Assembly (NCBI GenBank): GCA_964653455.1
Contig: CAZZFK010000003.1
Coordinates: forward strand, 60,819 to 124,818
Direction of reading: 5' to 3'
From: an uncultured bacterium
GTDB lineage: Bacteria; Margulisbacteria; Termititenacia; CAZZFK01
Length of the DNA stretch: 64,000 nt
Shown here: piece after piece, positions 1-64,000 of the stretch
Layout of the letters: each line of letters opens with the position of its first letter
How positions within the stretch are numbered: the stretch's first letter is position 1
Notes under the pieces: model-generated
The model's input: only the letters and a program-made list of their open reading frames with translations
What the model was told of the DNA's origin: nothing
The model's database searches: none
Position numbers and translations under genes: made by a program

Positions 1-1706
1 ATCAGATCTCTCAACTGAAGAATGATCTTTTCTTTAAGGGTCGTATTGAGGACCGGGGAGAAACGCAGGCTATCGATGTTCTCCTGCACGCTCAGTATGA
101 GCATGGTGTTATCTTCGGCGATCTTTAATTTCAAACACGCTTCCCGGACCTTTTGAGAGGAGAGCCCTTTCATGACGATCCCGTATCTTCGATGACAGAG
201 TTCGTGCAAAAAACGTTGCGCATGGGTCGAGAGTTCCGGGCCCGAAAGCGCTTTGAGCGCCTCCAGTTCTTTTAGAAGTCTTTTGCGTTCGAATACTGCC
301 AAAGAAGGGAGCTTTTTGAACACAATGAGGCCCAGTATACCGAAAAGAAGCATACCCGCTGCTATGAAAATGAACTTCAGGAATGAAACAAAACTGTTCT
401 TATTGACGGTGATCTGAAGTCCCTCCCCGTTCATTGAAAGGCTTCCGGTGCGCACTGCGGGGAGTACGGAGGATGGCTGGTCACTTACGGAGGTCACTTC
501 TATGTCCGGGACCTGGTGCGATAAGGTCCGATAGATGCCGGCATTAGGATCGAAATAACAGAATGTGAGTTCGGGGATGGTCAATTTCCCGGTTTTTTGA
601 GCAACGATGAGGTATTCAAGATATTTTGTGACAGAAATAATATCGCCTTGGATCGATTCCGTGTTGTTTATCTTGTTCAGATAGAAGAACGTTGAGCTCA
701 TGCTCTCGAGGCCGAGCGTATTGACCGGATCGAGATTCCCGGTGCCGAAGATATTGATCTTCAATACATACCCTGAACCGTTCGTGGTCTTGGTCTTATC
801 ACAGGTAACGGTCCACTTGAAATTGCCGACCGCACCTGAAAAGTCATCAGGAGCATTATCCGGAAGCTTTTTGACCTGGACCTCTATCGGTTTTGTATCC
901 GCTCTTTGAGCTCCTCCGAAAGGGCTTGTTGCATAGGCAAGTGAGGCAGGGGGAATAATGCTTTTTCCTGCACTTAACGGTGATGCGATCTGCCGTATCG
1001 TTTGACACTGATAGGTACGGCCATTGATGGTCTTTTGGCTCGGGACAGGACCTTTATCGACGCTCTTTAATAAGAAGTTGGTCACTTTCGGAGCGATATA
1101 CTGGGGTTGGCCGAAAAAACCGCCCTGATGATAGAGCATAAAGCTTAGAACGGTCTTTTCCCCGACATATAATGACCGTTTGCCGATCTGCATATCAACA
1201 CGAATATCACCGGCATTGAACGCTGTGTCATCAGAAAAACCGAACATGCTTTCGATACTGCGACGCTGCGGTGTCGGTTTTTGCGCGGTCTGTGCTACGG
1301 CAGGCCCGACCTTAAGGTTCAGCGGGTCGGTCGTATATGTTTTCCCGGAGAACTGAAAACTGGCTTTCTCGATGGTCAATGTGCCTTGTTTCTGCGGAAT
1401 AAGTACGAACGAAAAAGTCCGTGATTGGGATGAACGCCCGTTGATGAACTGTATCTGAGTGGATTGGGAACGGTTGGCGACCGAGAAACCTTCAAAAGAA
1501 GGTGTTCGTATCTGCGGGAGATCATTGATGTTCTCTCCGGAGACGGTCAAATTATAGACACAGGTCTCGTTGATCCCAAGCTCATTCCTGTCGAGCGAAG
1601 CGGTGAATTGCAGGTCACCCGCCAGAAGAGGGGATATGAGCGCGATGATGAAGAACATCGCAGGGAAAAGATATCTGAATATATAGTTACCAGTCTTTTT
1701 CGACAT
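1..1706 (-). CDS. batD: BatD family protein (oxygen-tolerance/Bat complex), 3' end runs off the window
   Basis: Not in the ORF track. Manual translation from ATG at 1706 gives MSKKTGNYIFRYLFPAMFFIIALISPLLAGDLQFTASLDRNELGINET...SQSTQIQFINGRSSQSRTFSFVLIPQKQGTLTI, a signal peptide plus a typical BatD N-terminus. The frame is open at both ends that I checked. Last gene of the bat cluster. Confidence 0.85.
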   Translation of the reverse strand, partial: MSKKTGNYIFRYLFPAMFFIIALISPLLAGDLQFTASLDRNELGINETCVYNLTVSGENINDLPQIRTPSFEGFSVANRSQSTQIQFINGRSSQSRTFSFVLIPQKQGTLTIEKASFQFSGKTYTTDPLNLKVGPAVAQTAQKPTPQRRSIESMFGFSDDTAFNAGDIRVDMQIGKRSLYVGEKTVLSFMLYHQGGFFGQPQYIAPKVTNFLLKSVDKGPVPSQKTINGRTYQCQTIRQIASPLSAGKSIIPPASLAYATSPFGGAQRADTKPIEVQVKKLPDNAPDDFSGAVGNFKWTVTCDKTKTTNGSGYVLKINIFGTGNLDPVNTLGLESMSSTFFYLNKINNTESIQGDIISVTKYLEYLIVAQKTGKLTIPELTFCYFDPNAGIYRTLSHQVPDIEVTSVSDQPSSVLPAVRTGSLSMNGEGLQITVNKNSFVSFLKFIFIAAGMLLFGILGLIVFKKLPSLAVFERKRLLKELEALKALSGPELSTHAQRFLHELCHRRYGIVMKGLSSQKVREACLKLKIAEDNTMLILSVQENIDSLRFSPVLNTTLKEKIILQLRDL

Positions 1707-2319
1707 TTTTCTTCCCTGAGCCTTGTGACTGGCGCCGCATATCCTGCTGTTCTTTTTGCTTGAACGAGTTCAGGACCTGTTCCGCCTGTTTTTTCTTTTG
1801 ATCTTTTTGCTTGTCTTTTTTATCTTTCTGGTCTTTTTTCTTGTCGTTGCTTTGTCCCTGTGATTGTTTACGGGCAGCGGGACGCATTTTTTCAAGGATA
1901 CGCGCCAGCTCAAGGTTATATTTTGCATCCCTGTTCTGAGGATCATTTTTTAATGCTTTGATGTAATAGTCAATGGCGTTCTGAATATCGCCCTGTTCAA
2001 GATACATGGTGCCGATATTGTAATCGTTCCTGGACATGGTCTTTTTGTCGTGAGCGGTCTCCGCATAGCGCTTGTGCATATTGAACTTTTCACGGGCGTT
2101 ATCCGTATTGCCCTTGGCGTATTCGAGCAGCCCCTGGTTATAGACAATGAAAGGCTTTTTGCTGTGTATCTTCTGGTAGCTCTCATCTGCTTTATCGATA
2201 TTGCCTTTAAGCAAATACGCGTTCGCCTGCCGAATGCGCTGGTTATCCAGTATGCCGGCATGGGCATGGGTAGTGAACATCGTAATGAGCAGGATAGTGA
2301 TGAGCGCTGTTCTTTTCAT
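1687..2319 (-). CDS. batC: TPR protein, BatC-like
   Basis: Signal peptide MKRTALITILL (GAGG upstream), TPR motifs (YNQG, YNIG, ALKNDP..AKYNLELA), K/D/Q-rich linker, located between batB and batD. Confidence 0.8.
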   Translation of the reverse strand: MKRTALITILLITMFTTHAHAGILDNQRIRQANAYLLKGNIDKADESYQKIHSKKPFIVYNQGLLEYAKGNTDNAREKFNMHKRYAETAHDKKTMSRNDYNIGTMYLEQGDIQNAIDYYIKALKNDPQNRDAKYNLELARILEKMRPAARKQSQGQSNDKKKDQKDKKDKQKDQKKKQAEQVLNSFKQKEQQDMRRQSQGSGKKNVEKDW

Positions 2320-2330
2320 GTTCGTTATCC

Positions 2331-3299
2331 TCACAGTATGAACGAGATGCACAACATCAATATGCCGATGAAAAGAAAGACCTGGAACCGTTCGCTGTAC
2401 ATGGTCGAAACAGTGTTCTTGATCCCTACGCGTTTATAGTATTGCAGTTCCTGTATGATCTCTGAGAGCGGCTCACTGTTCTGGTTAAGCAGATAGACCT
2501 TGGATGTGGCCAGCGGTTGCAGGTTCTCAGGATGGATGCGGCTCACCACAACGGACCCTTTTTTATCTTTCTTGTACCCATGTACCGTACCGTTCTCGTC
2601 CAGCAACGGTATCGGTTGGCCGCCTTCAGTACCTACGCACACGGGCATGATCACTGCGCCTATTTCTGAGGCATCATCTTTTAACCCGTTCAGACCGCCT
2701 TCATGATCTTCCCCGTCGGTGAATATCATGATGACCTTATCCTGCGGGACTTTCGGATCGAAGGTCTCGAGGCATTTGGCGACCGCCGCATGGAGGTTCG
2801 TCCCTGCAGTGTTCTCTCGGGAGCCGACTATGGTCGTCATAAAAAGTTTCAGGGCTTCATAGTCGGTTGTGAGGGGTGTGATGGTCGTGGCCGAACCCGC
2901 GAAGGTCACCAGACTTACCCTGTCTCCCTGCAGTGTATCCAGCAGGCGGTTCACTTCCATGATGGTCTTTTCAAGGCGGGACGGATAGATATCCGGCGTG
3001 TACATACTGCTCGAAGTATCGATCGCAATGACAAGGTCCAGCCCTTTTTGCATGAACGGTTCCTGTTTGATACCCCATTGTGGGCGGAGCAGGGCGAGAA
3101 CGATGAATACCAGTCCCCCTACGAACAGAAGGCGGGCATTTCTTTTCGTCCCGGGTCCTCGTATCACTTTTTTGAGCGTATCCGCGCTCCCCAGCTTTTT
3201 TAGTCCTATATCGGAGGTGCGGTCAAAATGACCGAACGCGAACCACACCCCGGCAGGGATAAGGAGCAGCCACCATAATTTCAGTAACGCGATATTCAT
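2331..3299 (-). CDS. batB: vWA domain protein, BatB-like
   Basis: ALLRPQWG, MIDAS motif DTSSSM, FTDGEDHEG, N- and C-terminal TM segments. Confidence 0.85.
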   Translation of the reverse strand: MNIALLKLWWLLLIPAGVWFAFGHFDRTSDIGLKKLGSADTLKKVIRGPGTKRNARLLFVGGLVFIVLALLRPQWGIKQEPFMQKGLDLVIAIDTSSSMYTPDIYPSRLEKTIMEVNRLLDTLQGDRVSLVTFAGSATTITPLTTDYEALKLFMTTIVGSRENTAGTNLHAAVAKCLETFDPKVPQDKVIMIFTDGEDHEGGLNGLKDDASEIGAVIMPVCVGTEGGQPIPLLDENGTVHGYKKDKKGSVVVSRIHPENLQPLATSKVYLLNQNSEPLSEIIQELQYYKRVGIKNTVSTMYSERFQVFLFIGILMLCISFIL

Positions 3300-3315
3300 C
3301 GTATATTCCCTATGT

Positions 3316-4362
3316 TCATGGCCATATCTTTAGCACGGTGTTCGACAATACGAATTCCAGAATGAGCAGGCAAAGTCCGAACAGAACGAATCCGAAATAT
3401 CTTTCATCAAAACGGGTATGTACCACGTCCTTGATCTTGATCTTCTCCAGTGCGTTGATCTTTTTGAAGACTTCTCGCAGTTCTCCTGTATTCTTGGCCA
3501 GGAAATATTCACCTTGGGTCAGCCCTGCTATCTGTATCAATGCGTCCTGGTTGAGCTTTGTTAGCGCAAGGGAACCGTCCGGATTACGGGCGTACAGTTT
3601 CCCCTGACCGGGCACATATACCGGCATAGGGGCCCCCTCAGGTGAGCCGATACCGATAGTGTATATCTTCACGTTCATGTCGTTGGCCAGTTTTGCCGCA
3701 TCGATCGGATCGATCTCACCGCTGTTGCTTTCTCCGTCCGTGATCAGGATGATGACCTTGCTCTTTGCTTCCGACCTGCGTAAGCGGTTAAGGGCCGTGA
3801 CCTCTGCAAGTCCGATAGCCGTTGCTTCACCGGCCATACCGACCTTTATCCTTGAAAGCAGGTCCAGCAGTATGTCGTGGTCCAGTGTCAGCGGGCATTG
3901 GGTAAAACTGGTGCTGCCGAATACCACAAGGCCGAGGCGATCGTTCTTGCGGTCATAAATGAACTCTTTTACGACGTTCTTTGCCGCGGTCATGCGGTCA
4001 GGCTTCAGGTCCTCCGCCCACATGCTGCCAGAGGTATCCAGTGCGATCATCATATCGATACCTTCTTTATACAGAGGATCTGCACGTCCCGGGACCTGGG
4101 GCCGGGCCAGCGCTAATATAAGGAAGGCGAGCGCGAGAAGTTTGAGACCATCCAATATATAGTCTATCCATTGGAGATCCTGTTGTGATGAACGGGAGAT
4201 GGTATCGACGTTCGAATGTCCGAATACAGCACGCTGTTTTCGGTAATGAAGAAATTTCCATAAGCCGTGTCCGGGAAGTTTTGAACTTTTGCCGTACCAG
4301 ATATACCAGAGCACAGGCAGTATCAACAGGAAAAATAAAGCAAGAGGGTTCGCGAATTTCAT
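3316..4362 (-). CDS. batA: vWA domain protein, BatA-like
   Basis: MKFANP start, ALARPQ, DTSGSM, TAIG, ITDGESN, KIYTIGIG. Confidence 0.88.
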   Translation of the reverse strand: MKFANPLALFFLLILPVLWYIWYGKSSKLPGHGLWKFLHYRKQRAVFGHSNVDTISRSSQQDLQWIDYILDGLKLLALAFLILALARPQVPGRADPLYKEGIDMMIALDTSGSMWAEDLKPDRMTAAKNVVKEFIYDRKNDRLGLVVFGSTSFTQCPLTLDHDILLDLLSRIKVGMAGEATAIGLAEVTALNRLRRSEAKSKVIILITDGESNSGEIDPIDAAKLANDMNVKIYTIGIGSPEGAPMPVYVPGQGKLYARNPDGSLALTKLNQDALIQIAGLTQGEYFLAKNTGELREVFKKINALEKIKIKDVVHTRFDERYFGFVLFGLCLLILEFVLSNTVLKIWP

Positions 4363-5291
4363 GGTACGCGCTCCTCTTGCGGGTCAGTGATGGTCTGCGC
4401 AGGCTTCATTCGTTCGATAATATCCTGAGCATGTCTGATATATTCACGATCGTCATTAGCCTCGGGCCGGTATTTGGCGAATTTAACAAGATCTGCTTCG
4501 TTCAAAAGTCCGATCAAATGATCTTTGACGGGAATGTCTTTTATGTCGATCATCTTTGCTATTTCGCTCGTCGTGCGGTCCATGAGGTCCCGTCCTGAAA
4601 GGTCTAAAAAGAACTTCTTCAGTTTTTCCGAGGTCTCGATATAGAACATTTTGACATCGGCCTGTGCCGGAGGGACCAGTGTGCTGAAGTAGTCATGATA
4701 TTCCTGCCATATCTCGAGCGGTGTGCGGTGCTTTTTTATAAAGGGCAGTGAAAGAGCTCCGGTATCAAGCTGGTCTTTTAAATAGTGATAGAGAAAGAGG
4801 TTCCCAGCGATAAAGAAGAACAGTGTTGCGAGAATAAATATGTCCGAATAGGGGTTGATCGGTCTTTTCATCGGACGCGCATTGGGCGTTCCTGTGATCA
4901 GCGAGGATATGGTACAGGATAATGAACGGACGACATTTTCTTGGATATTGAACGTGGGGAACGTGATCGCCCCGGTCTGGAATGGTGTGATCCTGGTCAT
5001 ATATTTGAGCTTATTACCGTGAACCGTCACGGATGGCGTTATGATCTCAAATGAGTTGTTGTTTGAATTCCCGCCCGAAGTAAAAGAAAGCATAGGTATC
5101 GATAATGATGTTGTGCGGTCATAGGGTACAGTGACCTTGTACGTGATCATATCCCCGATATAGATCTTTTTTGGGGTCAGATGGGGTTGATATGCTATGT
5201 CCGCAAGACAGGAGAAAGCATGAAGCATAAAGCAGATGACATATAGCAGCATGTGAAGCACGTTCAGTGTACGTATCGTTTTCATGCTCAA
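4359..5291 (-). CDS. Bat-cluster membrane protein (BatD-like N-terminus, DUF4381-like C-terminus)
   Basis: Signal peptide, IGDxITY motif, central TM helix, C-terminal ADLVKFAKYRP typical of this operon position. Confidence 0.6.
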   Translation of the reverse strand: MSMKTIRTLNVLHMLLYVICFMLHAFSCLADIAYQPHLTPKKIYIGDMITYKVTVPYDRTTSLSIPMLSFTSGGNSNNNSFEIITPSVTVHGNKLKYMTRITPFQTGAITFPTFNIQENVVRSLSCTISSLITGTPNARPMKRPINPYSDIFILATLFFFIAGNLFLYHYLKDQLDTGALSLPFIKKHRTPLEIWQEYHDYFSTLVPPAQADVKMFYIETSEKLKKFFLDLSGRDLMDRTTSEIAKMIDIKDIPVKDHLIGLLNEADLVKFAKYRPEANDDREYIRHAQDIIERMKPAQTITDPQEERVP

Positions 5292-6169
5292 AACCTCTTG
5301 CGCGATGTGCGGCGTTTAAAAAAGGATATGATCTTCTCAAGATATGGTTCCCCGCAGGTCAGGTGAATGAAATCGCCCGTATTCTTGAGAAAAAGCTCTT
5401 TGAGCGACAGGAAGTTCTTTTGCGCTGCTTCTGCATATGCTTTGCGGAAGTTCGTATCTCTCGTATCGATGATGCGAGAAGCATCATGCTCCAGGTCCTT
5501 GATACGGAGATAGCCGAAGGAGGGTATGGTCTTTTCGAACGGATCGCCGATCAGGACCGGGATGACATCATGTTTTCGTGCCGTGATCTCGAAGGTCTTT
5601 TTATAATCGTCCGCGATGAAGTCCGAGAGTATAAAGACCACAGAACGGCGCTTGGTGATCAGGTTCAGATGTTCTAACGCGGCTTTGATATTTGTCTTTT
5701 TGTTAACCGGGGTGAAACTAATGACATCGCGTAGCAAGCGAAGTACATGTTTCCTCCCTTTTTTTGCAGGAATGAACTTCTCCACTTTGTCCGTAAAAAG
5801 CATCAGACCTGCCCGGTCATTGTTCTTGAGCGCTGTCAGGGAGAGCAGTGCCGCTATCTTTTGTGTCAGTTCTTTCTTGGTCCCGTCTTTTGTCCCCAGG
5901 TCCTGTGAGGCGCTCATATCCACCAGGATATATATATGAAGTTCACGCTCTTCCCGGAATATCTTCACGTGCGGGGTGCCGGTGCGCGCGGTCACGTTCC
6001 AGTCGATGAACTTGATATCATCGCCGACCTGATAGGGACGTACTTCCTGGAACTCTATCCCAAGGCCCCGGAACGCGGATTGATATTCTCCGGAGACCGT
6101 TGAATTGATGATACGGTTGGTCTGTATTTCGAGCTTTTTTACTTGGGCAAGTATATCTTTTGTGATCAT
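5288..6169 (-). CDS. DUF58 family protein
   Basis: GEYQSAFRGLGIEFQEVRPYQVGDDIKFIDWNVTAR, FREERE, DMSAS. Start moved to MITKDI. Confidence 0.92.
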   Translation of the reverse strand: MITKDILAQVKKLEIQTNRIINSTVSGEYQSAFRGLGIEFQEVRPYQVGDDIKFIDWNVTARTGTPHVKIFREERELHIYILVDMSASQDLGTKDGTKKELTQKIAALLSLTALKNNDRAGLMLFTDKVEKFIPAKKGRKHVLRLLRDVISFTPVNKKTNIKAALEHLNLITKRRSVVFILSDFIADDYKKTFEITARKHDVIPVLIGDPFEKTIPSFGYLRIKDLEHDASRIIDTRDTNFRKAYAEAAQKNFLSLKELFLKNTGDFIHLTCGEPYLEKIISFFKRRTSRKRF

Positions 6170-6177
6170 GGTGTTCT

Positions 6178-6283
6178 TGACCCCTCCCACCGCTTTCAGC
6201 GGTTCCCCCTCCCCAATGCCCTTACTAGCTTGCCCCGAGCAATGCCGAGGGGTATTGGGGAGGGGGCTAGGGGGTGAGGTTTG
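6178..6283. repeat. GC-rich REP-like palindromic element (family member 1)
   Basis: Stem CCCCCTCCCCAATGCCC...GGGTATTGGGGAGGGGG. Its left end GACCCCTCCCACC (6179-6191) is identical to 20653-20665. The inner 22-mer matches the 25.4 kb element at 18/22 positions. Confidence 0.75.
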
Positions 6284-7279
6284 TTACGGTACCTCGATCG
6301 TATCCAGTATCTTCTGGATAACGTCTTCAGAGGTCATATTTTCTGCTTCCGCTTCATAACTGATGATGACACGATGGCGGAGCACGTCCATGACGATCGA
6401 TTTCACATCATCTGGAGAGACGAAACCGCGGCCCTGCAGGAAGGCATGGGCCTTAGCGGCTTTGGTCAAATAGATGGAAGCGCGAGGAGAAGCTCCATAG
6501 GTGATGAGATTCTTGATGTTCAATTTATATTCTTCAGGTTCTCTGGTCGCAAGGACGATATCGAGGATATAGTCTTTGATCTTTTCATCGACATAAATAT
6601 CGTCAATGACACCTTGAACACGAATGATATCGGCAGGAGTTATGACCTTTTTGAGGTCCGCCGAATCAATGGACCGCTGAATGTCGATGATCTGTCGCTC
6701 TTCTTTACGTGAAGGATAGGATATCAAGAGCTTTAGCATGAAGCGGTCCACCTGCGCTTCGGGCAGAGGGTAGGTTCCTTCCTGTTCGATAGGGTTCTGG
6801 GTCGCAAGTACCAGGAACGGCTCGTTCAATCGATATGTCTCTTCACCCAGTGTCACCTGTTTTTCCTGCATGGCTTCAAGGAGTGCGCTCTGGACCTTGG
6901 CGGGTGCGCGATTGATCTCGTCGGCAAGTATTATATTATGGAAGACAGGCCCTTTTTTTATGGAAAAGTTCGTTGTCGCGGGGTTATAGATCATGGTCCC
7001 GATGATATCGGCAGGAAGCAAGTCGGGAGTGAACTGGATGCGTTTGAAAGAGCAATCGATGATCTGCGAAAGCGTTCTGATGATAAGCGTTTTGGCGAGA
7101 CCGGGGACCCCTTCGAGCAATATGTGACCTTTGCAGAAGAGCCCGATGAGTATCTTCTCGATGATGGTACGTTGCCCGACGATCACCTTGTTGAATTCTT
7201 TCATGACGTCAGCGATGAAGGCGGATTCTTTTTGTATGCGTGCGTTCAATTCCTGAATAGAGATGTCGTTAGTGCTCAT
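6284..7279 (-). CDS. moxR: MoxR family AAA+ ATPase
   Basis: LLEGVPGLAKT, RIQFTPDLLPAD, LADEINRAPAKVQSALLEAMQE, ATQNPIEQEGTYPLPEAQVDRF. Confidence 0.95.
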   Translation of the reverse strand: MSTNDISIQELNARIQKESAFIADVMKEFNKVIVGQRTIIEKILIGLFCKGHILLEGVPGLAKTLIIRTLSQIIDCSFKRIQFTPDLLPADIIGTMIYNPATTNFSIKKGPVFHNIILADEINRAPAKVQSALLEAMQEKQVTLGEETYRLNEPFLVLATQNPIEQEGTYPLPEAQVDRFMLKLLISYPSRKEERQIIDIQRSIDSADLKKVITPADIIRVQGVIDDIYVDEKIKDYILDIVLATREPEEYKLNIKNLITYGASPRASIYLTKAAKAHAFLQGRGFVSPDDVKSIVMDVLRHRVIISYEAEAENMTSEDVIQKILDTIEVP

Positions 7280-7447
7280 GTTAGTAACAGCCTCCGTTCC
7301 GGGTCATTTTTGCCATATTTTAAAAAAACAGTCAAAAAAATCAAGTGCCCACATCCATCATACCATATGACCAAGTCACACATACAATTCCTGCACAGAG
7401 ACCATTCGATGTCAATCTTTTGTTGATGAATGAATGTCGATAAATAT

Positions 7448-7475
7448 TTGACGCGCAAGTCCTGCGTGTTATAAT
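7448..7475 (+). promoter_or_regulatory. sigma70-type promoter for hppA
   Basis: TTGACG-16 nt-TATAAT with extended -10 TG. Confidence 0.7.
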
Positions 7476-7566
7476 TCGCCGCATTGTTTCCGTAAGTTTC
7501 TAGTCGGGCTGAGTTAATTCCGGGCGACCGGGTAACAGGTCGCAGAAAGAAAAAAGGAGCAGTGTA

Positions 7567-9765
7567 ATGGAGATATTGTCGAAGTTCGGTAAGTTCCTCG
7601 CTGATGTTTTTGTCGGTAGCGGTCTTCAGCTTCATCTCAATCCGGGTCTGCTTGTTATCGTAACGTTCGGGTGTTCTGTTCTGGCCCTGCTGTTCGCTCT
7701 CTATCTCGGGCTTATGGTCATGCATCAGGATGAGGGTTCGGATAAAATGAAAAAAATATCCTCATCGATCCGTACCGGTGCTAAAGCATATTTGAAGCGT
7801 CAGTATTCGGTCATTGCGGTCTTCTTTCTGGTCGTTTTCTTCATCCTGTTGGCTATGGCATTAAAGGGCTATCTGACGATATTCGTACCGTTCGCCTTTT
7901 TGACCGGCGGTTTTTTCTCCGGTCTTTCCGGTTTCATCGGTATGACCATGGCCACATGCTCAAATGCCAGGACCGCTTCCGGGGCCATGAAAAGCCTTAA
8001 CTCCGGCCTGCGCATAGCGTTCTCGGCCGGTGCGGTCATGGGCCTTGTTGTTGTCGGTCTCGGGCTTTTTGATCTCAGTGTATGGTACGCGATATTGAAC
8101 AAGGTCTATGAGCATCTTCCGGTCGCAGAGAAGATCAAGAACATCACCGGAGCAATGCTGACCTTCGGCATGGGCGCATCCTCGATGGCGCTTTTTGCCC
8201 GTCTTGGCGGCGGTATCTTCACGAAAGCTGCTGACGTTGGAGCCGATCTTGTCGGTAAAGTTGAGGCTGGTATTCCTGAAGATGACCCGCGTAATCCTGC
8301 TGTTATCGCGGACAACGTCGGTGATAACGTCGGTGACGTTGCCGGCATGGGTGCAGATCTGTATGAATCTTATGTCGGTTCTATCGTAGCGACCATGGCT
8401 CTCGGTGCCGCGGCTTTTGCTCAGTACGGGATGTCTTTCCAGAGCGTTACGGTGCCCCTGGCCATGGCTGCTGTCGGAGTCATCGCTTCTATTCTTGGTA
8501 CGTTCTTTGTACGTTCCGGTGAAAAAGCGGATCAGGGCGTGTTATTGTGGGCTCTTCGCAAGGGAACGTTCATGACAGCGTTCCTCGTGCTTGTATTCTC
8601 CTATCTGGTGATCAAGTTCACTCTGGGCATGGCCTTTATCGGGATATACGGTTCGGTACTTTCCGGGCTGCTTGCGGGTATAATCATCGGTCTGGTGACG
8701 GAATATTTCACTTCGGATAAATATGCTCCGACCCAGCATCTTGCCGCTTCTGCGACAACAGGTCCTGCAACGGTCATCATCGCAGGCATCTCTCTGGGCA
8801 TGAGTTCCACGGTCGTTCCGGTCATCACCGTTTGTGTAGCCACTGTTGCCGCATATGTGTTCGCCGGCGGTCTGGCGAACTATGCGTTGGGATTGTACGG
8901 TGTCGGTATCTCTGCGGTCGGCATGCTTTCAACGCTCGGTATCACGTTGGCGACAGATGCCTATGGTCCGGTCGCTGATAATGCCGGCGGAATAGCACAG
9001 ATGAGCAAATTGCCTCCGAAGGTGCGTGAACGTACGGATGCTCTTGATTCCCTCGGGAATACGACCGCTGCGACCGGTAAAGGGTTCGCTATCGGTTCAG
9101 CTGCTTTGACGGCAATGGCGTTGATAGCTGCTTATCAGGAAGAGATCCAGTTCGCGGCGCACCGCATGGGTTTGCATGATTTCACCATGAACATCAGTAT
9201 CATGAACTTGCCGGTACTTATCGGTCTGTTCATCGGCGCGATGATGCCGTTCGTTTTCTCCGGTCTTACCATGGCCGCGGTCGGTCGTGCCGCTCAGCAG
9301 ATCGTTGTTGAGGTGCGCCGTCAATTCAAACAGATCAAAGGATTGATGCAGGGCAAAGCTGAGGCCGATTACGCACGTTGCGTGGCGATCTCGACCGGTG
9401 CTGCTCAAAAGGAAATGGTATTCCCGTCGCTCCTGGCGATCATCGTTCCTATCCTTGTGGGATACTTGCTCGGTCCGAGCGCTGTTGTCGGCCTGCTCGG
9501 CGGGGCAATGGCCAGCGGTTTCGTGCTCGCGGTATTCATGGCCAATGCGGGCGGTGCCTGGGATAACGCCAAGAAGTATATTGAGTCCGGTAAGTTCGGC
9601 GGAAAAGGTTCAGATGCTCATAAAGCAGCTGTGACCGGTGATACGGTCGGTGATCCTTTCAAAGATACGTCCGGTCCTTCACTGAACATCCTGATCAAGC
9701 TTATGTCCATGGTCTCCATTGTTTTCGCTGCGTTCCTTGCTGCGAACTCATTGAAGCTGTTCTAA
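7567..9765 (+). CDS. hppA: Membrane-integral K+-dependent pyrophosphatase with Na+,H+-PPase signature
   Basis: [26 protein letters not shown] (K+-dependent Ala), [20 protein letters not shown], plus [13 protein letters not shown] and TFGMGAS. Confidence 0.95.
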
Positions 9766-9792
9766 GCATAGACAGGGTAATAGTCAGATATA

Positions 9793-9829
9793 AAGCACCC
9801 CACGGCAGATAGCTGTGGGGTGTTTTTTT
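9793..9829 (+). terminator. Intrinsic terminator after hppA
   Basis: CACCCCACGGC-AGATA-GCTGTGGGGTG stem followed by a T run. Confidence 0.85.
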
Positions 9830-9838
9830 ATATTTGTT

Positions 9839-9867
9839 TTTACTTGCTTAATGATATTTGCTATACT
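9839..9867 (+). promoter_or_regulatory. Promoter upstream of riboswitch copy 1
   Basis: TTTACT-17 nt-TATACT with extended -10 TG. Confidence 0.55.
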
Positions 9868-9891
9868 GGCCATGTTGGTAAGTTAATTAAC

Positions 9892-9939
9892 GGGTCCAAT
9901 TGCACTAAGCGATTGGAGGCATTTGATGGTCGGGCCGCC
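9892..9939 (+). ncRNA. Riboswitch aptamer, nhaA-I-like (Li+/Na+ class), copy 1
   Basis: GGG-[TCCAATTGC ACTAA GCGATTGGA hairpin]-GGC-ATTTG-ATGGTCGGGCC-GCC. It lies between a promoter and a terminator, and a covarying second copy is at 16502-16547. The class assignment is from my recollection of the nhaA-I consensus, not a search. Confidence 0.75.
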
Positions 9940-9967
9940 ATCTGAACACATTCAGATGGTTTTTTTT
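9938..9967 (+). terminator. Riboswitch expression-platform terminator
   Basis: CCATCTGAA-CACA-TTCAGATGG perfect 9-bp stem + T8. The first two C residues belong to the aptamer 3' end. Confidence 0.85.
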
Positions 9968-10009
9968 GTTCAAAAAGCCACCTGAATACTATTTCAAGGA
10001 GGCTTGATC

Positions 10010-10156
10010 ATGGACGAAAATAACATTCCAGTAAAAACACAAAAAGAAGAAGAACGATCCAGGCGCGGTTTTGATTATAATTGGTTCGCGGTCCTGGGCG
10101 TTGTTTTATATATTATTTTGATCATTGTGTTGCAGCGTGTTTTCCATATCATATAG
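10010..10156 (+). CDS. Small single-TM membrane protein, 48 aa (unannotated)
   Basis: AAGGAGG RBS, then MDENNIPVKTQKEEERSRRGFDYNWFAVLGVVLYIILIIVLQRVFHII*. Its stop overlaps the AGGAG RBS of the next gene. Confidence 0.7.
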   Translation: MDENNIPVKTQKEEERSRRGFDYNWFAVLGVVLYIILIIVLQRVFHII

Positions 10157-10165
10157 GAGCGGCTG

Positions 10166-12481
10166 TTGCTCAATAGTATGAAACTGCCAATTTTTTTAAA
10201 AAATGCGCTCAATACGGTACGTGCATTATACAGATATATATTTGATCTCACGGAGGTTTCTGCTCAGCATCGAGGGCATAATGATCCCGGACGTCTCCTG
10301 ATCGTTTCGAACCGTCTGCCGGTAACTGTTTCTATCAGTAGCAGCAACGTTGCGTATGAACCGAGCTCCGGAGGTCTGGCGACCGGGCTTGCTTCATATA
10401 TCAAAAATAGTGAACACAAGAACAGTTCCCTCTGGATAGGGTGGCCCGGCAGCACGATATGCGAAGAGAAAAAACTCCAGGTCCAGACCGATCTCTTTCA
10501 TGACCATGCCTGTGTTCCTGTATATCTTGATGAGACTGCAATGGATCAGTTCTATCATGGGTTCTGCAATAAAACGCTCTGGCCCCTTTTCCATTATTTT
10601 CAGGTATTCACTGAATTCCGTGATGATTTTTGGAAGAATTATGAGGAGGTCAATCAACGTTTCTGTGACGCGGTACTGGAACATGCCGGACCGAACGATA
10701 CGGTATGGGTGCATGACTATCATCTGATGCTTTTACCAAAAATGCTGCGGGAAAAAATCCCCAAATTGAAAATAGTGTTCTTTCTGCACATCCCGTTCCC
10801 GACCTATGAGATATTCCGGTTATTGCCCAAGAACTGGCGCGAATCGATCCTGTCCGGTCTTTTGGGTGCGGATGTTATTGGGTTCCATACGCATAGCGAT
10901 GTTCAGTATTTCCTGAGCTCGGCGCTGCGTATCCTTGGTATTGAACATACAACAGGACAATTGCGCTATGACGGACGTCTTATAAAGGTCGACGCGTTCC
11001 CTATGGGGATAGATTTTCAGAAATTCAACTCTGCGGCCAGCTCCTCCGCGGTCACAGCTGAAAAGGATACGATCCGTAATAGCTTTGGGAACAGAAAGCT
11101 CGTTCTTTCTCTTGACAGGCTGGATTATACAAAGGGGATCAAACAACGGCTGCTCGGGTTTGAACGGTTCATTGATGAGCATCCTGAGTGGGTCGGTAAC
11201 GTGTCACTGATGATGGTCATTATCCCGTCGCGTATCGCGGTCGGCTCCTATCAGGACATGAAAAAACAGCTTGATGAAGAGATCGGGCGTATAAACGGCC
11301 GGTTCACGAAACTTGATTGGACCCCGATCATATACCGATATAAGAGCATTCCTTTTACGGAGCTTGTCGCGCTGTACGCCGCGGCAGATGTCGCATTGGT
11401 CACACCCTTGAGGGACGGGATGAACCTTATAGCCAAGGAGTATCTGGCCAGCAAGGCTGATGCGACCGGAGTCCTGATCTTAAGCGAGATGGCGGGGGCT
11501 GCGAAAGAATTAACTGAAGCGATCATCATCAATCCGAACAACACTGAAGAAATGTCGGCCGCTATCCATACAGCCCTGAATATGCCCGTTGAGGAGCAGC
11601 GACGTCGCAATGAACACTTGCGCTCACGGCTTGAGCGCTATGATGTGGCGCGTTGGGCAAAGAACATACTGGATAAGGTGAATGAGGTCTTTGATATACG
11701 TATACGGTCCACTTCTGCGGTATTTTTGGGCAATGAACAGCGTGAATTCGTCAAACGAGCGCTCCGCATGTCCGTCAAAAAGCTCATACTGCTCGACCAT
11801 GACGGCACGTTGGTCCCTTTTATGGATGATCCGATACTTGCAGAACCAGGACCGAATGTTATCTCGCTGCTCTCAAAGTTATGCAACGTGACGGGAACAG
11901 ATGTGGTCATTATCAGTGGACGTGACAAGGCGACCCTTGAATCGTGGTATGGAGGATCGCCCGTGCAGCTGGTAGCCGAGCATGGTGCGTCTGTCAGGAA
12001 TAAAAATGGTGTTTGGCGAACGAAAAAACACCTGCATAGCGGATGGAAACAGGACCTTCGCCCGATATTCGAGAAATATGCCGATGCACTCCCGGGGTCA
12101 TTTGTGGAGGAAAAAGAACATTCACTTGTCTGGCATTATCGTATGGCGGACCTGGAACATGGGGCCATGAAGAAGAAAGAGCTGATAGATGATCTGGTAC
12201 ACTTTACCGCGAACGTTGATCTGAGCGTGCTGCAGGGGAACAAGATCGTTGAGATACGCAATAGTACAGTGAACAAAGGCTCGACGGTAGGTGAGTTAGT
12301 GAGCAAGAAAGCGTATGACCTTTGTATCGCGATCGGGGATGATGTCACCGATGAAGACATGTTCAGGGCCGTTCCCAAAGGCTCCATCACAATAAAGGTC
12401 GGCACGGGAGATACGGCCGCTGCTTATTATACAAAAAGCTATCGTGATGTTATTGACCTGATAAAGAATTTGACGGATTGA
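10166..12481 (+). CDS. otsAB: Bifunctional trehalose-6-phosphate synthase/phosphatase (GT20 + HAD-IIB)
   Basis: LLIVSNRLP, SSGGLA, WVHDYHL, FFLHIPFP, DRLDYTKGI, TPLRDGMNLIAKEY, LSEMAGAA, then DHDGTL and IGDDVTDEDMF. Confidence 0.95.
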   Translation: MLNSMKLPIFLKNALNTVRALYRYIFDLTEVSAQHRGHNDPGRLLIVSNRLPVTVSISSSNVAYEPSSGGLATGLASYIKNSEHKNSSLWIGWPGSTICEEKKLQVQTDLFHDHACVPVYLDETAMDQFYHGFCNKTLWPLFHYFQVFTEFRDDFWKNYEEVNQRFCDAVLEHAGPNDTVWVHDYHLMLLPKMLREKIPKLKIVFFLHIPFPTYEIFRLLPKNWRESILSGLLGADVIGFHTHSDVQYFLSSALRILGIEHTTGQLRYDGRLIKVDAFPMGIDFQKFNSAASSSAVTAEKDTIRNSFGNRKLVLSLDRLDYTKGIKQRLLGFERFIDEHPEWVGNVSLMMVIIPSRIAVGSYQDMKKQLDEEIGRINGRFTKLDWTPIIYRYKSIPFTELVALYAAADVALVTPLRDGMNLIAKEYLASKADATGVLILSEMAGAAKELTEAIIINPNNTEEMSAAIHTALNMPVEEQRRRNEHLRSRLERYDVARWAKNILDKVNEVFDIRIRSTSAVFLGNEQREFVKRALRMSVKKLILLDHDGTLVPFMDDPILAEPGPNVISLLSKLCNVTGTDVVIISGRDKATLESWYGGSPVQLVAEHGASVRNKNGVWRTKKHLHSGWKQDLRPIFEKYADALPGSFVEEKEHSLVWHYRMADLEHGAMKKKELIDDLVHFTANVDLSVLQGNKIVEIRNSTVNKGSTVGELVSKKAYDLCIAIGDDVTDEDMFRAVPKGSITIKVGTGDTAAAYYTKSYRDVIDLIKNLTD

Positions 12482-12509
12482 CAAGCGGTCATCTGAGGGA
12501 GCGTGAGAT

Positions 12510-12629
12510 ATGACATTAGCAGGATGGATATTTATGATCTCATACTGGACACTGATCTTTGCTGTTTTGATCTTTTGTTTCGGATATATCTTTGTTCAAG
12601 AGCGAGCGAAATACAAGAAAAAGCGATAA
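12510..12629 (+). CDS. Small membrane protein, 39 aa (unannotated)
   Basis: GAGGGAG RBS, then MTLAGWIFMISYWTLIFAVLIFCFGYIFVQERAKYKKKR*: a hydrophobic helix with a basic tail. Confidence 0.7.
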   Translation: MTLAGWIFMISYWTLIFAVLIFCFGYIFVQERAKYKKKR

Positions 12630-12724
12630 TCGCCCGGGCATAAGATATGTATTCCGTATCCTTTCAAAAACAACCCCTACGGCTTATAATGAGTTCGGCA
12701 AGATAGACATTGGGGGTATATGCT

Positions 12725-14188
12725 ATGGTCTCCATTCAACGAAAGTCCTTAAGGATGAGCCCCGACCCCAAAAGGGTCGTTGCGCGCCATTATATGACGT
12801 ACGACAGTGCGTGTGTCAGAACGGTCGCCGAGCAGGTCCTGAATATGTCTGCCGATGAAGTGAGCAAAATGTTCAGGGATATTTTGGAGCACTATTCTTC
12901 CCGTCATCGTAGTATCACGAAGGTGCTGAAATACCATTTTGAAAGAGCCATGAGCGACGGCAATACCGGACTTTCTCCGGATGCTTTCAGCGAACAGCAG
13001 CAACTGGTGTTGGGGGCCTATTTCACGATGGAATACTCTATCGAATCCGCGGCCTTTTTCAATCCTTCCATCGTTGAAGCTCCGGACCAGAGCGGACTCT
13101 CTGCCGGTGAGAAAAAGGTCATAGTAAGTTTTCGGGCTGTCGGGGAGGGCCATATTTCTTCCCTAGTGTTCAGAGAAGGTATTATCAACAGAAGAAATGA
13201 CCTGAAAATAAACCCCAATCGCAACAATATCGTAGATATGCCCGAAAAGATAACCAGGTTCATCTATGAAAAGGAAAAATTCGTTCAAAAGATGAAGGAG
13301 ATGGCACTGCCTGAAAAGATCTGTCTACTTGCCGAAAAAAAACTGAAGGATACCTTTGTGTATGGAAAGCTGCGTGATTGGCTGGAGGCCTGTTCTCTCG
13401 ATCCCGCATTGGATGAAAAGGAAAAAGAAGTGTTGCCTCAGGTGCTGTGGCTGGCAAAGTCGCACTACGAAGTATCTTTTTCTTTAGATACATCCATATC
13501 GGAACGGGTCCTTTTCCCGATCTCATACCGGGAAACGAACGGGATCGAAGATGTTCGTTTTGTGCGTTTTATTGAAGATACCGGAGAGCCCGTCTACTAT
13601 GGTACCTACACGGCATATAATGGCAGTTCGATACTCCCCAAACTTTTGAGAACAAAAGATTTTTACACGTTCACGATATTGCCGATACATGGTCCGCACG
13701 TACAGAACAAAGGTTTAGCACTGTTCCCCAGAAAGATAAACGGTAAATATGTCATGTTGTCGCGCCTGGACGGCATCAATAATTACCTTATGTATTCCGA
13801 TGATATCTATGTCTGGCCGGAAAAAGCGGTCTTGCTCCAAAGACCCGAATTTCCCTGGGAGTTCATGAAGGTCGGCAACTGCGGCTCTCCGCTGGAGACA
13901 CCTCAGGGCTGGCTTTTGATCACACATGGAGTAGGCCCAATGCGCCAGTATTGTCTGGGTGCGACGCTGCTAGACCTGAAAGACCCCTCAAGAACGATCG
14001 GACGGTTAAAACAACCGCTATTGATCCCGAATTCCGAAGAAAGAGAAGGGTATGTCCCGAACGTGGTCTATTCCTGCGGGAGCATGATACACGGAGATGA
14101 TCTGATCATTCCCTACGGGATGGCGGATCAATGCTCCACCTATGCGGTCGTTCCGCTCAAAAAGCTTCTACAAGAATTGACCGCGTAA
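12725..14188 (+). CDS. GH130-like glycosidase/phosphorylase (PH1107-related, five-bladed propeller)
   Basis: EYSIESAAFFNPSIV, YYGTYTAYNG, NKGLALFPRKING, VGNCGSP, THGVGP, REGYVPNVVYSCG. A separate promoter-like TTTCAA-17 nt-TATAAT lies upstream. Confidence 0.8.
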   Translation: MVSIQRKSLRMSPDPKRVVARHYMTYDSACVRTVAEQVLNMSADEVSKMFRDILEHYSSRHRSITKVLKYHFERAMSDGNTGLSPDAFSEQQQLVLGAYFTMEYSIESAAFFNPSIVEAPDQSGLSAGEKKVIVSFRAVGEGHISSLVFREGIINRRNDLKINPNRNNIVDMPEKITRFIYEKEKFVQKMKEMALPEKICLLAEKKLKDTFVYGKLRDWLEACSLDPALDEKEKEVLPQVLWLAKSHYEVSFSLDTSISERVLFPISYRETNGIEDVRFVRFIEDTGEPVYYGTYTAYNGSSILPKLLRTKDFYTFTILPIHGPHVQNKGLALFPRKINGKYVMLSRLDGINNYLMYSDDIYVWPEKAVLLQRPEFPWEFMKVGNCGSPLETPQGWLLITHGVGPMRQYCLGATLLDLKDPSRTIGRLKQPLLIPNSEEREGYVPNVVYSCGSMIHGDDLIIPYGMADQCSTYAVVPLKKLLQELTA

Positions 14189-14193
14189 CGTCA

Positions 14194-16446
14194 TTATTTC
14201 TTTGAAAGATCGTACAATAGTTCTTCATGTGCGATCAATACGGTCATGTGCGCAATAGAGAAGGCCAGCGTGCTTTCAGCCCCCTGGTTTCGGCTGACCC
14301 TGTCTTTCTCCAGTCCATCATTACAGCCTTTCGTTTCAAAGTCGTATAACGGCATGCGTAAAAAATTCTCACCCAGGAACCAGTTGTAGGCCAGGTACAT
14401 TTTTTCCAGAAAAGAGCGGTCTTTGGTCAGCGAGTAGGCCGTGTGATACAGCAGCACCATGCCCATAGCATTGACCGGCTGTTGCGCCGCAAGCGCGGGT
14501 TTCCCGTCTTTCGGATACCAGCCGTTACTGCCAATGACAGAAAGATAGTCGTTCTTGAACTTCGTTCTTTCCAGAAAAGCGAGCGCTTCCAGCGCAATGG
14601 TCTTATACTCTTCATTACGCAATACTTTGTAGGAATGCAGTAAGGCCAGGGGGATCATGCCGTTGGCATAGGCGATGACAGATTCGAACCAGTGCCAATC
14701 TTCGGTGCGTTCGCTCTTATATGCGCTCACGAGGAGCTGTGCCTGTTTTTTCATGATCTGTGCGCAGCGTTCGTTGTCCGGATATCTGTACAGGAAAAAA
14801 GCCAGCCCAATGATGCAGAACGCAATGGCCCGGATGCTTTTGATGTTGTCTATGTTCGGAAGGGCTTTTTCGAACATCTCCCGGCCTATCTGGAACAACA
14901 CTTCATTGGGCGGATAATGTATGAGATAGCCCAGGGCCCAAACGGACCTCCCGAATGAATCCTCTGTCCCTTTTTCATCAAGGAATTTCCGGTCAAAGCT
15001 CAGGAAATTCCGGAACGTGCCGTCCTCGTTCTGCATGTACATGAGGAATTTCAGATATATGCCTATCAGCCGGAATGCTTCGGGGTCCTCTTCCTGCCGG
15101 TAGGCCATGATCGTTGTGATGAGCGCCCGCGCGTTATCGTCCGTGCAATAACCTTCCTTGAGATTTGGGATGCTATAGCGCGCGTGCTGTACGATGCCGG
15201 TATCATCGGTCAGCCGGATGATATGTTCCAGGCTGAACTCAGGCATACCTGTGGGCGTGAAAGGAAGGGGACTGTCGATGTTCTTGACCTGCTTGGACTG
15301 CTGCTTTAAACAGCGATTGAACTCAGAAAGATATTCTTTTCCGATCACAGACCATGTCGTTCTTCTGCCATAGGCATAGGCAAGCCTGCGGGTATGTTCA
15401 AGTTGCCTCGGATTATCCAGCAGCTGCATGAGAATACCAGATAATTGCTGGGAATTATTAAAATCGAACAGGTATCCTCGGTCATCGGCCAGGACCTCCT
15501 CGGCATGCCAGTAGGGCGTGGAAATGACCGCGGCGCCGGAACCGATGGCATATGAGAGCGTCCCGCTGGTGATCTGGCGTTTGTTCAGATAGGGCGTGAT
15601 ATAGATGTCCGCAGCGGAAAGATACAGGACCAATTCTTTCTCGCTCACGAATTCATCATGAAAATGGACATGATCTTCCAGCTCCAGTTTCTCCACAAGC
15701 CTGATGAGATAGTTGCGGTATTCCTCCCCGGAATATTTAAGGACATGCGGATGGGTCTTGCCGAGGATGATATAGGTAAGGTTCGGATGTTTTTTTATGA
15801 GGTCCGGCAGCGCACGTATCACGGTCTCTATCCCCTTATTACGGTTCAAGAGGCCGAAGGTCAGGAGCGTTTTTTTATCCTCCAGATTGAGCGCCTGTTT
15901 GCAGCGCAGCCCATGCTTATAATTGATGTCCGGGACACCATGTTGTATGAGCTTGATCTTTTCTGCGGGTACACCGTAGGTGTTTGTCAAGAATTGGATC
16001 GCTTTATTGCTCATGACGATAAGTTTCTCCGCTTTTGCGGCTATCTCCTGAATGATTATCTTTTCATTGAATGACGGAGCTTCAAGGACCGTATGCAGTG
16101 TGGCATAGACCGGGATCTTTAGATTATGGATCAGCGAGAGGAGATATATACCGCTTTCTCCGCCATAGATACCATATTCGTGTTGAATGAGGCAGATATC
16201 CGCTCCGCTATAGTTTATATAGCCCGCCGCTTCGATATAGTCGCGTTGATGTTCCTGGCGTATGACACATTCCACGATCTCGGGATATGAATACCTGTCC
16301 ATCGGAGATTGCATGGCGGTAACGAACACATCTGCCTTAGGCAAATGCTGTTTGACGAGAGCTTTGAGCAGATTTTGAGAGAAGGTCGCGATACCGCATT
16401 CTCGGGGAGGGTAGGTACAGATAAGGGCTATTTTGAGCTTTTTCAT
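14194..16446 (-). CDS. GT4 glycosyltransferase fused to a C-terminal (alpha/alpha)6-like domain
   Basis: TYPPRECGIATFS, IQHEYGIYGG, FGLLNRNKGIE, YITPYLN..QITSGTL, STPYWHAEE, then TDDTGIVQHA, YCTDDNARAL, NQGAESTL. Start MKKLKIA follows an AAGGA RBS. Confidence 0.85.
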   Translation of the reverse strand: MKKLKIALICTYPPRECGIATFSQNLLKALVKQHLPKADVFVTAMQSPMDRYSYPEIVECVIRQEHQRDYIEAAGYINYSGADICLIQHEYGIYGGESGIYLLSLIHNLKIPVYATLHTVLEAPSFNEKIIIQEIAAKAEKLIVMSNKAIQFLTNTYGVPAEKIKLIQHGVPDINYKHGLRCKQALNLEDKKTLLTFGLLNRNKGIETVIRALPDLIKKHPNLTYIILGKTHPHVLKYSGEEYRNYLIRLVEKLELEDHVHFHDEFVSEKELVLYLSAADIYITPYLNKRQITSGTLSYAIGSGAAVISTPYWHAEEVLADDRGYLFDFNNSQQLSGILMQLLDNPRQLEHTRRLAYAYGRRTTWSVIGKEYLSEFNRCLKQQSKQVKNIDSPLPFTPTGMPEFSLEHIIRLTDDTGIVQHARYSIPNLKEGYCTDDNARALITTIMAYRQEEDPEAFRLIGIYLKFLMYMQNEDGTFRNFLSFDRKFLDEKGTEDSFGRSVWALGYLIHYPPNEVLFQIGREMFEKALPNIDNIKSIRAIAFCIIGLAFFLYRYPDNERCAQIMKKQAQLLVSAYKSERTEDWHWFESVIAYANGMIPLALLHSYKVLRNEEYKTIALEALAFLERTKFKNDYLSVIGSNGWYPKDGKPALAAQQPVNAMGMVLLYHTAYSLTKDRSFLEKMYLAYNWFLGENFLRMPLYDFETKGCNDGLEKDRVSRNQGAESTLAFSIAHMTVLIAHEELLYDLSKK

Positions 16447-16485
16447 GGCCTGGTATCCTTTTTTGATGATCATTAAGAACCATCT

Positions 16486-16510
16486 AAAAAAAACGGCACA
16501 TGGTGGCCCG
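16486..16510 (-). terminator. Putative expression-platform terminator of riboswitch copy 2
   Basis: Minus strand CGGGCCAC-CAT-GTGCCG bulged hairpin + T8, built partly from aptamer nucleotides. Confidence 0.55.
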
Positions 16511-16547
16511 ACCATCTGCAAACCTCTAGTACCGGAATACTAGACCC
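16502..16547 (-). ncRNA. Riboswitch aptamer, nhaA-I-like (Li+/Na+ class), copy 2
   Basis: GGG-[TCTAGTA TTCCGG TACTAGA hairpin]-GGT-TTGCAG-ATGGTCGGGCC-ACC. Same architecture as copy 1 with a compensatory GGC/GCC to GGT/ACC change. Located in the 5' UTR of the GT4 gene. Confidence 0.75.
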
Positions 16548-16622
16548 TTGAAAACGTTAATGTATTGATATCAATATATCATACTGAAGGGAAATGAACA
16601 GCTTTTATTTGATCGAAAGTGC

Positions 16623-17705
16623 TTAGGCTCTTGTTCCGTACACTTTCCAGAACGTCACAATAACAGAAACGATCGGTATCGCGAGGACCATCCCCCAAAG
16701 ACCGAAGACCTCACCGCCGCACAGCAGTATCATGAAAATAACGAGCGGGGAGAAGGCGGTCGCCTTACTGAACACCTGCGGCGCGATGATGTTCGCCAGA
16801 ATGACCTGACGTATCGCAAAAAAGATCACTATTGGCATGACCAATGCCGGGGAATGCAGCCACGTGATCAGAAGGATAGGGACTATCGCGATGATCGGTC
16901 CGAACAAGGGGATGAACTCCATGAGCCCCGTGAGCACGCCGAAGATGAGCGAGAACTTAAGCCCGATAATGACCATGAAAAGGAACGTTGAGAACCCGCT
17001 AATGAACGCCAGGAACATGAGCCCTCCGAAATAATTGACGAGCTGGGTATATGCCGACGTAAGGAATTTCTTTTCACGCAGGGAAGCTTCCTGTTCCATG
17101 AATTTCTGTATCTTTTCCAGTATCGAATGGCGTTCCGAAAGAAGATAGATGCACATGATGAACGCTATCAGAAAATTAAAGAGGAAAGAAGTGATGCTCG
17201 AAGCGGACTTGATCACACCGTCGAACAGCGAGGAAAAGAACTGTCCGCTTTGGGCGACGTATTTCGACGTCAACTCGCTGAAAGAAACGTGTGTGAGGTC
17301 TTCTATGACCTTTTGTATCGAAGCGGAGTTCGTCTGGATCTCGGCAACTTTTACCGCAAATCCTTTTTCAAAGGCCGGTATCGCGCTGGAAAGGTCCATC
17401 CCCTGGGTGAGCACCTTTGGCAGGAAGAGCACGGTGAGTACAAGCATAATGGATATGCACGCCAACAGGATGAGTATCGACGCGATATGTGAATGGGTCA
17501 TCTTTTCAAGACGCGCAGCAGCGGGACGTAAGAACAAGTACAGGACGCAGGCGGTCATTGTTATGGAAAACGCGGTCGGGGCAAAGAATTTAAGCCCGAG
17601 AATAGCGATAAGAATGAAGAACCATCGACGTTTGGATATTATCAACGATACCAGTTCCTGAAACAGTTGTGAAATATTCCCTGCTGTTCTTTTTTGCTTT
17701 GCCAT
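16623..17705 (-). CDS. AI-2E family transporter
   Basis: Multi-TM protein with GLMEFIPLFGPIIA and GGEVFGLWGMVLAIP motifs. Start moved to MAKQK. Confidence 0.85.
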   Translation of the reverse strand: MAKQKRTAGNISQLFQELVSLIISKRRWFFILIAILGLKFFAPTAFSITMTACVLYLFLRPAAARLEKMTHSHIASILILLACISIMLVLTVLFLPKVLTQGMDLSSAIPAFEKGFAVKVAEIQTNSASIQKVIEDLTHVSFSELTSKYVAQSGQFFSSLFDGVIKSASSITSFLFNFLIAFIMCIYLLSERHSILEKIQKFMEQEASLREKKFLTSAYTQLVNYFGGLMFLAFISGFSTFLFMVIIGLKFSLIFGVLTGLMEFIPLFGPIIAIVPILLITWLHSPALVMPIVIFFAIRQVILANIIAPQVFSKATAFSPLVIFMILLCGGEVFGLWGMVLAIPIVSVIVTFWKVYGTRA

Positions 17706-17748
17706 GACCGTTCCTTTCTGTATCTGTAGAACGTGGGTGTCTGGGCTG

Positions 17749-18483
17749 TTACTGCAAAAGATCGATATTATTGACAAGGCCTTCTCCGATCAAGACCGCG
17801 TTCACTCCCTGAGTAATGTCCCCCCGCGTTTTGATACCGCTCTCACTGACAATGACCTTGCCTTCCGGGATCATTTTCATCAGGCGTGGCGTTGTGGTGA
17901 GGTCCATCGTGAAATCCTTCAGGTCGCGGTTATTGATGCCGATGATCGAAGCTCCTGCCGCCAGCGCTTGTTCCAATTCCTGTTCATTATGGACCTCGAC
18001 CAGTGCGCTCATGGTGAGGTCATGCGCGGTCTTCTGGAAGGTCCTCAATTGTTCGGGGGTCAGGATCGCTGCGATAAGTAATACGGCATCCGCACCGATG
18101 GCACGTGCTTCATAGATCTGCAGTTCATCGATGATGAAATCCTTGCGCAGGAGCGGAAGGGGGGATATCTGTTTGATGCGCGTCAGGTAGTCCTTGTGCC
18201 CCTGGAAGAACTGCTCGTCGGTCAGAACGGAGAGAGCTGCGGCGCCAAGGGACGTATAATCGAGGGCGATACGGACGGGATCGAAATCGTTGACGATGAT
18301 ACCGCGGGAAGGGGATGCTTTTTTCACTTCGGCGATGACGTTCACTTTGCCGGGACGTGAAATGGCCGTCTTGAAGTCACGGGTCGTGGTGCCGTCAATT
18401 TTAACGATGAGAGACTCGATGGTCTCACGAGCCTTTAGCTCTGCGACCTCGATCTTTTTTCTCTCAATGATAGTGTTCAGCAT
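17749..18483 (-). CDS. trpC: Indole-3-glycerol phosphate synthase
   Basis: IAEVKKASPSRG, LSVLTD, LRKDFIID, GINNRDL, VSESGI. Confidence 0.97.
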   Translation of the reverse strand: MLNTIIERKKIEVAELKARETIESLIVKIDGTTTRDFKTAISRPGKVNVIAEVKKASPSRGIIVNDFDPVRIALDYTSLGAAALSVLTDEQFFQGHKDYLTRIKQISPLPLLRKDFIIDELQIYEARAIGADAVLLIAAILTPEQLRTFQKTAHDLTMSALVEVHNEQELEQALAAGASIIGINNRDLKDFTMDLTTTPRLMKMIPEGKVIVSESGIKTRGDITQGVNAVLIGEGLVNNIDLLQ

Positions 18484-19496
18484 GTTTTGGAGAAAGCAAT
18501 GAGTTCTTGAAGCTTTTTAAGCGCTGCTCCATCCCGCAGTGAGCTCTTGGCGAGAACTATTCCTTCCTCAAGATCTTTCGCCCTATTTCCGGCGACTATC
18601 GCCGCTGCGGCGTTCATGACAGCGACATCGGTGCATGGACCTTCATATTTATTGTTGAGGATATTGAGCAGTATCTCTGAGTTCTGTTTCGGGTCCCCGC
18701 CTTTTATAGCGTCGAGGGTGACCTTTTTGAAGCCGAACGCTTCGGGCGTGAAACGCATCTCGGTAATGATGCCGTCCTTTAGGTGGGCGACGACGGTATC
18801 GCCGGTTATTGATATTTCATCAAGCCCGTCCGCGCCATGCACGATGAACGCGTGCTGCACCCCGAGGTTCCTAAGGACCTTGGCCATGGTGTCCACCAGT
18901 TGCGGAGAAAAAACACCCATCAGATGCCCGGTAGCGTTCGCGGGGTTCGTGAGCGGCCCCAGGATATTGAACACGGTCCTGATCCCGACCTCTTTTCTCG
19001 GGCCGATCGCATGTTTCATGGCCCCGTGGAACGCGGGTGCGAACATGAAGCCGATACCGACCTTATTTATGCATTCGGTGACCTTTTCATGGGGCATGTC
19101 GAGCTTTACGCCCAATATCTCAAGGACATCGGCACTGCCTGTTCTGCTGGTCACGGAGCGATTGCCGTGCTTGGCGATGGCGACACCGGCGCCGGCCGCG
19201 ATAAGTGCTGCAGTGGTTGATATATTGAAGGTCCCGGACCTGTCGCCGCCGGTCCCGCAGGTATCAACAAGGTTCTTGGGGGACGGAGCGATCGTGTGCG
19301 CGTGTTTCCTCATGGACTTTGCCATGCCGGTTATCTCTTCTATGGTCTCGCCCTTCATACGCAAGGCTGTGATAAAGGCGCCGATCTGCGCGGGAGTTGC
19401 AGTTCCTCCCATGATGTCATCCATCACCTCGAACGCTTCTTGTTCTGTGAGGTTGAGCCTGTCTACGACTTTCTGGAGGGCTTCACGAGTGTTCAT
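18477..19496 (-). CDS. trpD: Anthranilate phosphoribosyltransferase
   Basis: DTCGTGGD, NIST, KHGNRSVTSRTGSAD, GIRTVFNILGPLTNP, DGLDEIS. Confidence 0.97.
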   Translation of the reverse strand: MNTREALQKVVDRLNLTEQEAFEVMDDIMGGTATPAQIGAFITALRMKGETIEEITGMAKSMRKHAHTIAPSPKNLVDTCGTGGDRSGTFNISTTAALIAAGAGVAIAKHGNRSVTSRTGSADVLEILGVKLDMPHEKVTECINKVGIGFMFAPAFHGAMKHAIGPRKEVGIRTVFNILGPLTNPANATGHLMGVFSPQLVDTMAKVLRNLGVQHAFIVHGADGLDEISITGDTVVAHLKDGIITEMRFTPEAFGFKKVTLDAIKGGDPKQNSEILLNILNNKYEGPCTDVAVMNAAAAIVAGNRAKDLEEGIVLAKSSLRDGAALKKLQELIAFSKTC

Positions 19497-19544
19497 ATAT
19501 AAATATTACCATAGCCGCTGTATTAAAAAAATGGATCAGTTGCT

Positions 19545-19662
19545 GACCCCACCAACAGAGCTGCGAACCTTTAACTCGAGCTATATACCCGAACCTCCCC
19601 AGATCTGGGGAGGTTCGGGTACGTTAACAGTATTCTGCATCAATTGCTGTGGTGGTGGGGTC
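19545..19662. repeat. About 118-bp REP/MITE-like element with a central perfect 36-bp palindrome (member 2)
   Basis: Terminal IR GACCCCACCA...TGGTGGGGTC. Central TACCCGAACCTCCCCAGATCTGGGGAGGTTCGGGTA at 19586-19621 sits exactly at the midpoint. Confidence 0.8.
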
Positions 19663-19672
19663 TAAGGCAGTT

Positions 19673-20212
19673 TCAATACGCAATCTTATCTTTCGATAGC
19701 GTCCACTTCTTGAGAACGTCTGTCGCAGATGGCATAGGCTTATGTACCAGGGGTAGCTCTCTTTTATCGACAGGAAGAGCTATTTCTTTATATATGAAGC
19801 TGTCATCAAATCCGATCGAAGCCGCGTCTTTCCTCGTATTTGCGAAATATACTTTGGAAATACCTGCCCAATAAATAGCGCTCAGGCACATAGGGCAGGG
19901 CTCGCAGCTGGAATAGAGTGCCGCGCCGTTCAATTGGAACGTACCGAGATGCCGGCAGGCGTCACGTATGGCCACTATCTCTGCATGTGCGGTAGGGTCA
20001 TTGTTCTTGGTCACTCGATTGGTCCCTGTGCCTATCACAGCACCATCTTTGATGATAACTGCGCCGAAAGGTCCGCCTTGTTTTTTTGTGACATTTTCCA
20101 GGGCCATCGCTATGGCCTGTTCCATGAAATGGTGCTGATAGTCAGTATTGTGTTGCGTGTGACGTGCTTTTGAGCGTTCTGTTGCCGGGGTATCACTGTG
20201 TTCTCGGGTCAT
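19673..20212 (-). CDS. guaD: Guanine deaminase (Bacillus GuaD type, CDA fold)
   Basis: GGPFGAVI, DPTAHAEIVAIR, SCEPCPMC, GFDDSFIY, C-terminal Tyr. GGAGG RBS before MTREH. Confidence 0.8.
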   Translation of the reverse strand: MTREHSDTPATERSKARHTQHNTDYQHHFMEQAIAMALENVTKKQGGPFGAVIIKDGAVIGTGTNRVTKNNDPTAHAEIVAIRDACRHLGTFQLNGAALYSSCEPCPMCLSAIYWAGISKVYFANTRKDAASIGFDDSFIYKEIALPVDKRELPLVHKPMPSATDVLKKWTLSKDKIAY

Positions 20213-20290
20213 AAAGCCTCCGTGTGTTTGAAATACTATCATGTAGATGAGAGGGCACAAAATGAATAGTTCATACGTCTTTATGAGTAT

Positions 20291-20668
20291 ATGGAACGTT
20301 ATGGTATTACCTATGGTCAATATATTGATAAAGAAAAAATGCAGCAGGCAAAAGCATTACGAAAGACTATGACCAAAGCTGAACGTGTTTTTTGGGAACA
20401 TGTTCGAAGAAGGAGATATCCGGGATATCGGTTCAGAAGACAGCAGGTCATTGATGGCTTTATAGTTGATTTCTATTGTTCAAAGTTAAGACTTGCCATA
20501 GAAATTGATGGAGAAGTTCATAATGATAGAAAAATATATGACAGGGATCGTGATGCTATCTTGGAGCAGCATGGGATAAAAGTATTAAGGTTTTCGAATA
20601 CAGATGTCATTCATGATATTGAAAAGGTTATGTGGAAAGTATTCACCTTCAAGACCCCTCCCACCTGA
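20291..20668 (+). CDS. DUF559 (Vsr-like) endonuclease domain protein
   Basis: AKALRKTMTKAERVFW, FRRQQVIDGFIVDFYC, AIEIDGEVH, DRDRD, VLRFSN. The C-terminus (KTPPT*) reads into the adjacent palindromic element. Confidence 0.9.
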   Translation: MERYGITYGQYIDKEKMQQAKALRKTMTKAERVFWEHVRRRRYPGYRFRRQQVIDGFIVDFYCSKLRLAIEIDGEVHNDRKIYDRDRDAILEQHGIKVLRFSNTDVIHDIEKVMWKVFTFKTPPT

Positions 20669-20771
20669 AGCTTATAATAATGATATCTGCGCTACCCAAA
20701 CCTCCCCGGATCCGGGGAGGTTTGGGTACTCTAGCCGAATTGGTTAGTGCTGTATATTGTTGGAGGGGTCT
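20652..20771. repeat. About 120-bp REP/MITE-like element with a central perfect 36-bp palindrome (member 3)
   Basis: Terminal IR AGACCCCTCC...GGAGGGGTCT. Central TACCCAAACCTCCCCGGATCCGGGGAGGTTTGGGTA at 20693-20728. Confidence 0.8.
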
Positions 20772-20817
20772 GGTGAGCGAAGGTACAAGCTGTTAATTTT
20801 CATATATAATTCAATTC

Positions 20818-21495
20818 ATGCAGAATATCACCTACACCACCATCCGTTCCCGCAGACGCAGTATCGGTATCGAGATCACGATGAGCGGGGATGTCATTGT
20901 CCGTATGCCGTTACGTGCCAAAGAACAGCTTGCAGCGGAGTTTATCCGCAAAAAAAGTCCTTGGATCATCAAGACGATCGAAAAGGTCAGGACATATTCT
21001 GAAAAATATCGTCCAAAACAATTCCTTGATGGGGAAGAATTCACGTATTTGAACATGAAATATCCGTTGCGCTATGTCGAGTCAGGCGCGCCGACCCTGC
21101 AGTTCAGGGACGGCATGTTCCTGTTGAACCGTTCAAAACAAGGCAGCGCTTCCCGCCAGTTCATTTCCTGGTACCGAAAAGCCGTGCGTACTGTTCTTGA
21201 AGAAAGGCTGTTGTATTTCTCGCAACGTGCAGGTCTTCGGTACGGCCGCGTGACCATAACCGCTGCCAAGAGACGCTGGGGGTCCTGCAGTCACCGCAAT
21301 GACCTGAGTTTTTCCTGGCGTCTGGTCCTTGCCCCAATAGAGATCGTTGATTACGTCGTATTGCATGAATTGGTCCATGTCATCGAGAAGAACCATTCCC
21401 GTGACAGGTTCTGGGCGGTAGTTGCGAGATATATGCCGGACTATAAAGAACGTAGAAATTGGCTTAAGAAGAACGGAGTGTCCTTGGACCTGTAA
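20818..21495 (+). CDS. YgjP/SprT-like (DUF45, M48-annotated) metal-dependent hydrolase
   Basis: RSRRRSIGI, RRWGSCS, LSFSWRL, DYVVLHELVH (HExxH). Confidence 0.85.
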   Translation: MQNITYTTIRSRRRSIGIEITMSGDVIVRMPLRAKEQLAAEFIRKKSPWIIKTIEKVRTYSEKYRPKQFLDGEEFTYLNMKYPLRYVESGAPTLQFRDGMFLLNRSKQGSASRQFISWYRKAVRTVLEERLLYFSQRAGLRYGRVTITAAKRRWGSCSHRNDLSFSWRLVLAPIEIVDYVVLHELVHVIEKNHSRDRFWAVVARYMPDYKERRNWLKKNGVSLDL

Positions 21496-21615
21496 CTCAC
21501 CCCCAGTATAGTTTTTTCTTCATGAACACAGCAGCTATATGCTCCCCCTCTCTCAAGAGAGAGGGGGAGCGATCAATATGCATTTTAGATGAATAGCTCT
21601 GCTTGGGGGGAGTTA
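21493..21615. repeat. About 123-bp element with a central 14-bp-arm palindrome (member 4)
   Basis: Terminal IR TAACTCACCCCCA...TGGGGGGAGTTA. Central GCTCCCCCTCTCTC-AA-GAGAGAGGGGGAGC at 21541-21570. Its termini contain the stop codons of both convergent neighbours. Confidence 0.7.
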
Positions 21616-22269
21616 TTTAACTATCGATATAAGTTCATCGTATGAATCAATGATGAATTCCGGTCGTGCAGCTTCGAGCTCATTTCTGAGCCCGATACCG
21701 AACGTTACCCCGCAGGTATGGACCCCTGCCGCTTTTCCGGCCTGAATATCTACGGCCATATCTCCGACCATGAGCACATGGGCTTTATCTGTGACCTTGA
21801 GCGCTGTGATCGCTTTTATGACCGGGCAGGGCAGCGGTTTTAAACAGTCAACGTCATCGCCGCCGACGATCTCTTTGAAGTAGTGCCGAATGTTCAATTG
21901 AGCGAGCGTTCTGTCCGCGGACTTCCGGCTGCGGTTGGTGACGATCCCCATGTGCTTATCCTTGAGCCGTTCCAGCATGTCCGCGGCCCCGGGCATCAAT
22001 GTCGTTCTTTCCATGGCATGGTCGCGATAGTGCTCGGAATAAAGCAGGAGCGCAGTCTCACCATCTTTATATATTTCCGGGGGTATGGTGTTCTTTATCA
22101 GGTCGCGGACCCCGAACCCGATGAAAGGACGGACCTCGTCAAGGGGCTTTTCCGGCAAAGCGAGCGTACGGCGAACATGATTGACCGATGCAACGATCGC
22201 ACGGACAGAGTCGAGCAAGGTCCCGTCCAGGTCAAAGAAAATATACTTGAATTTTCCGGAATGCCCCAT
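21613..22269 (-). CDS. HAD-IA hydrolase, phosphoglycolate phosphatase-like
   Basis: FDLDGTLLDS, IVTN, KPLP, MVGDMAVDIQAGKAAG. Confidence 0.88.
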   Translation of the reverse strand: MGHSGKFKYIFFDLDGTLLDSVRAIVASVNHVRRTLALPEKPLDEVRPFIGFGVRDLIKNTIPPEIYKDGETALLLYSEHYRDHAMERTTLMPGAADMLERLKDKHMGIVTNRSRKSADRTLAQLNIRHYFKEIVGGDDVDCLKPLPCPVIKAITALKVTDKAHVLMVGDMAVDIQAGKAAGVHTCGVTFGIGLRNELEAARPEFIIDSYDELISIVK

Positions 22270-22961
22270 TAATCCCGACGTTTTCCGAATATGCGCAGCA
22301 GCATCAGGAACAGATTGATGAAGTCCAGGTACAGCGTGAGGGCGCCGATAATGGCCTCTTTTTTGTCCTCATCCGTCTCTTCATTGCCGATAATGTTCAA
22401 TTTCTTTATTTTCTGTGTGTCATAGGCGATGAGCCCTACGAACACCAGTACACCGATGTACGCGGTAACAAGGTTAACGATAGAGTTGTTCAGGAACATG
22501 TTGATGAACGTGGCCATAATGATGCCCAGAAGCGACATGATGCAGAGATTCCCGATACTGGTAAGATCTTTCTTGGTCGTAAAGCCATAGAAGCTCATGA
22601 GCGCGAACGTCCCTGCAGTGATGTAGAACGTCATAGCGAGCGACTCGGTCGTAAAGACAAGAAATACGGACGCGAGCGTCAGGCCGTTGAGGGCAGAGTA
22701 AGCAAGGAACGTCAGCCTTCCCGTGGTGACGCTCATTTTTTCTATCGCGATGACCAGATACGCGACCATGATGAATTCCAGAAAAAGCATGACGATGAAC
22801 AGCAGCGGATGACCGAAAATAAAATTAGCCAGAGGCAGATTGCTCGCGGTGTACATGGCTACAAGACCGGTAACGACGAGCGCTGCGGACATCCACCCGA
22901 ACACCTTCGTGATGTAATGCTGGTTCTCGATATCTGCGCGGGACAGGTTCTTGCTTGCCAT
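22269..22961 (-). CDS. Bax inhibitor-1/YccA family membrane protein
   Basis: Seven TM segments, YDTQKIK, GALTLYLDFINLFL. Confidence 0.92.
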   Translation of the reverse strand: MASKNLSRADIENQHYITKVFGWMSAALVVTGLVAMYTASNLPLANFIFGHPLLFIVMLFLEFIMVAYLVIAIEKMSVTTGRLTFLAYSALNGLTLASVFLVFTTESLAMTFYITAGTFALMSFYGFTTKKDLTSIGNLCIMSLLGIIMATFINMFLNNSIVNLVTAYIGVLVFVGLIAYDTQKIKKLNIIGNEETDEDKKEAIIGALTLYLDFINLFLMLLRIFGKRRD

Positions 22962-23029
22962 AGTGAGCCTCCTTGTTCAGATGGAAGTTATTATACAACG
23001 AATGAGGTGTGTTTTCTTGAAATATCGCT

Positions 23030-24796
23030 TCAGGCCGTCTTGTTGCCGGGAACAACATCCTGTGTCTGGTATGCTCCGGCCTCAAGTTCTTTGATGACGT
23101 CACGGACAATGACCTTCTGTGTTGAGGTCTTCGGCAACGGATCGAACGTAAGCGCGAACATGCCGATGATCTTGTATGTCGGCAGCCCGTGGTTCATCTT
23201 TTTCAGCTCTGCCTTTATCTTTTTGTACGCATCCACGGTCTTTTCGAACGCAGGCTTGATGACGCTGTATACGACCTCTTTACCGTTGACCTTTTTCCCG
23301 AAGATGACCAGGTCCTCGAACAGGTCAGATTGCATATAGTACGATTCAAGTTCTTCAGGATAGACGTTCTTGCCGGAATCCAGGACGATCACGTTCTTCT
23401 TGCGTCCGCGGATATGCAGGTCACGGTTCTTGTCCAGAAAGCCCATATCTCCCGTATCGAACCAGCCTTCATTATCGAACACCAGATCATTAGCTGCATC
23501 ATTATTGTAGTATCCGGGCATGACGGACACACCACGCAGCCATATCTCGCCGATACCTTCACGGTTGATGTTCCGTATCTGGACCTCATTGCCCGGGCAC
23601 GGTTTGGAGACACAGATCAGCTGCGGGCGTTCCAGCATGTTCCCGGCGATAGGGCCGACCGTCTCGGTCAGTCCATACCCTTCGACGACACACAGCCCCA
23701 TGTTCCGATAGTACACGCCGGTACGCAAACGGAGACGAGCGCCGCCGCTCAGGAAGAACTTGAATTCCTTGCCGAACACGGCACGGACCGGCGCGCATAC
23801 CTTTCGCACAAGGAACCCGAGCCCGATATGGTGAAGGGACGGTGCGTTCTCGACGATGAACGTGAACAGATTGTATTTGAACGTCGATTCTTCTTTTATT
23901 TTTTTTATGATCTTGTCCAGGAATATCTCCAATATTTGAGGGACGACAGGGAACATATGTATATTGGCCGTCTTGAGCGTGTTCAGCAGATCAGAACTTT
24001 TGAACGAGGTCTGGAACACGATACGTAATCCGCCGCAGAAAGGGGCCATGAACGTCGTCGTGAACCCGTACACATGATACAGGGGAAGAAGGCCGAGTAC
24101 GTTCATCGGTGTGCCTCGATACACGTTCGTGAGCACTCCGATACCGGTCTTGTAGATGTTCGCGTGGGTCAACTGGACGACCTTCGGGACGGCGGTCGTG
24201 CCTGAGGTATAGATAAGGGAGGCGATAGTGGTGTCCGGGACCTGTACGGGGGTGAAAGATCCGTTGTCTCCCATATTGACCGAGAGGCCGATGTCATATT
24301 TTTTAACGCCGGGGAACGTATACTCGAAAGCAGAGGACATGAAAATAGCTTTTGCATTGACACCGGAAAGCATCGGTCCGTAGAAAGACTCTCTTAGATT
24401 GAAGTCGAGCACGAGCGCTGTGGCACCGATACTGGTGATCGCCATATAGGTGATGCACCACTCCTCCGAATTATGAGCGAGAATGGCGATGACATCGTCC
24501 TTTTTGAAACCTTCGCTCAGCAGGAACGCGGCGCGTGAACGAACGAGCGGTAATACCTGGGCATAGGTCAAATTCTTGTTGGCAAAAAGCACTAACGCAC
24601 CGTATTTATTGCATATGTGTTCATAGAGTTGATACAGGTCGTGCACCCCTTCAGGGAGCAACGGTTCGAGAGGTATCTCGCTCGCACAGTACGTATTGCG
24701 GCGGAACCTGTTCGGGGTATCAATAAAAAGTCCTCTGAAATTCCTTAAGGAACGGACGAATCGTATCTGAAAACGGGATAATCTTTTTCTTCTCAT
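23030..24796 (-). CDS. AMP-binding protein (long-chain acyl-CoA synthetase-like)
   Basis: YTSGTTAVPK, EGYGLTET, WFDTGD, RGRKKNVIVLDSGKNVYPEELE. Confidence 0.88.
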   Translation of the reverse strand: MRRKRLSRFQIRFVRSLRNFRGLFIDTPNRFRRNTYCASEIPLEPLLPEGVHDLYQLYEHICNKYGALVLFANKNLTYAQVLPLVRSRAAFLLSEGFKKDDVIAILAHNSEEWCITYMAITSIGATALVLDFNLRESFYGPMLSGVNAKAIFMSSAFEYTFPGVKKYDIGLSVNMGDNGSFTPVQVPDTTIASLIYTSGTTAVPKVVQLTHANIYKTGIGVLTNVYRGTPMNVLGLLPLYHVYGFTTTFMAPFCGGLRIVFQTSFKSSDLLNTLKTANIHMFPVVPQILEIFLDKIIKKIKEESTFKYNLFTFIVENAPSLHHIGLGFLVRKVCAPVRAVFGKEFKFFLSGGARLRLRTGVYYRNMGLCVVEGYGLTETVGPIAGNMLERPQLICVSKPCPGNEVQIRNINREGIGEIWLRGVSVMPGYYNNDAANDLVFDNEGWFDTGDMGFLDKNRDLHIRGRKKNVIVLDSGKNVYPEELESYYMQSDLFEDLVIFGKKVNGKEVVYSVIKPAFEKTVDAYKKIKAELKKMNHGLPTYKIIGMFALTFDPLPKTSTQKVIVRDVIKELEAGAYQTQDVVPGNKTA

Positions 24797-24847
24797 GTAG
24801 CGGCAATTTCCTCAGACGTATTTGACCTTAATTGTACGACTTTACTG

Positions 24848-25411
24848 TCACAGTGCAATGAAGTTCTTGAGAAGTGTCAACCCATGCTCCGTCAGTATCG
24901 ATTCAGGATGGAATTGAACTCCTTCGACAGGAAATTCCTTATGCCGCAGGCCCATGATCTCGCCTGAATCCGTTTCTGCCGATATTTCCAGACAATCGGG
25001 AAGGCTCTTTCGTTCAACGATCAGCGAGTGATAGCGGGTCGCGGTAAAAGGGGAGGGGATGTCCTTAAAAATGGTCCGACCGTCATGTTTTATCTCAGAG
25101 GTTTTTCCATGCATGAGATACGGGGCACGGATGACCTTTCCTCCGAACACTTCTCCGATAGCCTGATGCCCGAGACAGACCCCGAACAGGGGGACCTTTC
25201 CGGCAAAATACTTCATGACACTCTTGCTGATACCTGCCTGTTGCGGTGTCCCTGGTCCCGGGGAAATGACGATGTGCGAGGGTTTGAGCGCTTCGATCTT
25301 TTCACAGGTGATCGCATCGTTCCGATAGACCTCGACCTCCTGGCCGAGCATGCCGAAATACTGTACCAGGTTGTACGTGAACGAATCATAGTTATCTATC
25401 ATTACTATCAT
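24848..25411 (-). CDS. trpG: Anthranilate synthase component II (glutamine amidotransferase)
   Basis: [34 protein letters not shown]. Confidence 0.95.
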
Positions 25412-25422
25412 GATCGTACTCC

Positions 25423-25501
25423 TGAACCCCTCCCCGAACCCCTCCCTGGCCTGCCCCGAGCATAGTCGAGGGGATCTGGGGAGGGGCCGAGGGTGGGGTC
25501 A
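25423..25501. repeat. GC-rich REP-like element between trpE and trpG (member 5)
   Basis: Ends TGAACCCC...GGGGTCA. Contains GATCTGGGGAGG shared with member 2 and the CCCCGAGCATAGTCGAGGGG insert shared with member 1. Confidence 0.7.
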
Positions 25502-25509
25502 TGACGGGC

Positions 25510-26913
25510 TTATCCCAAGCACTTGAGCATTGCCATCGCTTTATTGACCGATTCCTCATATTCCTTTGACGGGTCAGAATCCGCAACGATACCGGCCCCG
25601 GCCTGAACATGTGCCTGGCCGTCCTTTACGACGATGGTCCTGATGGCGATACAGGTGTCCATATTGCCTGAAAAATCAAAATAACCGACTGATCCGGCGT
25701 ACATGCCCCGGCGTGTGTTCTCCAGTTCATCGATGATCTCCATGGCCCGGACCTTCGGCGCTCCACTGACCGTACCCGCCGGGAATGTGGCCCGCAGCAG
25801 GTCAAAAGCATCTTTATCCTTCTGCAGCTCGCCTTCAACGTTGGAAACGATGTGCATCACGTGTGAATAGCGTTCGATGATCATCTGCTCTGTGGGTTTA
25901 ACGCTCCCTGGTCTGCAGACACGACCCAGGTCATTTCGGCCAAGGTCCACCAGCATGATGTGTTCGGCCCGTTCTTTTTGGTCGGAGAGCAGTTCTGCTG
26001 CGAGCTTTTGATCGGCATCGTTGGTCTTCCCTCGGGGACGCGTGCCGGCAATAGGCCGTACCGTCGCTGTTCTGTTCTCAAGCCGTACAAGTATCTCGGG
26101 GGACGAACCGATGACGGTGGTCTTCCCGAATTTGAGATAGAACATATAGGGTGACGGGTTCACGCAACGCAGGCGCCTGTAGATCTCAAAAGCATCACCT
26201 TTGAATTTTTTAGAGAATCGTTGTGACGGCACGACCTGGAAAATGTCACCCGCCCTGATGTATTCCTTGGCCTTATCCACGACATGTTCGAATTCTTCAC
26301 GTGAGAAGTTGGACGAGATCCCTTCAACGGGAGCCTGTTGTTCCAGGTCAATGAGGTTCTGTCGGGAAAGCGGTTCTTGCAGCTTCTTGATCAATGCCGT
26401 TATTTTCTTCTTGGCATCACGATAAGCCTTTTTCGGATCACGACCGACCCGGGCATTTGAGAGCACAATGATACGATGTTTGACGTGGTCGAACGCCAGG
26501 AGCGTATCGGTCAGCAGGAATTGGGCCAGCGGAAGCTTGAGCTCGTCCGGGTTCTTGTCCGGGATGGCCTCGATGCAACGTATGCTGTCGTAACTGAAAT
26601 AGCCGACAGCACCGCCATGAAATGGTGGCACCCCTTCATACGTCACCGGCTTGAACTTCTTCATGATCTTTTGCAGTTCCCTGAACGGGTCCTTTTTGCC
26701 GGTGAATTTCAGGAACGGTTCGCTGCCGATGAAGGAATAACGGGCGATGTTCTCGCCGTTCTCCACGCTCTCGAGCAGAAAAGAATCCTCCGTCTCGATC
26801 TTCAGATATGCGGATACGGGCGTTTCAAGATCAGCGACGATCTCGGTATAGACCGGGATGAGGTTCCCTTTTTTGGACAATGCGATGAACTCGGCTTCTG
26901 ACGGATAGAACAT
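25510..26913 (-). CDS. trpE: Anthranilate synthase component I
   Basis: FLLESVE, GDIFQVVPS, NPSPYM, SPE, RPIAGTRPRG, EHIMLVDLGRND, GTVSGAPK, QAGAGIVADS. Confidence 0.96.
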   Translation of the reverse strand: MFYPSEAEFIALSKKGNLIPVYTEIVADLETPVSAYLKIETEDSFLLESVENGENIARYSFIGSEPFLKFTGKKDPFRELQKIMKKFKPVTYEGVPPFHGGAVGYFSYDSIRCIEAIPDKNPDELKLPLAQFLLTDTLLAFDHVKHRIIVLSNARVGRDPKKAYRDAKKKITALIKKLQEPLSRQNLIDLEQQAPVEGISSNFSREEFEHVVDKAKEYIRAGDIFQVVPSQRFSKKFKGDAFEIYRRLRCVNPSPYMFYLKFGKTTVIGSSPEILVRLENRTATVRPIAGTRPRGKTNDADQKLAAELLSDQKERAEHIMLVDLGRNDLGRVCRPGSVKPTEQMIIERYSHVMHIVSNVEGELQKDKDAFDLLRATFPAGTVSGAPKVRAMEIIDELENTRRGMYAGSVGYFDFSGNMDTCIAIRTIVVKDGQAHVQAGAGIVADSDPSKEYEESVNKAMAMLKCLG

Positions 26914-26916
26914 ATG

Positions 26917-27276
26917 TTATGCGCCTTTTTCGAACAGCATCTTGAGCCCGAAGAACACCAAGATACAGGAGAAGATCTTGCGCAGAAGTATACCATCGAT
27001 ATGGGTCGCGATAGTAGCGCCGAACGTGGCACCGATGACACTGCCGATCATGAGCTCGAACAGGAGCTCTTTCTGGACGCTGCCTTTGCGAAGGTATGCA
27101 TATCCACCGATAAGTGACATGGGGATCATGACCGCTAAGGCGACCCCTTGGGCCATGTGCTGCGACATATGATAGAAGATGACCAGTATCGGGATATAGA
27201 TGGTCCCCCCGCCGATCCCGAGAAGACCTCCGAGCGCTCCCCCGATGATACCTAATAACAGTAATTGAGAGGACAT
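26917..27276 (-). CDS. Half-size TauE/SafE (TSUP) membrane protein
   Basis: GGLLGIGGGTIYIP, QHMAQG, about 4 TM segments. Confidence 0.8.
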   Translation of the reverse strand: MSSQLLLLGIIGGALGGLLGIGGGTIYIPILVIFYHMSQHMAQGVALAVMIPMSLIGGYAYLRKGSVQKELLFELMIGSVIGATFGATIATHIDGILLRKIFSCILVFFGLKMLFEKGA

Positions 27277-27286
27277 ATATTCTCCT

Positions 27287-27673
27287 TCAGCCGAGGAACA
27301 TCTTTACCGCGGCGACCAGCATAAGCATGCCGAACAACTTACGCAGTACTTTGGGTGAAAGTTCATGTGCGACGTTCGAGCCGAGCAGTACGCCGAGCAT
27401 TGAACCCGAGGCTATCCAGACAAGATACTCAAGGTTCAGGTACCCGGCAGTGTAATAGTGCAGGGCACCGCTCAAAGCGGTCGGCAAAATGACGAGCAAT
27501 GCGGTCCCTTGCGCAGTGTGTTGCGGAACATCGAGGAGATAGACCATGGCGGGAATGAAGATAACGCCCCCGCCGATACCAAAAAGACCGCTGGCGAGCC
27601 CGGCGATGATACCTATGATGACAGTCTTTAGTGGCACGTGGCATGTGACAGGCGAATTGTCAGCTTTCACCAT
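27287..27673 (-). CDS. Half-size TauE/SafE (TSUP) membrane protein
   Basis: SGLFGIGGGVIFIP, QHTAQGTAL, about 4 TM segments. Confidence 0.8.
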   Translation of the reverse strand: MVKADNSPVTCHVPLKTVIIGIIAGLASGLFGIGGGVIFIPAMVYLLDVPQHTAQGTALLVILPTALSGALHYYTAGYLNLEYLVWIASGSMLGVLLGSNVAHELSPKVLRKLFGMLMLVAAVKMFLG

Positions 27674-27683
27674 GTCTTTTCCT

Positions 27684-28832
27684 TTATGACAGTTTTAGCC
27701 GGGCGAACTTACGTTTGCCGACCTTGAGGACCGCTCCGTTCTTGATGTTCACGATATCTTTGTCAGAAGATATGACCGTACCATCAATAGAAACAGCGTT
27801 CTGTTGCACCAAACGGCGTGCTTCGTTCTTGCTCGGAGCAAGTTTACAGGTAAGCACCAGGTCAACGATGTTCAGCTTGTCCGAGGATATTGCGATCGTC
27901 GGAGTGTCGTTCGGAACACCGCCGCCGGCGAACACGTTCTCGAAGTTCGCTGCCGCTTCATCCGCTGCTTTTTCCCCGTGATAGAACGAGACGATGTTCT
28001 TGGCGAGGATGACCTTCGACTCCTTTGGATGACGACCCGCATCGAATGTCAGGTCCGTCAGCAGCTGATAATAACGGGGCATGAGGGCATCAGGTATCGA
28101 CATCAGTTTCCCGAACATCTCATTGGCAGGTTCGGTGATCCCGACATGGTTCCCCAGCGATTTCGACATCTTTTGTACGCCATCGAGCCCTTCGAGGATC
28201 GGCATCGTGATAACGACCTGCGGTTCCTGTCCCCAATCGGCCTGCAGCTGCCGGCCCATGAGCAGATTGAACTTCTGGTCCGTACCGCCGATCTCGATAT
28301 CGGACTTGAGCTCGACCGAATCATACCCCTGAAAAAGAGGGTAGAGAAATTCGTGGATGGAGATGGCCTGCCCGCTCTTATAGCGTTTTTCAAAATCATC
28401 GCGTTCAAGCATGCGGGCAACGGTCTGTTTGCCGGTCAGGTGGACCAGGTCGCTCGCCGTCATCTTGTTGAGCCAGTGGCTGTTGTAGACGACCTTGGTC
28501 TTATGACGGTCCAGGATTTTGAACACCTGTTCCTGGTAGGTCTTCGCGTTCTTGTCGACCTGTTCGGCGGAGAGAGGTTTACGTGTCTCGGATTTTCCGG
28601 TCGGATCACCGATGCGCGCAGTGAAATCACCGATCAGGAAGATGATCTCATGCCCCATGTCCTGGAACTGCTTGAGCTTGCGGATAACGACCGTGTGCCC
28701 GAGATGCAGGTCCGGCGCTGAGGGGTCCGCACCCCATTTTATCTTGAGAGGTTTTCCCTTTTTAAGACGTTCCAGTAGCTCTTTTTCGGATATGAGCTCT
28801 TCGATGCCCTTTGTAATGATGTTCAGGTCCAT
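27684..28832 (-). CDS. tyrS: Tyrosine--tRNA ligase
   Basis: [45 protein letters not shown]-terminal S4 domain. Start moved to MDLNII. Confidence 0.97.
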
Positions 28833-28971
28833 TGCCGGGTTCCTTTGTTCACAAGAGGTGTGCATCAAGTCCTTCACGAGGAAAATACTCAATGCTATAA
28901 TTTCACGGTCAATTGTATCAATAATTTTTGAAATCAGTAAGTAGCATGAGCTGGTCGGCATGTTTTTTTCT

Positions 28972-28992
28972 TGCCACTTGTCTCTTGCCACT
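28972..28992. repeat. Heptamer-built repeat TGCCACTTGTCTCTTGCCACT, copy A
   Basis: Exact 21-bp match to 52935-52955. Confidence 0.8.
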
Positions 28993-29012
28993 TTGTATTA
29001 CCAGGGAGCACC

Positions 29013-31316
29013 GTGTTCAAGAAAAAATTCAGTGATATTTCCCTGTTCGGCAGAAGCATCGGAAACGGCGGTTTTCTTCCTTCCGCCCTCCGCCAGCAGC
29101 GTGATGTGCTGTTGCAGAAAGCGATACGCTACGGCACGATCGGCGGCGGGTTCCTTTTTGTCGTGATACTGCTCGTCACTATACAGATCGCCTATCAGCT
29201 TCCGGATGTTGAATCGATCAATACATACGTGCCTAACGAGACCACAAAGATCTATTCTGCCGACAATACGGTCATTGCCGAACTTCATAGAGAAGAGAAC
29301 CGCATGGTGATACCGCTTAATAGGATGTCCGACTATGTAAAAGCGGCGATCATCGCGTCGGAAGATTCGAACTTCTACAAACATCACGGCATCTCTATAC
29401 GCGGTATATTCAGAAGTCTTTTTGCCAACGTGAAAGCCGGTGGCGCAGCACAGGGCGGCAGCACCATCACTCAGCAGCTGGCGCGTAACGTCTTCCTGTA
29501 CAAACGGAAGAAGGTCGTTCGTAAGATCGCAGAGATACTGTTATCCCTGCAGTTAGAACGGCGGTATACAAAGGACGAGATACTTGAACTATATTTGAAC
29601 CAGATCTACTGGGGCCATAATGCGTACGGTATAGAAGCCGCTGCTCAGTTATATTATAACAAGCATGCAGGCGAGCTCACACTTCCCGAAGCGGCCGTAC
29701 TTTCCGGTATCCTCCGCGCCCCGGAATATTTCTCACCATACCGTAACCCTGAGGGAGCACGGCTCAGAAAAGATGTCGTGCTCAATCGAATGGCTGAGCT
29801 CGGCTATATCACGGCTGAGGAGTATTTCAAGGCCAAAGAAGTGCCTATCATCCTGTCGGAACGAAAGAAGCTCAAATATAAAGCTCCGTACTTCACCAGC
29901 TATGTCGTCAAACAGCTTGTTCAGATGTACGGCGAAGATGTGGTCTATAACGAAGGGCTCAAGGTCTATACCACACTGGAGTGGAATTTACAGAAGCGTG
30001 CTGAGGATGTCATTGATAAATACATAGAGGAAGGACAGAAGCCTCATTGGGTGACCAAAGGACAGGTCCCTTCCTTGAACTACAGTCAGGCAGCTCTTTT
30101 GAGCCTTGATCCGCGTACGGGATATGTCAAAGCGTGGGTCGGAGGATATGATTTCCTCAAGAACGAGTTCGATCATATCTACCAGGCCCAGCGGCAGCCC
30201 GGGTCCGGGTTCAAACCCTTCACCTATTTAACGGCGCTCAGTATGGGATTTTCTCCAGGGACCGTCGTTGAAGATATGCCTGTTACGTTCAACACGATAG
30301 AGGGGCCGTACAGTCCGCAGAACTATACCAAGACGTTCCTGGGAGGGCTCACATTGCGTAAGGCGCTGGAAAAATCAGAGAACGTTGTCGCGGTCAAGGT
30401 CATCGACCTCATCGATCCGAGCAATGTTATCGTGACCTGCCGCAAATTCGGCATAAAGAGCTACCTGGCACCAATACTGTCCCTTTCTCTCGGATCTGTT
30501 GAAGTGAACATGCTGGAGATGGCGACGGCATATTCAGTTATCGCCAACTCAGGCGTTAAAGTAGAGCCCGTCACCATCATTCGTATCGAAGACCGCAACG
30601 GTAATGAGCTCTTCAAACACTCCATAACACAGACCCGCGTATTTGACGCCAACGTCGTGAACACACTGGTCGATATGATGAAAGGTGTCGTGCTGTACGG
30701 TACGGGCACAGCGGCGCTCATCAATCGCCCGATGGCCGGCAAGACCGGTACCACCAGCGATTACCGTGACGCCTGGTTCTTCGGTTTTATACCGCAAATG
30801 CTCACGATCACATGGGTAGGGAACAACGACAACAGTCCGATGAACGATGTCACCGGCGGTTTCATCCCGGCACAGATGTGGCATGATTATATGGCCTATG
30901 CGGTCAAGGACCTTCCGGTAGCCTATTTCCCGTCACCGTACGGTTTTGCATCTCAAGCTGTGTGCCTTGACAGCGGCGAGCAGGCGACCCCTCTGTGCCC
31001 TCGGGAGCGTGTCGTGGAGGACCTCTTCTGGAAGAACCATATGCTCTCAAACGCCTGTCATGTCCATAACGTGTTCGCCTTTAATAAGAGCGGGCAACAG
31101 AGCGGCACGAATTTCAATACGGACCAGAAATCCGGCGGCCTGTTCAGTTCAGGACGTCCGGATTGGGAACAAACGTTCTTCCCGGATGCGAACAAGATCG
31201 TCAATATCAGCGACACAGTAAAGAAAGAAGAAAAGGTCGCTCCGGCCGCTCCGACAGCTTCTTCCGATAATGACCGAGCAAAAAAAGTCCTTCAAAACTC
31301 GTCAAAAGGCATCTGA
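29013..31316 (+). CDS. Class A penicillin-binding protein (PBP1A family)
   Basis: Transglycosylase EDxxFYxHxG, GGSTITQQL and ILELYLN; transpeptidase SGFK (SxxK), SEN and KTG. GTG start after a GGAG RBS. Confidence 0.92.
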   Translation: MFKKKFSDISLFGRSIGNGGFLPSALRQQRDVLLQKAIRYGTIGGGFLFVVILLVTIQIAYQLPDVESINTYVPNETTKIYSADNTVIAELHREENRMVIPLNRMSDYVKAAIIASEDSNFYKHHGISIRGIFRSLFANVKAGGAAQGGSTITQQLARNVFLYKRKKVVRKIAEILLSLQLERRYTKDEILELYLNQIYWGHNAYGIEAAAQLYYNKHAGELTLPEAAVLSGILRAPEYFSPYRNPEGARLRKDVVLNRMAELGYITAEEYFKAKEVPIILSERKKLKYKAPYFTSYVVKQLVQMYGEDVVYNEGLKVYTTLEWNLQKRAEDVIDKYIEEGQKPHWVTKGQVPSLNYSQAALLSLDPRTGYVKAWVGGYDFLKNEFDHIYQAQRQPGSGFKPFTYLTALSMGFSPGTVVEDMPVTFNTIEGPYSPQNYTKTFLGGLTLRKALEKSENVVAVKVIDLIDPSNVIVTCRKFGIKSYLAPILSLSLGSVEVNMLEMATAYSVIANSGVKVEPVTIIRIEDRNGNELFKHSITQTRVFDANVVNTLVDMMKGVVLYGTGTAALINRPMAGKTGTTSDYRDAWFFGFIPQMLTITWVGNNDNSPMNDVTGGFIPAQMWHDYMAYAVKDLPVAYFPSPYGFASQAVCLDSGEQATPLCPRERVVEDLFWKNHMLSNACHVHNVFAFNKSGQQSGTNFNTDQKSGGLFSSGRPDWEQTFFPDANKIVNISDTVKKEEKVAPAAPTASSDNDRAKKVLQNSSKGI

Positions 31317-32829
31317 CCGCATGGGGATGCGGCTGCCTCACGACCTTTCTCCGAACGCGTCCGAAAAAGGGCTTGGATATGTCGTAAAGGACGGTATCAC
31401 CAGTCAGGCCATGATCACACTGACCAGTGGTGTGTTCCTGACGGCTTTTGCGCTTCAGCTCGGTGCTCCTATGATCGTTCTAGGCATCATCGCAGCGATA
31501 TCGCCCCTCGCACAGCTTTTGCAAATACCGACCGTATCGCTTGTTGAACGGTTGCGCAACAGAAAAATGGTCACATTGTTCTCCGCCACCACATCGCGCA
31601 CTTTATTGCTCCTGATCGCGGCGATCCCGTTCATCGCGCGCGGAACGAGTGCGATCATCGCCTTGCTCATAGGTCTTATTGCTTATTCTGCGGCAGGTGC
31701 TGTCGGCAATTGCAGCTGGAACTCATGGATGCGGGACCTGATACCGGAAAAACGTCTTGGCTGGTTCTTCTCCCGAAGACTTGGATATGCCGTCGGGGTC
31801 AGTATCATTGTGAGCATCGCAGCCGGTTGGCTGATCGACCATATGCGGACCGCAGGGAGCGGACACGCAGTATATGCCTATAGTATTCTGTTCTTTTCCG
31901 CAATGATATTCGGGTATATCGGACTGTATTTCATATATCGTATCCCTGAACCGAAGATGGGTGCCCCTGAGAAGATACCTTTCAAACATATGCTCTCAGG
32001 CCCGTGGAGGGACACTAATTTCCGCAATACCATGATGTATCTGGGGGTATGGAACTTTGCGACCAACTTGGCTGTCCCGTTCTTTGCCGTTTATATGCTG
32101 GGCTTCATGAAGCTCAATGTCCTCCTGGTCACCGTACTTACGATAGTGAGCCAGGCGATAAATGTCTGGTCCTTTCATCTGTGGGGTTCCTTTTCCGACC
32201 GGTACAGCAACAGGGCAGTTCTTGCAGTGAGCGGACCCATGCTGCTTGCGGCCATCCTTGCCTGGACATTTGTCATGCTCCCGGGACCCCATGCGCTTTC
32301 CATTCCATTGCTCGTATTGATCCATGTGCTGACCGGACTTGCTCAATCAGGGATATTGCTTGCAACAGGGAACATTACGCTCAAGCTGGCGCCAAAAGGC
32401 AAAGCGACGGCCTATCTGACCTCCAGCAGTATCGTCAATTCGCTCGCGACAGGAGGAGCCCCTGTCATCGGGGGGGCATTAGCGGACCTTTTCGCACGCA
32501 TGCAATTATCCCTGACGTTCAACTGGCAAAGTCCGTTCAGATCATTTTCATTCAACACATTGGACTTTCAAGGATGGGATTTCCTGTTCTTCTTCGCATT
32601 TTTAATAGGGCTGTACGCCTTGCATTTGCTTTCAAAGGTACAGGAAGAAGGCGATGTCCATGAACGCGTCGTTTGGCAGGAGTTCATGGCGGCATCGGGC
32701 AGAGAACTGCGCACGTTCACGGTGAGCGGACTTACCGGGCTGATCAGTTTTCCGGTCATGACCTTGAAACGAACACTGCATACCCGACCTTTTGATGTTT
32801 TTCGCGGACTATTTCGGCAAAGGCGCTGA
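31270..32829 (+). CDS. MFS transporter
   Basis: About 12 TM segments, WGSFSDRYSNR motif. Start may be 31321. Confidence 0.8.
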   Translation: MTEQKKSFKTRQKASDRMGMRLPHDLSPNASEKGLGYVVKDGITSQAMITLTSGVFLTAFALQLGAPMIVLGIIAAISPLAQLLQIPTVSLVERLRNRKMVTLFSATTSRTLLLLIAAIPFIARGTSAIIALLIGLIAYSAAGAVGNCSWNSWMRDLIPEKRLGWFFSRRLGYAVGVSIIVSIAAGWLIDHMRTAGSGHAVYAYSILFFSAMIFGYIGLYFIYRIPEPKMGAPEKIPFKHMLSGPWRDTNFRNTMMYLGVWNFATNLAVPFFAVYMLGFMKLNVLLVTVLTIVSQAINVWSFHLWGSFSDRYSNRAVLAVSGPMLLAAILAWTFVMLPGPHALSIPLLVLIHVLTGLAQSGILLATGNITLKLAPKGKATAYLTSSSIVNSLATGGAPVIGGALADLFARMQLSLTFNWQSPFRSFSFNTLDFQGWDFLFFFAFLIGLYALHLLSKVQEEGDVHERVVWQEFMAASGRELRTFTVSGLTGLISFPVMTLKRTLHTRPFDVFRGLFRQRR

Positions 32830-33471
32830 ACGGCGTTCTATTTCCTGTTCGATATGCTGATGCAAATATCTGCTCACGGCAAGGCTCAGGATGAGCGCGA
32901 TAATGATCGCTATCCAGACGAACATCGTCGTACGTCTGTAAGAGGCCTGTATCAGGTGTTCCGATACCTGCATTTGAGATGTGATATATGCTTCCTGAGG
33001 TACCGCCTGTGCAACGAGCGATTCATACGCGATATGAAGACGATGCTGCACATCAACGGTCTGTATCCAGGGCTGTCCTTTTTCGATCATGGTCACGACA
33101 GTCGTTGCGAGCGTTATGACCTTCATGGTCTGTTCTTTGAACCTTCGGGACTCGTGCACTTTTTCAGGACCTAAATATCTCGAATAGTGGATATAGTTCT
33201 GTAATTGTTTGTTCGCGTCCTGAAATTGCGGGGCCAGCTCTTTCATGGTCAGCGGTCGTTTTCTGGCGAGCGAGGTGTCTATAGTGCTGATGATCGTTGC
33301 CAGCGATGATTTAACGGGGATTATCGAGAGCAGGGCAGGACTTATCTCTTCCTTAAGTTTTGAGAACTCTCTGAAGACCGACGCATACTGTCCGACGGTA
33401 AAAATGCCCAAAAGCACGGTGGAGAGGGTCATGATCAAAAGGCCGATGGTGATACGGTCTCGAAGATGCAT
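32809..33471 (-). CDS. Hypothetical TM-helical bundle-TM protein (sensor-like, no output domain)
   Basis: N-terminal TM, about 150-aa helical region, second TM, short tail HIEQEIERRS. Confidence 0.6.
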   Translation of the reverse strand: MHLRDRITIGLLIMTLSTVLLGIFTVGQYASVFREFSKLKEEISPALLSIIPVKSSLATIISTIDTSLARKRPLTMKELAPQFQDANKQLQNYIHYSRYLGPEKVHESRRFKEQTMKVITLATTVVTMIEKGQPWIQTVDVQHRLHIAYESLVAQAVPQEAYITSQMQVSEHLIQASYRRTTMFVWIAIIIALILSLAVSRYLHQHIEQEIERRSAPLPK

Positions 33472-33474
33472 GGT

Positions 33475-33960
33475 TCAACGCTTCTTGATGAAGAACTGAT
33501 AGACGGCCCACATGCCAAGACCGAGCATCAGGCAGAACATACCGAATGCAGCACGGAACGGGGATATTTTTTCAGGAGTGAGATAGCCTGGTGCTGTCAC
33601 AAGGACTGAATCCGCAACGATCGCTGTTTCACCCCCTTGTTCCTTATAGAATCGATGGAATACTCCGTTCACAAGGACCGTATCACCATGCTGTTTGTAA
33701 TTCCCGACCATTTTTATCCCGCGTGTATCGTTCATGGAACACAACACGCCAATGGCGACCCCTTCTTGGGAAAGCACATTGAGCCATGCGTTCATTCCAC
33801 GCTGCAGGACATCCCCGATAACTTCCCCTTGGATAACAACGGATCTGCCGTCATAGTACGTTCCGTTCTCTACAAGAGTTTGCACGGGGGTCGCATGGCA
33901 GATCAGCATATTGTTCACTGCAAGGACGATCGATAACAGGACATATTTAAGCGTTCGCAT
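33475..33960 (-). CDS. Trk-operon associated membrane-anchored protein (OB-fold-like)
   Basis: Signal peptide, YDGRSVVIQGEVIGD, C-terminal TM. Directly follows trkH. Confidence 0.65.
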   Translation of the reverse strand: MRTLKYVLLSIVLAVNNMLICHATPVQTLVENGTYYDGRSVVIQGEVIGDVLQRGMNAWLNVLSQEGVAIGVLCSMNDTRGIKMVGNYKQHGDTVLVNGVFHRFYKEQGGETAIVADSVLVTAPGYLTPEKISPFRAAFGMFCLMLGLGMWAVYQFFIKKR

Positions 33961-33961
33961 A

Positions 33962-35467
33962 TTATTTACCTCTGAATATAGAAATAGTAAAAGCAAGCAG
34001 ACCGAACACTGAAAGGAATTCAAGCCGGCCCGCCCACATGGCAAAAATATAGTACACTTTCAACGCTGTGGGCATCGCCGCGGAGGTGATGCCACAAGAT
34101 AGCCCCGTCGTGCTTCCTGCAGAGACCGACTCGAACAGGGAATCTACGAACGGATATCCATAGAACTGTCCGAGCACTCCGCCTGCCACATAGAGGCCGA
34201 TAAAGCAAATAATGATGATCCCGACCATCTTCAAGGTCTGATCGGTCACGTCAAGGTCTTTGATGTGGTGATATTTTGTATTGAATACAGCACTTTCAGG
34301 CAGGATGATACGCTTGATCTCATGGTACAGACCTTTGAACAAAAGGCCCATACGCAAGCCCTTGATCCCGCCGCAGGTCGAACAGGCGCTGCCGCCTATC
34401 ATCATCGCTATCGTGATCGCGATCATCGCGAAAGGGCCCCAATCACGGATGAACTGTATCGCATAGATGTTCTGCAAGCCTGTGCCCGTATGTCCGGAAA
34501 TAAGGATGAACGCGGCACGTCTGAAATAAGCAAGAGCATCCGCATAGATACCCGCCTTTATCAGAGCGAACATCAGGATACTGAATGTGACCGTTACCGT
34601 CACGGCAAAGGAAACCAGCTCTATGTTTTTGAACAGCTCGGTCCGCTTTCCGCTCCATACAGCATAGTGCAGTATGAAATTGAATGAGCCAAGTATCATG
34701 AACACCATGGCCACGGTCTCCATAAGCAGGCTATGATAATACATGATGTTCTGGGACTGAGGGGCAAAACCACCCGTGCTCCAGGCACTCATATATATCC
34801 ACATACCATGAAGAACGGCACGAACAGGTGACACAATGCCTTCCATATGTGCTATGACACTCAATACGATGGTTCCGAGCACGAGATATGCGACACTGAT
34901 TATCCAGATAGCACGAGCGGTCTGCACCACGTTCGGGAGCAGTTTTTCATCTTTGCCTTCACCGACATACATCATATAGGCACCGGCCGTTCCGCGGACC
35001 AGGAAGGTGATGACCATGGCGATCATGCCCTGGCCCCCGATAAAGGTCAGCAGATGCCTCCACATGTTCAAGGAGTCGGAGACATGGTCCAGGTCCTGAA
35101 TGATCGTAAGCCCTGTGGTCGTGAATCCGCTCATAACATCAAAACAGGCGTCCAGATATGAGAGAAAATGTCCGCTCAAGACATGAGGAAGTGCTGCCAA
35201 CATCATGCAGACGAGCCAGGAAAAGGCCGCAATGACCATGGCATGCAGCCACCGCAGCTGTGCTTTCCGTTCTCCCAGCATAAGGAATATCATGCCGATG
35301 ATGAGCGTAATTCCGCCCGATATCAGGAAGTCGAAGAACGATGCCCATTCACGACAGAACACTGCGGTCGCGAGCGGGACGAGCATGAGCATGGCTACAC
35401 CGCTCACGATCTTCCCGGTATAGAAGCTTATCAGACGATAATCCGATATATATGGTCTGGAGATCAT
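33962..35467 (-). CDS. trkH: Trk K+ uptake membrane subunit
   Basis: SGFTTTGLT pore loop, STGGFAP, CGGIK, FESVSAGSTTGLSCG, GRLEF. Confidence 0.92.
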   Translation of the reverse strand: MISRPYISDYRLISFYTGKIVSGVAMLMLVPLATAVFCREWASFFDFLISGGITLIIGMIFLMLGERKAQLRWLHAMVIAAFSWLVCMMLAALPHVLSGHFLSYLDACFDVMSGFTTTGLTIIQDLDHVSDSLNMWRHLLTFIGGQGMIAMVITFLVRGTAGAYMMYVGEGKDEKLLPNVVQTARAIWIISVAYLVLGTIVLSVIAHMEGIVSPVRAVLHGMWIYMSAWSTGGFAPQSQNIMYYHSLLMETVAMVFMILGSFNFILHYAVWSGKRTELFKNIELVSFAVTVTVTFSILMFALIKAGIYADALAYFRRAAFILISGHTGTGLQNIYAIQFIRDWGPFAMIAITIAMMIGGSACSTCGGIKGLRMGLLFKGLYHEIKRIILPESAVFNTKYHHIKDLDVTDQTLKMVGIIIICFIGLYVAGGVLGQFYGYPFVDSLFESVSAGSTTGLSCGITSAAMPTALKVYYIFAMWAGRLEFLSVFGLLAFTISIFRGK

Positions 35468-35604
35468 CGGGCGGACATAAAGCAAAGAACGGTAACGCCA
35501 TAGAGAAAAGCCAGGAACAGTATAATGCTCATCAACTCAGCGAACATGCCGAGCACAGAATCAACCAATAATCGGGGGGTTACCTTGATCTTGAATAGTT
35601 CCAT
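35464..35604 (-). CDS. Small hydrophobic protein, 46 aa, inside the trk operon (unannotated)
   Basis: MELFKIKVTPRLLVDSVLGMFAELMSIILFLAFLYGVTVLCFMSAR*. It starts 5 nt after the trkA stop and overlaps the trkH start (ATGA). Confidence 0.65.
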   Translation of the reverse strand: MELFKIKVTPRLLVDSVLGMFAELMSIILFLAFLYGVTVLCFMSAR

Positions 35605-35609
35605 GTGGT

Positions 35610-36266
35610 TCACCCGATGAGAAGTTTATAGAATTGCTTTTCGTTCTCCGGTGTCGTAACGGCAAGTATCTCGTCATTGAGCTCGAGCTTGGTATCGCCT
35701 TGCGGAACGATGATATCGTCCTTACGCATGACTGAGGCGATGATACAGTTCTTCGGCAAGTGGATATCCTTGAGCTGTTTATGACAGAACGCGGACTTCT
35801 TGGATATCTTTCCCTGCACGATGGAGACCTTGCCCTGCTTGAGCTTGAGCAGTGTGCTCAATTCATCCAGCGAGACCTCCTGATTTATCACTTGAGCGAT
35901 GACATTGGTCGCGTTGACCGGCACATCGACCCCGAGCTGCAGGAACGTGAACTCATTGCGGGGATCGTTCACTCGCGCGACGGTGCGCGGGATATTGTAA
36001 TAGGTCTTTGCCAGCTGGCAGATAACGAGATTATCCTCATCATCACCCGTGACCGCGACTATGACATCCGCCTTTTCCGGTTGCGCTTCTTTGAGGTCGC
36101 GAGGCTCACAGGCATCGCCGTTCAGGACGATGATGTTCAGCTGTTTCGAGATGCGGTCACAGAGCTCGCTGTTGCGTTCAATGAGCACGACCTTGTGTTT
36201 TTCCTCGGACATACGTTTGGCGAGCGAGAACCCGACCTTACCGCCGCCGCAAATGATCATGAACAT
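35610..36266 (-). CDS. trkA: TrkA family K+ uptake regulatory subunit (RCK N+C)
   Basis: ICGGGKVG, GDAC, VTGDDEDNL, TVARVNDP, VPQGDT. Confidence 0.92.
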   Translation of the reverse strand: MFMIICGGGKVGFSLAKRMSEEKHKVVLIERNSELCDRISKQLNIIVLNGDACEPRDLKEAQPEKADVIVAVTGDDEDNLVICQLAKTYYNIPRTVARVNDPRNEFTFLQLGVDVPVNATNVIAQVINQEVSLDELSTLLKLKQGKVSIVQGKISKKSAFCHKQLKDIHLPKNCIIASVMRKDDIIVPQGDTKLELNDEILAVTTPENEKQFYKLLIG

Positions 36267-36271
36267 GGGCC

Positions 36272-36922
36272 TTACTCCTTAACGTCGAACAGCTTCTTGA
36301 TCTTCTTGACGCTTTCGGTCTTTACGATACCGACGATAACATCACCTTTATCGAGCACGGTCGCAGGGCCGGGAATGACCGCGCCTGTTCTTTTGATGAT
36401 AGTGGCCACAATGAACTCACCCGTCCTGTTGACCTGGGATACTTTCTTTCCGGCGAACTTCTCGGAAATATTTATTTCGATCACACCCATGCCTTTTGTT
36501 TCGATAAGATAACTGGAGAACCGGCTTTCGATCAGTTTGTCGCGGATCATGGATGCGACAAGTGTCGTCCCGCTCAAAATATCAAGGCCAAGCCGTTGAT
36601 ATATCTCCGCACGACGTGCATCATACAGACGGGCGATGACCTTTGGTATCTTGAATATCTTCCTGGCGACCTGGGAAGCCATAATGTTGGTATTATCGCC
36701 GTTGGTAACAACGACAAATGCGTCCGCGGTGCTTGCCCCGGCCTTTGTCAGGGTATCCAGATCGAACCCGTTACCAGTGATAGTAAGTCCGTTGAACGTT
36801 TTACCTAAGCGTCTGAAGGAATCATGTTTTTTGTCGATAACGGTGACGTTATGACCTTCTTCTGAAAGAAGTACGGCAAGCTCTGCTCCGACACGTCCGC
36901 ATCCTACGATGATCGTTTCCAT
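36272..36922 (-). CDS. trkA: TrkA family K+ uptake regulatory subunit (RCK N+C)
   Basis: IVGCGRVG, VTNGDNTN, VIARLYD. GGAG RBS before METII. Confidence 0.92.
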   Translation of the reverse strand: METIIVGCGRVGAELAVLLSEEGHNVTVIDKKHDSFRRLGKTFNGLTITGNGFDLDTLTKAGASTADAFVVVTNGDNTNIMASQVARKIFKIPKVIARLYDARRAEIYQRLGLDILSGTTLVASMIRDKLIESRFSSYLIETKGMGVIEINISEKFAGKKVSQVNRTGEFIVATIIKRTGAVIPGPATVLDKGDVIVGIVKTESVKKIKKLFDVKE

Positions 36923-37105
36923 TTGTGTGCCGCTCCGTATATGTAAGACGGCCATGATTATACAACGGCAGCTTGTGAAAAGTAAGTATATATGAGCGTT
37001 CTGTACGGGTTCATTATTGAATTGACCTGAAATTTTCGGTTCAGACTGTCGATATGCTTATGGTATCTGTCATATCCAGATATACTCTTTTTATTAAGGG
37101 CGCCT

Positions 37106-39301
37106 ATGATGTGGCATCAGAAGTTCATTGCACAACGCCCCTTGAGAGACCTTGAACTCGGGCGGCTGATCGACAGCGAACACGCACGCATCTTATACAT
37201 CGAGGATGAACGCATTACTGCTGTGTCCACGAAAAAAATATTGACCGAAGAAGGATACCAGGTAACACATGTATCCTCAGGGGAGGAAGCGCTCTCGCTC
37301 ATCGATTCCGGAGAGCACTTCGACCTTATCCTCTCGGACATCGATCTTGGTAGCGGTATCGACGGTCCGAATACCGCACGCGCGATCCTTGAAAAGCAGC
37401 ATATTGCCGTGGTGTTCCTTACCGCGCATACGGAAAAAGAAACCGTTTCCAAGGTCCGAAGCATCAGCAATTATGGGTATATCATAAAGAACTCAGGCGA
37501 AGCCGTTCTTTTGGACTCCCTTCAGCGAGCCCTGACCCTCTATGCGGCAGAACATAAATATGCCGTGGCCTTTGAACTAAGTCCGGCAGCGATAAGCATC
37601 AACAGGCTCAGTGACGGCCAATATTTAAAGACTAACCAGGCATTCGTGGATTTTCTGGGATATACGAAAGAGGAGATCCAGGGCCGTTTCTTCGAGTCAC
37701 AGGGTTTCCTGGTCTGGACCGACGACGAACAAAGACATGCGTACAAAAAAGCCATACGGGAACATGGTGAGATCAAAGATATGATCACGACCTTCAGGCA
37801 CAAGGACGGGTCCTTACGGTACGGTTCGATCTCTTCAAATCTCATCATCTGGAACAATGAACTCTGCCTGACATCCGTAGTGTCCGATATCACGGAAAAG
37901 GTGGCAGCTGATGTGGCATTGAAGTACAGTGAAGAGAACCATCGTCTGATATTCGAACATGCCCCGCTCGGTATTTTTTCTGTCGATACGGCAGGACGGC
38001 TCGTTACCTGCAATGAACAGCATGCGGATATCATTGGTACGACAGCATCGGAGCTGATAGGCGTCAACATGCTCGAGCTCCCGGACCAACAGCTCGTACA
38101 AGCGACCCGTGACGCCTTGAACGGTCACATGAGCTCATATGAAGGGGAATACCGTTCTGTGGGCACGGGCAAAGTGACGCCGGTGCGCGGAAGATTCGCG
38201 CCGATTACCGGCACGGATAACAGAGTGATCGGTTGTGTCGGTATCTTTGAGGATTTTTCGGCACGTATTGAAGTTGAACGCAGACTCTCCGAAAGTGAAG
38301 AAAAATACCGAACGCTGGTAGAAAAAGCGAATGAGGGTATCTTCATTGCCCAGAACAATACCTTGGTCTTTGCGAATCGCAAGATCTCTGAACTTATCAA
38401 TGTGCCGGAATCTGAACTTGAGGGACTGTCATTCCTTGATTTTTTGCACCCGGATGACAAAACGACCATCCTTGATAACTATTCCAGACGTATCCGGGGA
38501 GAGAACGTGCAGAGCTCCTACGATTTCCGCATCATCAGCCGGGACGGCGCGGTGAAATGGGTATTGCTCGCAGTGGCCGTGATACAGTGGAAAGGGATGC
38601 CGGCCACACTGAATCTTTTGACCGATATCACTGAACGGAAAAATGCAGAGAATAATATCAAGCAACTGCTCGCAGAAAAGGACCTGCTCCTTCATGAAGT
38701 ACATCACCGTCTCAAGAACAATATGGCCATGCTCATAGGTCTTTTATCCCTGCATGCCGATACTCTTACGCCTGACGATCACAAGGCGATCGCTGCGCTC
38801 GAAGATGCCCAGCAACGCATACGCACCATGGGTATTCTCTATGACAAGCTCTATCGTTCGGAACATATCAATGAGCTCTATGTAAAGGAATATATCCCTA
38901 TGCTCGTCAAGGGCATCATACAGGCAAGTTCGATCTCAACGCCGCCGAGCGTTTCTTTTGATACCCTTGATGATATTATCCTGCCTCCGGAGATAGTATC
39001 GACGCTTGGCATCATCCTGAATGAGCTCATGACCAATACCCTGAAATATTCCTTCCCTCAAGACCATGCGCTCCCGGAACCGCCCCATATCTCGCTAACG
39101 CTTAAACGGATCGAAAATGAGATGATCGAACTGGTCATCGCTGATAATGGGGTTGGTATGCCTGAGGGATTCGATATGGCCCACTCCACCGGGTTCGGCA
39201 TGACCCTTGTGAGATTACTGACCGATCAATTGGCCGGTACCGTATCATTAACGAGCGGGCCGGGACGCGGGACACGCTTCACTATCTTGTTCGGGCTATA
39301 A
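37106..39301 (+). CDS. REC-PAS-PAS-PAS-HisKA_2/HATPase sensor histidine kinase
   Basis: Receiver (ILYIED, LSDIDL), three PAS repeats, EVHHRLKNN, NELMTN, DNGVG, GFG. Confidence 0.9.
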   Translation: MMWHQKFIAQRPLRDLELGRLIDSEHARILYIEDERITAVSTKKILTEEGYQVTHVSSGEEALSLIDSGEHFDLILSDIDLGSGIDGPNTARAILEKQHIAVVFLTAHTEKETVSKVRSISNYGYIIKNSGEAVLLDSLQRALTLYAAEHKYAVAFELSPAAISINRLSDGQYLKTNQAFVDFLGYTKEEIQGRFFESQGFLVWTDDEQRHAYKKAIREHGEIKDMITTFRHKDGSLRYGSISSNLIIWNNELCLTSVVSDITEKVAADVALKYSEENHRLIFEHAPLGIFSVDTAGRLVTCNEQHADIIGTTASELIGVNMLELPDQQLVQATRDALNGHMSSYEGEYRSVGTGKVTPVRGRFAPITGTDNRVIGCVGIFEDFSARIEVERRLSESEEKYRTLVEKANEGIFIAQNNTLVFANRKISELINVPESELEGLSFLDFLHPDDKTTILDNYSRRIRGENVQSSYDFRIISRDGAVKWVLLAVAVIQWKGMPATLNLLTDITERKNAENNIKQLLAEKDLLLHEVHHRLKNNMAMLIGLLSLHADTLTPDDHKAIAALEDAQQRIRTMGILYDKLYRSEHINELYVKEYIPMLVKGIIQASSISTPPSVSFDTLDDIILPPEIVSTLGIILNELMTNTLKYSFPQDHALPEPPHISLTLKRIENEMIELVIADNGVGMPEGFDMAHSTGFGMTLVRLLTDQLAGTVSLTSGPGRGTRFTILFGL

Positions 39302-40169
39302 TATCTGCGATCATCCTGAACAATGCCGGTTCATATCTGTCCGTAAAAACGTGTCCTTTATCATGAAAGACGAGCTGTTTTTTTTCTGAAGCAACGTGGC
39401 TCAGAATGTATGTCGCACCGGAGGCTGATGCGGATGTATCGTTCTTATCTTGCATGATGAGAACAGGTTCGCTCACTTTAGAAATACGCGGTTTTACATG
39501 ACATATCAATTTGACCAGCTGATAGACCGTACGTACCGGATTTTTTCCGTAGAAATGGTCCTTATTCTCTGCTGTCTGTGCCACGGTAATATATCCGAGG
39601 TCTATGTGTAAAAGATCTGCGACAGGTACGAAGAACCTCGTCAAAAAGGCTTTCTTATCCCGAGGTTCAAGAGCAGGAGCAAGAAGTACGATACTGTTCA
39701 GTTCTTCTCGGGCAGCCAGCTCGAGCGTCAATAATCCGCCCATGGATATGCCGATACAATGTATCGACGCGACCTTTGGCCGCAGGTACAGATAGGCACG
39801 CTCGAGCGACGCGTACCAATCCTGCCAGTTCGTTCTTTTCAGGTCCGAAGGCGTTGTCCCATGGCCTTCAAGGCGCACGCCATAGACAGTATATCCCTTC
39901 TGATAAAGATATCTCCCCAGAATGATCGTATCGGCAGGATTTGCCGTATAGCCGTGAACGAGCAGAATACCTGTCTTTTGGGCCGTAGGGACACCTTGAT
40001 GGTCGAAAAAATACGGCTGGCCGGCCCGTGAACACCCCTTGCGTATGCTGTGCTCAAGGTCCGCACGAAAACCATCCTGCACCGCGAAAGCATGAGACCC
40101 CAGGGCAGCTGCAATAAGTACCGCAATGAAAATAAGACGTTGAGGGAGACCTTTAATCAAAAAGTTCAC
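39282..40169 (-). CDS. Alpha/beta-hydrolase carboxylesterase/lipase (exported)
   Basis: LLVHGYTA, GHGT, GISMGG nucleophile elbow, N-terminal signal peptide. Confidence 0.85.
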   Translation of the reverse strand: MNFLIKGLPQRLIFIAVLIAAALGSHAFAVQDGFRADLEHSIRKGCSRAGQPYFFDHQGVPTAQKTGILLVHGYTANPADTIILGRYLYQKGYTVYGVRLEGHGTTPSDLKRTNWQDWYASLERAYLYLRPKVASIHCIGISMGGLLTLELAAREELNSIVLLAPALEPRDKKAFLTRFFVPVADLLHIDLGYITVAQTAENKDHFYGKNPVRTVYQLVKLICHVKPRISKVSEPVLIMQDKNDTSASASGATYILSHVASEKKQLVFHDKGHVFTDRYEPALFRMIADIIARTR

Positions 40170-41124
40170 TGATCGAGGAGTTCTCGTGTATGCGCTTTAT
40201 GGCCTCGCCGAGCAAAGGCGAAGAAGAAATGATCTTCAAGTTCGGCCAGCGTTTTTCTTTAGGGATCGGTACGGAATTCGTTACGACCACTTCTTTGAAA
40301 TCCGCCTTACTAAGACGTTCTATTGCCGGTCCGGAGAAAATAGGATGCGTCGCCGCCAGATATACCTCTTTGACCCCGTTCTTCTTCAAGGTCTCAAGAC
40401 CATTGATGACGCTGCCTCCGGTATCAACGATATCATCATACAAGATAGCGATCTTGTCCTTTACATTACCTATGAGATGCAGCGATTCGGACTGATTGTG
40501 CTTGAAGGGGTCGCGCTGTTTGTGGATGATCGCCAGTTCTGTCCCATTCCCAAGCCTGTCGCTGAACTTCTTGGCAGCTTTGGCACGGCCGGTATCCGGA
40601 GCTACGATGACCACGTTCTCTCCGAACACGTTCTTGTTCTTGAAATACTTCGTGAACAGGGGCAGGGCGGCCATGTGGTCCACCGGGATATTGAAGAAGC
40701 CCTGGATCTGGTCAGCATGCAGGTCTATCGTGATGACACGGTCCGCTCCGGCTGTTTCCAGAAGGTTGGCGATGAGACGGGCGGATATCGGTTCACGAGA
40801 GGCGGATTTCTTGTCCTGCCGGGAGTAGGGGAAATGAGGCAGAACAACGTGAATGTTCTTTGCCGACGCACGGCGTGCCGCGTCGATCATGACCAGGAGT
40901 TCCATCATGGTACGATTGATATGTTCGGTCGTGGTCTGAACGATGAACACTTCCATACCGCGTATGTTCTCGACGAACCTTGCATAAATTTCACCGCAGC
41001 TGAACAGGGACAGTTTTATCTTCCCTAGTTCACAATTAAGATATGTTGAGATCTCCTCGGCAAGTTCGGGGTGGGACGATCCGGCAAATATCTTCATAAC
41101 ACCATTATTGGTAATCGGGTTCAC
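40153..41124 (-). CDS. prs: Ribose-phosphate pyrophosphokinase
   Basis: FSCGE, PYSRQDKK, DLHADQIQGFF, APDTG, DDIVDTGGS, ATHPIFS. Confidence 0.97.
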   Translation of the reverse strand: MNPITNNGVMKIFAGSSHPELAEEISTYLNCELGKIKLSLFSCGEIYARFVENIRGMEVFIVQTTTEHINRTMMELLVMIDAARRASAKNIHVVLPHFPYSRQDKKSASREPISARLIANLLETAGADRVITIDLHADQIQGFFNIPVDHMAALPLFTKYFKNKNVFGENVVIVAPDTGRAKAAKKFSDRLGNGTELAIIHKQRDPFKHNQSESLHLIGNVKDKIAILYDDIVDTGGSVINGLETLKKNGVKEVYLAATHPIFSGPAIERLSKADFKEVVVTNSVPIPKEKRWPNLKIISSSPLLGEAIKRIHENSSISELFD

Positions 41125-41217
41125 GTTGGACAGCTCCTTTGGGGTTAGGATCTTAAGTCATCAACTGGGCCGATTATAGAGGACTACGTACAGGGGGGCA
41201 AGGGGACCTGTCGAGCG

Positions 41218-42330
41218 TCAGGCCTTTTTAGCCCAGCGCTCTGCCAGGACCTCATCCACGACCTTCATCAACCCCTGCAGCCGTTCCTCCCGTAGTGTGG
41301 CCGGCAATTGACCAGGGAGCTCCGCAGCTTTCGTGCCGGGGCGAGGGGAGAAAGCGTTCGTTATCGTCCGATGGAATTTTATTTCGCGTACTGCACGCAG
41401 CGTATCCTCGAACTCTGCGTCTGTTTCTGAAGGGAACCCGACAATGAGGTCCGTGGAAATGACCGCACTCGGTACTTTCTTCCGTATCTTATCTACCAGT
41501 TCTTTATACTGTTCATATGTATATCCTCGATTCATAAGTTGTAATATCCTGTTATTCCCGTTCTGCAGAGGAAAATGGATCTCTTTCCCCATTTTTTCAC
41601 ATATTCCCAGGGTATCGATGAGCTTCTCTGACATATCTTTGGGATGTGAGGTCAAAAAGTCTATTTGCTTGATACCCGGGATCATGTTCACAACGGCTAA
41701 CAGATCAGCAAAATCTTTGACAGGCGTGACAGCAGCAGTAATGCCGAGCTTTTCGATGAGCGCTTGCGGAATATCTGTCTCAGCATTCATATATGAATTG
41801 ACGTTCTGCCCGAGCAGCATGATCTTCGGGAACCGGGCGAAGTCTATTTCTGATATCTCTTTTAATATCTCAAGGAAGGGTCTGGAACGCTCACGGCCGC
41901 GGGTATACGGAACGATACAGTATGAACAAAAATTGTTACAGCCGTACATAACGGATATCCATGCGTGTTCGGAATCCTCCCGTTTGGGCGGATATAGCCG
42001 CGCATCTTCTATATCAATGATATGGTCAAGAAAGGGGAGGGTCTTTTGTATATAGGCCTTGTCACGCTTTGGCATGCAACCTGTAATGCCCAGCTCCATG
42101 GGGAGCTTCATAGTGTTACGCAGGTAATTCAGCTCATGTAATTTGCCGATGACCTTGCGTTCTGAGCGGTCACGCACAGAACACGTGTTCAATACGACCA
42201 GGTCGGCATCGTCACGGGTGACGGCCTTTTTCATGCCCTGGGACTCGAACATGCCGGCCAGATGTTCGGAATCGTTCCTGTTCATCTGGCAGCCGTAGGT
42301 AAGTATAAAATACGTGCGTTGCTTCTGCAT
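41218..42330 (-). CDS. miaB: tRNA methylthiotransferase MiaB-like (no C-terminal TRAM domain)
   Basis: TYGCQMN, NTCSVR, GCNNFCSYC, RGRERSR, LLGQNVNSY, TSHPKD, DLIVGFPSET. Confidence 0.85.
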   Translation of the reverse strand: MQKQRTYFILTYGCQMNRNDSEHLAGMFESQGMKKAVTRDDADLVVLNTCSVRDRSERKVIGKLHELNYLRNTMKLPMELGITGCMPKRDKAYIQKTLPFLDHIIDIEDARLYPPKREDSEHAWISVMYGCNNFCSYCIVPYTRGRERSRPFLEILKEISEIDFARFPKIMLLGQNVNSYMNAETDIPQALIEKLGITAAVTPVKDFADLLAVVNMIPGIKQIDFLTSHPKDMSEKLIDTLGICEKMGKEIHFPLQNGNNRILQLMNRGYTYEQYKELVDKIRKKVPSAVISTDLIVGFPSETDAEFEDTLRAVREIKFHRTITNAFSPRPGTKAAELPGQLPATLREERLQGLMKVVDEVLAERWAKKA

Positions 42331-42381
42331 AATAGAGACCTACATTAGCAGAGAATTGCGCACCCGAACAATGGGGGAAAG

Positions 42382-44874
42382 CTATTTTAACCTTCGTGTG
42401 AGGTACTTATTGTATTCCGATGGCGTTGTCAGGGTCCTTATCAGGAACATGTAATATGCGATCTGTTTGCTCCCCCCAGGATACCGCTTCATCTGGTCCT
42501 CGAAAGTATTTGCCAACTCGCTCCGAAAACGACCATCCTTAAAATAGACGCGAGGTATATAGATGGTCGATGGATATGTGTCAGTATCCTTCAGCAGAAG
42601 ATCGTTCGGTACGGCAAGCCGGACAATATTCGCTGATTCCGTGAAGGTCGTTTCGACCAGTTTAGCGATATCCTCCGTCGATATCTCTTTTTTGCCGATA
42701 GCTGCTTTTATCTTTGGGACCAGGGCCTTGATGTCTTTTAATTCAGATACTGTGGTCAGGATATCCCTGTGACTGATAAGTTTACTGAGCGTATCACCCT
42801 TCTGCGCCTTTTCATTCAGGGTCAATGCTTTGAGCACTTTATTTGCCAGTTCGCCCCGGAACTCCTTGTTCTTATCATTGGTGGTTGTGGTCTTCGTTGA
42901 TGATACCTGCGTTACGGTACTGACCGAGCTCTTCGGCCTCTTAGTCGAAGGAACGGGCCCCGCTTCGGTATGCCCATTACCCGTACCCTGACGAACAGCT
43001 TCTGCAGAACGAACGATGTTCTTCCCTGTACTGCCGTTCAATATATGATCTTTGACCGGAGGCAGAAATAGTTCGCGTATCGTTCTTGCGGTCGGAACAT
43101 TGAGATACATGACCAGTGCCGAAAGAACGCCAATGCCCGCAACGGCTATCCCTGCGGGAAGGGACGATAGCATGAACAGTAGTCCGGCGCTGAAAAGCGC
43201 TATCGGCAGGTATTTGCGTATGCGGTCCTGATTGCGTTTTTTACGCTCAAAACGCTCCCGGTCCTTGATATATTCCATCTCGTTTTTCTGTATGTCGGCG
43301 GAAATGATCTTTATGACCTTGAGCAATTCCTGGTCCTTCTCCGCGTCTTTGTGTCTGTCCAGGTCACCTTCGATCGCCTTCACGAGCTGGTAATAGCGTT
43401 CTATACGCTGATCTTCGCGTCTATAGAATGAAAGCTTTTTCTTTATGGCCGACATATACCGTTTATCCAGGAAATAGAACACGTCGCCTTCGCGATGGAA
43501 AGTGATGAACGTAGGGACATACTCCGCAATATCATCTATCTTGGATATGGCACTTTCATTGATCTTGCGCAATTCAATACGCATATCCCGTATGGTCATT
43601 CCCTCCCCGCGCAAACCTTTGAATTCATCGTACGCGCCCTTGAACTCGTACTTTTCGTTCCTGCTGTTCTCTGTGATCTTCTTCGATAACCCTTCGAAGA
43701 ATTTCACGATATGCTCCTTCTGCCTTTGTTTTTCGATCAAGGTAAGTTCACGTATAAGTCCGGAAAGGACCTGCACTCCTGCAGAGATGATCTGTAAGCG
43801 ATGGTCTTCCAGGACCGTAGCAGGGCTGAACGGTCTTAAGAATTTTTCCAGGATCCCTTTGAGCTCGGTGCTGCCGGTCAGTATCTTGTCTGCAGGATCA
43901 TTCTCGTTCTTTTGAGGACCCAGATATGCATCTATCTGTTCCAGAAAATTCTGCCATTCATGTTTCTCGCTGATGTTCCTGATCATCGGGAGCGCGTACT
44001 CTTCCAGCGTACGTACATATGCTTTGAGCAGGATCAAAGCCACGGGTTCTTCCTTGAATTGCCCGTCATCATTAACTGCAGGCACATGATGCACAATATG
44101 GTATCCGGGAGATATCTCTGTGATCATCCCGTTGCGGGCCAGATAAGAGATATACGAACGTTCAAAATAGGGTACAGGTACTGGGTCATATTGGTGCGCA
44201 TCATCGATGATGAAGCCTTTTTGAACGATATTCCTTAGGACGCGCTCCACACTGTACGGATCAGCTAGATGTTCTTTTTGTTTTGTATCCTGTATAGCTT
44301 TGAGTAGTTGAGGACCGTGCGCCGAGGACATCGCCTTGAGTACCACCGTCTTGCAATAGTGAACGAACAATGTAGCTATCCCTGCATCCTGTGCATAGGA
44401 GCGAAGCCCTTGTATATATCCGCCAATGTTCCCCTTGTGGTCAACATCAGGCACAGGTCGGAGCAATACGGGGACGAATTTGATGATCGTTCTGTTATCC
44501 TTGTTCTTGCCTGTTGTGATATAACCATCAATATGCAGATATGGAAGTTTTGAAGCCGCATCACGGCGCAACATAGCACGCACTATCTCATTGATCGCGC
44601 GCACCGGATGTGGCGCGTCGTTGTTGATCTTTATATCGTACAGGTGCTTTTCATAGGAATAATACAGGTCCTTGGGTATCTGATCAGCTTGATACCGAAG
44701 GCGGAGCTCCCTCATATGATCATCAAGCTTAGTGATGAACGTATACTGTTCAGAAGTCGCATGATACAGCTTTTCTTCAATATATAAATCTTCAGGAAAG
44801 GTCGACAGGTCAACGGACAATAGTTCTGCCGAACTATCCGGGCTACCGATGACCTTGTGAACAAGTTGTTTCAT
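42382..44874 (-). CDS. Hypothetical 830-aa protein with a TM hairpin
   Basis: Long ORF with no recognised motif. Two hydrophobic segments near aa 555-595, then a Ser/Thr-rich linker. Confidence 0.7.
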   Translation of the reverse strand: MKQLVHKVIGSPDSSAELLSVDLSTFPEDLYIEEKLYHATSEQYTFITKLDDHMRELRLRYQADQIPKDLYYSYEKHLYDIKINNDAPHPVRAINEIVRAMLRRDAASKLPYLHIDGYITTGKNKDNRTIIKFVPVLLRPVPDVDHKGNIGGYIQGLRSYAQDAGIATLFVHYCKTVVLKAMSSAHGPQLLKAIQDTKQKEHLADPYSVERVLRNIVQKGFIIDDAHQYDPVPVPYFERSYISYLARNGMITEISPGYHIVHHVPAVNDDGQFKEEPVALILLKAYVRTLEEYALPMIRNISEKHEWQNFLEQIDAYLGPQKNENDPADKILTGSTELKGILEKFLRPFSPATVLEDHRLQIISAGVQVLSGLIRELTLIEKQRQKEHIVKFFEGLSKKITENSRNEKYEFKGAYDEFKGLRGEGMTIRDMRIELRKINESAISKIDDIAEYVPTFITFHREGDVFYFLDKRYMSAIKKKLSFYRREDQRIERYYQLVKAIEGDLDRHKDAEKDQELLKVIKIISADIQKNEMEYIKDRERFERKKRNQDRIRKYLPIALFSAGLLFMLSSLPAGIAVAGIGVLSALVMYLNVPTARTIRELFLPPVKDHILNGSTGKNIVRSAEAVRQGTGNGHTEAGPVPSTKRPKSSVSTVTQVSSTKTTTTNDKNKEFRGELANKVLKALTLNEKAQKGDTLSKLISHRDILTTVSELKDIKALVPKIKAAIGKKEISTEDIAKLVETTFTESANIVRLAVPNDLLLKDTDTYPSTIYIPRVYFKDGRFRSELANTFEDQMKRYPGGSKQIAYYMFLIRTLTTPSEYNKYLTRRLK

Positions 44875-44979
44875 ATATATGGATATCGAAGGGGGTGTCC
44901 CGGGATTTCATCTAACTGTACGTAACGTTAGGACAGGGCTTCTGTGTTATAATCACCCGTCATTTTTTAAGGAGCATTT

Positions 44980-46692
44980 GTGAAAGTACCCCGAAGATAT
45001 GTCGTACCGCTCACCACCAAACGCCGCGTTGACCATGAAGGTGCCGACCTGAACTTCAAGCGCTCATACCCCACGGGTATCGAGAGCTTTTTCCGCCTCT
45101 ATGCTGGAGAGAAGGTCCGTATCGCCGTGGACGTCCTTGACGATATCAATTGCTTCAATGTTCAGATGCAGCTGCACAGTAACATCAATACGGCGGATTT
45201 CGCCGTCTGGGAAGATGTCCCTTTCGAACGCAAGGGTAAGTCCTTCTTCCTTGAACTGAAGATCGACCGACCGGGACCGTATCGCTTCAAGATGCGCTAT
45301 TCGCTCGATGACGGCAAGACCTGGCTTTGGGACCGCGTTTCACACACCTATATCATCGTTGATCCCGCGCACATGAAGAACCTCAAGCTCTATACCTTGA
45401 TACCTACGCGTTCCGGTCATATCGGTAACTGGGCCGATATTCTGTACTATATCAAGGACCTTGGTTTCAATGCGGTGCATCTTCTGCCGATCACCAAAAT
45501 GGGCATCAGCGAAAGCCCGTACGCGGCAAAATGCGTGCTCGATATCGACGAATCCTACGCGATTCCAGGGGATAAAAGACCTATCCTGGACCAGTTCGAG
45601 CAGGATTTTGTACAGACCGCAAAGGACCTCGATATTCGGTTATGTTTTGATATCGTCCTGAACCATATCGGCGTGGACAGCGAGATCGTACGACGTCGCC
45701 CGGAGTGGATCAAGAACGATAACAGCCAAAACGATAAATTGAAGCGGGCAGGGTGCTGGGATTACGATAAATGGGTCGTATGGGGCGATCTGGTGCTCCT
45801 GAATTACGATCATCCCGACGAAGGTATCAAAGCCGAGATGTGGGAGTTCATGAAAGAATATGCCCTTTTCTGGGCGAACTATGCGGCCTATACCGGGGGA
45901 TTGGTGCGCCTTGATAACATGCATTCGACGAATCACGATTTCCTGCGTTTCGTGTTCCGGGAAATGAGGGATGCCTTTCCGAACATACTGATCTTTTCCG
46001 AATTATTCTCTGACTTTGATACCGTCAAAAAATTATCCGTTGAGTGCGGCGTTAATCTTCTGCTCGGTACTCCCTGGGGCGAGAAGTATGTTCCGGGATT
46101 GCGTAAATATATCGCGCATCTTCACCGCGTCGGCGGTCATGTGCGATATCTGACCCCGCTCAACTCGCATGACAGTGGGTCTCCAGCCGAAGAATTCGGC
46201 GATGCACGGTCGACCGTTCCTCGTTATATCGCGGCTGCGCTCATGGGATTGCCGTATACCGGGCTCACTGAAGGCGCGGAGATCGGTGTCCCTAAAAAGG
46301 TCATGTTCATCGGGCGTAACGCCGAACCCCCGGTGAACCTTAAAAAGCCGTTCGTTGATTTTCGTGAATTCATCAAGAAGATCAACCATATCCAGGACCA
46401 ATATCCTGCGTTCGGAGAGATCAATAATCTTACGTTCATCGATAATGAGCATGTCGCTGTGCTGGCAGCGTTCAAGAGGTCCCCGGCCCCGGAAAGACCG
46501 GATTTTATCGTTCTGGCGAACTTCGATATCTTCCAAGAGCAGCATATCACGCTCGACCTCCCGGCCTGCGGGATCTATCTGGATAAAAAAAACTATATCG
46601 TCACGAACGTACTGACCGACGTCAGTTTTTCGCTGGTGACGACGCTCACGCTCAAGGCCGGAGAAGGCATGGTCCTGCGCATAGAACGCTAG
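44980..46692 (+). CDS. GH13 enzyme resembling the transferase domain of glycogen debranching enzyme
   Basis: GFNAVHLLPI, SPYA, DIVLNH, RLDNMHST, SELF, NSHD. AAGGAG RBS with GTG start. Confidence 0.75.
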   Translation: MKVPRRYVVPLTTKRRVDHEGADLNFKRSYPTGIESFFRLYAGEKVRIAVDVLDDINCFNVQMQLHSNINTADFAVWEDVPFERKGKSFFLELKIDRPGPYRFKMRYSLDDGKTWLWDRVSHTYIIVDPAHMKNLKLYTLIPTRSGHIGNWADILYYIKDLGFNAVHLLPITKMGISESPYAAKCVLDIDESYAIPGDKRPILDQFEQDFVQTAKDLDIRLCFDIVLNHIGVDSEIVRRRPEWIKNDNSQNDKLKRAGCWDYDKWVVWGDLVLLNYDHPDEGIKAEMWEFMKEYALFWANYAAYTGGLVRLDNMHSTNHDFLRFVFREMRDAFPNILIFSELFSDFDTVKKLSVECGVNLLLGTPWGEKYVPGLRKYIAHLHRVGGHVRYLTPLNSHDSGSPAEEFGDARSTVPRYIAAALMGLPYTGLTEGAEIGVPKKVMFIGRNAEPPVNLKKPFVDFREFIKKINHIQDQYPAFGEINNLTFIDNEHVAVLAAFKRSPAPERPDFIVLANFDIFQEQHITLDLPACGIYLDKKNYIVTNVLTDVSFSLVTTLTLKAGEGMVLRIER

Positions 46693-46699
46693 TTGATGT

Positions 46700-47305
46700 T
46701 CAGAGCGACTGCTTCGTTAAGACATGAAGGTCTGTTGCAAAACAATAGACGATCGGGACTCCAGTCGGTATCTCCAATTCGGTCACTTGTTCCGGTGAAA
46801 GATTGTCCAGCCTCATGACAATGGACCGTAGACTATTCCCATGCGCGGTCACCAGAACATTCTTGCCGTCCATAAGGTCTTTTTTGATATGTGAATCGAA
46901 GTAGGGCAGTGTCCGGTCCGCAGTATCCTTAAGACTCTCTCCTCCGGGAGGTGCTACGGCATAACTACGTCTCCAGAGATGGACCTGCTCCTCTCCGAAC
47001 TTGATCGCGGTCTCTGCCTTGTTCAACCCCTGCAGGTCGCCATAATGGCGTTCGTTCAATGCTACGTTCTGTATGACGGGAATATTCGGCTGACCTATCT
47101 CCTCGAGCACGATATCCAGTGTCTTTTGGGCACGTACGAGTTCTGAAGTGTACGCTATATCAAAATGATGACCGTGCAGTTTTTTTCCTGCCGCATGTGC
47201 TTCTTGTTCACCATGGGGAGATAAAGGAACGTCCGTCCATCCTGTGAACCGGTTCTCAAGGTTCCAGACCGACTCCCCGTGACGTAAAAGGACAAGGATA
47301 GACAT
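46700..47305 (-). CDS. gpmA: 2,3-bisphosphoglycerate-dependent phosphoglycerate mutase
   Basis: LRHGESVWN, FTGWTDVPL, LNERHYGDLQG, WRRSY, AHGNSLR, IPTG. Confidence 0.96.
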   Translation of the reverse strand: MSILVLLRHGESVWNLENRFTGWTDVPLSPHGEQEAHAAGKKLHGHHFDIAYTSELVRAQKTLDIVLEEIGQPNIPVIQNVALNERHYGDLQGLNKAETAIKFGEEQVHLWRRSYAVAPPGGESLKDTADRTLPYFDSHIKKDLMDGKNVLVTAHGNSLRSIVMRLDNLSPEQVTELEIPTGVPIVYCFATDLHVLTKQSL

Positions 47306-47467
47306 GAAGGGATTATACCAGATAGCAAAACGAACGTACGCGCGCAGGGATCTTTCTCTATTCCACTCTGTATATTCAATATTCAGCAAGCTTTCGCCTG
47401 GAATCCCTCGCTCACAGTGTTCCCCGGGAAGTGCGGATTGATACGTTCAAACAAAAAGGAGCGTCAT

Positions 47468-47869
47468 ATGCTGTTCCAAAAGATCATCGCGAACAATGAG
47501 CTGCCAAGAATGCTTATCGTCGATGATAACGCACAGATACGTGATATGCTCACCTGTTTTTTTGAGGACCAGTTCCAGATATGTACTGCACCCAACGGCA
47601 AGGAAGGTCTCGCGCATTTCATGTACTCACGCTTTCCCGTTGTTCTCACGGACCTTAATATGCCTGTTATGAACGGTCTCGAATTCCTGAAAAAGCTCAA
47701 TGAATTGCCGGAAACGATACGGCCGCGCGTGATAGCCATGTCCGCGAGCACCGACCGCAATGAATTGGATGAAGTGCGCAAGAGCAACGGGGCCTTTGTG
47801 CAAAAGCCATTCGATATGACCGTACTGTACAGTACGGTCGAAGCCGCTTGGAAAACTTTTCAGGACTGA
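47468..47869 (+). CDS. Single-domain response regulator
   Basis: LIVDDN, LTDLNMPVMNG, QKPF. AAGGAG RBS. Confidence 0.9.
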   Translation: MLFQKIIANNELPRMLIVDDNAQIRDMLTCFFEDQFQICTAPNGKEGLAHFMYSRFPVVLTDLNMPVMNGLEFLKKLNELPETIRPRVIAMSASTDRNELDEVRKSNGAFVQKPFDMTVLYSTVEAAWKTFQD

Positions 47870-47889
47870 TCTACTGTTCCGGTCGTTCG

Positions 47890-49620
47890 TTACTTATTAC
47901 GGACCACACGGAACAAGCAAAGCAGTTTTAAGAACTCCGAAGGGACATCGAACACCGTATAACGCGCAAATCCCTTCTCGTTACGGGGATCATCCGATAG
48001 GGAGTCCTCGATCTGTTGTTGGTCCTTATCCGGATAGTTCCGCTCGAATTTACTGATGTAGCTGTCCGCACACCATTCAACAGTGCCATTTTTCTGCATT
48101 AAAGCGGTCCCCTTCTTCTGTGTTTCGGCCAATTCAAGCATGGTCGGTAAGCGATACAGCCCCTGTCCGTCCTTGCTGAGCGCGTACGAGATATATGCCT
48201 TCATTGCTGTACGATATTCTTCGCTATCCCTGCCGAAATCAGCGACAGTCCTCAATAATTGTTCAATAAAGGCCTTCTGTTCGCGGCTAGCGACCCCTTC
48301 CTGTACGCTCAATCTGGCACAATACTCAACAGCTTCTTCCCATGTTATTTTGTTCACCATTCCCAGATAGTTGTCATAGAGATGCACCGGCGTATATCCC
48401 ATCAAGAACTTGAATTGCCAGTGGGTCACCGTATCCTCAGAAATAGAAGTGTTCTGAGAGAGGACCGACATCCTGGGAATGACATGCATACCGTGTTCAT
48501 ACGCGGCGATGATAAGGGCATTATCTCCAATGATGATATGGTCATACAGGTCCACGACCCGTTCGTAATGCAACTGGTTCAGGCTGGCCATGAACCAGAC
48601 AGTTCTGCCGAAGCGCTCGGTACGTTCAGGCGTTGTACAATAGTTCGAGATGAGCTCATCCCTTTCGATGTTCTTATCGCCGACATTGTCATTGAATTTT
48701 GTCAGGTCATCATATATGTCACGGATGCCAAGTTTGTCCATGATCAGATCGCGCATTGGCTTATCCTTGAACTGTGCTCTCAGCACGTCCAGAAGGATAT
48801 CATCCGTGCTCGAAGCGTTCCCACTGTTCCGTGAAACTGCGAGCAAATTGACCAGTTGTCCAAGTTCCAGTTTTTTCCCATCTCCTGTCCGCTCGCCGTC
48901 ATACAATAGTGAAGCGACATACTGATTCAAACGGTCGCTACCGGCATAGTTCGTGAGCAGGAATTGATAGGCTGCCTGTCTCTTTTGTGTATCTTTCAGA
49001 TACATATCCCATACCTTATAGAAACGCTCGGCATTCAGACGTTCAAGTTCTTTCCTTGCCGAGGCACGTTCTTCCACGGTCGGTGCCCCCCCATCAGCCT
49101 CTCCGGACAAAAGATAGTCCAATATATTCCCCGCGGCATCCTCATAGCTCACTGTCGGCAGGGAAAGTACGATCCCCTCGCGCATGGAGTAGAGACGGAC
49201 CGTGGCTTTCTCGTTCATCGGAGCGGAGATCTCCAGGATATATTGGGTATATGACATTTTTTCTGTGACCGACTTCCCGTCCTCCTGAAAGAGCGAGGAT
49301 ACCCCCGCATTGCCCATCTCCTTCTGTGTAAGCCATTGGACCGAAACAGTGTCTGAGGGATCACCGGAGATCATGATCATTTTTTTACGGACATCCGCCG
49401 GCAAGGCCTTACGCAAGACAATGCTCTCACGTATAAGTCGGACTACCTTGTCCTCATTCCCTTTTGGCGCGACCACGGTGATAAGGACCGTGCCGGTATC
49501 TATCGGACTACCTTTCGCTACCAGCTTTGCTTTTACGTTCTTCTGGTCCGATATCTTTGCAGAAGCATACAAGAGCATCGTTCCTTTTGTTGTTACATCA
49601 ATGATCTGAACGTTGTCCAT
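47890..49620 (-). CDS. Hypothetical protein with a degenerate FGE-sulfatase/CLec-like C-terminal domain
   Basis: VTHWQF..MG, ITWEEAVEYC.RLS, YRLPT..E, GTVEWCAD, terminal FRVV. Confidence 0.55.
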   Translation of the reverse strand: MDNVQIIDVTTKGTMLLYASAKISDQKNVKAKLVAKGSPIDTGTVLITVVAPKGNEDKVVRLIRESIVLRKALPADVRKKMIMISGDPSDTVSVQWLTQKEMGNAGVSSLFQEDGKSVTEKMSYTQYILEISAPMNEKATVRLYSMREGIVLSLPTVSYEDAAGNILDYLLSGEADGGAPTVEERASARKELERLNAERFYKVWDMYLKDTQKRQAAYQFLLTNYAGSDRLNQYVASLLYDGERTGDGKKLELGQLVNLLAVSRNSGNASSTDDILLDVLRAQFKDKPMRDLIMDKLGIRDIYDDLTKFNDNVGDKNIERDELISNYCTTPERTERFGRTVWFMASLNQLHYERVVDLYDHIIIGDNALIIAAYEHGMHVIPRMSVLSQNTSISEDTVTHWQFKFLMGYTPVHLYDNYLGMVNKITWEEAVEYCARLSVQEGVASREQKAFIEQLLRTVADFGRDSEEYRTAMKAYISYALSKDGQGLYRLPTMLELAETQKKGTALMQKNGTVEWCADSYISKFERNYPDKDQQQIEDSLSDDPRNEKGFARYTVFDVPSEFLKLLCLFRVVRNK

Positions 49621-49835
49621 TATGATCACCCTTTCATGTCGTTTTTTTATCATCAATACATCTGCTGACACTTATTTGTCGAAAGTACAGATATATAAGG
49701 TTCAAATATCTGGGGGGTGTTCTATAGCATAAAACACTTCTTTTTGAGCATGGTCCTCAATTGTTTTAGTGCATCACAGGAACAACTGCACATATGATTT
49801 ACATTTTTTCTGCTTACATCTATAGTGGTGGTCTC

Positions 49836-50312
49836 ATGTACAAGTTCTTTATATATGCTATCGCCACTGTATGCGGAGCAGGATATTTCCCTAAGATGCC
49901 CGGAACGTTCACTTCCCTTATTGCCGGCCTTGCTGCGCTCTATTTGCTCTCGCTCTCACCATTCATGTTCGTGTTCATCATCGTTCTGACAACTCTTCTT
50001 GGCATCTTCGTGACAGGGGAGGCCAATAGACTCGCCGGAACAAAGGACAAGACCATGTTCTCGCTCGATGAGGTCCCTGGACAATGGATAGCCCTGCTGC
50101 CTTTATTCACGATCGAACGAAACCACGTGCTCTTCATGCTCATCGGGTTCGCTCTTTTCCGCTTCTTTGACATCAAAAAACCAGGCATCATCGGCAGGTC
50201 GGAGTCCGTCCCCGGAGGTCTTGGGGTCATGCTGGACGATATCATCTCCGGTGTTCTTGCCGGCATTTGTTTGCAAATTATCATCTTCTTTTTTACAATT
50301 ACGCACATATGA
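49836..50312 (+). CDS. pgpA: Phosphatidylglycerophosphatase A
   Basis: GYFPKMPGTF, LDEVPGQW, FALFRFFDIKKP, GGLGVMLDD. Confidence 0.92.
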   Translation: MYKFFIYAIATVCGAGYFPKMPGTFTSLIAGLAALYLLSLSPFMFVFIIVLTTLLGIFVTGEANRLAGTKDKTMFSLDEVPGQWIALLPLFTIERNHVLFMLIGFALFRFFDIKKPGIIGRSESVPGGLGVMLDDIISGVLAGICLQIIIFFFTITHI

Positions 50313-50950
50313 ACTTCCAGATAAAACTTGTAAGTGCCAGGCTGGAAAAGCGCGCAAAAGAAGAAGCACTTCATTTTGCCCAAAAATTACTGTCTTTCGG
50401 GATCACGCCTAATGGTCTTACGACAATAGGACTGTTGGTCAATTTGACCGCGGCATACTGCGTGCTGCGCTCACAACTGGCGCTTGCGGCATTGTTCCTG
50501 GCGCTCGGCGGGTTCATCGATCTGCTCGACGGAACACTTGCACGTATCGCCAATACAAGCACAAAGTTCGGAATGTTCTGGGACCAGGTCGCGGACCGTA
50601 TCGCAGAAGCGTTCTTTTATATAACGCTCGTCATCTATTTCGTCACTTCATACAACTATTTCTCTGTCGTGTTCGCGCTGTTCGCGATGGCAGGGAGCTG
50701 GCTGGTCACCTATACACGCAGTTGTGCCGATAATTTGAAGATCAAACCGACCGAAGATCTGCTCCCCCAGCCTGAGCGCATCATCATCCTGGCGGTCACA
50801 CTACTGTTCAATCGTGTCATCTTTGGTCTGTTCATCATCGCCATCCTTACCGTGCTGACCGTTATATGGCGGATACTTGCCATCTATCGTCATTTCCAGG
50901 CAAAAATGCTCACGGAAAAGGCAGCGCAAAGAATTAAAAAAGCGGAATAG
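50309..50950 (+). CDS. CDP-alcohol phosphatidyltransferase
   Basis: TPNGLT, DLLDGTLAR...G..WD..AD motif. ATGA overlap with pgpA. Confidence 0.88.
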   Translation: MNFQIKLVSARLEKRAKEEALHFAQKLLSFGITPNGLTTIGLLVNLTAAYCVLRSQLALAALFLALGGFIDLLDGTLARIANTSTKFGMFWDQVADRIAEAFFYITLVIYFVTSYNYFSVVFALFAMAGSWLVTYTRSCADNLKIKPTEDLLPQPERIIILAVTLLFNRVIFGLFIIAILTVLTVIWRILAIYRHFQAKMLTEKAAQRIKKAE

Positions 50951-50952
50951 CG

Positions 50953-51813
50953 ATGCCAGGAGACCTGCATATCCATACGACATTCTCTGACGGTTTTCTT
51001 GCACCTGCGCAGGTCGTTGAGGTCGCAAAAAAGGTCGGACTGACAACGATATCAATAACTGACCATGATGCTGTCGGCGGGGTCGGCCCGGCGATAGAAG
51101 CAGGCAGGACCTGCGGCATCACTGTGATCCCGGGCATTGAGATCAATACCAAGATGGATGACGCAGAGATCCATATCCTCGGTTATTACATAGACCATAA
51201 CGACCATCAATTCCATCAGGCCATCAACGAGAGCAGAAGTACCCGCACTCTCCGTGCCCAGAAGATCGTGGAAAAACTCAATGCTCTCAACATCGATATT
51301 GAATTTGAGGAAGTAGAACGGTTGGCCGGGCACAGTACCATCGGGCGCCCGCATATTTCCAGAGTGCTGTGCGAGCACGGATATACTGATTCCGTCCAGG
51401 AAGCTTTTAACCGGTATCTGAAGATAGGAGCCCCGGCCTATGTGGACCTTGTAAAATGGAGCCCTTTTGATGCGATAACCATCATCAAGGATGCCGGGGG
51501 CATCCCCGTGCTTGCTCATCCCGGCTGTCACAAAATAGATGACCGTATCCCTGCGCTCGTCAAACAGGGGCTGATGGGTATCGAAGTATATTGCCTGAAA
51601 CATTCTTCATCGCAGATCAAACACTACGAAGAGATCGCAAAAGAAAAAGGATTGCTTATGACCGGAGGATCTGATTTTCACAACGCGCTGGACGCCATGT
51701 ATGATACGGTCTTGGGTTCTATACCGCTCGCCGATGAACATGTTCAGGCACTGAAAGACCGTGCAGCCCTTCTTTCCCACACACAGGCCCCGCTCACAGG
51801 AAAACACCAGTGA
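50953..51813 (+). CDS. PHP domain phosphoesterase (TrpH/YciV-like)
   Basis: DLHIHTTFSDG, ITDHD, GIEI, HILGY, GRPH, LAHP, TGGSDFH. Confidence 0.9.
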   Translation: MPGDLHIHTTFSDGFLAPAQVVEVAKKVGLTTISITDHDAVGGVGPAIEAGRTCGITVIPGIEINTKMDDAEIHILGYYIDHNDHQFHQAINESRSTRTLRAQKIVEKLNALNIDIEFEEVERLAGHSTIGRPHISRVLCEHGYTDSVQEAFNRYLKIGAPAYVDLVKWSPFDAITIIKDAGGIPVLAHPGCHKIDDRIPALVKQGLMGIEVYCLKHSSSQIKHYEEIAKEKGLLMTGGSDFHNALDAMYDTVLGSIPLADEHVQALKDRAALLSHTQAPLTGKHQ

Positions 51814-52880
51814 AAAGAGCGTTCGAAGAGGTCTATCTTCAGCGGTTAGCGGAGAATGTACAGACCGTCCGGTCCCTGATCGGTCCCACGACCAAGATCA
51901 TGGGGATAGTTAAAGCTGATGCGTACGGACACGGCGCGGTCGAGGTCGCGGACACCATATTGTCCCAAGGCGTTGAATACCTCGGTGTGGCATGTATAAC
52001 GGAAGCGATGCAGCTCAGACAAGCAGGTATCTCCGCGCCCATACTCGTGCTGAGCGAGCCGGTCAGCAATGTTGTCGACGATATCCTGAACCTGGACGTG
52101 ACCCAAACAGTGTATTCGCTGCCTTTTGCCCGCATGCTCTCCAACGCAGCTCTTTCACGCAATAAGAAAGTTAATGTCCATATCAAGGTCGATACCGGTA
52201 TGAGCCGTATCGGCGTGCACCCCGATGACGCAGTACAGCTCATTGCCAGCATCACTCATATGGAAGGGATCAATGTGGAAGGCTTGTTCACCCATTTTGC
52301 CCGTGCTGATGAACCGGAGAGCGGCTTTACCGAGGTCCAGTTCGAGCGTTTCATGCAGGTCGTCCAGGCCTTGAAGAATGAAAAGATACCGGTCCCTCCG
52401 CTCCTCCATACTGCGAATTCCGCCGCGATCCGGTCCTTCCCCAGAACGCATTTGAACATGGTGCGGGCAGGGATCATGCTCTACGATGATGTGCTCATGT
52501 TCAAAGCACATGTCGCCCACCTGAAAAAAGTACCGGCAGGCACCCCGATCAGCTACGGTTCCACGTTCGTCACGGAAAAAGTTTCCGAAATAGCGACGAT
52601 ATCCGTAGGCTATGCGGACGGATACGACCGGGCCTTATCGAACAAAGGTACCGTTCTCATTAAAGGGAAGCGGTATCCGATCGTCGGCAGAATTTGCATG
52701 GACATGTGCATGTCGGATATCACCGGGGCAGAGGATGTTCAGGTCGGAGATGAGGTCGTGCTCATCGGCGCTCAAGGGGCCGAACAGATCAAGATCGATG
52801 AGCTCAGCGCACAGCTGGGTACCATTACGTATGAGGTCATGTGCGGGATAGGGAAGAGGGTACCGCGGATATATAAATAA
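51810..52880 (+). CDS. alr: Alanine racemase
   Basis: VKADAYGHG, HIKVDTGMSRIG, THFA, ANSAA, GYADG, GRICMDM, TITYE. Confidence 0.97.
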   Translation: MKRAFEEVYLQRLAENVQTVRSLIGPTTKIMGIVKADAYGHGAVEVADTILSQGVEYLGVACITEAMQLRQAGISAPILVLSEPVSNVVDDILNLDVTQTVYSLPFARMLSNAALSRNKKVNVHIKVDTGMSRIGVHPDDAVQLIASITHMEGINVEGLFTHFARADEPESGFTEVQFERFMQVVQALKNEKIPVPPLLHTANSAAIRSFPRTHLNMVRAGIMLYDDVLMFKAHVAHLKKVPAGTPISYGSTFVTEKVSEIATISVGYADGYDRALSNKGTVLIKGKRYPIVGRICMDMCMSDITGAEDVQVGDEVVLIGAQGAEQIKIDELSAQLGTITYEVMCGIGKRVPRIYK

Positions 52881-52934
52881 CATAGAATAAGTGCTACGTG
52901 ACCAGCTGGACATGTTGATAATGCCCCGTTCACA

Positions 52935-52955
52935 TGCCACTTGTCTCTTGCCACT
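52935..52955. repeat. Heptamer-built repeat TGCCACTTGTCTCTTGCCACT, copy B
   Basis: Exact 21-bp match to 28972-28992. Upstream of dnaX. Confidence 0.8.
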
Positions 52956-52990
52956 CCTAACGTGTACTATGTGATTTGAGGTTTCAATAA

Positions 52991-54748
52991 ATGTCATATC
53001 TTGCTCTCTACAGAAAATACCGACCACAGACCTTTGATGATGTTATTGGCCAGGAAGCGGTCGTACGAACGCTCAAGAACGCCATCACCAATAATATGCT
53101 CGCTCATGCCTATGTTTTTTCCGGTCCTCGCGGTACGGGAAAGACCAGCATGGCACGTATCCTGGCAAAGGCGCTCAATTGCCGCGAAGGGCTTTCTGTC
53201 TCCCCCTGCCTGAAATGCGACCTCTGTTCTCGTATCACCAGCGGCGACGCGCTCGATGTGTTCGAGATCGATGCCGCATCAAATCGCCGCATCGATGATA
53301 TCCGTGACCTGAGAGACAAGATCATGTTCGCTCCGGTCGAAGGCCGCTACAAGGTCTATATCATCGACGAAGCGCACATGCTTACGGATGAAGCGTTCAA
53401 TGCACTGCTGAAGACCCTTGAAGAGCCTCCCGCACAGACCTTGTTCATTTTAGCCACGACCGATGCCCATAAGATACCGGTGACGATACTTTCCCGCTGC
53501 CAGCGCATCGAATTCAAGCGCATCACCATCCCGCACATCCTTACGCAACTGAAGAAGATATCGGCACAGGAGAACATCACCATCGATGATAAGGCATTAT
53601 CGCTCATCGCCAAGTCCTCGGAAGGGGGCATGAGAGATTCCGTATCGCTCCTCGATCAGATCGTATCTTTCAAGGGGGCTGTCATTACGGCCGATGATGT
53701 TCTGACCGTGCTCGGGTCTTCGGACAGCACCGCCTTATTCACTATGATCGAACATGTGAGCACCGAAAATGCAGGACAAGCGCTCGCATACCTTGAAGAG
53801 CTCGTTATTTCCGGAAAGAACATCCCGCAGCTCACCAAAGACCTGCTCATGCACATCAGACATGTGATCCTCTCAAAAGCCGGGGCGGAAGCGGCGATAG
53901 ATCTTCCTGCCGACATGATAGCTCAGGTACATGCACAGGCATCCCGCTTCACGTTGCCCGAGCTCAAGGAGATCGTCCGTATCATATCCAAAGCTGATAG
54001 CGATATGCGCTGGTATCCGAACGCCAGACTGCTACTGGAGATAGCACTTGTTGAGATATGCTCGTTGAAAAAGAACGTCCAGAACGCGACCACACCCCGT
54101 ACCGTGACCGCCACACCGCAGCTTCCGTCCGCACAGTCCTCTGCATCGCAGAACGTGCGTTCTGTCACGATACAAAAAGCTTCTGTCCCTGCGGAACCTG
54201 TGCCTGAACTGCGTTCCAGCATCGCCACACAGCCCGTAGTACCTCCGCAGCCAACCTCAAGACCACCGGTCGCTGAACCGGTCGAGATAGCTGCGCACCC
54301 CCCCGAACCAGTATCACCGCCACCATCTGTCACGCACAGCAGCACTCAGGAGATCCGCTCCCTTGCAGAGATAAAGCATCACTGGCAGGATATCCTCAAT
54401 CAGATCAAGGAACGCAAAAAGTTCACATATCTCATATTATGTGAAAGCGAACCTGTTGAGCTTTCGGGCGGAAAATTGATATTACGGTTCAAAAAGAACT
54501 CGACGTTCCATAAAGAGAAATTCCTTGATAAAGAACATCAAGATATCTTTCAACAAATACTGAAACAGTACATTTCAGGCCCCATAGAGGTCACGGCGGA
54601 TGTCCAGGGGCTCATGCACGGGGAAATAGAAGGTTCGGGGACCACTACACACGCTGCGAACAAGGGCCCGCAGGGCGGACCGCCGCCGGCTTCCGTTGAA
54701 CGCACTCTCGCTTCCATGTTCGACGGAAAACTGATGTACGGTAAATAG
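52991..54748 (+). CDS. dnaX: DNA polymerase III subunit gamma/tau
   Basis: YRKYRPQTF, GPRGTGKT, EIDAASN, IIDEAHML, NALLKTLEEPP, SRCQ, Pro-rich linker. Confidence 0.97.
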   Translation: MSYLALYRKYRPQTFDDVIGQEAVVRTLKNAITNNMLAHAYVFSGPRGTGKTSMARILAKALNCREGLSVSPCLKCDLCSRITSGDALDVFEIDAASNRRIDDIRDLRDKIMFAPVEGRYKVYIIDEAHMLTDEAFNALLKTLEEPPAQTLFILATTDAHKIPVTILSRCQRIEFKRITIPHILTQLKKISAQENITIDDKALSLIAKSSEGGMRDSVSLLDQIVSFKGAVITADDVLTVLGSSDSTALFTMIEHVSTENAGQALAYLEELVISGKNIPQLTKDLLMHIRHVILSKAGAEAAIDLPADMIAQVHAQASRFTLPELKEIVRIISKADSDMRWYPNARLLLEIALVEICSLKKNVQNATTPRTVTATPQLPSAQSSASQNVRSVTIQKASVPAEPVPELRSSIATQPVVPPQPTSRPPVAEPVEIAAHPPEPVSPPPSVTHSSTQEIRSLAEIKHHWQDILNQIKERKKFTYLILCESEPVELSGGKLILRFKKNSTFHKEKFLDKEHQDIFQQILKQYISGPIEVTADVQGLMHGEIEGSGTTTHAANKGPQGGPPPASVERTLASMFDGKLMYGK

Positions 54749-54779
54749 AACGCTCCGGTATCTCTCTTATCCGATCGAT

Positions 54780-55517
54780 CTACCTTGTCCCGTTCCTGAT
54801 ACCGTTACGGATCTCGTTTATCTCAGCGTCCATCGTTGCAAGCCTTTTTGCCATACGTTCGTCCTGATCATTACTTTTTATCACTTTTTGGATCCCCCCC
54901 GACTTGAAGACCAGTCGAACATCTGTCCTGAGCGCGATCAAAGGATCGTGGGTCGCTATGAAGGTGATCGTTCTTTTTTTCAGCAAGAACTCAAGGGCCT
55001 TCTGCCTGTCGATACCGGCGTTCTCTATCTCATCGATCAAAAGAATTGGGGCAGCGCTTATCAGCACTGCGTCCGCGACCATGAGCGCACGAGCCTGTCC
55101 GCCGCTGAGAGAGCACAACGGTTGATCGGCTGAGAACGGTTCACCCGCGAGATTGTTCGCGGCCTCAAGGACCGAAGGAACGATACGCGATGCCTTCTTT
55201 TCGTACAGCAACGCATGCATCTCTATGAATTCGCGTACCGTCAGATCCAGAAAGAACTGCATGGTCTGTGATATCCGGGTGACGGACATGATCTTTCTGG
55301 GCGTATGTCCGCTGATACTGATATGCCGGCCGGTCGGAGAATCGGACTGCGCCAATCTTTCGATATCATCAAGGAACCGTGTCTTTCCCGAACCGGTAGG
55401 GCCGACGACCGCTACAACAGAACCGCTCGAAAAGACCAGTTCACGGATGTTCTCTTTTTTCCCGTTCTTATCCGTTCCGGGCTTAATGATCAGAGCTCTT
55501 GTTGCTGCCTTACTCAT
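54780..55517 (-). CDS. Stand-alone ABC-type ATPase
   Basis: GPTGSGKT, LSGGQ, ILLIDE, ATHD, N-terminal PGTDKNGKKE motif. ATGAGTAA overlap with the upstream gene. Confidence 0.85.
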   Translation of the reverse strand: MSKAATRALIIKPGTDKNGKKENIRELVFSSGSVVAVVGPTGSGKTRFLDDIERLAQSDSPTGRHISISGHTPRKIMSVTRISQTMQFFLDLTVREFIEMHALLYEKKASRIVPSVLEAANNLAGEPFSADQPLCSLSGGQARALMVADAVLISAAPILLIDEIENAGIDRQKALEFLLKKRTITFIATHDPLIALRTDVRLVFKSGGIQKVIKSNDQDERMAKRLATMDAEINEIRNGIRNGTR

Positions 55518-56154
55518 GGCCGGATCCTTTCCCCTGACAAAAATGACAATATCCCTTTGGTAGGGTATATCGCAGGAATTCATAATCGGTCAAGGTAATA
55601 TCCTGCAGATGCTCGATCATCTGCACAAGTTCGTTCGTCCCTTCCCCGGTAAGGCCGTTGCCGTACAGAACGGTACCGTGCGGGTTGATGGTCTTCAGAT
55701 TATTGAGCAACAATTGCCGTTCGGCATGACTGAGGAGCTCGGCCTTCGTGAGCACCAGAACATCCGCGGCGGTGATAAGGGCGCTCAATTTCAGCTGATG
55801 TCCGATATTGGACAATCCGCTGACAACAGCGACCGCAGCAGCCCGGCTCAAATAAGGAGAACAACGCAGACATAACCCGGCTGTCTCAATGATGAGAACC
55901 TCCGCTTTCTGCTGTTGTGCCCATACCCACACCTGTCCAAAGACCATCATCGTCTCATGGTCAGGACACATCGTACCGACACAATGATAGTTCACAGGAA
56001 CACCCAGTGCTGTATACCGTTGTTCCCGCTTTGCAGAAAGTGACAGGACGGAGATGCAGGAACGAATCCCTTTTGTCGTGAGCTGAGCGATCGCATGACG
56101 TATGATAGCGGTCTTTCCCGCACCGGCAGTGCCTGCGACAATGATGATCTTCAT
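55510..56154 (-). CDS. HypB/UreG/CobW-like GTPase paralog (degenerate G motifs)
   Basis: GTAGAGKT, MCPDH, ETAGLCLRCSPY, TKAE, NGLTGEG, C-terminal YCHFC. ATGA overlap with the radical SAM gene. Confidence 0.8.
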   Translation of the reverse strand: MKIIIVAGTAGAGKTAIIRHAIAQLTTKGIRSCISVLSLSAKREQRYTALGVPVNYHCVGTMCPDHETMMVFGQVWVWAQQQKAEVLIIETAGLCLRCSPYLSRAAAVAVVSGLSNIGHQLKLSALITAADVLVLTKAELLSHAERQLLLNNLKTINPHGTVLYGNGLTGEGTNELVQMIEHLQDITLTDYEFLRYTLPKGYCHFCQGKGSGHE

Positions 56155-57473
56155 ATGGCCGGCACCTTCTTCCTGATAGGCTTCAGTTCGTTCATACCAT
56201 AGAGCTGGGCATAGCCCCGTGAGACACCGACACATTCACGATAGAAGCAACAGTGCCGGCATTGAGGCGCTTTTACTCTCCTGATAAGATCGAGGAACAG
56301 CCGATCAAAGACGGGGCCTGAACCGGTCCGGTATAATCGAAAAGGCATCGCGTGTATCTCCATACAATACTTCTCCATGCCCTTGAATAAACACAGAGGA
56401 AATGACCCGTAGGTCATCGGTATGCCTGCCGCATGACAGATACGCAAAGCCTCCTTGACGAACGGGACCACGTCCGTAAATCGAGGTACGAGACTGTGTC
56501 TGTTCTCCCATGCATTCTCTTCCGGGCACACGATCTCCAGGAACGGAAAGAACCTGTGCCGGGCTTTTTTTCCCACCCGGACAAGATACCGTGCAAGCTC
56601 CGGAAGTGTACGATAGTTCTGTGCCGTGACCGTGGTCCAGACCTTGAGCGGTACATCGGGCAGATGCAGTACCCGCTCCAGCCCTTCCCGGACAAGCTCA
56701 TATGAAGGGGACCTCCATAATCTTTCCGAAAGCTCCTTTTCACATGCATCAAAAGAAATCCCGAACCCCGTCGCACCGCAGCTGATCAGGCTTTCAAGAT
56801 ATCCGGCAGAAGAGAGCCTGGCCCCGTTCGTGGCGATGAGGATCTGCCTGAACCCCAGGTCCTTGGAGAATTTTATCAAGGCGAACAGGTCCGGGTGTAT
56901 GGTCGGTTCTCCCCCGGAAAAAGATATCTTTTCGATACCGTTCTTTTTCCCGTAAAGGATATCATCCGTTATGTCCTTTAACGGACGAGCATGTTTCTTT
57001 TCATGTCCGACACAACAGTACAGACAATTGAAATTACAACAAGACCCGATATTCACTTCCAGAGAAGGCAGATACTCGGTGCAATATCTGTTGATCTCAG
57101 GGATGAGCAAGGGGCTGTTCCGTATCTCGCGACTGCCCGTGACGGTAATGAAAGAATGATCTTTTAGGTACAGGATCCTCTCGAGCAGCTTTATCTCGAC
57201 ATCCAACCGTTCAGTATGCCGGCTTGCTGTCCGGGAGATCGCTCCCGTCAACTCTTTCGTTATCGTGTATTTTTTGCCTCGATCGGCGGGTACTTCCCGG
57301 ACCAACCCCTTCTTGAGCAAGGCGGGAATGACACGGCGAACGTTCTTCTCCTCCATCTGACAGAGATGAGGGAGCTGCTCGAACGGTTCTTCTCGAAGTA
57401 ATATGAAATTCTCTAATAAGGACCACTGGTCCGGGGTCAAGGCTAATGCCGCGGGGATATCAATGAATTCCAT
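56151..57473 (-). CDS. Radical SAM enzyme with an N-terminal winged-helix-like domain and a C-terminal Cys cluster
   Basis: CNFNCLYC (CxxxCxxC), SGGEPTIHP, TNG, C-terminal CRHCCFYREC. Confidence 0.88.
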   Translation of the reverse strand: MEFIDIPAALALTPDQWSLLENFILLREEPFEQLPHLCQMEEKNVRRVIPALLKKGLVREVPADRGKKYTITKELTGAISRTASRHTERLDVEIKLLERILYLKDHSFITVTGSREIRNSPLLIPEINRYCTEYLPSLEVNIGSCCNFNCLYCCVGHEKKHARPLKDITDDILYGKKNGIEKISFSGGEPTIHPDLFALIKFSKDLGFRQILIATNGARLSSAGYLESLISCGATGFGISFDACEKELSERLWRSPSYELVREGLERVLHLPDVPLKVWTTVTAQNYRTLPELARYLVRVGKKARHRFFPFLEIVCPEENAWENRHSLVPRFTDVVPFVKEALRICHAAGIPMTYGSFPLCLFKGMEKYCMEIHAMPFRLYRTGSGPVFDRLFLDLIRRVKAPQCRHCCFYRECVGVSRGYAQLYGMNELKPIRKKVPAI

Positions 57474-58143
57474 AGGGACCTTGTTGTGAAAATGCCATAT
57501 CCACGATCACATTACCAAAACAGTAGGTACAGTACATTTGAGGCAAGGGAGTGCGCAACCGGACCGCTGCCCCTGATCTTTTTTTTCGGGACATGATGCT
57601 CCTGACGGTCCGGGCAAGCACCTGTGTCCCTTCACCGGTAATACCGTTGAACCAGACGATCGTCGCAGCAGGGTGTTCGGACAGCACACGTACCGTGAAC
57701 ACTTCGCGTTCAGCAGGAGAAATGAGATCGCCCTTGGTAATGACGCAGCAGTCCGCACTTTTCAGCACCGGACCGAGTCGCGAGGGACCATGCATCCCAC
57801 AGGTACAGTCAATAACGCAGATATTCACCGTTGAGAAAAGATATGGGGAGCATCTGCCGCAAAGTCCTGCGGTCTCAATGACCACCGTATCTAACGCGTG
57901 CCCGGCGGCCCATGTTCGGACCTCAGGGATATTCTCAGCCAGAAAATGATCGGGACATATATCATTTGAAATGAATTTTATCGACGGTATCGAATGTTCA
58001 GCGAAGAACGTGTCATCCTGGGTCGCACTGCAATCGACCTTAACGACCCCCGTTGAACTCATATGTTCTTGAGACTTGAGCAACGATACTATGACCCTCG
58101 TTTTTCCCGAGGACGGAGGCCCACCCACAATGATCATTTTCAT
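57460..58143 (-). CDS. HypB/UreG/CobW-like GTP-binding protein
   Basis: GPPSSGKT, KVDC, ICPDH, ETAGLCGRCSPY, TKGD, NGITGEG, C-terminal YCTYC. Confidence 0.85.
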   Translation of the reverse strand: MKMIIVGGPPSSGKTRVIVSLLKSQEHMSSTGVVKVDCSATQDDTFFAEHSIPSIKFISNDICPDHFLAENIPEVRTWAAGHALDTVVIETAGLCGRCSPYLFSTVNICVIDCTCGMHGPSRLGPVLKSADCCVITKGDLISPAEREVFTVRVLSEHPAATIVWFNGITGEGTQVLARTVRSIMSRKKRSGAAVRLRTPLPQMYCTYCFGNVIVDMAFSQQGPYGIH

Positions 58144-58154
58144 GTAATGCGCCA

Positions 58155-58191
58155 ATTATACGTTCACCCGTATCAATTATCAATTTATCAT
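58155..58191 (-). promoter_or_regulatory. Promoter of the radical SAM/GTPase cassette with a repeated TGATAA/TTGATA array
   Basis: TTGATA (58183-58178)-17 nt-TATAAT (58160-58155). ATGATAAATTGATAATTGATA overlaps the -35. Confidence 0.6.
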
Positions 58192-58284
58192 GGTCTTCGC
58201 ACCCGCGCCGTGCCACCTCACATTTTTTCTGCCCTGTGCTATAATCGCCATGCTTTCGCATCATGTAACAAAGGAGCATGCACT

Positions 58285-58596
58285 ATGTTCGGCGATATCG
58301 GCAAAATGATGAAACAGGTCAATGAAATGAAAGCAAAGATGAAGGATGTTGAAAAAGAATTGAACTCAATGGTCATCAAAGGTACGTCCTCAGATGCCAT
58401 GGTGGAAGTAGAAATGACAGGAAAAATGGACCTCAAGACCCTTACCATAAATCCTCAGCTTATTGCACAAAATGACCCTAAAAAACTTGAAAAAAGCGTG
58501 TTCGATGCTTTTTCAAAGGTATTGAAAATAACAAAAGACACTGCCTCTTCAAAACTTGGTGCAGTTACCGGCGGCATGAAACTGCCGGGGATGTAA
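58285..58596 (+). CDS. ybaB: YbaB/EbfC nucleoid-associated protein
   Basis: MFGDIGKMMKQ, C-terminal GGMKLPGM, upstream of recR. AAGGAG RBS and its own TGnTATAAT at 58237-58245. Confidence 0.92.
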   Translation: MFGDIGKMMKQVNEMKAKMKDVEKELNSMVIKGTSSDAMVEVEMTGKMDLKTLTINPQLIAQNDPKKLEKSVFDAFSKVLKITKDTASSKLGAVTGGMKLPGM

Positions 58597-58602
58597 ATCC
58601 AG

Positions 58603-58660
58603 TGACGAATTTCGAATGACGAAGGTCGAATATTCGCCATTCGAAGTTCGGTATTCGACA
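58603..58660. repeat. Heptamer-built palindrome between ybaB and recR
   Basis: TGACGAA TTTCGAA TGACGAA GGTCGAA - TA - TTCGCCA TTCGAAG TTCGGTA TTCGACA. Confidence 0.8.
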
Positions 58661-58676
58661 TTGAGAAGGTTTGATA

Positions 58677-59279
58677 ATGATCGATGCATATCCTGAGCCG
58701 ATGAACGTGCTCATCAATGAATTCCAGAAGATGCCAAGCATCGGTCCTAAATCGGCGCAGCGGCTTGCGTTCTATATCCTTGGGTTGAGCGACCAAGAGG
58801 CCGGGAACCTCACCGATGCCATCAGCAAGGTCAAGGGAAGCATCAAACATTGCTCGGTCTGTCACAATATAACGGTCAGTGATCCCTGTACCTATTGTGC
58901 CGATGCATCACGGGACCATACCATGATATGTGTCGTTTCCGAACCGCGTGATATCATCGCCATGGAAAAGACGGGGGGGTTCAAAGGCGTCTATCATGTA
59001 CTGGGCGGGCTCCTTTCACCGCTTGAAGGCGTCACGCCGGAAACGCTGAGGATCAAGGAATTGCTACAACGGATATCAACGCAGAACGTAAGGGAATTGA
59101 TACTGGCGTTGAATCCGACCGTCGAAGGAGAGGCCACCGTGCTGTACCTTTCACGGCTCATAAAGCCGTCCGGGGTCAAAATGATGAGGATCGCCTACGG
59201 ATTGCCCATCGGGAGCGATATCGATTATGCCGATGAAGTGACATTGACGAAATCCTTCGAAGGCAGGATAGAGGTCTAG
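58677..59279 (+). CDS. recR: Recombination mediator RecR
   Basis: PSIGPKSAQRLA, C4 zinc finger, YHVLGG, ALNPTVEGEAT, IAYGLP, DYAD. Confidence 0.97.
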   Translation: MIDAYPEPMNVLINEFQKMPSIGPKSAQRLAFYILGLSDQEAGNLTDAISKVKGSIKHCSVCHNITVSDPCTYCADASRDHTMICVVSEPRDIIAMEKTGGFKGVYHVLGGLLSPLEGVTPETLRIKELLQRISTQNVRELILALNPTVEGEATVLYLSRLIKPSGVKMMRIAYGLPIGSDIDYADEVTLTKSFEGRIEV

Positions 59280-59281
59280 AT

Positions 59282-59369
59282 TTGTTACACGTTGAACGTT
59301 TGAAAGTTACGCGTTAGCATCACTACTGTTCCGGCAGCGAGTATCTTTCAAAAATTGAACATGTAACAA
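59282..59369. repeat. 25-bp-arm imperfect inverted repeat upstream of porC
   Basis: TTGTTACACGTTGAACGTTTGAAAG versus the reverse complement of CTTTCAAAAATTGAACATGTAACAA: 21/25 identical. Confidence 0.7.
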
Positions 59370-59389
59370 TAAAAAAGGAGGCAGTTGTA

Positions 59390-59962
59390 ATGAGCAAGAA
59401 TATGACTGAGATCAGATGGCACGGTCGGGGAGGTCAGGGCGCAAAGACGGCAGCATTGCTGGTAGCGGACGCTGCATTAGCGACAGGGAAGCAGGTCCAG
59501 GCGTTCCCGGAATACGGACCTGAACGTATGGGAGCTCCTGTGAAATCCTTTAACCGTATCTCTGACGACCATATCACTGTGCACTGTGCGGTCGAGAATC
59601 CTTCGATCGTTCTGGTGCTCGATGAAACCCTGTGCATCAGCGCTAACGTGACCGAGGGTGTTCCCGAGAACGGGACCATCGTTATCAATACGTCCAAGAC
59701 CGGTGCGGACTACAAGAAGATCCTGAACTTCAAAGGCACGGTCATGACGGTCAATGCCTCAAAGATCGCGATGGAAACGATCGGTATGAACAAACCGAAC
59801 ACGCCTATGCTCGGGGCGCTCGTTAAAGCGACAGGTATCCTTGATTTCAACAAGATGCTTGAAGATACGAGCCAAAAGCTGAAAAAGAAGTTCGCGAACA
59901 AGCCTGAGGTCGTTGAAGGCAATATCCAGGCCATCAAGCGCGCATATGAGGAGGTAGCATAA
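59390..59962 (+). CDS. porC: Pyruvate:ferredoxin oxidoreductase gamma subunit
   Basis: EIRWHGRGGQGAKTA, FPEYGPERMGAP, PNTPMLGA. Confidence 0.93.
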   Translation: MSKNMTEIRWHGRGGQGAKTAALLVADAALATGKQVQAFPEYGPERMGAPVKSFNRISDDHITVHCAVENPSIVLVLDETLCISANVTEGVPENGTIVINTSKTGADYKKILNFKGTVMTVNASKIAMETIGMNKPNTPMLGALVKATGILDFNKMLEDTSQKLKKKFANKPEVVEGNIQAIKRAYEEVA

Positions 59963-59964
59963 TC

Positions 59965-60258
59965 ATGGCACACGATTATTCAAAATTATTGAAAAAACAG
60001 GAACTCCCTCTCGGCGGTATCTGGCTGGAACCGGGGTCATCTGTCAACCGCAAAACAGGTGATTGGAAGACATTACAGCCGAAGTTCAATGACAAGAAAT
60101 GCATCAATTGTTCGTTCTGCTGGGCGTATTGCCCGGATTCCTGCATCCTGATGAAGGACGGAAAACAGACCGGTTTCGACCTCGAACATTGCAAAGGCTG
60201 CGGCATCTGTGCTTCGGTCTGTCCGGCTAAATGTATCGATATGGTCCCGGCACGCTAA
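59965..60258 (+). CDS. porD: Pyruvate:ferredoxin oxidoreductase delta subunit (2x[4Fe-4S])
   Basis: KTGDWK, CINCSFCWAYCPD, CKGCGICASVCP. Confidence 0.93.
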   Translation: MAHDYSKLLKKQELPLGGIWLEPGSSVNRKTGDWKTLQPKFNDKKCINCSFCWAYCPDSCILMKDGKQTGFDLEHCKGCGICASVCPAKCIDMVPAR

Positions 60259-60272
60259 GGAGGAAATATACA

Positions 60273-61475
60273 ATGACCACTGCAACTAAAGTAAAACAGA
60301 CCTATGTAGCCAAAACAGGCAATGAAGCGATGGCCGAGGCCATGCGCCAGATCAATCCCGATGTTGTCGCCGCCTATCCGATCACTCCGGCGACCGAAGT
60401 CGCGATGATATTCTCTCAGTTCGTCGCGGACGGTAAGGTCAATACAGAGATGGTGACCGTTGAATCCGAGCACAGCGCGATGAGCGCAACGCTCGGCGCC
60501 GCTGCTGCCGGGGCCCGGTCCATGACCGCGACCTCATCCCAGGGGCTCATGCTCATGGCGGAGATCCTGCCTATCGCGTCAGCGCTCAGGCTCCCGATCG
60601 TTATGCCTGAAGTGAACCGCGCCATATCCGGCCCGATCAATATCCACTGCGATCACTCCGATACGATGTTCTGCCGCGATGCCGGCTGGATACAGATATT
60701 CTCGGAGAACTCGCAGGAAGCCTATGATAACGTCCTGCAGGCGATCAAGATCTCCGAACATAAGGACGTGCTCCTGCCTTCAATGGTCACCACCGACGGG
60801 TTCATCATCAGTCACTTGATGGAAGGCATCAATGTCATAGATGATGCGGTCGTTAAGGATTATATCGGCGCATATAAAGCACCGTATGCCGTCCTGAACA
60901 CCGATAAGCCGATCACGGTCGGTTCCATCGATCTGCAGAATTATTATTTTGAGCACAAGCTGCCTGTCGTTGATGCCATGAACGCCGCCAAGAAGGTCAT
61001 TCTTGAGGTAGGCAAAGAGTTCGGCAAGCAATTCGGCCGTGAATACGGTTTCTTCGAAGCATATAAGCTCGATGATGCCGAGATTGCGATGGTCGCCCTT
61101 GGCTCGACGGCCGGCACCGCAAAAGTGGTCGTTGACGAATTGCGCGCAAAAGGCGTTAAAGCCGGGCTCCTGAAGATCCGCGTGTTCCGCCCGTTCCCGG
61201 CAGCTGAGCTCGCGGCCGCGCTCAAAGGTGTAAAAGCCATCGTCGTGATGGACCGTTCGGATTCATACAGTGCGAACGGCGGACCGGTCTATACGGAGCT
61301 GACCTCGGCACTGTATGACGCAGGGACGAATATCAATATGTTCGATGTCATTTATGGATTGGGCGGACGTGATATCGATCTGCATATGATCCGTTCGATC
61401 TTCGAACAGTTGCAGAAAATGCAGAAAGGCGAAAAGCCTGCGCAACGGGTACAGTATATCGGTGCCCGGTCATAA
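60273..61475 (+). CDS. porA: Pyruvate:ferredoxin oxidoreductase alpha subunit
   Basis: AAYPITPAT, ESEHSA, TATSSQG, NRAIS, IHCDHSD, RVFRPFP, YGLGGRD. Confidence 0.93.
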   Translation: MTTATKVKQTYVAKTGNEAMAEAMRQINPDVVAAYPITPATEVAMIFSQFVADGKVNTEMVTVESEHSAMSATLGAAAAGARSMTATSSQGLMLMAEILPIASALRLPIVMPEVNRAISGPINIHCDHSDTMFCRDAGWIQIFSENSQEAYDNVLQAIKISEHKDVLLPSMVTTDGFIISHLMEGINVIDDAVVKDYIGAYKAPYAVLNTDKPITVGSIDLQNYYFEHKLPVVDAMNAAKKVILEVGKEFGKQFGREYGFFEAYKLDDAEIAMVALGSTAGTAKVVVDELRAKGVKAGLLKIRVFRPFPAAELAAALKGVKAIVVMDRSDSYSANGGPVYTELTSALYDAGTNINMFDVIYGLGGRDIDLHMIRSIFEQLQKMQKGEKPAQRVQYIGARS

Positions 61476-61508
61476 CCATAAACGATACGTTCTTTAAGGA
61501 GGAACACC

Positions 61509-62471
61509 ATGGTAGTTTCATTGAAAGAATTAGCAAGTAAAGAAGACCTTCTGGCCCCAGGACATACGTCCTGTCCCGGCTGCGGATACCCCTCGGTCAT
61601 GAGGATGGTACTTGCGGTCGCCGGTAAAGATACCGTGGTCGGCGGCGCGACAGGTTGTTGTGAAGTGAATACGACCATTTTCCCGTACACGTCCTGGAAA
61701 GTGCCGTTCATTCATAACGCCTTCGAGAACGCGGCCGCAACAGTGAGCGGTGTTGAATCAGCATATAATTCGCTAAAAAAGCAGGGGAAGATCGCCGATA
61801 AAAAGATCAACTTCATCGCTTTCGGCGGCGACGGCGGCACCTACGATATCGGGTTCCAATCCCTTTCCGGCGCTATGGAACGCGGACATAATATGCTGTA
61901 TATCTGTTATGACAACGGCGCATACATGAACACCGGCATTCAGCGTTCAGGTGCCACACCGAAGTATGCGAACACAACAACGGCTCCGTCAGGTAAGGTC
62001 AGCCCCGGGAAAAAACAATGGCGTAAGGACCTGACCGCGGCGATGATCGCCCACGGGATCCCGTACGTCGCCCAGACCGTTTCCGGGAATTGGCGTGATC
62101 TGACCATGAAGATCGAAAAAGCATTGTCCATTGAAGGTCCCAAATTCATCAACGTTCTGTGCCCATGCCCTCTTGGTTGGGGTCACGACGGCAAAGAAAC
62201 AGTGAAACTCTCGCAAATGGCTGCGGATACCTGTTTCTGGCCGCTCTATGAGTTCGAGAACGGTAAATATACGCTCAACTACACGCCGAAGGAAAAAAAG
62301 AGCATGGCAGAATGGATGAAACAGCAGGCCCGCTTCAAGCATCTTTTCAAGCCCGGCAATGAAAAGCTCATTGAAGAAGTACAGCAGGAAGTCGACGCAC
62401 GCTGGGCGAGCATTTGTCGCCTGTGCGGAGTTGAAGCTGTTCAAAAAGCAGCAGCTCCTGTTAATTCATAG
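61509..62471 (+). CDS. porB: Pyruvate:ferredoxin oxidoreductase beta subunit
   Basis: GHTSCPGC, TGCCEV, GGDGGTYDIG, YDNGAYMNTGIQRS, CPCP.GW. Confidence 0.93.
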   Translation: MVVSLKELASKEDLLAPGHTSCPGCGYPSVMRMVLAVAGKDTVVGGATGCCEVNTTIFPYTSWKVPFIHNAFENAAATVSGVESAYNSLKKQGKIADKKINFIAFGGDGGTYDIGFQSLSGAMERGHNMLYICYDNGAYMNTGIQRSGATPKYANTTTAPSGKVSPGKKQWRKDLTAAMIAHGIPYVAQTVSGNWRDLTMKIEKALSIEGPKFINVLCPCPLGWGHDGKETVKLSQMAADTCFWPLYEFENGKYTLNYTPKEKKSMAEWMKQQARFKHLFKPGNEKLIEEVQQEVDARWASICRLCGVEAVQKAAAPVNS

Positions 62472-62487
62472 TTATAAGCCTGTAGTT

Positions 62488-62516
62488 TTGACGATTGGTA
62501 TCGTGTTTGATAGTAT
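62488..62516 (+). promoter_or_regulatory. sigma70-type promoter for the HU gene
   Basis: TTGACG-17 nt-TAGTAT. Confidence 0.65.
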
Positions 62517-62550
62517 ATGACACACGTACTGATAAGGAGGCTCTGTCCTT

Positions 62551-62895
62551 ATGAATAAAAAAGAACTGGTCAACTTTCTTGCCGACAAGACCAATAAAAG
62601 TAAGCAGGAAGTTCTGGAGATCATTGAGCTTATGCTTGAAAAGATCACAGAAAAACTGATCGCCGGCGAAAAAGTCCGTCTGGTCGGTTTCGGTGTGTTC
62701 GAGGTCAGGAAACGTGTTGCCCGCGAAGGTCGTAACCCGCAGACCGGCGAGCGTATCAAGATCTCAGAGACCAAAACGCCTTCTTTCCTGGCAGGCAAAG
62801 CGCTTAAAGATGCGGTCAAAGGCCGGATCTCCGCGGATGCCCTCAAAGCAGCCATGAAAAAAGACGATGCAGCAGATGAGACTGCGGGCAATTGA
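62551..62895 (+). CDS. hup: HU family DNA-binding protein with a short C-terminal extension
   Basis: MNKKEL, VRLVGFGVF, REGRNPQTGE, PSFLAGKALKDAV. Confidence 0.95.
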   Translation: MNKKELVNFLADKTNKSKQEVLEIIELMLEKITEKLIAGEKVRLVGFGVFEVRKRVAREGRNPQTGERIKISETKTPSFLAGKALKDAVKGRISADALKAAMKKDDAADETAGN

Positions 62896-64000
62896 TGGCC
62901 GGAAATCCTATCAACAAGATCACCGATAATCTTGATCAACTGATCGATCTTTTACCGATCGATCTGTGCGAGTATATACGCAGTCAGTCCGACGCTAAGG
63001 AACTTCGTGAGATCGTGCTGGACCTGGGGCGTATCGCAGAGTTCCGTTTTTCAGGCGAAAAACTCGCAGAACTTCCCGACCGTATCGTTACCCAAAGCGA
63101 CATAGATCATATCATCGGTAAAGTAGGGCATTTCACTTCCGATAATCGCGCCGGTATCGAACGTACGCTCCATCGCATATCCGCTATCAGGAACAGACAA
63201 GGGAAGATCATCGGGATCACCTGCCGTGTGGGACGTGCGGTATTCGGTACCGTGGATGTCATTTCAGATATCATCCAGAGCGGCAAGAACCTGTTGATAC
63301 TCGGAGGTCCGGGTGTCGGCAAGACCACCAAACTAAGAGAGATAGCACGCATTTTAAGTACGGACCATCATAAACGCGTCATCGTGATCGATACATCGAA
63401 CGAGATAGCAGGGGACGGCGATATCCCGCATCCGGGCATCGGCCGTGCGCGACGTATGCAGGTCTCGTCGCCTGACCAGCAGCATGCGGTCATGATCGAA
63501 GCGGTAGAGAACCACATGCCTCAGGTCATCATCGTGGACGAGATCGGGACAGAAGCTGAAGCGATCGCAGCGCGCACTATCGCAGAACGCGGTGTGCAGC
63601 TCGTCGGCACGGCACATGGCAATACGATAAAGAACCTCATCAAGAACCCGACATTGTCCGATCTGGTCGGCGGGGTCCAATCAGTCATCCTGGGCGATGA
63701 AGAGGCCCAGCGGCGTCAGACCCAGAAAACGATACTTGAACGAAAAGCGCCGCCCACCTTTGAGGTCCTGGTCGAGATACATGAACGTGATACCCTGACC
63801 ATCTATCATGATATCGCAACGGTCGTCGACAATATCCTTCGCGGTTCAGTCCCGCAGCCCGAGATCAGAAAGGTCGATCCGGACGGAGCTATTCGTGTCG
63901 TACAGGAGGCCGGACAGGAGGATTTTCCTCTGCCTGTGTTCGGCGTTGAAGCACCGGCAAAAAAACAGGAAAAAGCGATCACTATTTATCCGTTCGCTAT
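62895..64000 (+). CDS. Ycf45/SpoIIIAA-like AAA ATPase (runs off the window)
   Basis: Not in the ORF track. ATG overlaps the hup stop; translation gives EIVLDLGR, DNRAGIERTLHRISAIRNRQG, CRVGRAV, GGPGVGKTT, DTSNEIAGDGDIPH, MIEAVENHMP, IVDEIG. Confidence 0.85.
   Translation, partial: MAGNPINKITDNLDQLIDLLPIDLCEYIRSQSDAKELREIVLDLGRIAEFRFSGEKLAELPDRIVTQSDIDHIIGKVGHFTSDNRAGIERTLHRISAIRNRQGKIIGITCRVGRAVFGTVDVISDIIQSGKNLLILGGPGVGKTTKLREIARILSTDHHKRVIVIDTSNEIAGDGDIPHPGIGRARRMQVSSPDQQHAVMIEAVENHMPQVIIVDEIGTEAEAIAARTIAERGVQLVGTAHGNTIKNLIKNPTLSDLVGGVQSVILGDEEAQRRQTQKTILERKAPPTFEVLVEIHERDTLTIYHDIATVVDNILRGSVPQPEIRKVDPDGAIRVVQEAGQEDFPLPVFGVEAPAKKQEKAITIYPFA

Follow-up and report, generated by a model that had tools for sequence, protein, structure and literature searches.

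Within the window, by which we mean the whole 64-kb stretch of DNA analysed here, two RNA elements on opposite strands each precede a gene for carbohydrate metabolism. Copy 1 leads through a 48-aa small ORF into a fused OtsA-OtsB gene and copy 2 leads into a gene for a 750-aa GT4 fusion protein, an arrangement already described in a sequence-only reading of this DNA. The features of the locus are as follows.

9839-9867, + strand: promoter-like site of switch 1, TTTACT-17-TATACT with an extended -10 element, TGCTATACT, at 9859-9867
9892-9943, + strand: nhaA-I aptamer, copy 1 (Rfam RF03057, 48.9 bits; whole-window E = 1.3e-6), consisting of GGGU, a 9-bp P1, AGG and P2 GAUGGU[CGGGCC]GCCAUC
9937-9967, + strand: intrinsic terminator of switch 1; stem 9937-9960, which includes the P2 3' arm, and T8 9960-9967; -14.9 kcal/mol
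10010-10156, + strand: small ORF of 48 aa with a single TM segment and a strong SD, AAGGAGG, 7 nt upstream
10166-12481, + strand: otsAB, bifunctional trehalose-6-phosphate synthase/phosphatase (Pfam GT20 7e-158, Trehalose_PPase 9e-50)
12710-14188, + strand: long GH130-like protein, 477-492 aa (PDB 9fj8 2.8e-35, 7fip 3.8e-32)
14194-16446, - strand: GT4 fusion, 750 aa, with an N-terminal GT4 glycosyltransferase and a C-terminal (alpha/alpha)-toroid domain
16486-16519, - strand: non-canonical expression platform of switch 2; P2 plus three extra pairs (16519-16496), CG, U8 (16493-16486)
16547-16498, - strand: nhaA-I aptamer, copy 2 (RF03057, 34.0 bits, full-length match), consisting of GGGU, an 8-bp P1, AGG and P2 AUGGU[CGGGCC]ACCAU
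16573-16581, - strand: extended -10-like element, TGATATATT, ending 25 nt before aptamer 2

The covariance model of RF03057 aligns to copy 1 over its full length (1-55/55), with a score above the gathering score of 37 bits. Copy 2 (E = 1.9e-5 locally, 0.0049 when the whole window is searched with all families) falls below that score but has all conserved nucleotides of the core, and we accept it as a member on the basis of its architecture and conserved position rather than the gathering cutoff; its GT4-linked orthologue L028a is likewise sub-threshold (31.7 bits). A covariance-model search of the window returned these two nhaA-I matches only, and the DUF1646 (Na+-I) model gave no match at E <= 10 around either copy. 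Both copies are genuine members of the nhaA-I family (RF03057), and their initial assignment to this family (Li+-I / Na+-II) was right. The common GGG-hairpin-AGG-P2 plan is also confirmed: the P1 sequences of the two copies are unrelated, yet each is completely paired (9 and 8 bp), while GAUGGU-CGGGCC-RCCAU is common to both. Each copy lies 5' of its downstream gene and on the same strand, in a candidate 5' leader with a promoter-like element upstream; the 3' end of copy 1 is 66 nt from the small ORF and that of copy 2 is 51 nt from the ATG of the GT4 fusion. The promoter-like site of switch 1 ends 24 nt upstream of the aptamer, and the window contains six matches to TGNTATAYT where 2.7 would be expected; two of them are correctly oriented and precede the two aptamers by 24-25 nt.

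The sequence-only reading had also proposed that GGC...GCC in one copy and GGT...ACC in the other represent a compensatory change. This is not covariation, as judged from 105 relatives (among the matches listed; 90 distinct P1 arms): the base after AGG is A in 42, U in 36, G in 14 and C in 10, with a constant G 3' of the loop, and the three RNAs that have A at that loop position carry U, A and C after AGG. The proposed linker/loop-3' pair is spurious, and the G-to-A change merely converts the closing U.G wobble of P2 into U-A.

Copy 1 has textbook transcriptional ON-switch geometry, equivalent to that of the Na+-II switch of D. propionicus. Its terminator and P2 are mutually exclusive, and a fold with P2 enforced is less stable than the terminator fold by 7.6 kcal/mol; switches of the same design show preferences of 17.7 (the validated D. 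propionicus switch), 7.5 (L028a) and 15.2 kcal/mol (L138). At low cytoplasmic cation, the 3' arm of P2 would be drawn into the terminator, the more stable fold of the switch 1 leader, and transcription would halt at T8. A rise in a monovalent cation (most likely Na+, possibly Li+ or NH4+ too) would allow the bound aptamer to keep P2 and block the terminator, so that RNA polymerase could read into the 48-aa membrane ORF and otsAB, and more of the compatible solute trehalose would be made. The otsAB product scores 985.4 bits against the NCBIfam equivalog NF011071 (cutoff 634), and its probable ATG start is at 10178. No Pfam or NCBIfam match was found for the 48-aa ORF, and a search of 1.84 billion representatives yielded no homologue beyond the query, all other matches being spurious ones to long proteins; it is therefore best described as a small TM ORF of a kind that recurs, with no demonstrable family. 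Such an ORF comes next after the aptamer in 13 of 64 terminator-type relatives (among the matches listed).

Copy 2 is built differently. The sequence-only reading had each aptamer overlapping a terminator with a T8 tract in ON geometry, and hence a cation switching on expression at two points of the locus. This stands for copy 1, with its 9937-9960 stem and T8, but not for copy 2, in which U8 directly follows P2; for want of a competing terminator there, the two points are reduced to one. The U8 tract starts 6 nt after P2, and the sole stable hairpin before it is the extended P2 (-10.4 kcal/mol). Folding and suboptimal folding gave no competing hairpin, only P2 variants (ddG = 0), and the stability of the leader is not unusual (z = -0.79). 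Two candidate structures were rejected: a CGGGC/GCCG stem as competitor, which adds just ~-1.3 kcal/mol, and ACCAU/AUGGU pairing across U8 as terminator, which gives a 5-bp stem with a 16-nt loop and a poor T-run after it. Switch 2 is a true aptamer in the leader of the GT4-fusion gene, its competing hairpin lost or never present and its P2 abutting U8. Taken together, we consider it probable that both aptamers are genuine nhaA-I RNAs, that switch 1 is a transcriptional ON switch for otsAB and that switch 2 is a true aptamer without a competing hairpin.

Parts of this arrangement recur in related loci. The convergent pair of GT4-fusion and GH130-like genes is also found in L027, L028, L029 and L031. 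In L028 (72% identity to the window for the GT4 fusion, 68% for the GH130-like protein and 55% for OtsAB) the GT4 fusion and a small ORF-mscS-GH15-otsAB series are each preceded by an aptamer, giving two in all, and L034 has the order aptamer-small ORF-mscS-GH15-otsAB-SSF. An aptamer at the position of copy 2, before the GT4-fusion gene, is present on three unrelated contigs (L028, L138/L037 and L058). Searches even at E <= 0.5 gave no nhaA-I match in the GT4-fusion relatives L027 (77%), L029/30 (68% for L029) and L031 (59%), or in the OtsAB relatives L032 and L033. RNA control of the GT4-fusion gene is therefore patchy, given that close relatives (L027, L029, L031) lack the aptamer. No aptamer accompanied the gene in 26 species-representative genomes with more distant GT4-fusion relatives (32-53% identity), which indicates that the association is lineage-restricted.

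White et al. described both the family and its association with such genes in 2022 (Sci Rep 12:19145, PMC9646797), so the locus is a good new example rather than a discovery. Their 944 nhaA-I RNAs include 16 with otsA downstream, five with a glycosyl transferase, three with mscS and 171 with hypothetical genes (PMC9646797). Terminator-bearing variants, defined there as Na+-II, activate transcription in response to Na+ with a KD of about 1.4 mM; the one tested member is the D. propionicus 'hypo' RNA, and the class was described from Deltaproteobacteria, where the genes that follow it have no known function (PMC9646797). The authors speculated that Na+-sensing variants control trehalose under osmotic stress (PMC9646797), and in the literature after 2022 we found no paper extending this Na+-II/trehalose link.

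A census of metagenomic relatives bears on this proposal. The search pattern had Y at position 5 and a fixed P2, so that the sample is biased, and some duplicate contigs are included. A competing terminator as in copy 1 occurs in 70 of 121 relatives (among the matches listed). The first large gene after terminator-type RNAs (54 scanned, among the matches listed) encodes GT20/OtsA in 11 cases, MscS in four, and DUF1646, a Na+/H+ exchanger and CitMHS in two each, with OAD-beta, Rnf/Nqr, a P-type ATPase and DapB once each; genes 2-4 (69 scanned, among the matches listed) include trehalose phosphatase (13), GT20 (6), GH15/TREH_N (3) and SSF (2). The survey of downstream genes suggested by the sequence-only reading thus finds trehalose genes to be the commonest cargo of the ~120 relatives (among the matches listed). 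The proposed osmotic-stress role fits this cargo, in which OtsA/OtsB, MscS, Na+/H+ antiporters, OAD-beta, Rnf/Nqr and SSF appear (among the matches listed). Because trehalose genes are the commonest cargo among the matches listed, the synthesis of compatible solutes in bacteria of anaerobic sediments and digesters may be widely triggered by RNAs that sense cytoplasmic cations directly.

Three other explanations bear on this interpretation. That the two motifs are chance matches, or mere repeated sequence with no regulatory function, could draw on the score of copy 2 below the Rfam gathering threshold, but both copies are significant in a whole-window, all-family search, P1 is wholly different and still paired in both, and each copy sits on the coding strand in a promoter-proximal leader. 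Both placements recur in L028, and one or the other in L034, L138/L037 and L058; the covariance-model and synteny evidence effectively refutes this explanation, which we hold to be extremely improbable. It is a much closer question whether copy 2 acts as something other than an ON switch. P2 with U8 could form a ligand-stabilised terminator (OFF, with the GT4 fusion repressed at high salt), or the platform could have decayed into a constitutive attenuator or relic. The extended P2 (eight pairs and a single mismatch, -10.4 kcal/mol) is separated from U8 by 2 nt and has no competitor, whereas a distinct competitor hairpin is present in all 70 terminator-type relatives (among the matches listed), including the GT4-linked L028a, L138 and L058; their T-run starts 18-37 nt past P2 (among the matches listed), and the window copy alone has it at +6. 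AGAUGGU and UCUU after U8 resemble a remnant 3' terminator arm, and several close GT4-fusion orthologues have no aptamer. Against this, the aptamer core of copy 2 is entirely intact (34 bits, with the conserved nucleotides all there), the sequence of switch 2 is identical in an independent (Logan) assembly, and the extended -10-like element is kept at the spacing seen for copy 1, which suggests that copy 2 is maintained. It is also conceivable, although speculative, that a docked, ligand-bound aptamer hinders P2 from acting as a terminator, in which case copy 2 would still be ON. A non-ON copy 2 is a serious possibility that we rate slightly below evens.

The third explanation concerns the ligand: the switches may sense Li+, as members of the Li+-I class, with trehalose made to protect the cell from lithium toxicity. 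At the position of D. propionicus C54 (Rfam model position 42), the two copies carry U (GGUCGGGCC compared with AGCCGGGCC in D. propionicus), as do most nhaA-I / Li+-I RNAs; this specificity position was located by means of the M4 oligo given in Supplementary Table II of White et al. 2022 (PMC9646797). The same authors raised Li+ sensing for otsA-associated RNAs, citing Li+ effects on eukaryotic trehalose metabolism (PMC9646797). In a comparison with the Li+-I class as such, copy 1 passes the RF03057 model and copy 2 nearly does, the GGUCGGGCCGCC core of the window copies is identical to that of validated Li+-I RNAs, and otsA, glycosyl transferase and mscS genes (16, 5 and 3) are in the published gene list of the motif. 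Yet the C54U mutant (M4) of the D. propionicus RNA, which has lost Na+ selectivity, still responds to Na+ as well as to Li+ and NH4+ (PMC9646797). The lower P1 reads GGGUCC...GGAGGC in copy 1 and GGGUCU...AGAGGU in copy 2; GGGUC/U...G/A-AGG is shared by both window copies and the Na+-II RNA, whereas GGGUG...C-AGG is found in three validated Li+-I RNAs and in the Rfam consensus, and the validated GGGUG...CAGGUU is lacking in both window copies. Li+-I RNAs are presumed to work through ribosome binding sites, the validated ones having RBS-type platforms, and stand mostly before nhaA; copy 1 is a transcription terminator switch, and the cargo of the window consists of trehalose and glycosyl-transfer genes, with no nhaA or antiporter directly downstream. 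Moreover, the cargo of the subgroup (MscS, OAD-beta, Rnf/Nqr, SSF, DUF1646, DapB and trehalose genes, among the matches listed) is sodium-related or osmotic rather than lithium-specific. Li+ sensing in this sense therefore seems very unlikely to us.

On sequence grounds, both copies appear to belong to a subgroup with a C/U-G/A lower-P1 pair and terminator platforms, of which the tested member, from D. propionicus, is Na+-II. They resemble that RNA in aptamer architecture, conserved nucleotides, lower-P1 orientation (GGGUC...GAGG) and an A-rich leader with a sigma-70-type promoter, and copy 1 does so further in having a terminator that incorporates the 3' arm of P2 and is preferred to the aptamer fold, and a small 'hypothetical' ORF first downstream (the 48-aa ORF). 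The differences are the U in place of C54, a P2 of GAUGGU/RCCAUC instead of GUUAGC/GCUAAC, and the lack of a competing terminator in copy 2. Na+-I RNAs (DUF1646 motif) are also two-hairpin cation aptamers and ON switches, often with terminators, and have been reported before osmoprotectant genes (dapB, ablA, eam) and Na+ bioenergetic genes; their cargo overlaps with that of the nhaA-I relatives (DUF1646, OAD and DapB, among the matches listed), but other nucleotides are conserved in their lower P1 and P2 loop. We infer that the sensed monovalent cation is most likely Na+, possibly also Li+ or NH4+, and that the switches serve in salt stress. Na+-specific sensing is not supported by the sole known determinant, because both copies have U and the M4 mutant lost its selectivity. 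Of the two ligands named at the outset, Na+ would fit the Na+-II-like lower P1, while the U argues against a Na+-selective RNA, and the sequence evidence points both ways. The locus mixes a Na+-II-like lower P1, with a terminator at copy 1, and a Li+-I-like U, and so bears on how specificity is encoded. It offers a natural test case for a question left by White et al. 2022, whether otsA-associated nhaA-I RNAs are Li+ or Na+ sensors (PMC9646797), and extends current concepts rather than changing them.

The GT4 fusion and the long GH130-like protein form a very widespread, uncharacterised enzyme pair, flagged here as a candidate for a salt-stress function. The AF2 model of the GT4 fusion (pLDDT 83.5) has MshA, PimA, BshA, SPS and TreT as Foldseek neighbours, and YPO2471 for the C-terminal domain, for whose function Pfam, PDB sequence and Foldseek searches gave generic (alpha/alpha)-toroid matches only. 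The C-terminal half of the GH130-like protein resembles beta-1,2-mannoside phosphorylases, with only the C-terminal ~230 aa aligning; the N-terminal ~250 aa had no match in Pfam, PDB sequence or Foldseek searches. An equivalog-level assignment as a GH130 beta-1,2-mannoside phosphorylase was rejected, since the scores against NF052550 and NF050092 (143-152 bits) are under the cutoffs of 450-550 and the catalytic domain is only partly aligned. The earlier suggestion that the GT4/GH130 product is an osmolyte is not supported, and a literature search for GH130 and glycosyltransferases with osmotic stress found nothing relevant. The GH130-like gene lies between the otsAB and GT4-fusion units, 228 nt with promoter-like sites separating it from otsAB; given this gap and its conserved convergent pairing with the GT4 fusion, it is not clearly part of the unit of copy 1. 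It is conceivable, although rather unlikely, that the GT4-toroid fusion and GH130 form a second salt-responsive glycoside or glycan pathway, possibly mannose-based, that is wired together with otsAB to the same RNA in a few lineages, and that P2 of copy 2 doubles as a terminator. If so, the response of copy 2 (OFF, or ON by steric hindrance) would be mechanistically unlike all described nhaA-I-type switches. The proteins nearest to those of the window are 55-77% identical and come from metagenome contigs, and the remaining window genes are generic housekeeping genes.

Scanning the whole 64 kb window against the 4227 families of Rfam 15 returned exactly two matches, both to nhaA-I (RF03057) and both aligned over the full length of the model:

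9892-9943, + strand: nhaA-I aptamer, copy 1; 48.9 bits, above the gathering score of 37
16547-16498, - strand: nhaA-I aptamer, copy 2; 34.0 bits, below that score (E = 0.0049 over the full 64 kb and all 4227 families)

Both copies feature a 5' GGGU, a P1 hairpin, an AGG linker and a P2 hairpin that closes a CGGGCC loop, and P1 pairs over 9 bp in copy 1 and 8 bp in copy 2 without any sequence in common. The DUF1646 (Na+-I) model gave no match at E <= 10 at either site. These matches and the shared architecture thus confirm the family proposed by the sequence-only reading, and its observation is real. That reading had also taken GGC...GCC versus GGT...ACC in the two copies as a compensatory change, but no covariation was found here in the 105 relatives among the matches listed. 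The base after AGG is C in copy 1 and U in copy 2, and the base 3' of the loop is G and A, respectively; in the relatives that keep a G 3' of the loop, the linker base is A in 42, U in 36, G in 14 and C in 10, and in the three RNAs with a loop-3' A it is U, A and C, so the proposed pairing was rejected. The G-to-A change just replaces the closing U.G pair of P2 with U-A. P1 does covary extensively: its arms come in 90 distinct sequences across the same 105 listed RNAs.

Copy 1 has a canonical expression platform, in which a 10-bp terminator hairpin (-14.9 kcal/mol) takes in the 3' arm of P2 ahead of a T8 tract; this terminator fold beats the best P2-enforced fold by 7.6 kcal/mol. The validated Na+-II switch of D. 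propionicus, taken from Supplementary Table II of White et al. 2022 (PMC9646797), follows the same logic (17.7 kcal/mol in favor of the terminator), as do relatives at two metagenomic loci (L028a, 7.5 kcal/mol; L138, 15.2 kcal/mol). In copy 2, U8 (16493-16486) begins 6 nt past P2, whereas the T-run lies 18-37 nt past P2 in all 70 terminator-bearing RNAs of the 121 related aptamers among the matches listed. The sole stable hairpin before U8 is P2 itself with three extra pairs (16519-16496, -10.4 kcal/mol), a potential competing CGGGC/GCCG stem contributes only about -1.3 kcal/mol, and suboptimal folding of copy 2 yielded P2 variants only and no competing fold. An independent assembly (SRR10083292) is identical across 186 nt of this region, so the unusual platform is not an artefact of assembly. 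The terminator overlap and ON-switch geometry that had been ascribed to both copies are thus shown for copy 1 alone. Among aptamers of this type, a GC-rich subgroup (L040, L042, L046, L060, L074, L083, L090, L110, L117, L122, L130, L151 and L154) lacks terminators; what its members share downstream is CCGAUGAA..GAGUUGC....GCAAUGAAGC.UCGGAU, a conserved element that seems to be an expression platform of another kind, likewise engaging the P2 3' arm.

The genes flanking the two switches are:

7567-9765, + strand: membrane sodium-translocating pyrophosphatase (NF001954, 962.6 bits versus a cutoff of 894), immediately upstream of copy 1
9792-9826: strong 15-bp terminator following the pyrophosphatase gene
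10010-10156, + strand: 48-aa single-TM ORF with a strong SD, first gene after copy 1
10166/10178-12481, + strand: bifunctional trehalose-6-phosphate synthase/phosphatase, otsAB (NCBIfam equivalog NF011071, 985 bits versus a cutoff of 634)
12710-14188, + strand: GH130-like protein, 477-492 aa, after otsAB
16446-14194, - strand: GT4 glycosyltransferase-(alpha/alpha)-toroid fusion, 750 aa, after copy 2

The pyrophosphatase gene has its own strong terminator and is therefore a unit separate from switch 1, though it is one more Na+-related gene in this neighborhood. No homologue of the 48-aa ORF was detectable in a search of 1.84 billion representatives. The 228-nt gap between otsAB and the GH130 gene contains promoter-like sites and no terminator. 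Elsewhere in the window, a run of VWA-domain genes resembling BatA and BatB (2331-7279, -), adjoined by an ORF with a weak match to the BchD/ChlD chelatase ATPase model, appears to be unremarkable chromosomal surroundings, and at E <= 1e-10 no NCBIfam model matches either of two large ORFs of 830 and 593 aa (42382-44874 and 47890-49671, both -).

The two-switch arrangement recurs in the metagenomic locus L028 (identities to the window of 72% for the GT4 fusion, 68% for the GH130-like protein and 55% for OtsAB), and a related operon is found in L034:

L028, 31.7 bits: aptamer directly upstream of GT4 fusion-GH130-GT4
L028, 44.3 bits: aptamer upstream of small ORF-mscS-GH15/TREH_N-otsAB
L034, 46.5 bits: aptamer, then small ORF-mscS-GH15-otsAB-SSF

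The metagenome scan found the aptamer before GT4-fusion genes again in L138/L037 and L058. It is absent from all 26 distant GT4-fusion loci (32-53% identity) and also from the closer L027 (77%), L029/30 (68%) and L031 (59%). The L034 operon adjoins an F-type ATP synthase operon with an ATPase_gene1 (PF09527) ORF (9038-15294). Several aptamers per locus are common in the subgroup, as in tandem in L137 (300-350, 432-480), divergently in L130 (1461, +; 1088, -) and on one strand in L154 (two copies).

A pattern scan of metagenome contigs gave at least 120 stretches, a sample of relatives that is biased by the search pattern and includes some duplicates. Among the matches listed, the first large gene after 54 scanned terminator-type aptamers was most frequently GT20 (11), followed by MscS (4), pentapeptide (3), two each of DUF1646, CitMHS, Na+/H+ exchanger, Band-7, DctQ and GT4 fusion, and one each of OAD-beta, P-type ATPase, Rnf/Nqr and DapB (Pfam). 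Genes 2-4 (69 scanned, matches listed) comprised trehalose phosphatase (13), GT20 (6), GT4 (5), GH15/TREH_N (3), DUF5752 (3) and SSF (2), and a small single-TM ORF follows 13 of 64 listed terminator-type aptamers. Trehalose synthesis is clearly the foremost cargo in this pattern-biased set of listed matches, and the other genes belong to sodium or osmotic biology. DUF5752 and a TreT-like GT4 gene recur downstream of OtsAB (L032, 7267-9154; L033, 12349-14229; three census operons), and the three form a conserved trio.

Neither the link to these genes nor the idea of salt sensing is new to the literature. nhaA-I was validated as the Li+-I riboswitch (White et al. 2022, PMC9646797), and the genes downstream of 944 such RNAs include otsA (16), glycosyl transferase (5), mscS (3) and hypothetical genes (171; Supplementary Table I of the same paper). 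Its discussion proposes that otsA-linked RNAs are Li+ sensors or Na+-sensing osmotic-stress variants, and a companion paper ties Na+-I riboswitches to osmoprotectant genes. The central idea of the sequence-only reading, that Na+ or Li+ switches on osmolyte synthesis, had thus been published by these authors as a speculation; in the later literature we found nothing on otsA-linked nhaA-I RNAs as Li+ or Na+ sensors. What the window adds is modest: it has otsAB joined to the GT4-fusion/GH130 pair in a conserved locus with two switches, and copy 2 has an atypical platform.

The name Na+-II was given to rare terminator-bearing nhaA-I variants from Deltaproteobacteria that lie before hypothetical genes and have Na+ as their activator (KD about 1.4 mM); the single change C54U (mutant M4) broadened the range of effective cations to Li+, Na+ and NH4+ (PMC9646797). 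Using the M4 oligo, we located C54 as the base immediately 5' of CGGGCC. Both window copies have U at this position (9930 and 16511; position 42 of the Rfam model), like Li+-I RNAs and the broadened mutant, and so do all relatives retrieved, by construction of the pattern. The lower P1 of both copies is of the GGGUC/U...G/A-AGG type found in the Na+-II RNA, in contrast to the GGGUG...C-AGG of three validated Li+-I RNAs and the Rfam consensus. Lower P1, terminator platform and Na+/osmotic cargo combined suggest that the physiological ligand is most likely Na+, possibly with relaxed selectivity.

The GT4-fusion and GH130 genes are convergent, with stops 5 nt apart in the window (14188/14194) and also near each other in L027 (7623/7641), L028 (9989/9993) and L031 (6742/6752). 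Stops 5-18 nt apart with no intervening terminator are found in the window and every relative examined, a conserved tight pairing that places the GH130 gene with the GT4 fusion, not with otsAB. The converging transcripts are bound to overlap or collide. The nearest structural neighbors of the GT4 domain are MshA, PimA, BshA, sucrose-phosphate synthase and TreT (AF2 model, pLDDT 83.5), and the C-terminal (alpha/alpha) toroid resembles only the uncharacterised YPO2471, with faint LanC/GH88/C5-epimerase matches. The C-terminal half of the long GH130 protein is like beta-1,2-mannobiose/oligomannan phosphorylases (PDB 9fj8, 7fip), although the protein falls far short of equivalog cutoffs. The view that this second unit makes an osmolyte is a hypothesis. 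The long-GH130 family is widespread, and some members (P0252, P0257, P0258, P0264, P0265 and others) reach about 620 aa through fusion to a response-regulator receiver domain, which suggests that their activity is under phosphorylation control.

Follow-up and report, generated by a model that had tools for sequence, protein, structure and literature searches.

Organization of the locus

The stretch of DNA analysed here ('the window', 64,000 nucleotides) carries a gene for a long GH130-family protein and, on the opposite strand, a gene in which a GT4 glycosyltransferase is fused to a six-hairpin domain (Table 1). The host of the pair is a bacterium from wastewater. The two genes end tail to tail, as an earlier note on this DNA had described, with stop codons TAA (14186–14188) and TTA (14194–14196); the 5 bp gap leaves no room for a terminator between them. 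The ATG of the GH130 gene agrees with the conserved N-terminus of its homologues. The surroundings are of an osmotic and ionic kind: otsAB behind a riboswitch of the same class as that preceding the fusion gene, a membrane pyrophosphatase and an AI-2E transporter. The OtsA-OtsB fusion scores 985 bits against NCBIfam NF011071 (cut-off 634), and its start is likely the ATG at position 10179.

Table 1. Features of the gene pair and its neighbourhood (positions in the window).
Feature	Position	Strand	Basis
nhaA-I (RF03057) aptamer copy 1, upstream of otsAB unit	9892–9943	+	48.9 bits, E 1.3e-6
Intrinsic terminator of copy 1	9937–9967	+	GCCATCTGAA-CACA-TTCAGATGGT, then T8
48-aa ORF with a single predicted membrane helix, riboswitch 1/otsAB interval	10010–10156	+	Ribosome-binding site (AAGGAGG); translation
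Bifunctional trehalose-6-phosphate synthase/phosphatase (OtsA-OtsB fusion)	10166–12481	+	NCBIfam NF011071; Pfam GT20 and Trehalose_PPase
39-aa ORF, one predicted membrane helix, otsAB/GH130 interval	12510–12629	+	ORF and helix prediction
Sigma-70-like promoter match, TTTCAA (12662–12667)-17 nt-TATAAT (12685–12690)	12662–12690	+	10/12 matches
Long GH130-family protein, 487 aa	12725–14188	+	Pfam and PDB sequence matches; AF2/Foldseek
GT4 + six-hairpin fusion gene, 750 aa	14194–16446	-	Pfam and AlphaFold2
Unclassified (alpha/alpha)6 six-hairpin domain, residues 385–750 and stop codon	14194–15294	-	AF2, pLDDT 87
GT4 (GT-B, retaining) domain, residues 1 to ~380	15307–16446	-	PF00534, PF13692, PF13439, all above cut-offs
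GCCG then U8 tract directly after P2 of copy 2; atypical expression platform	16486–16497	-	Leader sequence/folding
nhaA-I aptamer copy 2, 5' leader of GT4 fusion gene	16498–16547	-	34.0 bits, E 0.0049
AI-2E family transporter on the strand of riboswitch 2 and upstream of it	16623–17708	-	Pfam PF01594, E 3.9e-49

The GH130 gene had appeared to have its own promoter, and on that basis had been regarded as separately transcribed. The proposed hexamers are present (our scan parses the same site as TTCAAA, 16 nt, TATAAT), but the region contains 11 promoter-like sites against 12.4 expected; such sites are thus not enriched, and a match at chance level provides no evidence for separate transcription. 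No plus-strand terminator was found between the otsAB stop (12481) and position 12725, so that read-through from the riboswitch-1 unit into the GH130 gene is possible. Antisense control through convergent overlap, which had also been suggested, is speculation, since other phyla do not consistently keep the convergent arrangement; those Verrucomicrobiota that carry the two genes have them in the same direction, ~5–200 bp apart.

The two proteins

The Pfam GH130 match (E 4.5e-31) is confined to residues 259–483 of the long GH130 protein. Its AlphaFold2 model (pLDDT 89) has Teth514_1788 as top Foldseek match (E 1.7e-20), and its best matches in both sequence and fold are beta-1,2-oligomannan and mannobiose phosphorylases. 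With the known GH130 phosphorylases it shares a five-bladed propeller, a Glu before the catalytic Asp, a Lys in the +1 subsite, the Arg and His that bind phosphate, and the absence of a signal peptide. The conserved residues are E275/D276, K329, R347 and H401, of which E275-D276 correspond to E136/D137, K329 to K184 and R347 to R202 of Uhgb_MS, while H401 is the phosphate-binding His. The protein differs from these enzymes in its identity, which is only ~22–24% over the propeller, in its length (~180 residues more, with ~100 aa of helical region at the N-terminus and an inserted helical segment at residues ~183–243), and in the phosphate/nucleotide contact equivalent to R242, for which this protein has K382 and most homologues have Q. 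Proteins of this type form a separate, large and uncharacterised subfamily, always of ~490 aa; some homologues also have a response-regulator receiver domain.

Within the GH130 family an E/K pair is the sign of beta-1,2 specificity, and Arg plus His that of a phosphorylase (PMC7660257); GDP-Man transferase activity is present in every characterised beta-1,2-specific member (PMC12814180). We therefore predict from its residues that the long GH130 protein is of the beta-1,2-mannoside phosphorylase type. Since such phosphorylases are reversible, it may synthesize the product in addition to breaking it down, and a division of labour in which the GT4 enzyme makes and the GH130 enzyme degrades, as proposed in the earlier note, is too simple.

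In the fusion protein, Pfam GT4 domains span residues ~98–354. The nearest solved relatives of this domain by profile are SPS Tll1590, MshA, PimA and PimB', all weak and remote (E 1e-7 to 1e-8). The C-terminal ~370 aa belong to no Pfam family, with sub-threshold matches only (to GH88, C5-epimerase and GH127); in the AlphaFold2 model, residues 385–750 form an (alpha/alpha)6 barrel. Foldseek matches this barrel to YPO2471 (7tem; E 2e-11, with a profile match at E 7.7e-14), to GH9 exo-glucosaminidases and to cellobiose 2-epimerase/AGE enzymes. The domain composition first proposed for both genes is thus upheld, by Pfam for GH130 and GT4 and by the model for the barrel. Neither the GH130 protein nor the fusion contains a signal peptide or transmembrane segment, and both look cytoplasmic.

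The pair in other bacteria

We counted neighbours at 61 related loci, each having 2.5 kb or more of sequence downstream of its fusion gene, drawn from Bacteroidota, Verrucomicrobiota, Chloroflexota, Deltaproteobacteria and others. A GH130 gene stands beside the fusion in 43 of them (35 long, 8 short), which agrees with the earlier note's statement that the two commonly co-occur: this is a genuine, conserved, uncharacterised and very widespread pair. A four-gene version (fusion, short GH130, second GT4, long GH130) is found at three loci (L029, L108 and L109), and in Firmicutes-type loci a mannose-1-phosphate guanylyltransferase-like gene lies directly 5' of the fusion. The genomic contexts otherwise vary widely (aconitase/IDH, Zn ABC transporters, trp operon), with no recurring export or polymerase genes found among the pair's neighbours.

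The closest described arrangement is the Thermoanaerobacter GDP-mannose/beta-1,2-mannoside cluster (PMC4264767). There, too, GH130 phosphorylase(s) are linked to a GT4 enzyme, an alpha-mannosyltransferase accompanied by a guanylyltransferase, as in some fusion lineages. At the present locus, in contrast, the GT4 domain is fused to a six-hairpin domain, the GH130 protein is of the long subfamily, an ion riboswitch lies upstream, and an ABC transporter and a GH5 enzyme are lacking. The mannogen cycle of Leishmania (PMC12814180) offers an analogy only for the way in which the pair might operate, in that propeller enzymes synthesize and phosphorolyse beta-1,2-mannosides in the cytoplasm as a stress-related carbohydrate buffer; those enzymes are eukaryotic and belong to another CAZy family (GT108, with a GH130-like fold). 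We found no intracellular bacterial beta-1,2-mannan in the literature searched.

Two riboswitches of the nhaA-I family

Both aptamers match Rfam family RF03057 (Li+-I/Na+-II), and a classic Na+-I identity was rejected. Copy 1 lies above the Rfam gathering score of 37 and copy 2 below it; the E value of the latter refers to a search of the entire window with every Rfam family. Copy 2 keeps the GGGU, the AGG and the CGGGCC loop, with one G-G mismatch and one U-A pair in P2, and the window contains two occurrences of its 17-nt core GATGGTCGGGCCRCCAT, where 0.00 would be expected. At one related locus (L029) a 72%-identical fusion gene is preceded by an orthologous nhaA-I element (5703–5751), and a second copy drives the genes for MscS, a GH15 trehalase-like protein and an OtsAB-like protein. 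The riboswitch proposed ahead of the GT4 gene is accordingly present, matching the family and having an ortholog, if with a sub-threshold score.

The 5' arm of the copy 1 terminator overlaps the 3' arm of P2, which is an anti-termination (ON) design, and in its minimum-free-energy fold it is built like the validated Na+-II element of Desulfobulbus propionicus. In the leader of copy 2 we found no strong hairpin competing with P2; base pairing is also possible between its U8 tract and A6-GG in the ribosome-binding site, and thermodynamic modelling indicated no ligand-dependent exposure of that site. Because copy 2, unlike copy 1, lacks the validated anti-terminator design, its on/off logic cannot be read from the sequence.

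Na+ sensing in RF03057 has been demonstrated only for rare terminator-type variants (Na+-II). The window aptamers share with the D. propionicus element (White et al. 2022, PMC9646797) the GGGU, the P1 hairpin with a C-G closing pair (G-C in Li+-I), the AGG, and P2 with its CGGGCC loop. A terminator competing with P2, its 5' arm shared with the P2 loop and 3' arm, is common to that element, copy 1 and both L029 copies, and is missing in canonical form from copy 2; in Na+-II, as here, the downstream genes are osmotic or of unknown function, rather than nhaA. However, such terminator-type variants are reported only from Deltaproteobacteria, whereas the host here is Margulisiibacteriota-like, and the nucleotide 5' of the CGGGCC loop, a C in Na+-II, is a U in all four local aptamers (window and L029). 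That U is the Li+-I type, found in the validated aptamers from P. monteilii and R. eutropha, although typical Li+-I members regulate nhaA by occluding the ribosome-binding site, in contrast to the terminator platform of copy 1 and the sugar-metabolism genes here. A published C54U mutant responded more broadly, to Li+, Na+ and NH4+. Given the U and this broadening, Na+ and Li+ are both candidate ligands; with the atypical copy 2 platform, the salt induction posited in the earlier note is not supported.

The element is also narrowly distributed, occurring upstream of the fusion in only two of seven close lineages; it is absent from the other five (L028, L104, L030, L105 and L108) and from all distant loci. 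Osmoadaptation would thus be at most a lineage-specific use of the pair, and is not its general role, since soil, peat and freshwater taxa commonly carry it.

Interpretation

The trehalose-gene neighbourhood and the Li+/Na+-sensing type of RNA beside the pair point, short of proof, to a role in salt adaptation. Our preferred reading, which we rate at slightly below even odds (roughly 0.45), is that a cytoplasmic module making and phosphorolysing mannosides has been recruited into an ion-responsive regulon. In the scheme that we infer, the GT4 domain would transfer a sugar from an NDP-sugar (GDP-mannose being the leading candidate) to a small acceptor, and the six-hairpin domain would bind, trim or isomerise what it makes. 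The long GH130 would add or remove beta-1,2-linked mannose through alpha-mannose-1-phosphate and phosphate, possibly also GDP-mannose. The product might be a soluble mannose-containing glycoside or a short beta-1,2-mannoside, made and reversibly broken down in the cytoplasm. The aptamer in the fusion leader would put the module under ion control in this host, while copy 1, with its canonical anti-terminator, would control otsAB, perhaps with read-through into the GH130 gene; upon a rise in cytoplasmic Na+ (or Li+), the product would be accumulated or mobilised together with trehalose. Of the interpretation first put forward, the conserved pair, the cytoplasmic appearance and the osmotic context survive; salt induction, the make/degrade split, separate transcription and antisense control are not supported.

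In one alternative, copy 2 would be degenerate or of opposite logic: P2, lengthened by 3 bp and with CG and the U8 tract behind it, would itself terminate transcription, and the ligand would either have no effect or repress the GT4 gene; there would then be no salt induction. The low score and the G-G mismatch favour this, as do the minimum-free-energy fold of the leader (P1 and extended P2 directly before U8, unlike copy 1, the L029 copies and D. propionicus) and a ribosome-binding site that stays paired both with and without the aptamer forced. We nevertheless consider it unlikely: every position at which mutation abolishes D. propionicus switching is intact (the AGG, altered in mutant M2, and the first two nucleotides of the CGGGCC loop, altered in mutant M3), the core is that of copy 1 except at an R position, the orthologous L029 leader keeps the canonical anti-terminator, and weak competing stems are present (GGC(C)AC-CAU-GUGCC and CGGUAC/GUGCCG).

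Less probable still is a salvage route, with an incidental riboswitch, in which imported or recycled beta-1,2-mannosides would pass through alpha-mannose-1-phosphate and GDP-mannose to the GT4 enzyme. Enzymes with the same GH130 signature are phosphorolytic, the Thermoanaerobacter cluster has been read in this way, and the guanylyltransferase-like gene of Firmicutes-type loci would fit. Yet sugar transporters, secreted mannanases and solute-binding proteins do not recur next to the pair across 109 loci, none is adjacent in the window, and an ion-sensing leader with an otsAB neighbour is hard to square with catabolism. The least probable of these alternatives is that the fusion builds a cell-surface or lipid-linked glycan remodelled by the GH130 enzyme, with no link to a soluble osmolyte. 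Most GT4 enzymes, including the homologues as named in the sources, are annotated as cell-wall biosynthesis, and PimA and PimB' act on phosphatidylinositol; against this stand the fact that signal peptides and membrane segments are missing, phosphorylase-type residues that imply a phosphate-dependent cytoplasmic reaction, the lack of a recurring flippase, polymerase or polyprenyl-phosphate transferase near the pair, and its widely varying contexts.

While the enzyme pair itself is still uncharacterised, the association of this riboswitch with glycosyltransferases is already known from the literature: among the genes listed with nhaA-I, otsA appears in 16 cases and 'putative glycosyl transferase' in 5 (PMC9646797, Suppl. 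Table I).

Organization and transcription of the locus

The two sugar-enzyme genes lie tail to tail, with 5 bp between their stop codons, beside an otsAB gene and two nhaA-I riboswitch motifs (see table). The ORFs, the domain calls and the 5-bp gap were as the earlier note had described them. We regard the ATG at 12725 as the true start of the GH130-type gene (hereafter the long GH130), because 32 homologues share its N-terminal motif (M-x-I-x-V-x-R-K...P-D-x-x-R-V). The ∼60 best named matches to the TrpE protein encoded in the window belong to Candidatus Margulisiibacteriota, Saganbacteria or WOR-1, at no more than 75% identity, and reads covering the locus come only from DNA runs of wastewater metagenomes; a search for RNA runs yielded none.

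Features of the riboswitch and sugar-enzyme locus (window positions)
Feature	Position	Strand	Remark
Membrane pyrophosphatase	7567-9765	+	strong terminator after gene
nhaA-I (RF03057) copy 1	9892-9943	+	
48-aa membrane ORF	10010-10156	+	
OtsA-OtsB fusion	10166-12481	+	
39-aa membrane ORF	12510-12629	+	
GH130-type gene	12725-14188	+	
GT4 fusion gene, 750 aa	14194-16446	-	
nhaA-I copy 2	16498-16547	-	
AI-2E family transporter	16623-17708	-	directly upstream of riboswitch 2

The long GH130 gene had been credited with a promoter of its own. The proposed site (TTTCAA-17-TATAAT) is indeed present before the gene, but promoter-like sites of this kind are not enriched in the region (11 found, versus 12.4 in shuffled sequence), and the match gives no evidence for separate transcription. 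No plus-strand terminator was found between otsAB and the long GH130 gene, so that the otsAB transcript governed by riboswitch 1 may run on into this gene. Such read-through would place the long GH130 and the GT4 fusion under the same signal. The convergent arrangement of the two genes is not conserved; in Verrucomicrobiota they are co-directional and separated by ∼5–200 bp.

The two short ORFs that flank otsAB within the riboswitch-1 transcription unit each encode one predicted membrane helix, and the 48-aa ORF is preceded by a strong ribosome-binding site (AAGGAGG). The membrane pyrophosphatase is of the H+/Na+ type, and a strong 15-bp terminator (9792-9826) separates its gene from riboswitch 1. 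Some members of the AI-2E family are Na+(Li+)/H+ antiporters; such a role for the transporter encoded here, if it has one, would fit the ion theme of the locus.

Two aptamers of mixed Li+-I and Na+-II character

Copy 1, which precedes otsAB, scored 48.9 bits against the RF03057 covariance model, above the gathering score of 37. Copy 2, which precedes the GT4 fusion gene, scored 34.0 bits and fell below that threshold, with an E-value of 0.0049 when the whole window was compared to all Rfam families. Despite this score, three features of the sequence indicate that copy 2 is real. All parts of the motif (the core GGGU, the P1 hairpin, the AGG that follows it, and P2 with its CGGGCC loop) are present in both copies; the two copies share an exact 17-nt core, for which 0.00 matches are expected by chance; and in a close relative (locus L029) the fusion gene, 72% identical, follows an orthologous element. 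The P1 sequences of the window copies and of L029 are wholly different, with pairing maintained in all. A whole-window Rfam scan (E ≤ 1) found no riboswitch copies beyond these two.

RF03057 is a class distinct from the classic Na+-I (DUF1646) riboswitches. The nhaA-I RNAs are Li+-selective (Li+-I), and rare variants equipped with a terminator platform, reported only from Deltaproteobacteria and located before genes of unknown function, respond instead to Na+ and constitute the Na+-II class (White et al. 2022, PMC9646797). The nucleotide that distinguishes them, which we located via the supplementary oligonucleotides of that study, is C54 of the Desulfobulbus propionicus (D. propionicus) construct and lies directly 5' of the CGGGCC loop. 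The validated Na+-II aptamer, that of D. propionicus, thus has C here, and both validated Li+-I aptamers have U; replacement of C54 by U gave an RNA that responded to Li+, Na+ and NH4+ (PMC9646797).

This position is U, not the C of Na+-II, in copy 1, in copy 2 and in both nhaA-I copies of L029. The local copies close P1 after GGGU with a C-G pair, and the L029 copy that lies in an mscS leader does so with U-G; the D. propionicus Na+-II element also has C-G, in contrast to G-C in the Li+-I aptamers. The four aptamers (the two in the window, and L029 5703-5751 and 11588-11635) are thus Li+-I/Na+-II hybrids, to which sequence alone assigns no ligand. We consider Na+ the physiologically more plausible trigger, because otsAB and MscS are among the targets. 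The coexistence of a Li+-I specificity nucleotide and Na+-II-like features in one aptamer bears on how Li+/Na+ selectivity is encoded. By their predicted structures, terminator-type nhaA-I riboswitches extend beyond Deltaproteobacteria, into a Margulisiibacteriota-like genome.

Predicted expression platforms

RNA folding predicted a single design for copy 1, the two L029 copies and the element of D. propionicus: P1, then a strong terminator whose 5' arm is formed by the loop and 3' arm of P2, then a run of U. The predicted intrinsic terminator of copy 1 is mutually exclusive with the aptamer, as in Na+-II. In these models the design is that of an anti-termination ON switch.

The minimum-free-energy fold of copy 2 comprises P1 and a P2 lengthened by 3 bp, followed by CG and U8, and folding revealed only weak or atypical competing stems before the U8 tract. 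That tract pairs with A6-GG in the ribosome-binding site irrespective of aptamer formation, and in the full-leader fold the ribosome-binding site and AUG are paired to the 5' half of the aptamer. A translational ON switch was considered for copy 2 but found no support, since a constrained ensemble keeps the ribosome-binding site paired to U8 regardless of the aptamer.

Reach of the riboswitch association

In the window and in L029 the fusion gene lies behind an nhaA-I element, which is absent from that position in relatives of 77%, 73%, 68%, 59% and 55% identity. No riboswitch was found upstream of the homologues in 12 distant loci (gathering threshold) or in L028, L030, L032, L104, L105, L106 and L108 (E ≤ 0.1 to 1), and a fuzzy search for the core across 109 loci (954 kb) matched L029 only. 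A scan of metagenome contigs for closer relatives returned only homologues of ≤53% identity. The second L029 copy heads MscS, GH15 trehalase-like and OtsAB-like genes that adjoin the cluster. In two lineages, therefore, the module has ion-regulated osmotic genes as neighbours.

The association of this riboswitch with a glycosyltransferase is, as a bare fact, already known: the genes tabulated for nhaA-I include otsA (n=16) and 'putative glycosyl transferase' (n=5) (PMC9646797, Supplementary Table I), and the same authors suggested that otsA-linked copies might sense Na+.

The long GH130 is a predicted cytoplasmic phosphorylase

The 487-aa protein scores 108 bits with the Pfam GH130 model (PF04041; cut-off 26), over residues 259-483 only. 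In an AlphaFold2 model (pLDDT 89) the five-bladed beta-propeller is complete, and is accompanied by ∼100 aa of mainly helical structure at the N-terminus and by a helical insert. Its 35 best PDB fold matches in Foldseek are all GH130 enzymes, headed by the beta-1,2-oligomannan phosphorylase Teth514_1788 (E 1.7e-20, TM 0.76 on the target).

Alignments to Uhgb_MS and 32 homologues place D276 at the catalytic proton-donor Asp (UhgbMP D104, Uhgb_MS D137), within an invariant GIED(V/A)R motif. E275 and K329 correspond to E136 and K184 of Uhgb_MS, the E/K pair of the +1 subsite, and R347 (Uhgb_MS R202) and the phosphate-binding H401 are invariant in 33 homologues. Phosphorylases of this family are marked by a phosphate-binding Arg and His and by the lack of a signal peptide, and the E/K pair marks beta-1,2 specificity (Li et al. 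2020, PMC7660257). No signal peptide or membrane segment is predicted in the long GH130 or in the GT4 fusion, and the N-terminus of the former is not hydrophobic. By these rules the long GH130 is predicted from its residues to be a cytoplasmic, beta-1,2-specific phosphorylase.

Equivalence to the curated beta-1,2-mannobiose phosphorylases was rejected, as the protein scores far below both NCBIfam equivalog cut-offs (152 versus 550, and 143 versus 450); we therefore place it in a separate subfamily. Every characterised GH130 phosphorylase of the beta-1,2 type is in addition a weak GDP-Man transferase (PMC12814180), and by analogy with these relatives the long GH130 could be synthetic.

Many homologues of the long GH130 from Aminicenantes, Marinimicrobia and Bacteroidota are ∼620 aa in length and end in a response-regulator receiver domain (for example P0132, P0138, P0145 and P0231), a domain architecture that suggests control of enzyme activity by phosphorylation.

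The GT4 fusion

The N-terminal part of the fusion is a bona fide GT4 domain, of the retaining GT-B family (PF00534, 74.6 bits versus 26.4; PF13439, 31.0 versus 28.5). It reached no NCBIfam equivalog (best 50 bits against a cut-off of 400), and its closest solved relatives in a profile search are remote: sucrose-phosphate synthase, MshA, PimA and PimB'. For the C-terminal 366 residues AlphaFold2 predicts an (alpha/alpha)6 barrel (pLDDT 87). The barrel resembles YPO2471 (Foldseek E 2e-11, profile E 7.7e-14), a protein of unknown function that is its sole sequence-level relative with a structure, and in Foldseek also resembles GH9 exo-glucosaminidases and AGE/cellobiose-2-epimerase enzymes.

The barrel reached no Pfam family. 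Membership of the AGE/cellobiose 2-epimerase superfamily or of a six-hairpin GH family (GH88, GH9, GH127) was considered, but Pfam gave sub-threshold matches only, and the fold similarity (TM ∼0.6-0.7) comes with 11–15% identity, on which grounds we do not assign the barrel to any of these. We also considered a fusion resembling sucrose-phosphate synthase with invertase, or trehalose synthase with trehalase. Trehalases and GH100 invertases are absent from the top 50 fold matches of the barrel, and the link between the fusion and GH130 points to mannose; we rejected both of these alternatives.

The six-hairpin domain also occurs as a stand-alone protein of ∼350–390 aa, whereas in P0502 it is joined to a GFO/IDH/MocA sugar oxidoreductase and in P0498 to an alpha/beta-hydrolase; these two relatives match window 14197-15294. 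In locus L030 a GFO/IDH/MocA gene adjoins the long GH130.

Conservation of the pair

Searches with the fusion and with the long GH130 each returned at least 8000 homologues (E ≤ 1e-10), and the six-hairpin domain falls into more than 2000 clusters at 50% identity (E ≤ 1e-10). Of the 61 fetched loci in which ≥2.5 kb of sequence follows the fusion homologue, 35 encode the long GH130, eight encode only a short GH130, and 18 encode neither. The earlier statement that the pair commonly co-occurs is thus borne out, with a GH130 gene beside the fusion in 43 loci.

Only two other neighbours recur: a second GT4 of ∼340–350 aa, and a mannose-1-phosphate guanylyltransferase-like gene that in Firmicutes-type loci lies immediately before the fusion. 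A similar cluster of GH130, guanylyltransferase and GT4 genes is known from Thermoanaerobacter (PMC4264767). L029 has a four-gene version (fusion, short GH130, second GT4 and long GH130), as does a Deltaproteobacteria metagenome-assembled genome (L108/L109). The flanks are otherwise highly variable, and neither export nor polymerase genes are recurrent in them. Taken together, these neighbourhoods favour a self-contained cytoplasmic module centred on mannose.

Aeribacillus-type Firmicutes loci (L023, L083-L094) have no GH130 gene within the fetched flanks; in these the guanylyltransferase-like gene (∼3955-4998 in L083) stops 3 nt short of the fusion gene, which hints at GDP-mannose as donor.

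We found no description of the fusion/GH130 pair in the literature searched on GH130 together with compatible solutes, mannosylglucosylglycerate, GT4 clusters or the osmotic and salt response; mentions of archaeal GH130 proteins proved unrelated to it. No characterised member of either protein family was found, although both span many phyla.

Proposed role of the module

The earlier note had proposed that the GT4 fusion makes a salt-induced glycoside osmolyte in parallel with trehalose, and that a separately transcribed GH130-like enzyme turns it over. This is supported in part: the pair is real, conserved and cytoplasmic, and in this lineage lies within an ion/osmotic regulon. Salt induction, an osmolyte product, a purely degradative long GH130 and antisense control are conjectural, and so is separate transcription, the promoter match being at chance level. 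Our preferred reading, to which we assign a confidence of 0.45, is that the module both synthesises a mannoside and breaks it down by phosphorolysis, and that in this genome it has been brought under Na+/Li+-responsive control alongside trehalose. An ion sensor on one gene of the pair, together with its trehalose neighbours, is one of few clues to the physiological role of the module.

Across phyla, we consider a cycle of a soluble mannoside or reserve more likely as the general role of the module than a pathway dedicated to an osmolyte. By analogy, the pair might even be the bacterial counterpart of the mannogen cycle of Leishmania, or the maker of a new beta-mannoside compatible solute: a cytoplasmic mannoside pool built and phosphorolysed on demand in thousands of genomes of many phyla, and turned on in some lineages directly by cytoplasmic Na+/Li+ via the hybrid Li+-I/Na+-II riboswitch. 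We regard this broader proposal as unlikely. A product that proved to be a new osmolyte, or a reserve like mannogen, would mean a further pathway in bacterial stress physiology and a source of new catalysts for beta-mannoside formation.

Other genes in the window

The gene at 37106-39301 (+) was considered as a second GH130 gene and rejected: it had clustered with the GH130 group through its receiver domain only, and encodes a hybrid REC-PAS-PAS-HisKA_2-HATPase sensor kinase. The region 1687-7279 (-), which is unrelated to the riboswitches and sugar enzymes, comprises a Bat-type aerotolerance operon encoding a MoxR ATPase, a DUF58 protein, BatA/BatB-like von Willebrand-factor-A proteins and a TPR protein.

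Follow-up and report, generated by a model that had tools for sequence, protein, structure and literature searches.

Length-symmetric C/G hairpin repeats in a Margulisbacteria contig and the association of C/G hairpin repeats with genes for YcjD-like DUF559 proteins

BoxC, PIT and TM repeats have been known since the 1990s, are present in hundreds of genomes and are tied to genome instability; TM loci are reported hot spots of rearrangement, and the authors of the main survey reported that the E. coli TMECO sites which they inspected had no mobility-related genes (PMC4666352). In Holder et al. 2015 (PMC4666352), BoxC, PIT and TM(ECO) repeats are cited from Bergler 1992, Bachellier 1999 and Hoyne 2000, and earlier work is cited according to which PIT elements lack promoter and terminator activity. 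The same paper limits the loops of a triplex repeat, that of the hairpin as well as the one preceding the third block, to 1-6 nt (ITxF) or 0-10 nt (Hoyne). Such a repeat consists of a C-rich pyrimidine block, its purine complement and a further G-rich block, in this order. The block order is a C-block, a C/G hairpin and a G-rich tail ending in GGTC.

In the REP/REPIN-RAYT system (REPtrons), short palindromic repeats are likewise dispersed and mostly solo, and one nuclease gene typically lies between copies of the repeat that belongs to it; the DUF559 family at large shows the same picture. The original prediction for the locus described here was a non-autonomous element family maintained or spread by a DUF559 enzyme in the manner of REP/RAYT. 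Kinship with REP/RAYT was not supported: the enzyme is predicted to be a Vsr-fold nuclease of PD-(D/E)XK type and not an IS200/IS605-like HUH Y1 transposase, the repeats lack the GTAG head, and the DUF559 gene is abutted by a repeat (E2) on its 3' side only, the next one (E1) lying beyond a deaminase gene.

Within the window (the whole 64-kb stretch of DNA analysed) we found five members of one repeat family, E1-E3, A and B, none of them assigned to a strand. E1 (19545-19662, 118 bp), E2 (20652-20771, 120 bp) and E3 (21493-21615, 123 bp) have the positions and lengths originally predicted, and their terminal inverted repeats were borne out as well. The outer arms are complementary at 15/17 positions in E1 (GACCCCACCAACAGAGC / GCTGTGGTGGTGGGGTC), at 12/13 in E2 (AGACCCCTCCCAC / GTTGGAGGGGTCT) and at 12/14 in E3 (TAACTCACCCCCAG / CTTGGGGGGAGTTA). 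A perfect palindrome had been expected at each midpoint; this is the case in E1 (36 bp, 19586-19621, TACCCGAACCTCCCCAGATCTGGGGAGGTTCGGGTA) and E2 (36 bp, 20693-20728), whereas the core of E3 (21541-21570) consists of two perfect 14-nt arms with AA between them. As predicted, the two 36-bp palindromes differ at four positions that form two compensatory pairs (G/A with C/T and A/G with T/C). The core pattern was found twice against 0.02 expected occurrences, and the RNA-fold z-scores were -8.8, -7.1 and -7.3 for E1, E2 and E3, respectively. E1-E3 are thus real, structured and far beyond chance.

The three elements are symmetric in length, with flank/core/flank lengths of 41/36/41 (E1), 41/36/43 (E2) and 48/30/45 (E3). 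Their hairpin loops measure 2-6 nt, and 28-34 nt separate the hairpin from the tail; in E1, each spacer has 28 nt beyond a 13-nt outer arm, or 24 nt beyond the full 17-nt arms. Only the arms and the core are alike between copies (a 49-nt stretch across the core palindrome is 82% identical), and E3 and E1 have AGCTCTG.TTGG.GGGG in common. The spacers resemble each other neither between copies nor between the halves of one copy. Complementarity of the left spacer to the right one did not exceed that of shuffled sequences (P=0.15-0.95), and a decayed full-length palindrome was therefore rejected as their origin. Since the spacers are unrelated and copies have only arms and core in common, there is no sign of recent copying.

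Two further members had been missed by the original prediction. Element A (6179-6281) begins with GACCCCTCCCAC, 12 of whose 13 bases match the left arm of E2 counted from the second base of E2. It continues with a hairpin, CCCCCTCCCC...GGGGAGGGGG, whose loop holds a 28-nt insert, followed by CTA and the tail GGGGGTGAGGT. Element B (25424-25500) lies between trpE and trpG and is a double-tailed TM-like unit that reads CCCCTCCCC, GAA, CCCCTCCC, a 31-nt loop whose inner core is that of A, GGGGAGGGG, CCGA and GGGTGGGGTC.

All five elements contain C-block(s), a C/G hairpin and G-block(s) in a double, palindromic form. They resemble the BoxC/PIT/TM repeats in block order, in a tail ending that reads GGGGTC here, in the words GGGGAGG and GGGTGGGGTC and in their intergenic placement; the tail loops of A and B (3-4 nt) resemble those of TMECO. 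They differ in that E1-E3 form palindromes of 118-123 bp in which each strand has a tail, and have tail-hairpin spacers of equal length that are not complementary and exceed the 0-10-nt loop rule, while in A and B the hairpin loop is extended to 28-31 nt; none of the five keeps within the short-loop rule. In a mirror test of the third block against the purine arm, with G.G:C and A/T.A:T counted as compatible (direct reading), E1 and E2 were compatible at 7/7 positions (GGGGAGG against reversed GGGGTGG and GGGGAGG, respectively), for which the chance is ~1/7 each. The orthologous element of a relative (see below) reached 11/12 (permutation P=0.01), whereas E3 showed no relation (5/13).

ERIC/IRU and Correia-type units are also imperfect palindromes of ~120 bp with terminal inverted repeats in transcribed intergenic regions. 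In those families copies match from end to end, and TA duplications are a feature of Correia elements, whereas the window elements conserve only arms and core and lack a duplication: no consistent target-site duplication was found at the ends of E1-E3. Of the features of a MITE, E1-E3 thus have the terminal inverted repeats and lack the target-site duplication and the likeness over the full length. No T-tail follows any of the five elements; they are therefore not intrinsic terminators, and that reading was rejected. A search of region 17000-24000 against Rfam returned no known RNA family.

The elements are closely fitted between genes. On the minus-strand transcript, the stop of a deaminase gene (19673-20212, minus strand) is followed by 10 nt, E1, 48 nt and the start of trpD (18477-19496, minus strand); the trp operon is split in the window by a 5.3-kb block, and E1 is at the border of this block. 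The DUF559 gene (20291-20668, plus strand) ends inside the left arm of E2, which encodes its last four codons and the stop (TPPT*; TGA at 20666-20668), and not inside E3 as had been stated. A YgjP-like metallopeptidase gene (20818-21495, plus strand) and a gene for a HAD-family phosphatase (21613-22269, minus strand) converge on E3, the TAA stop of the former being its first three bases and that of the latter its last three. Accordingly, it is E1 and E2 that bracket the deaminase and DUF559 genes, a position originally assigned to E2 and E3, which bracket the YgjP-like gene. The deaminase is no more than a candidate GuaD: the product is a CDA-fold protein (dCMP_cyt_deam_1) of TadA/GuaD-like type, and its best NCBIfam match, TadA, is below the cut-off.

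The DUF559 protein has 125 residues and consists of the DUF559/MTES_1575 domain alone. It matches PF04480 with 120.8 bits (gathering cut-off 20.6; E=3e-35) and PDB 3hrl, a Neisseria gonorrhoeae DUF559 protein, with E=2e-18, and is 39% identical to E. coli YcjD (b1289) over 103 residues; both are of the same family and size. It carries the motif E71-x-D73-G-x-x-H77...D84, in which, across 25 homologues, E71, D73 and D84 never vary and H77 hardly does, and E.DG..H is kept in 61/63 metagenome relatives. By these matches, it is a predicted Vsr-fold nuclease with an EDxHD-type active site.

We compared the locus with that of a relative whose proteins are 71-75% identical (contigs L003 and L004). 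The relative has DUF559 and an element (L004, 491-609) in the corresponding place, with trpD on one side and the YgjP-like gene on the other. In an alignment of window elements that includes this orthologous one, 14 of 32 pairs show compensatory changes while the outer and central stems are kept, in line with the predicted selection on hairpin structure. This supports the view that the elements are a family under structural constraint. In the relative, the trpD start is 61 nt from the DUF559 start, with neither E1 nor the deaminase between them, and no repeat directly adjoins the upstream side of DUF559 in either genome. On L195, also from a relative, E3 and the HAD gene are both absent. The differences in gene content (deaminase plus E1, HAD plus E3) fall exactly at element sites, which matches the published link between TM repeats and rearrangement (PMC4666352).

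Judged by this synteny, the DUF559-E2 pair is old, vertically inherited in this lineage and not recently mobile, and deaminase plus E1 is best read as an indel of its own that has an element on a single side. The proposal that guaD is cargo is not supported, and it was rejected together with a composite transposon on the L003/L004 synteny and the spacer alignment. Empty sites were not found: four wastewater runs contained no joints that skip an element, in assembled Logan contigs that break inside palindromes. Neither the synteny, nor these runs, nor the element ends gave evidence of recent mobility in this lineage.

As a check, the original prediction had called for a test of enrichment near DUF559 genes across genomes, and this test gave a positive result. 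We analysed 80 metagenome loci encoding DUF559 relatives, with the other intergenic segments of the same contigs as controls. C-rich-arm hairpins occurred at 3.5 per kb past the DUF559 stop, 4.4 per kb ahead of the start and 0.08 per kb elsewhere. A C/G hairpin was present in 69 of 115 DUF559-adjacent intergenic segments (60%) and in 4 of 95 others (4%; odds ratio 34, P=2e-19). The link was seen in 38 of 53 DUF559 clusters at 70% identity, and all eight clusters at 50% identity had flank hairpins. A triplex-compatible third block followed within 8 nt in 58 of 82 flank hairpins, typically as N3 and then GGGGTGGGGT. At 46 loci with both flanks available, the two sides carried the same repeat in direct orientation in 12 and in inverted orientation in 10 (the two sets may overlap), compared with ~1% of cross-locus pairs.

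The closest homologues of the window protein (L199, L200 and L201) are flanked by canonical units of hairpin, N3-5 and tail, and these flanks have the CCTCCCC/GGGGAGG hairpin and the GG(T/A)GGGGTC end in common with E1 and E2. In E. coli, the ycjD stop lies within a degenerate C/G hairpin and a canonical BoxC is found downstream; unlike the window elements, the E. coli repeat is of the compact 37-45-nt TMECO form. The association of DUF559 clade genes with C/G hairpin repeats is strong and specific, and it is solid across metagenomes, closest homologues and E. coli ycjD. We also scanned genome contigs in the reverse direction with the core CCTCCCCNGATCNGGGGAGG, an unspecific pattern most of whose matches were in high-GC genomes. 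The hairpin word was widespread among the matches listed, and 2 of the 109 listed, all in other genomes, had a DUF559 gene within 8 kb. As a separate observation, collinearity of the E. coli fabI-ycjD region is lost near BoxC in ~2080 of 5426 genomes, a figure that refers to collinearity alone.

We favour, tentatively and at slightly less than an even chance, the reading that E1-E3, A and B belong to the C/G-rich hairpin repeats of BoxC/PIT/TM type, as a variant with long spacers and symmetric lengths that is specific to the lineage and is placed at the 3' ends of genes and between genes transcribed together, and that the physically linked YcjD-like DUF559 nuclease nicks the folded repeat. From the linkage across bacteria we infer an action of DUF559 on the repeats. 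The nuclease would recognise the folded or distorted repeat (a hairpin, a cruciform or a hairpin plus G-tail) and nick it there. Repair of the nick would place a copy of the repeat, and in many genomes one of a whole cassette of gene plus repeat, at other repeats. A further effect would be a tendency to indels at repeat sites, of which the deaminase-E1 and HAD-E3 differences would be examples. Several points count against this reading. Vsr-fold enzymes are not known to be transposases. Of the five window elements four stand alone, target-site duplications are lacking and the spacers are unrelated. DUF559 and E2 have been syntenic since the divergence of the two relatives, few of the listed core matches are near DUF559, E1-E3 break the TM loop-length rule and E3 lacks the mirror relation.

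Among the alternatives, the one that survives best is that the repeats spread by other means and DUF559 is a small selfish cassette of homing type that lands in them, here an old and possibly domesticated one beside E2. The fold has a characterised selfish member in the homing endonuclease I-Bth0305I, which has the same catalytic fold and E-D-H-D residue set (PMC3239194), and homing would account for the position of the genes inside or beside repeats and for the partial repeat duplications that often surround them. At L152, L139 and L172, for example, a partial copy (left arm and first hairpin) upstream and a complete element downstream form direct repeats around the gene; there are many such loci, and loss of the intervening stretch would leave a solo element. 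Solo elements also greatly outnumber gene-linked ones. EDxHD homing enzymes, however, are borne by introns or inteins, carry NUMOD/HTH DNA-binding domains and recognise long targets of ordinary duplex DNA (PMC3239194), whereas the window protein is a free-standing 125-residue domain, lacking such extra domains, beside structured repeats. The window gene and its counterpart in the relative have no upstream repeat, we found no site in both an occupied and an empty state, and the source of the solo repeats is left unexplained. We consider this account unlikely.

Still less probable, in our estimate, is the absence of any functional link. The elements would then be structural repeats, at the level of RNA or DNA, of 3' ends and intercistronic regions, lying in recombination-prone spots where small mobile genes such as DUF559 land. 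Roles proposed for REP/BIME sequences include mRNA stabilisers, RNase targets and sites for nucleoid proteins or gyrase. All five window elements are indeed at gene 3' ends or between co-directional genes, the stops of three genes overlap element ends, and the trp operon is interrupted next to E1; TM loci, too, are reported as rearrangement hot spots, with no associated mobility genes reported for the E. coli TMECO sites inspected (PMC4666352). Shared hot spots alone could hardly produce the odds ratio obtained against segments of the same contigs, or the same repeat on both flanks of a gene, and the association recurs in most clusters at 70% identity, in all at 50% and in E. coli. The missing T-tails, and the inactivity of PIT as promoter or terminator in the earlier work cited in PMC4666352, also speak against it. 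That the elements are MITEs moved in trans by an ordinary transposase or RAYT whose gene lies in another part of the genome, with DUF559 irrelevant, is very improbable: inverted termini, a length of ~120 bp like that of ERIC and Correia-type units and several copies in 64 kb would fit, but the copies have neither target-site duplications nor, with their unrelated spacers, similarity from end to end, and no transposase gene adjoins any copy in the window.

The favoured reading, nicking of folded repeats by a linked DUF559 nuclease, can be extended to a bolder proposal that we regard as rather unlikely. YcjD-like DUF559 nucleases may be the protein partners that the BoxC/PIT/TM 'triplex' repeats have long lacked, a Vsr-fold analogue of REP/RAYT that reads folded DNA, and the ~120-bp Margulisbacteria elements a variant that would present two tails and a hairpin at fixed distances to a dimeric enzyme.

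The window adds a new architecture, conserved in its geometry but free in its spacer sequence. The other result is a statistically strong, cross-phylum link between DUF559 and repeats; in the literature searched, we found no paper that connects DUF559 with palindromic, REP or triplex repeats. The link merges two puzzles, the very large DUF559 family and the BoxC/PIT/TM repeats, into one question that can be tested at the bench, namely whether YcjD or the window DUF559 protein binds or nicks the neighbouring repeat. If the proposal is true, it would be a second nuclease-repeat partnership in bacteria, besides REP/RAYT.

Reading of window positions 19300-21900 together with a repeat finder confirmed the three palindromic elements of the original prediction, E1 (19545-19662), E2 (20652-20771) and E3 (21493-21615). 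A perfect palindrome had been claimed for the centre of each element; this held for E1 and E2, which carry the 36-bp palindromes TACCCGAACCTCCCCAGATCTGGGGAGGTTCGGGTA and TACCCAAACCTCCCCGGATCCGGGGAGGTTTGGGTA, respectively, whereas E3 has two perfect 14-nt arms with AA between them. The four positions at which the E1 and E2 palindromes differ form two compensatory pairs, as predicted. The core pattern was observed twice (0.02 occurrences expected), and E1-E3 all fold much more stably than shuffles (z -7.1 to -8.8 on either strand). The outer arms are complementary at 15/17 (E1), 12/13 (E2) and 12/14 (E3) positions, and the flank/core/flank lengths are 41/36/41, 41/36/43 and 48/30/45 nt. Complementarity of the spacers (28-34 nt) was no higher than in shuffled sequence; their length is kept and their sequence is free.

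Scanning all 64 kb for inverted repeats revealed two further family members, A (6179-6281) and B (25424-25500, between trpG and trpE), with the ends of the family (GACCCCTCCC... and ...GGGTGGGGTC) and a small inner core common to both. An Rfam search gave no match for the elements, and no T-run follows any of them. The top match of the scan was an imperfect palindrome at 58600-58663 with 36-nt arms and CGAA/TTCG heptamer units, which is unrelated to this C/G family. A terminator-like hairpin (GGGTCAG CAA CTGATCC plus T7; 19533-19549, minus strand) overlaps the trpD-proximal end of E1 and could be the end of the deaminase transcript just before trpD.

Gene calls with Pfam and NCBIfam gave the order trpC(-), trpD(-), E1, a CDA-fold deaminase(-), DUF559(+), E2, a YgjP-like metallopeptidase(+) and E3, followed by a HAD phosphatase(-), Bax1-I(-), an acyl-CoA ligase(-), trpG(-), element B and trpE(-). 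The deaminase and the only DUF559 gene of the 64-kb window are thus bracketed by members 1 and 2, and not by members 2 and 3 as originally read. Likewise, the DUF559 stop codon, formerly placed in member 3, lies in the left arm of E2, which encodes the final residues TPPT*. Each end of E3 carries a TAA stop, one of the YgjP-like gene and the other of the HAD gene, which converge on the element. The best match of the deaminase was TadA, below cut-off, and the name guaD is therefore putative only. The trp operon is split (17749-26913): a 5.3-kb block with the acyl-CoA ligase, Bax1-I, HAD, YgjP-like, DUF559 and deaminase genes separates trpE-[B]-trpG from trpD-trpC, with E1 at the trpD border. 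DUF559 also precedes trpD in the relative L003.

This relative (L003/L004; protein identity to the window: trpD 75%, DUF559 71%, YgjP 55%) has the order trpD, 61 nt, DUF559, a 118-bp element and YgjP, with the DUF559 stop again inside the left arm of the element. Compared with E2, its outer arm is changed by one compensated pair and its central stem from TACCCAAA/TTTGGGTA to GCTTTT/AAAAGC, with an unchanged CCTCCCC-AGATCT-GGGGAGG core and the geometry kept (43/32/43). RNAalifold on this element and E1-E3 returned the outer and central stems, with double changes in 14/32 pairs. These data demonstrate structural conservation of the elements. Neither E1 nor the deaminase is present in L003/L004, and its trpD-DUF559 spacer aligns with the deaminase-DUF559 spacer of the window. 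DUF559 with E2 is therefore ancestral, and the deaminase with E1 is a separate indel that has an element at one border only. In a second relative (L195; YgjP 56%, Bax1-I 65% identical), YgjP is followed after 38 nt by Bax1-I, and E3, HAD and DUF559 are lacking. From both comparisons we conclude that gene-content differences between relatives fall exactly at elements.

Exact matches to the window's DUF559 protein were confined to short Logan contigs that belong to the same strain. The 36-bp palindromes are exact break points of Logan assemblies (L001, L002 and some wastewater-run contigs), in which they persist as unitigs of their own, 36 nt long. The shortness of contigs around DUF559 genes may thus be due in part to assembly breaking at the palindromes beside them. 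No joints skipping an element were found among the assembled contigs, which drop rare variants, of four wastewater runs containing the strain. The runs point to a wastewater metagenome as its origin.

Enrichment of such repeats near DUF559 genes, as the original prediction implied, was present in 80 metagenome loci encoding DUF559 relatives. Our strict hairpin detector (perfect stem of >=7 bp, loop of 2-10 nt, C-rich pyrimidine 5' arm) counted 40 hairpins around the DUF559 stop (11.6 kb) and 42 ahead of its start (9.6 kb), compared with 14 in the other 184 kb of these contigs. Within intergenic DNA, 69/115 DUF559-adjacent segments had a hairpin vs 4/95 others (odds ratio 34, p 2e-19). The association, demonstrated by these counts, extends over 38/53 clusters at 70% identity, and 61/63 relatives retain the catalytic E.DG..H motif. 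Where both flanks were available (n=46), the same repeat occurred on the two flanks directly in 12 and inverted in 10 (cross-locus controls ~1%). Frequently, the left arm and first hairpin precede DUF559, and a complete element (left arm, hairpins, right arm GGGG..AGGTC) follows it. The window's protein has its closest homologues in L199 (64%), L200 (54%) and L201 (60%); these genes have a CCTCCCC/GGGGAGG hairpin with a GGGTGGGGTC tail in their flanks, words also used by the E1/E2 core and arms. Several of 25 aligned DUF559 homologues have proline-rich tails, expected if DUF559 frames run into C-rich arms. Seen from the element, the link is weak: only 2 of the 109 same-core loci listed from other genomes have a DUF559 gene within 8 kb, one directly adjacent. 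This is expected if solo copies far outnumber the gene.

The elements resemble BoxC/PIT/TM repeats (consensus of the E. coli TMECO form: CCCTCNCCC N3-6 GGGNGAGGG N3 GGGNGAGGG; Holder et al. 2015, PMC4666352), proposed to form intrastrand triplexes, in block order and words. However, the tail lies 28-34 nt from the hairpin in E1-E3, and the hairpin loop of A and B is enlarged by an insert of 28-31 nt, both breaking the loop rule. The purine arm-tail mirror relation was 7/7 in E1 and in E2 (weak evidence each) and 11/12 in the relative's element (p 0.01). Because block order and words are kept, the loop rule is broken and the mirror relation is absent from E3, the window elements are, judged by sequence, best classed as a novel BoxC/PIT/TM variant and not as strict members. 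Among the metagenome flank hairpins, 58/82 had a triplex-compatible third block <=8 nt away, mostly after 3 nt.

In E. coli K-12, the end of ycjD, whose product shares 39% identity with the DUF559 protein of the window, is a degenerate C/G hairpin, followed by a duplicated piece of the ycjD 3' end and a canonical BoxC. Holder et al. 2015 (PMC4666352) report that genes related to mobility were never found near those E. coli TMECO sites that they examined. In approximately 2080/5426 complete E. coli genomes, collinearity with fabI-ycjD-sapF (L197, K-12 1351040-1351830) breaks off at query position 214, just before BoxC; O157:H7 (L198) has a TetR/RND efflux block after fabI instead. At L100 (4268-6398), a frame without stop codons begins ~1.8 kb upstream of the DUF559 domain (6081-6398) and includes both this domain and a TM-type hairpin at 5659; the arrangement may be an in-frame cassette within a larger gene. 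At least five contigs of the Sphingomonadales MAG mag.22f (L010, L013, L016, L074, L084) carry near-identical CCCCCACCCAAC-CCCTCCCCCGATCGGGGGAGGG TM units (tail, N3, hairpin), also found on L091 and L093; none of the copies has a DUF559 gene nearer than 8 kb. Many Streptomyces species (L007, L018, L025, L033, L036, L051, L062, L064, L066, L080, L082, L083 and others) have a CCTCCCCCGATCGGGGGAGG hairpin in the conserved context …catcgcgg.aaggcgggag… hairpin …ccggtcatactgg…gatcatgatc…, which looks like a separate conserved intergenic element. A literature search of sources outside subscription journals found no paper linking DUF559 with such repeats.

We infer that the DUF559 nuclease acts on the repeats, because its Vsr-type active site is conserved and a homing endonuclease is among the enzymes with this fold (PMC3239194). 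The same fold would suit a homing cassette for which the repeats are no more than landing sites, a reading that we consider rather unlikely. Co-location of DUF559 and repeats without a functional link appears somewhat less probable still. MITEs moved by another transposase are improbable; no target duplications were seen at the elements. Diverged copies, the lack of target duplications, old synteny and the absence of population variants in the four runs count against recent activity in the window lineage. Our leading, still tentative, explanation is that the DUF559 nuclease would recognize the folded repeat and nick it there, and that repair of the nick would spread or homogenize repeats and cassettes and cause indels nearby.
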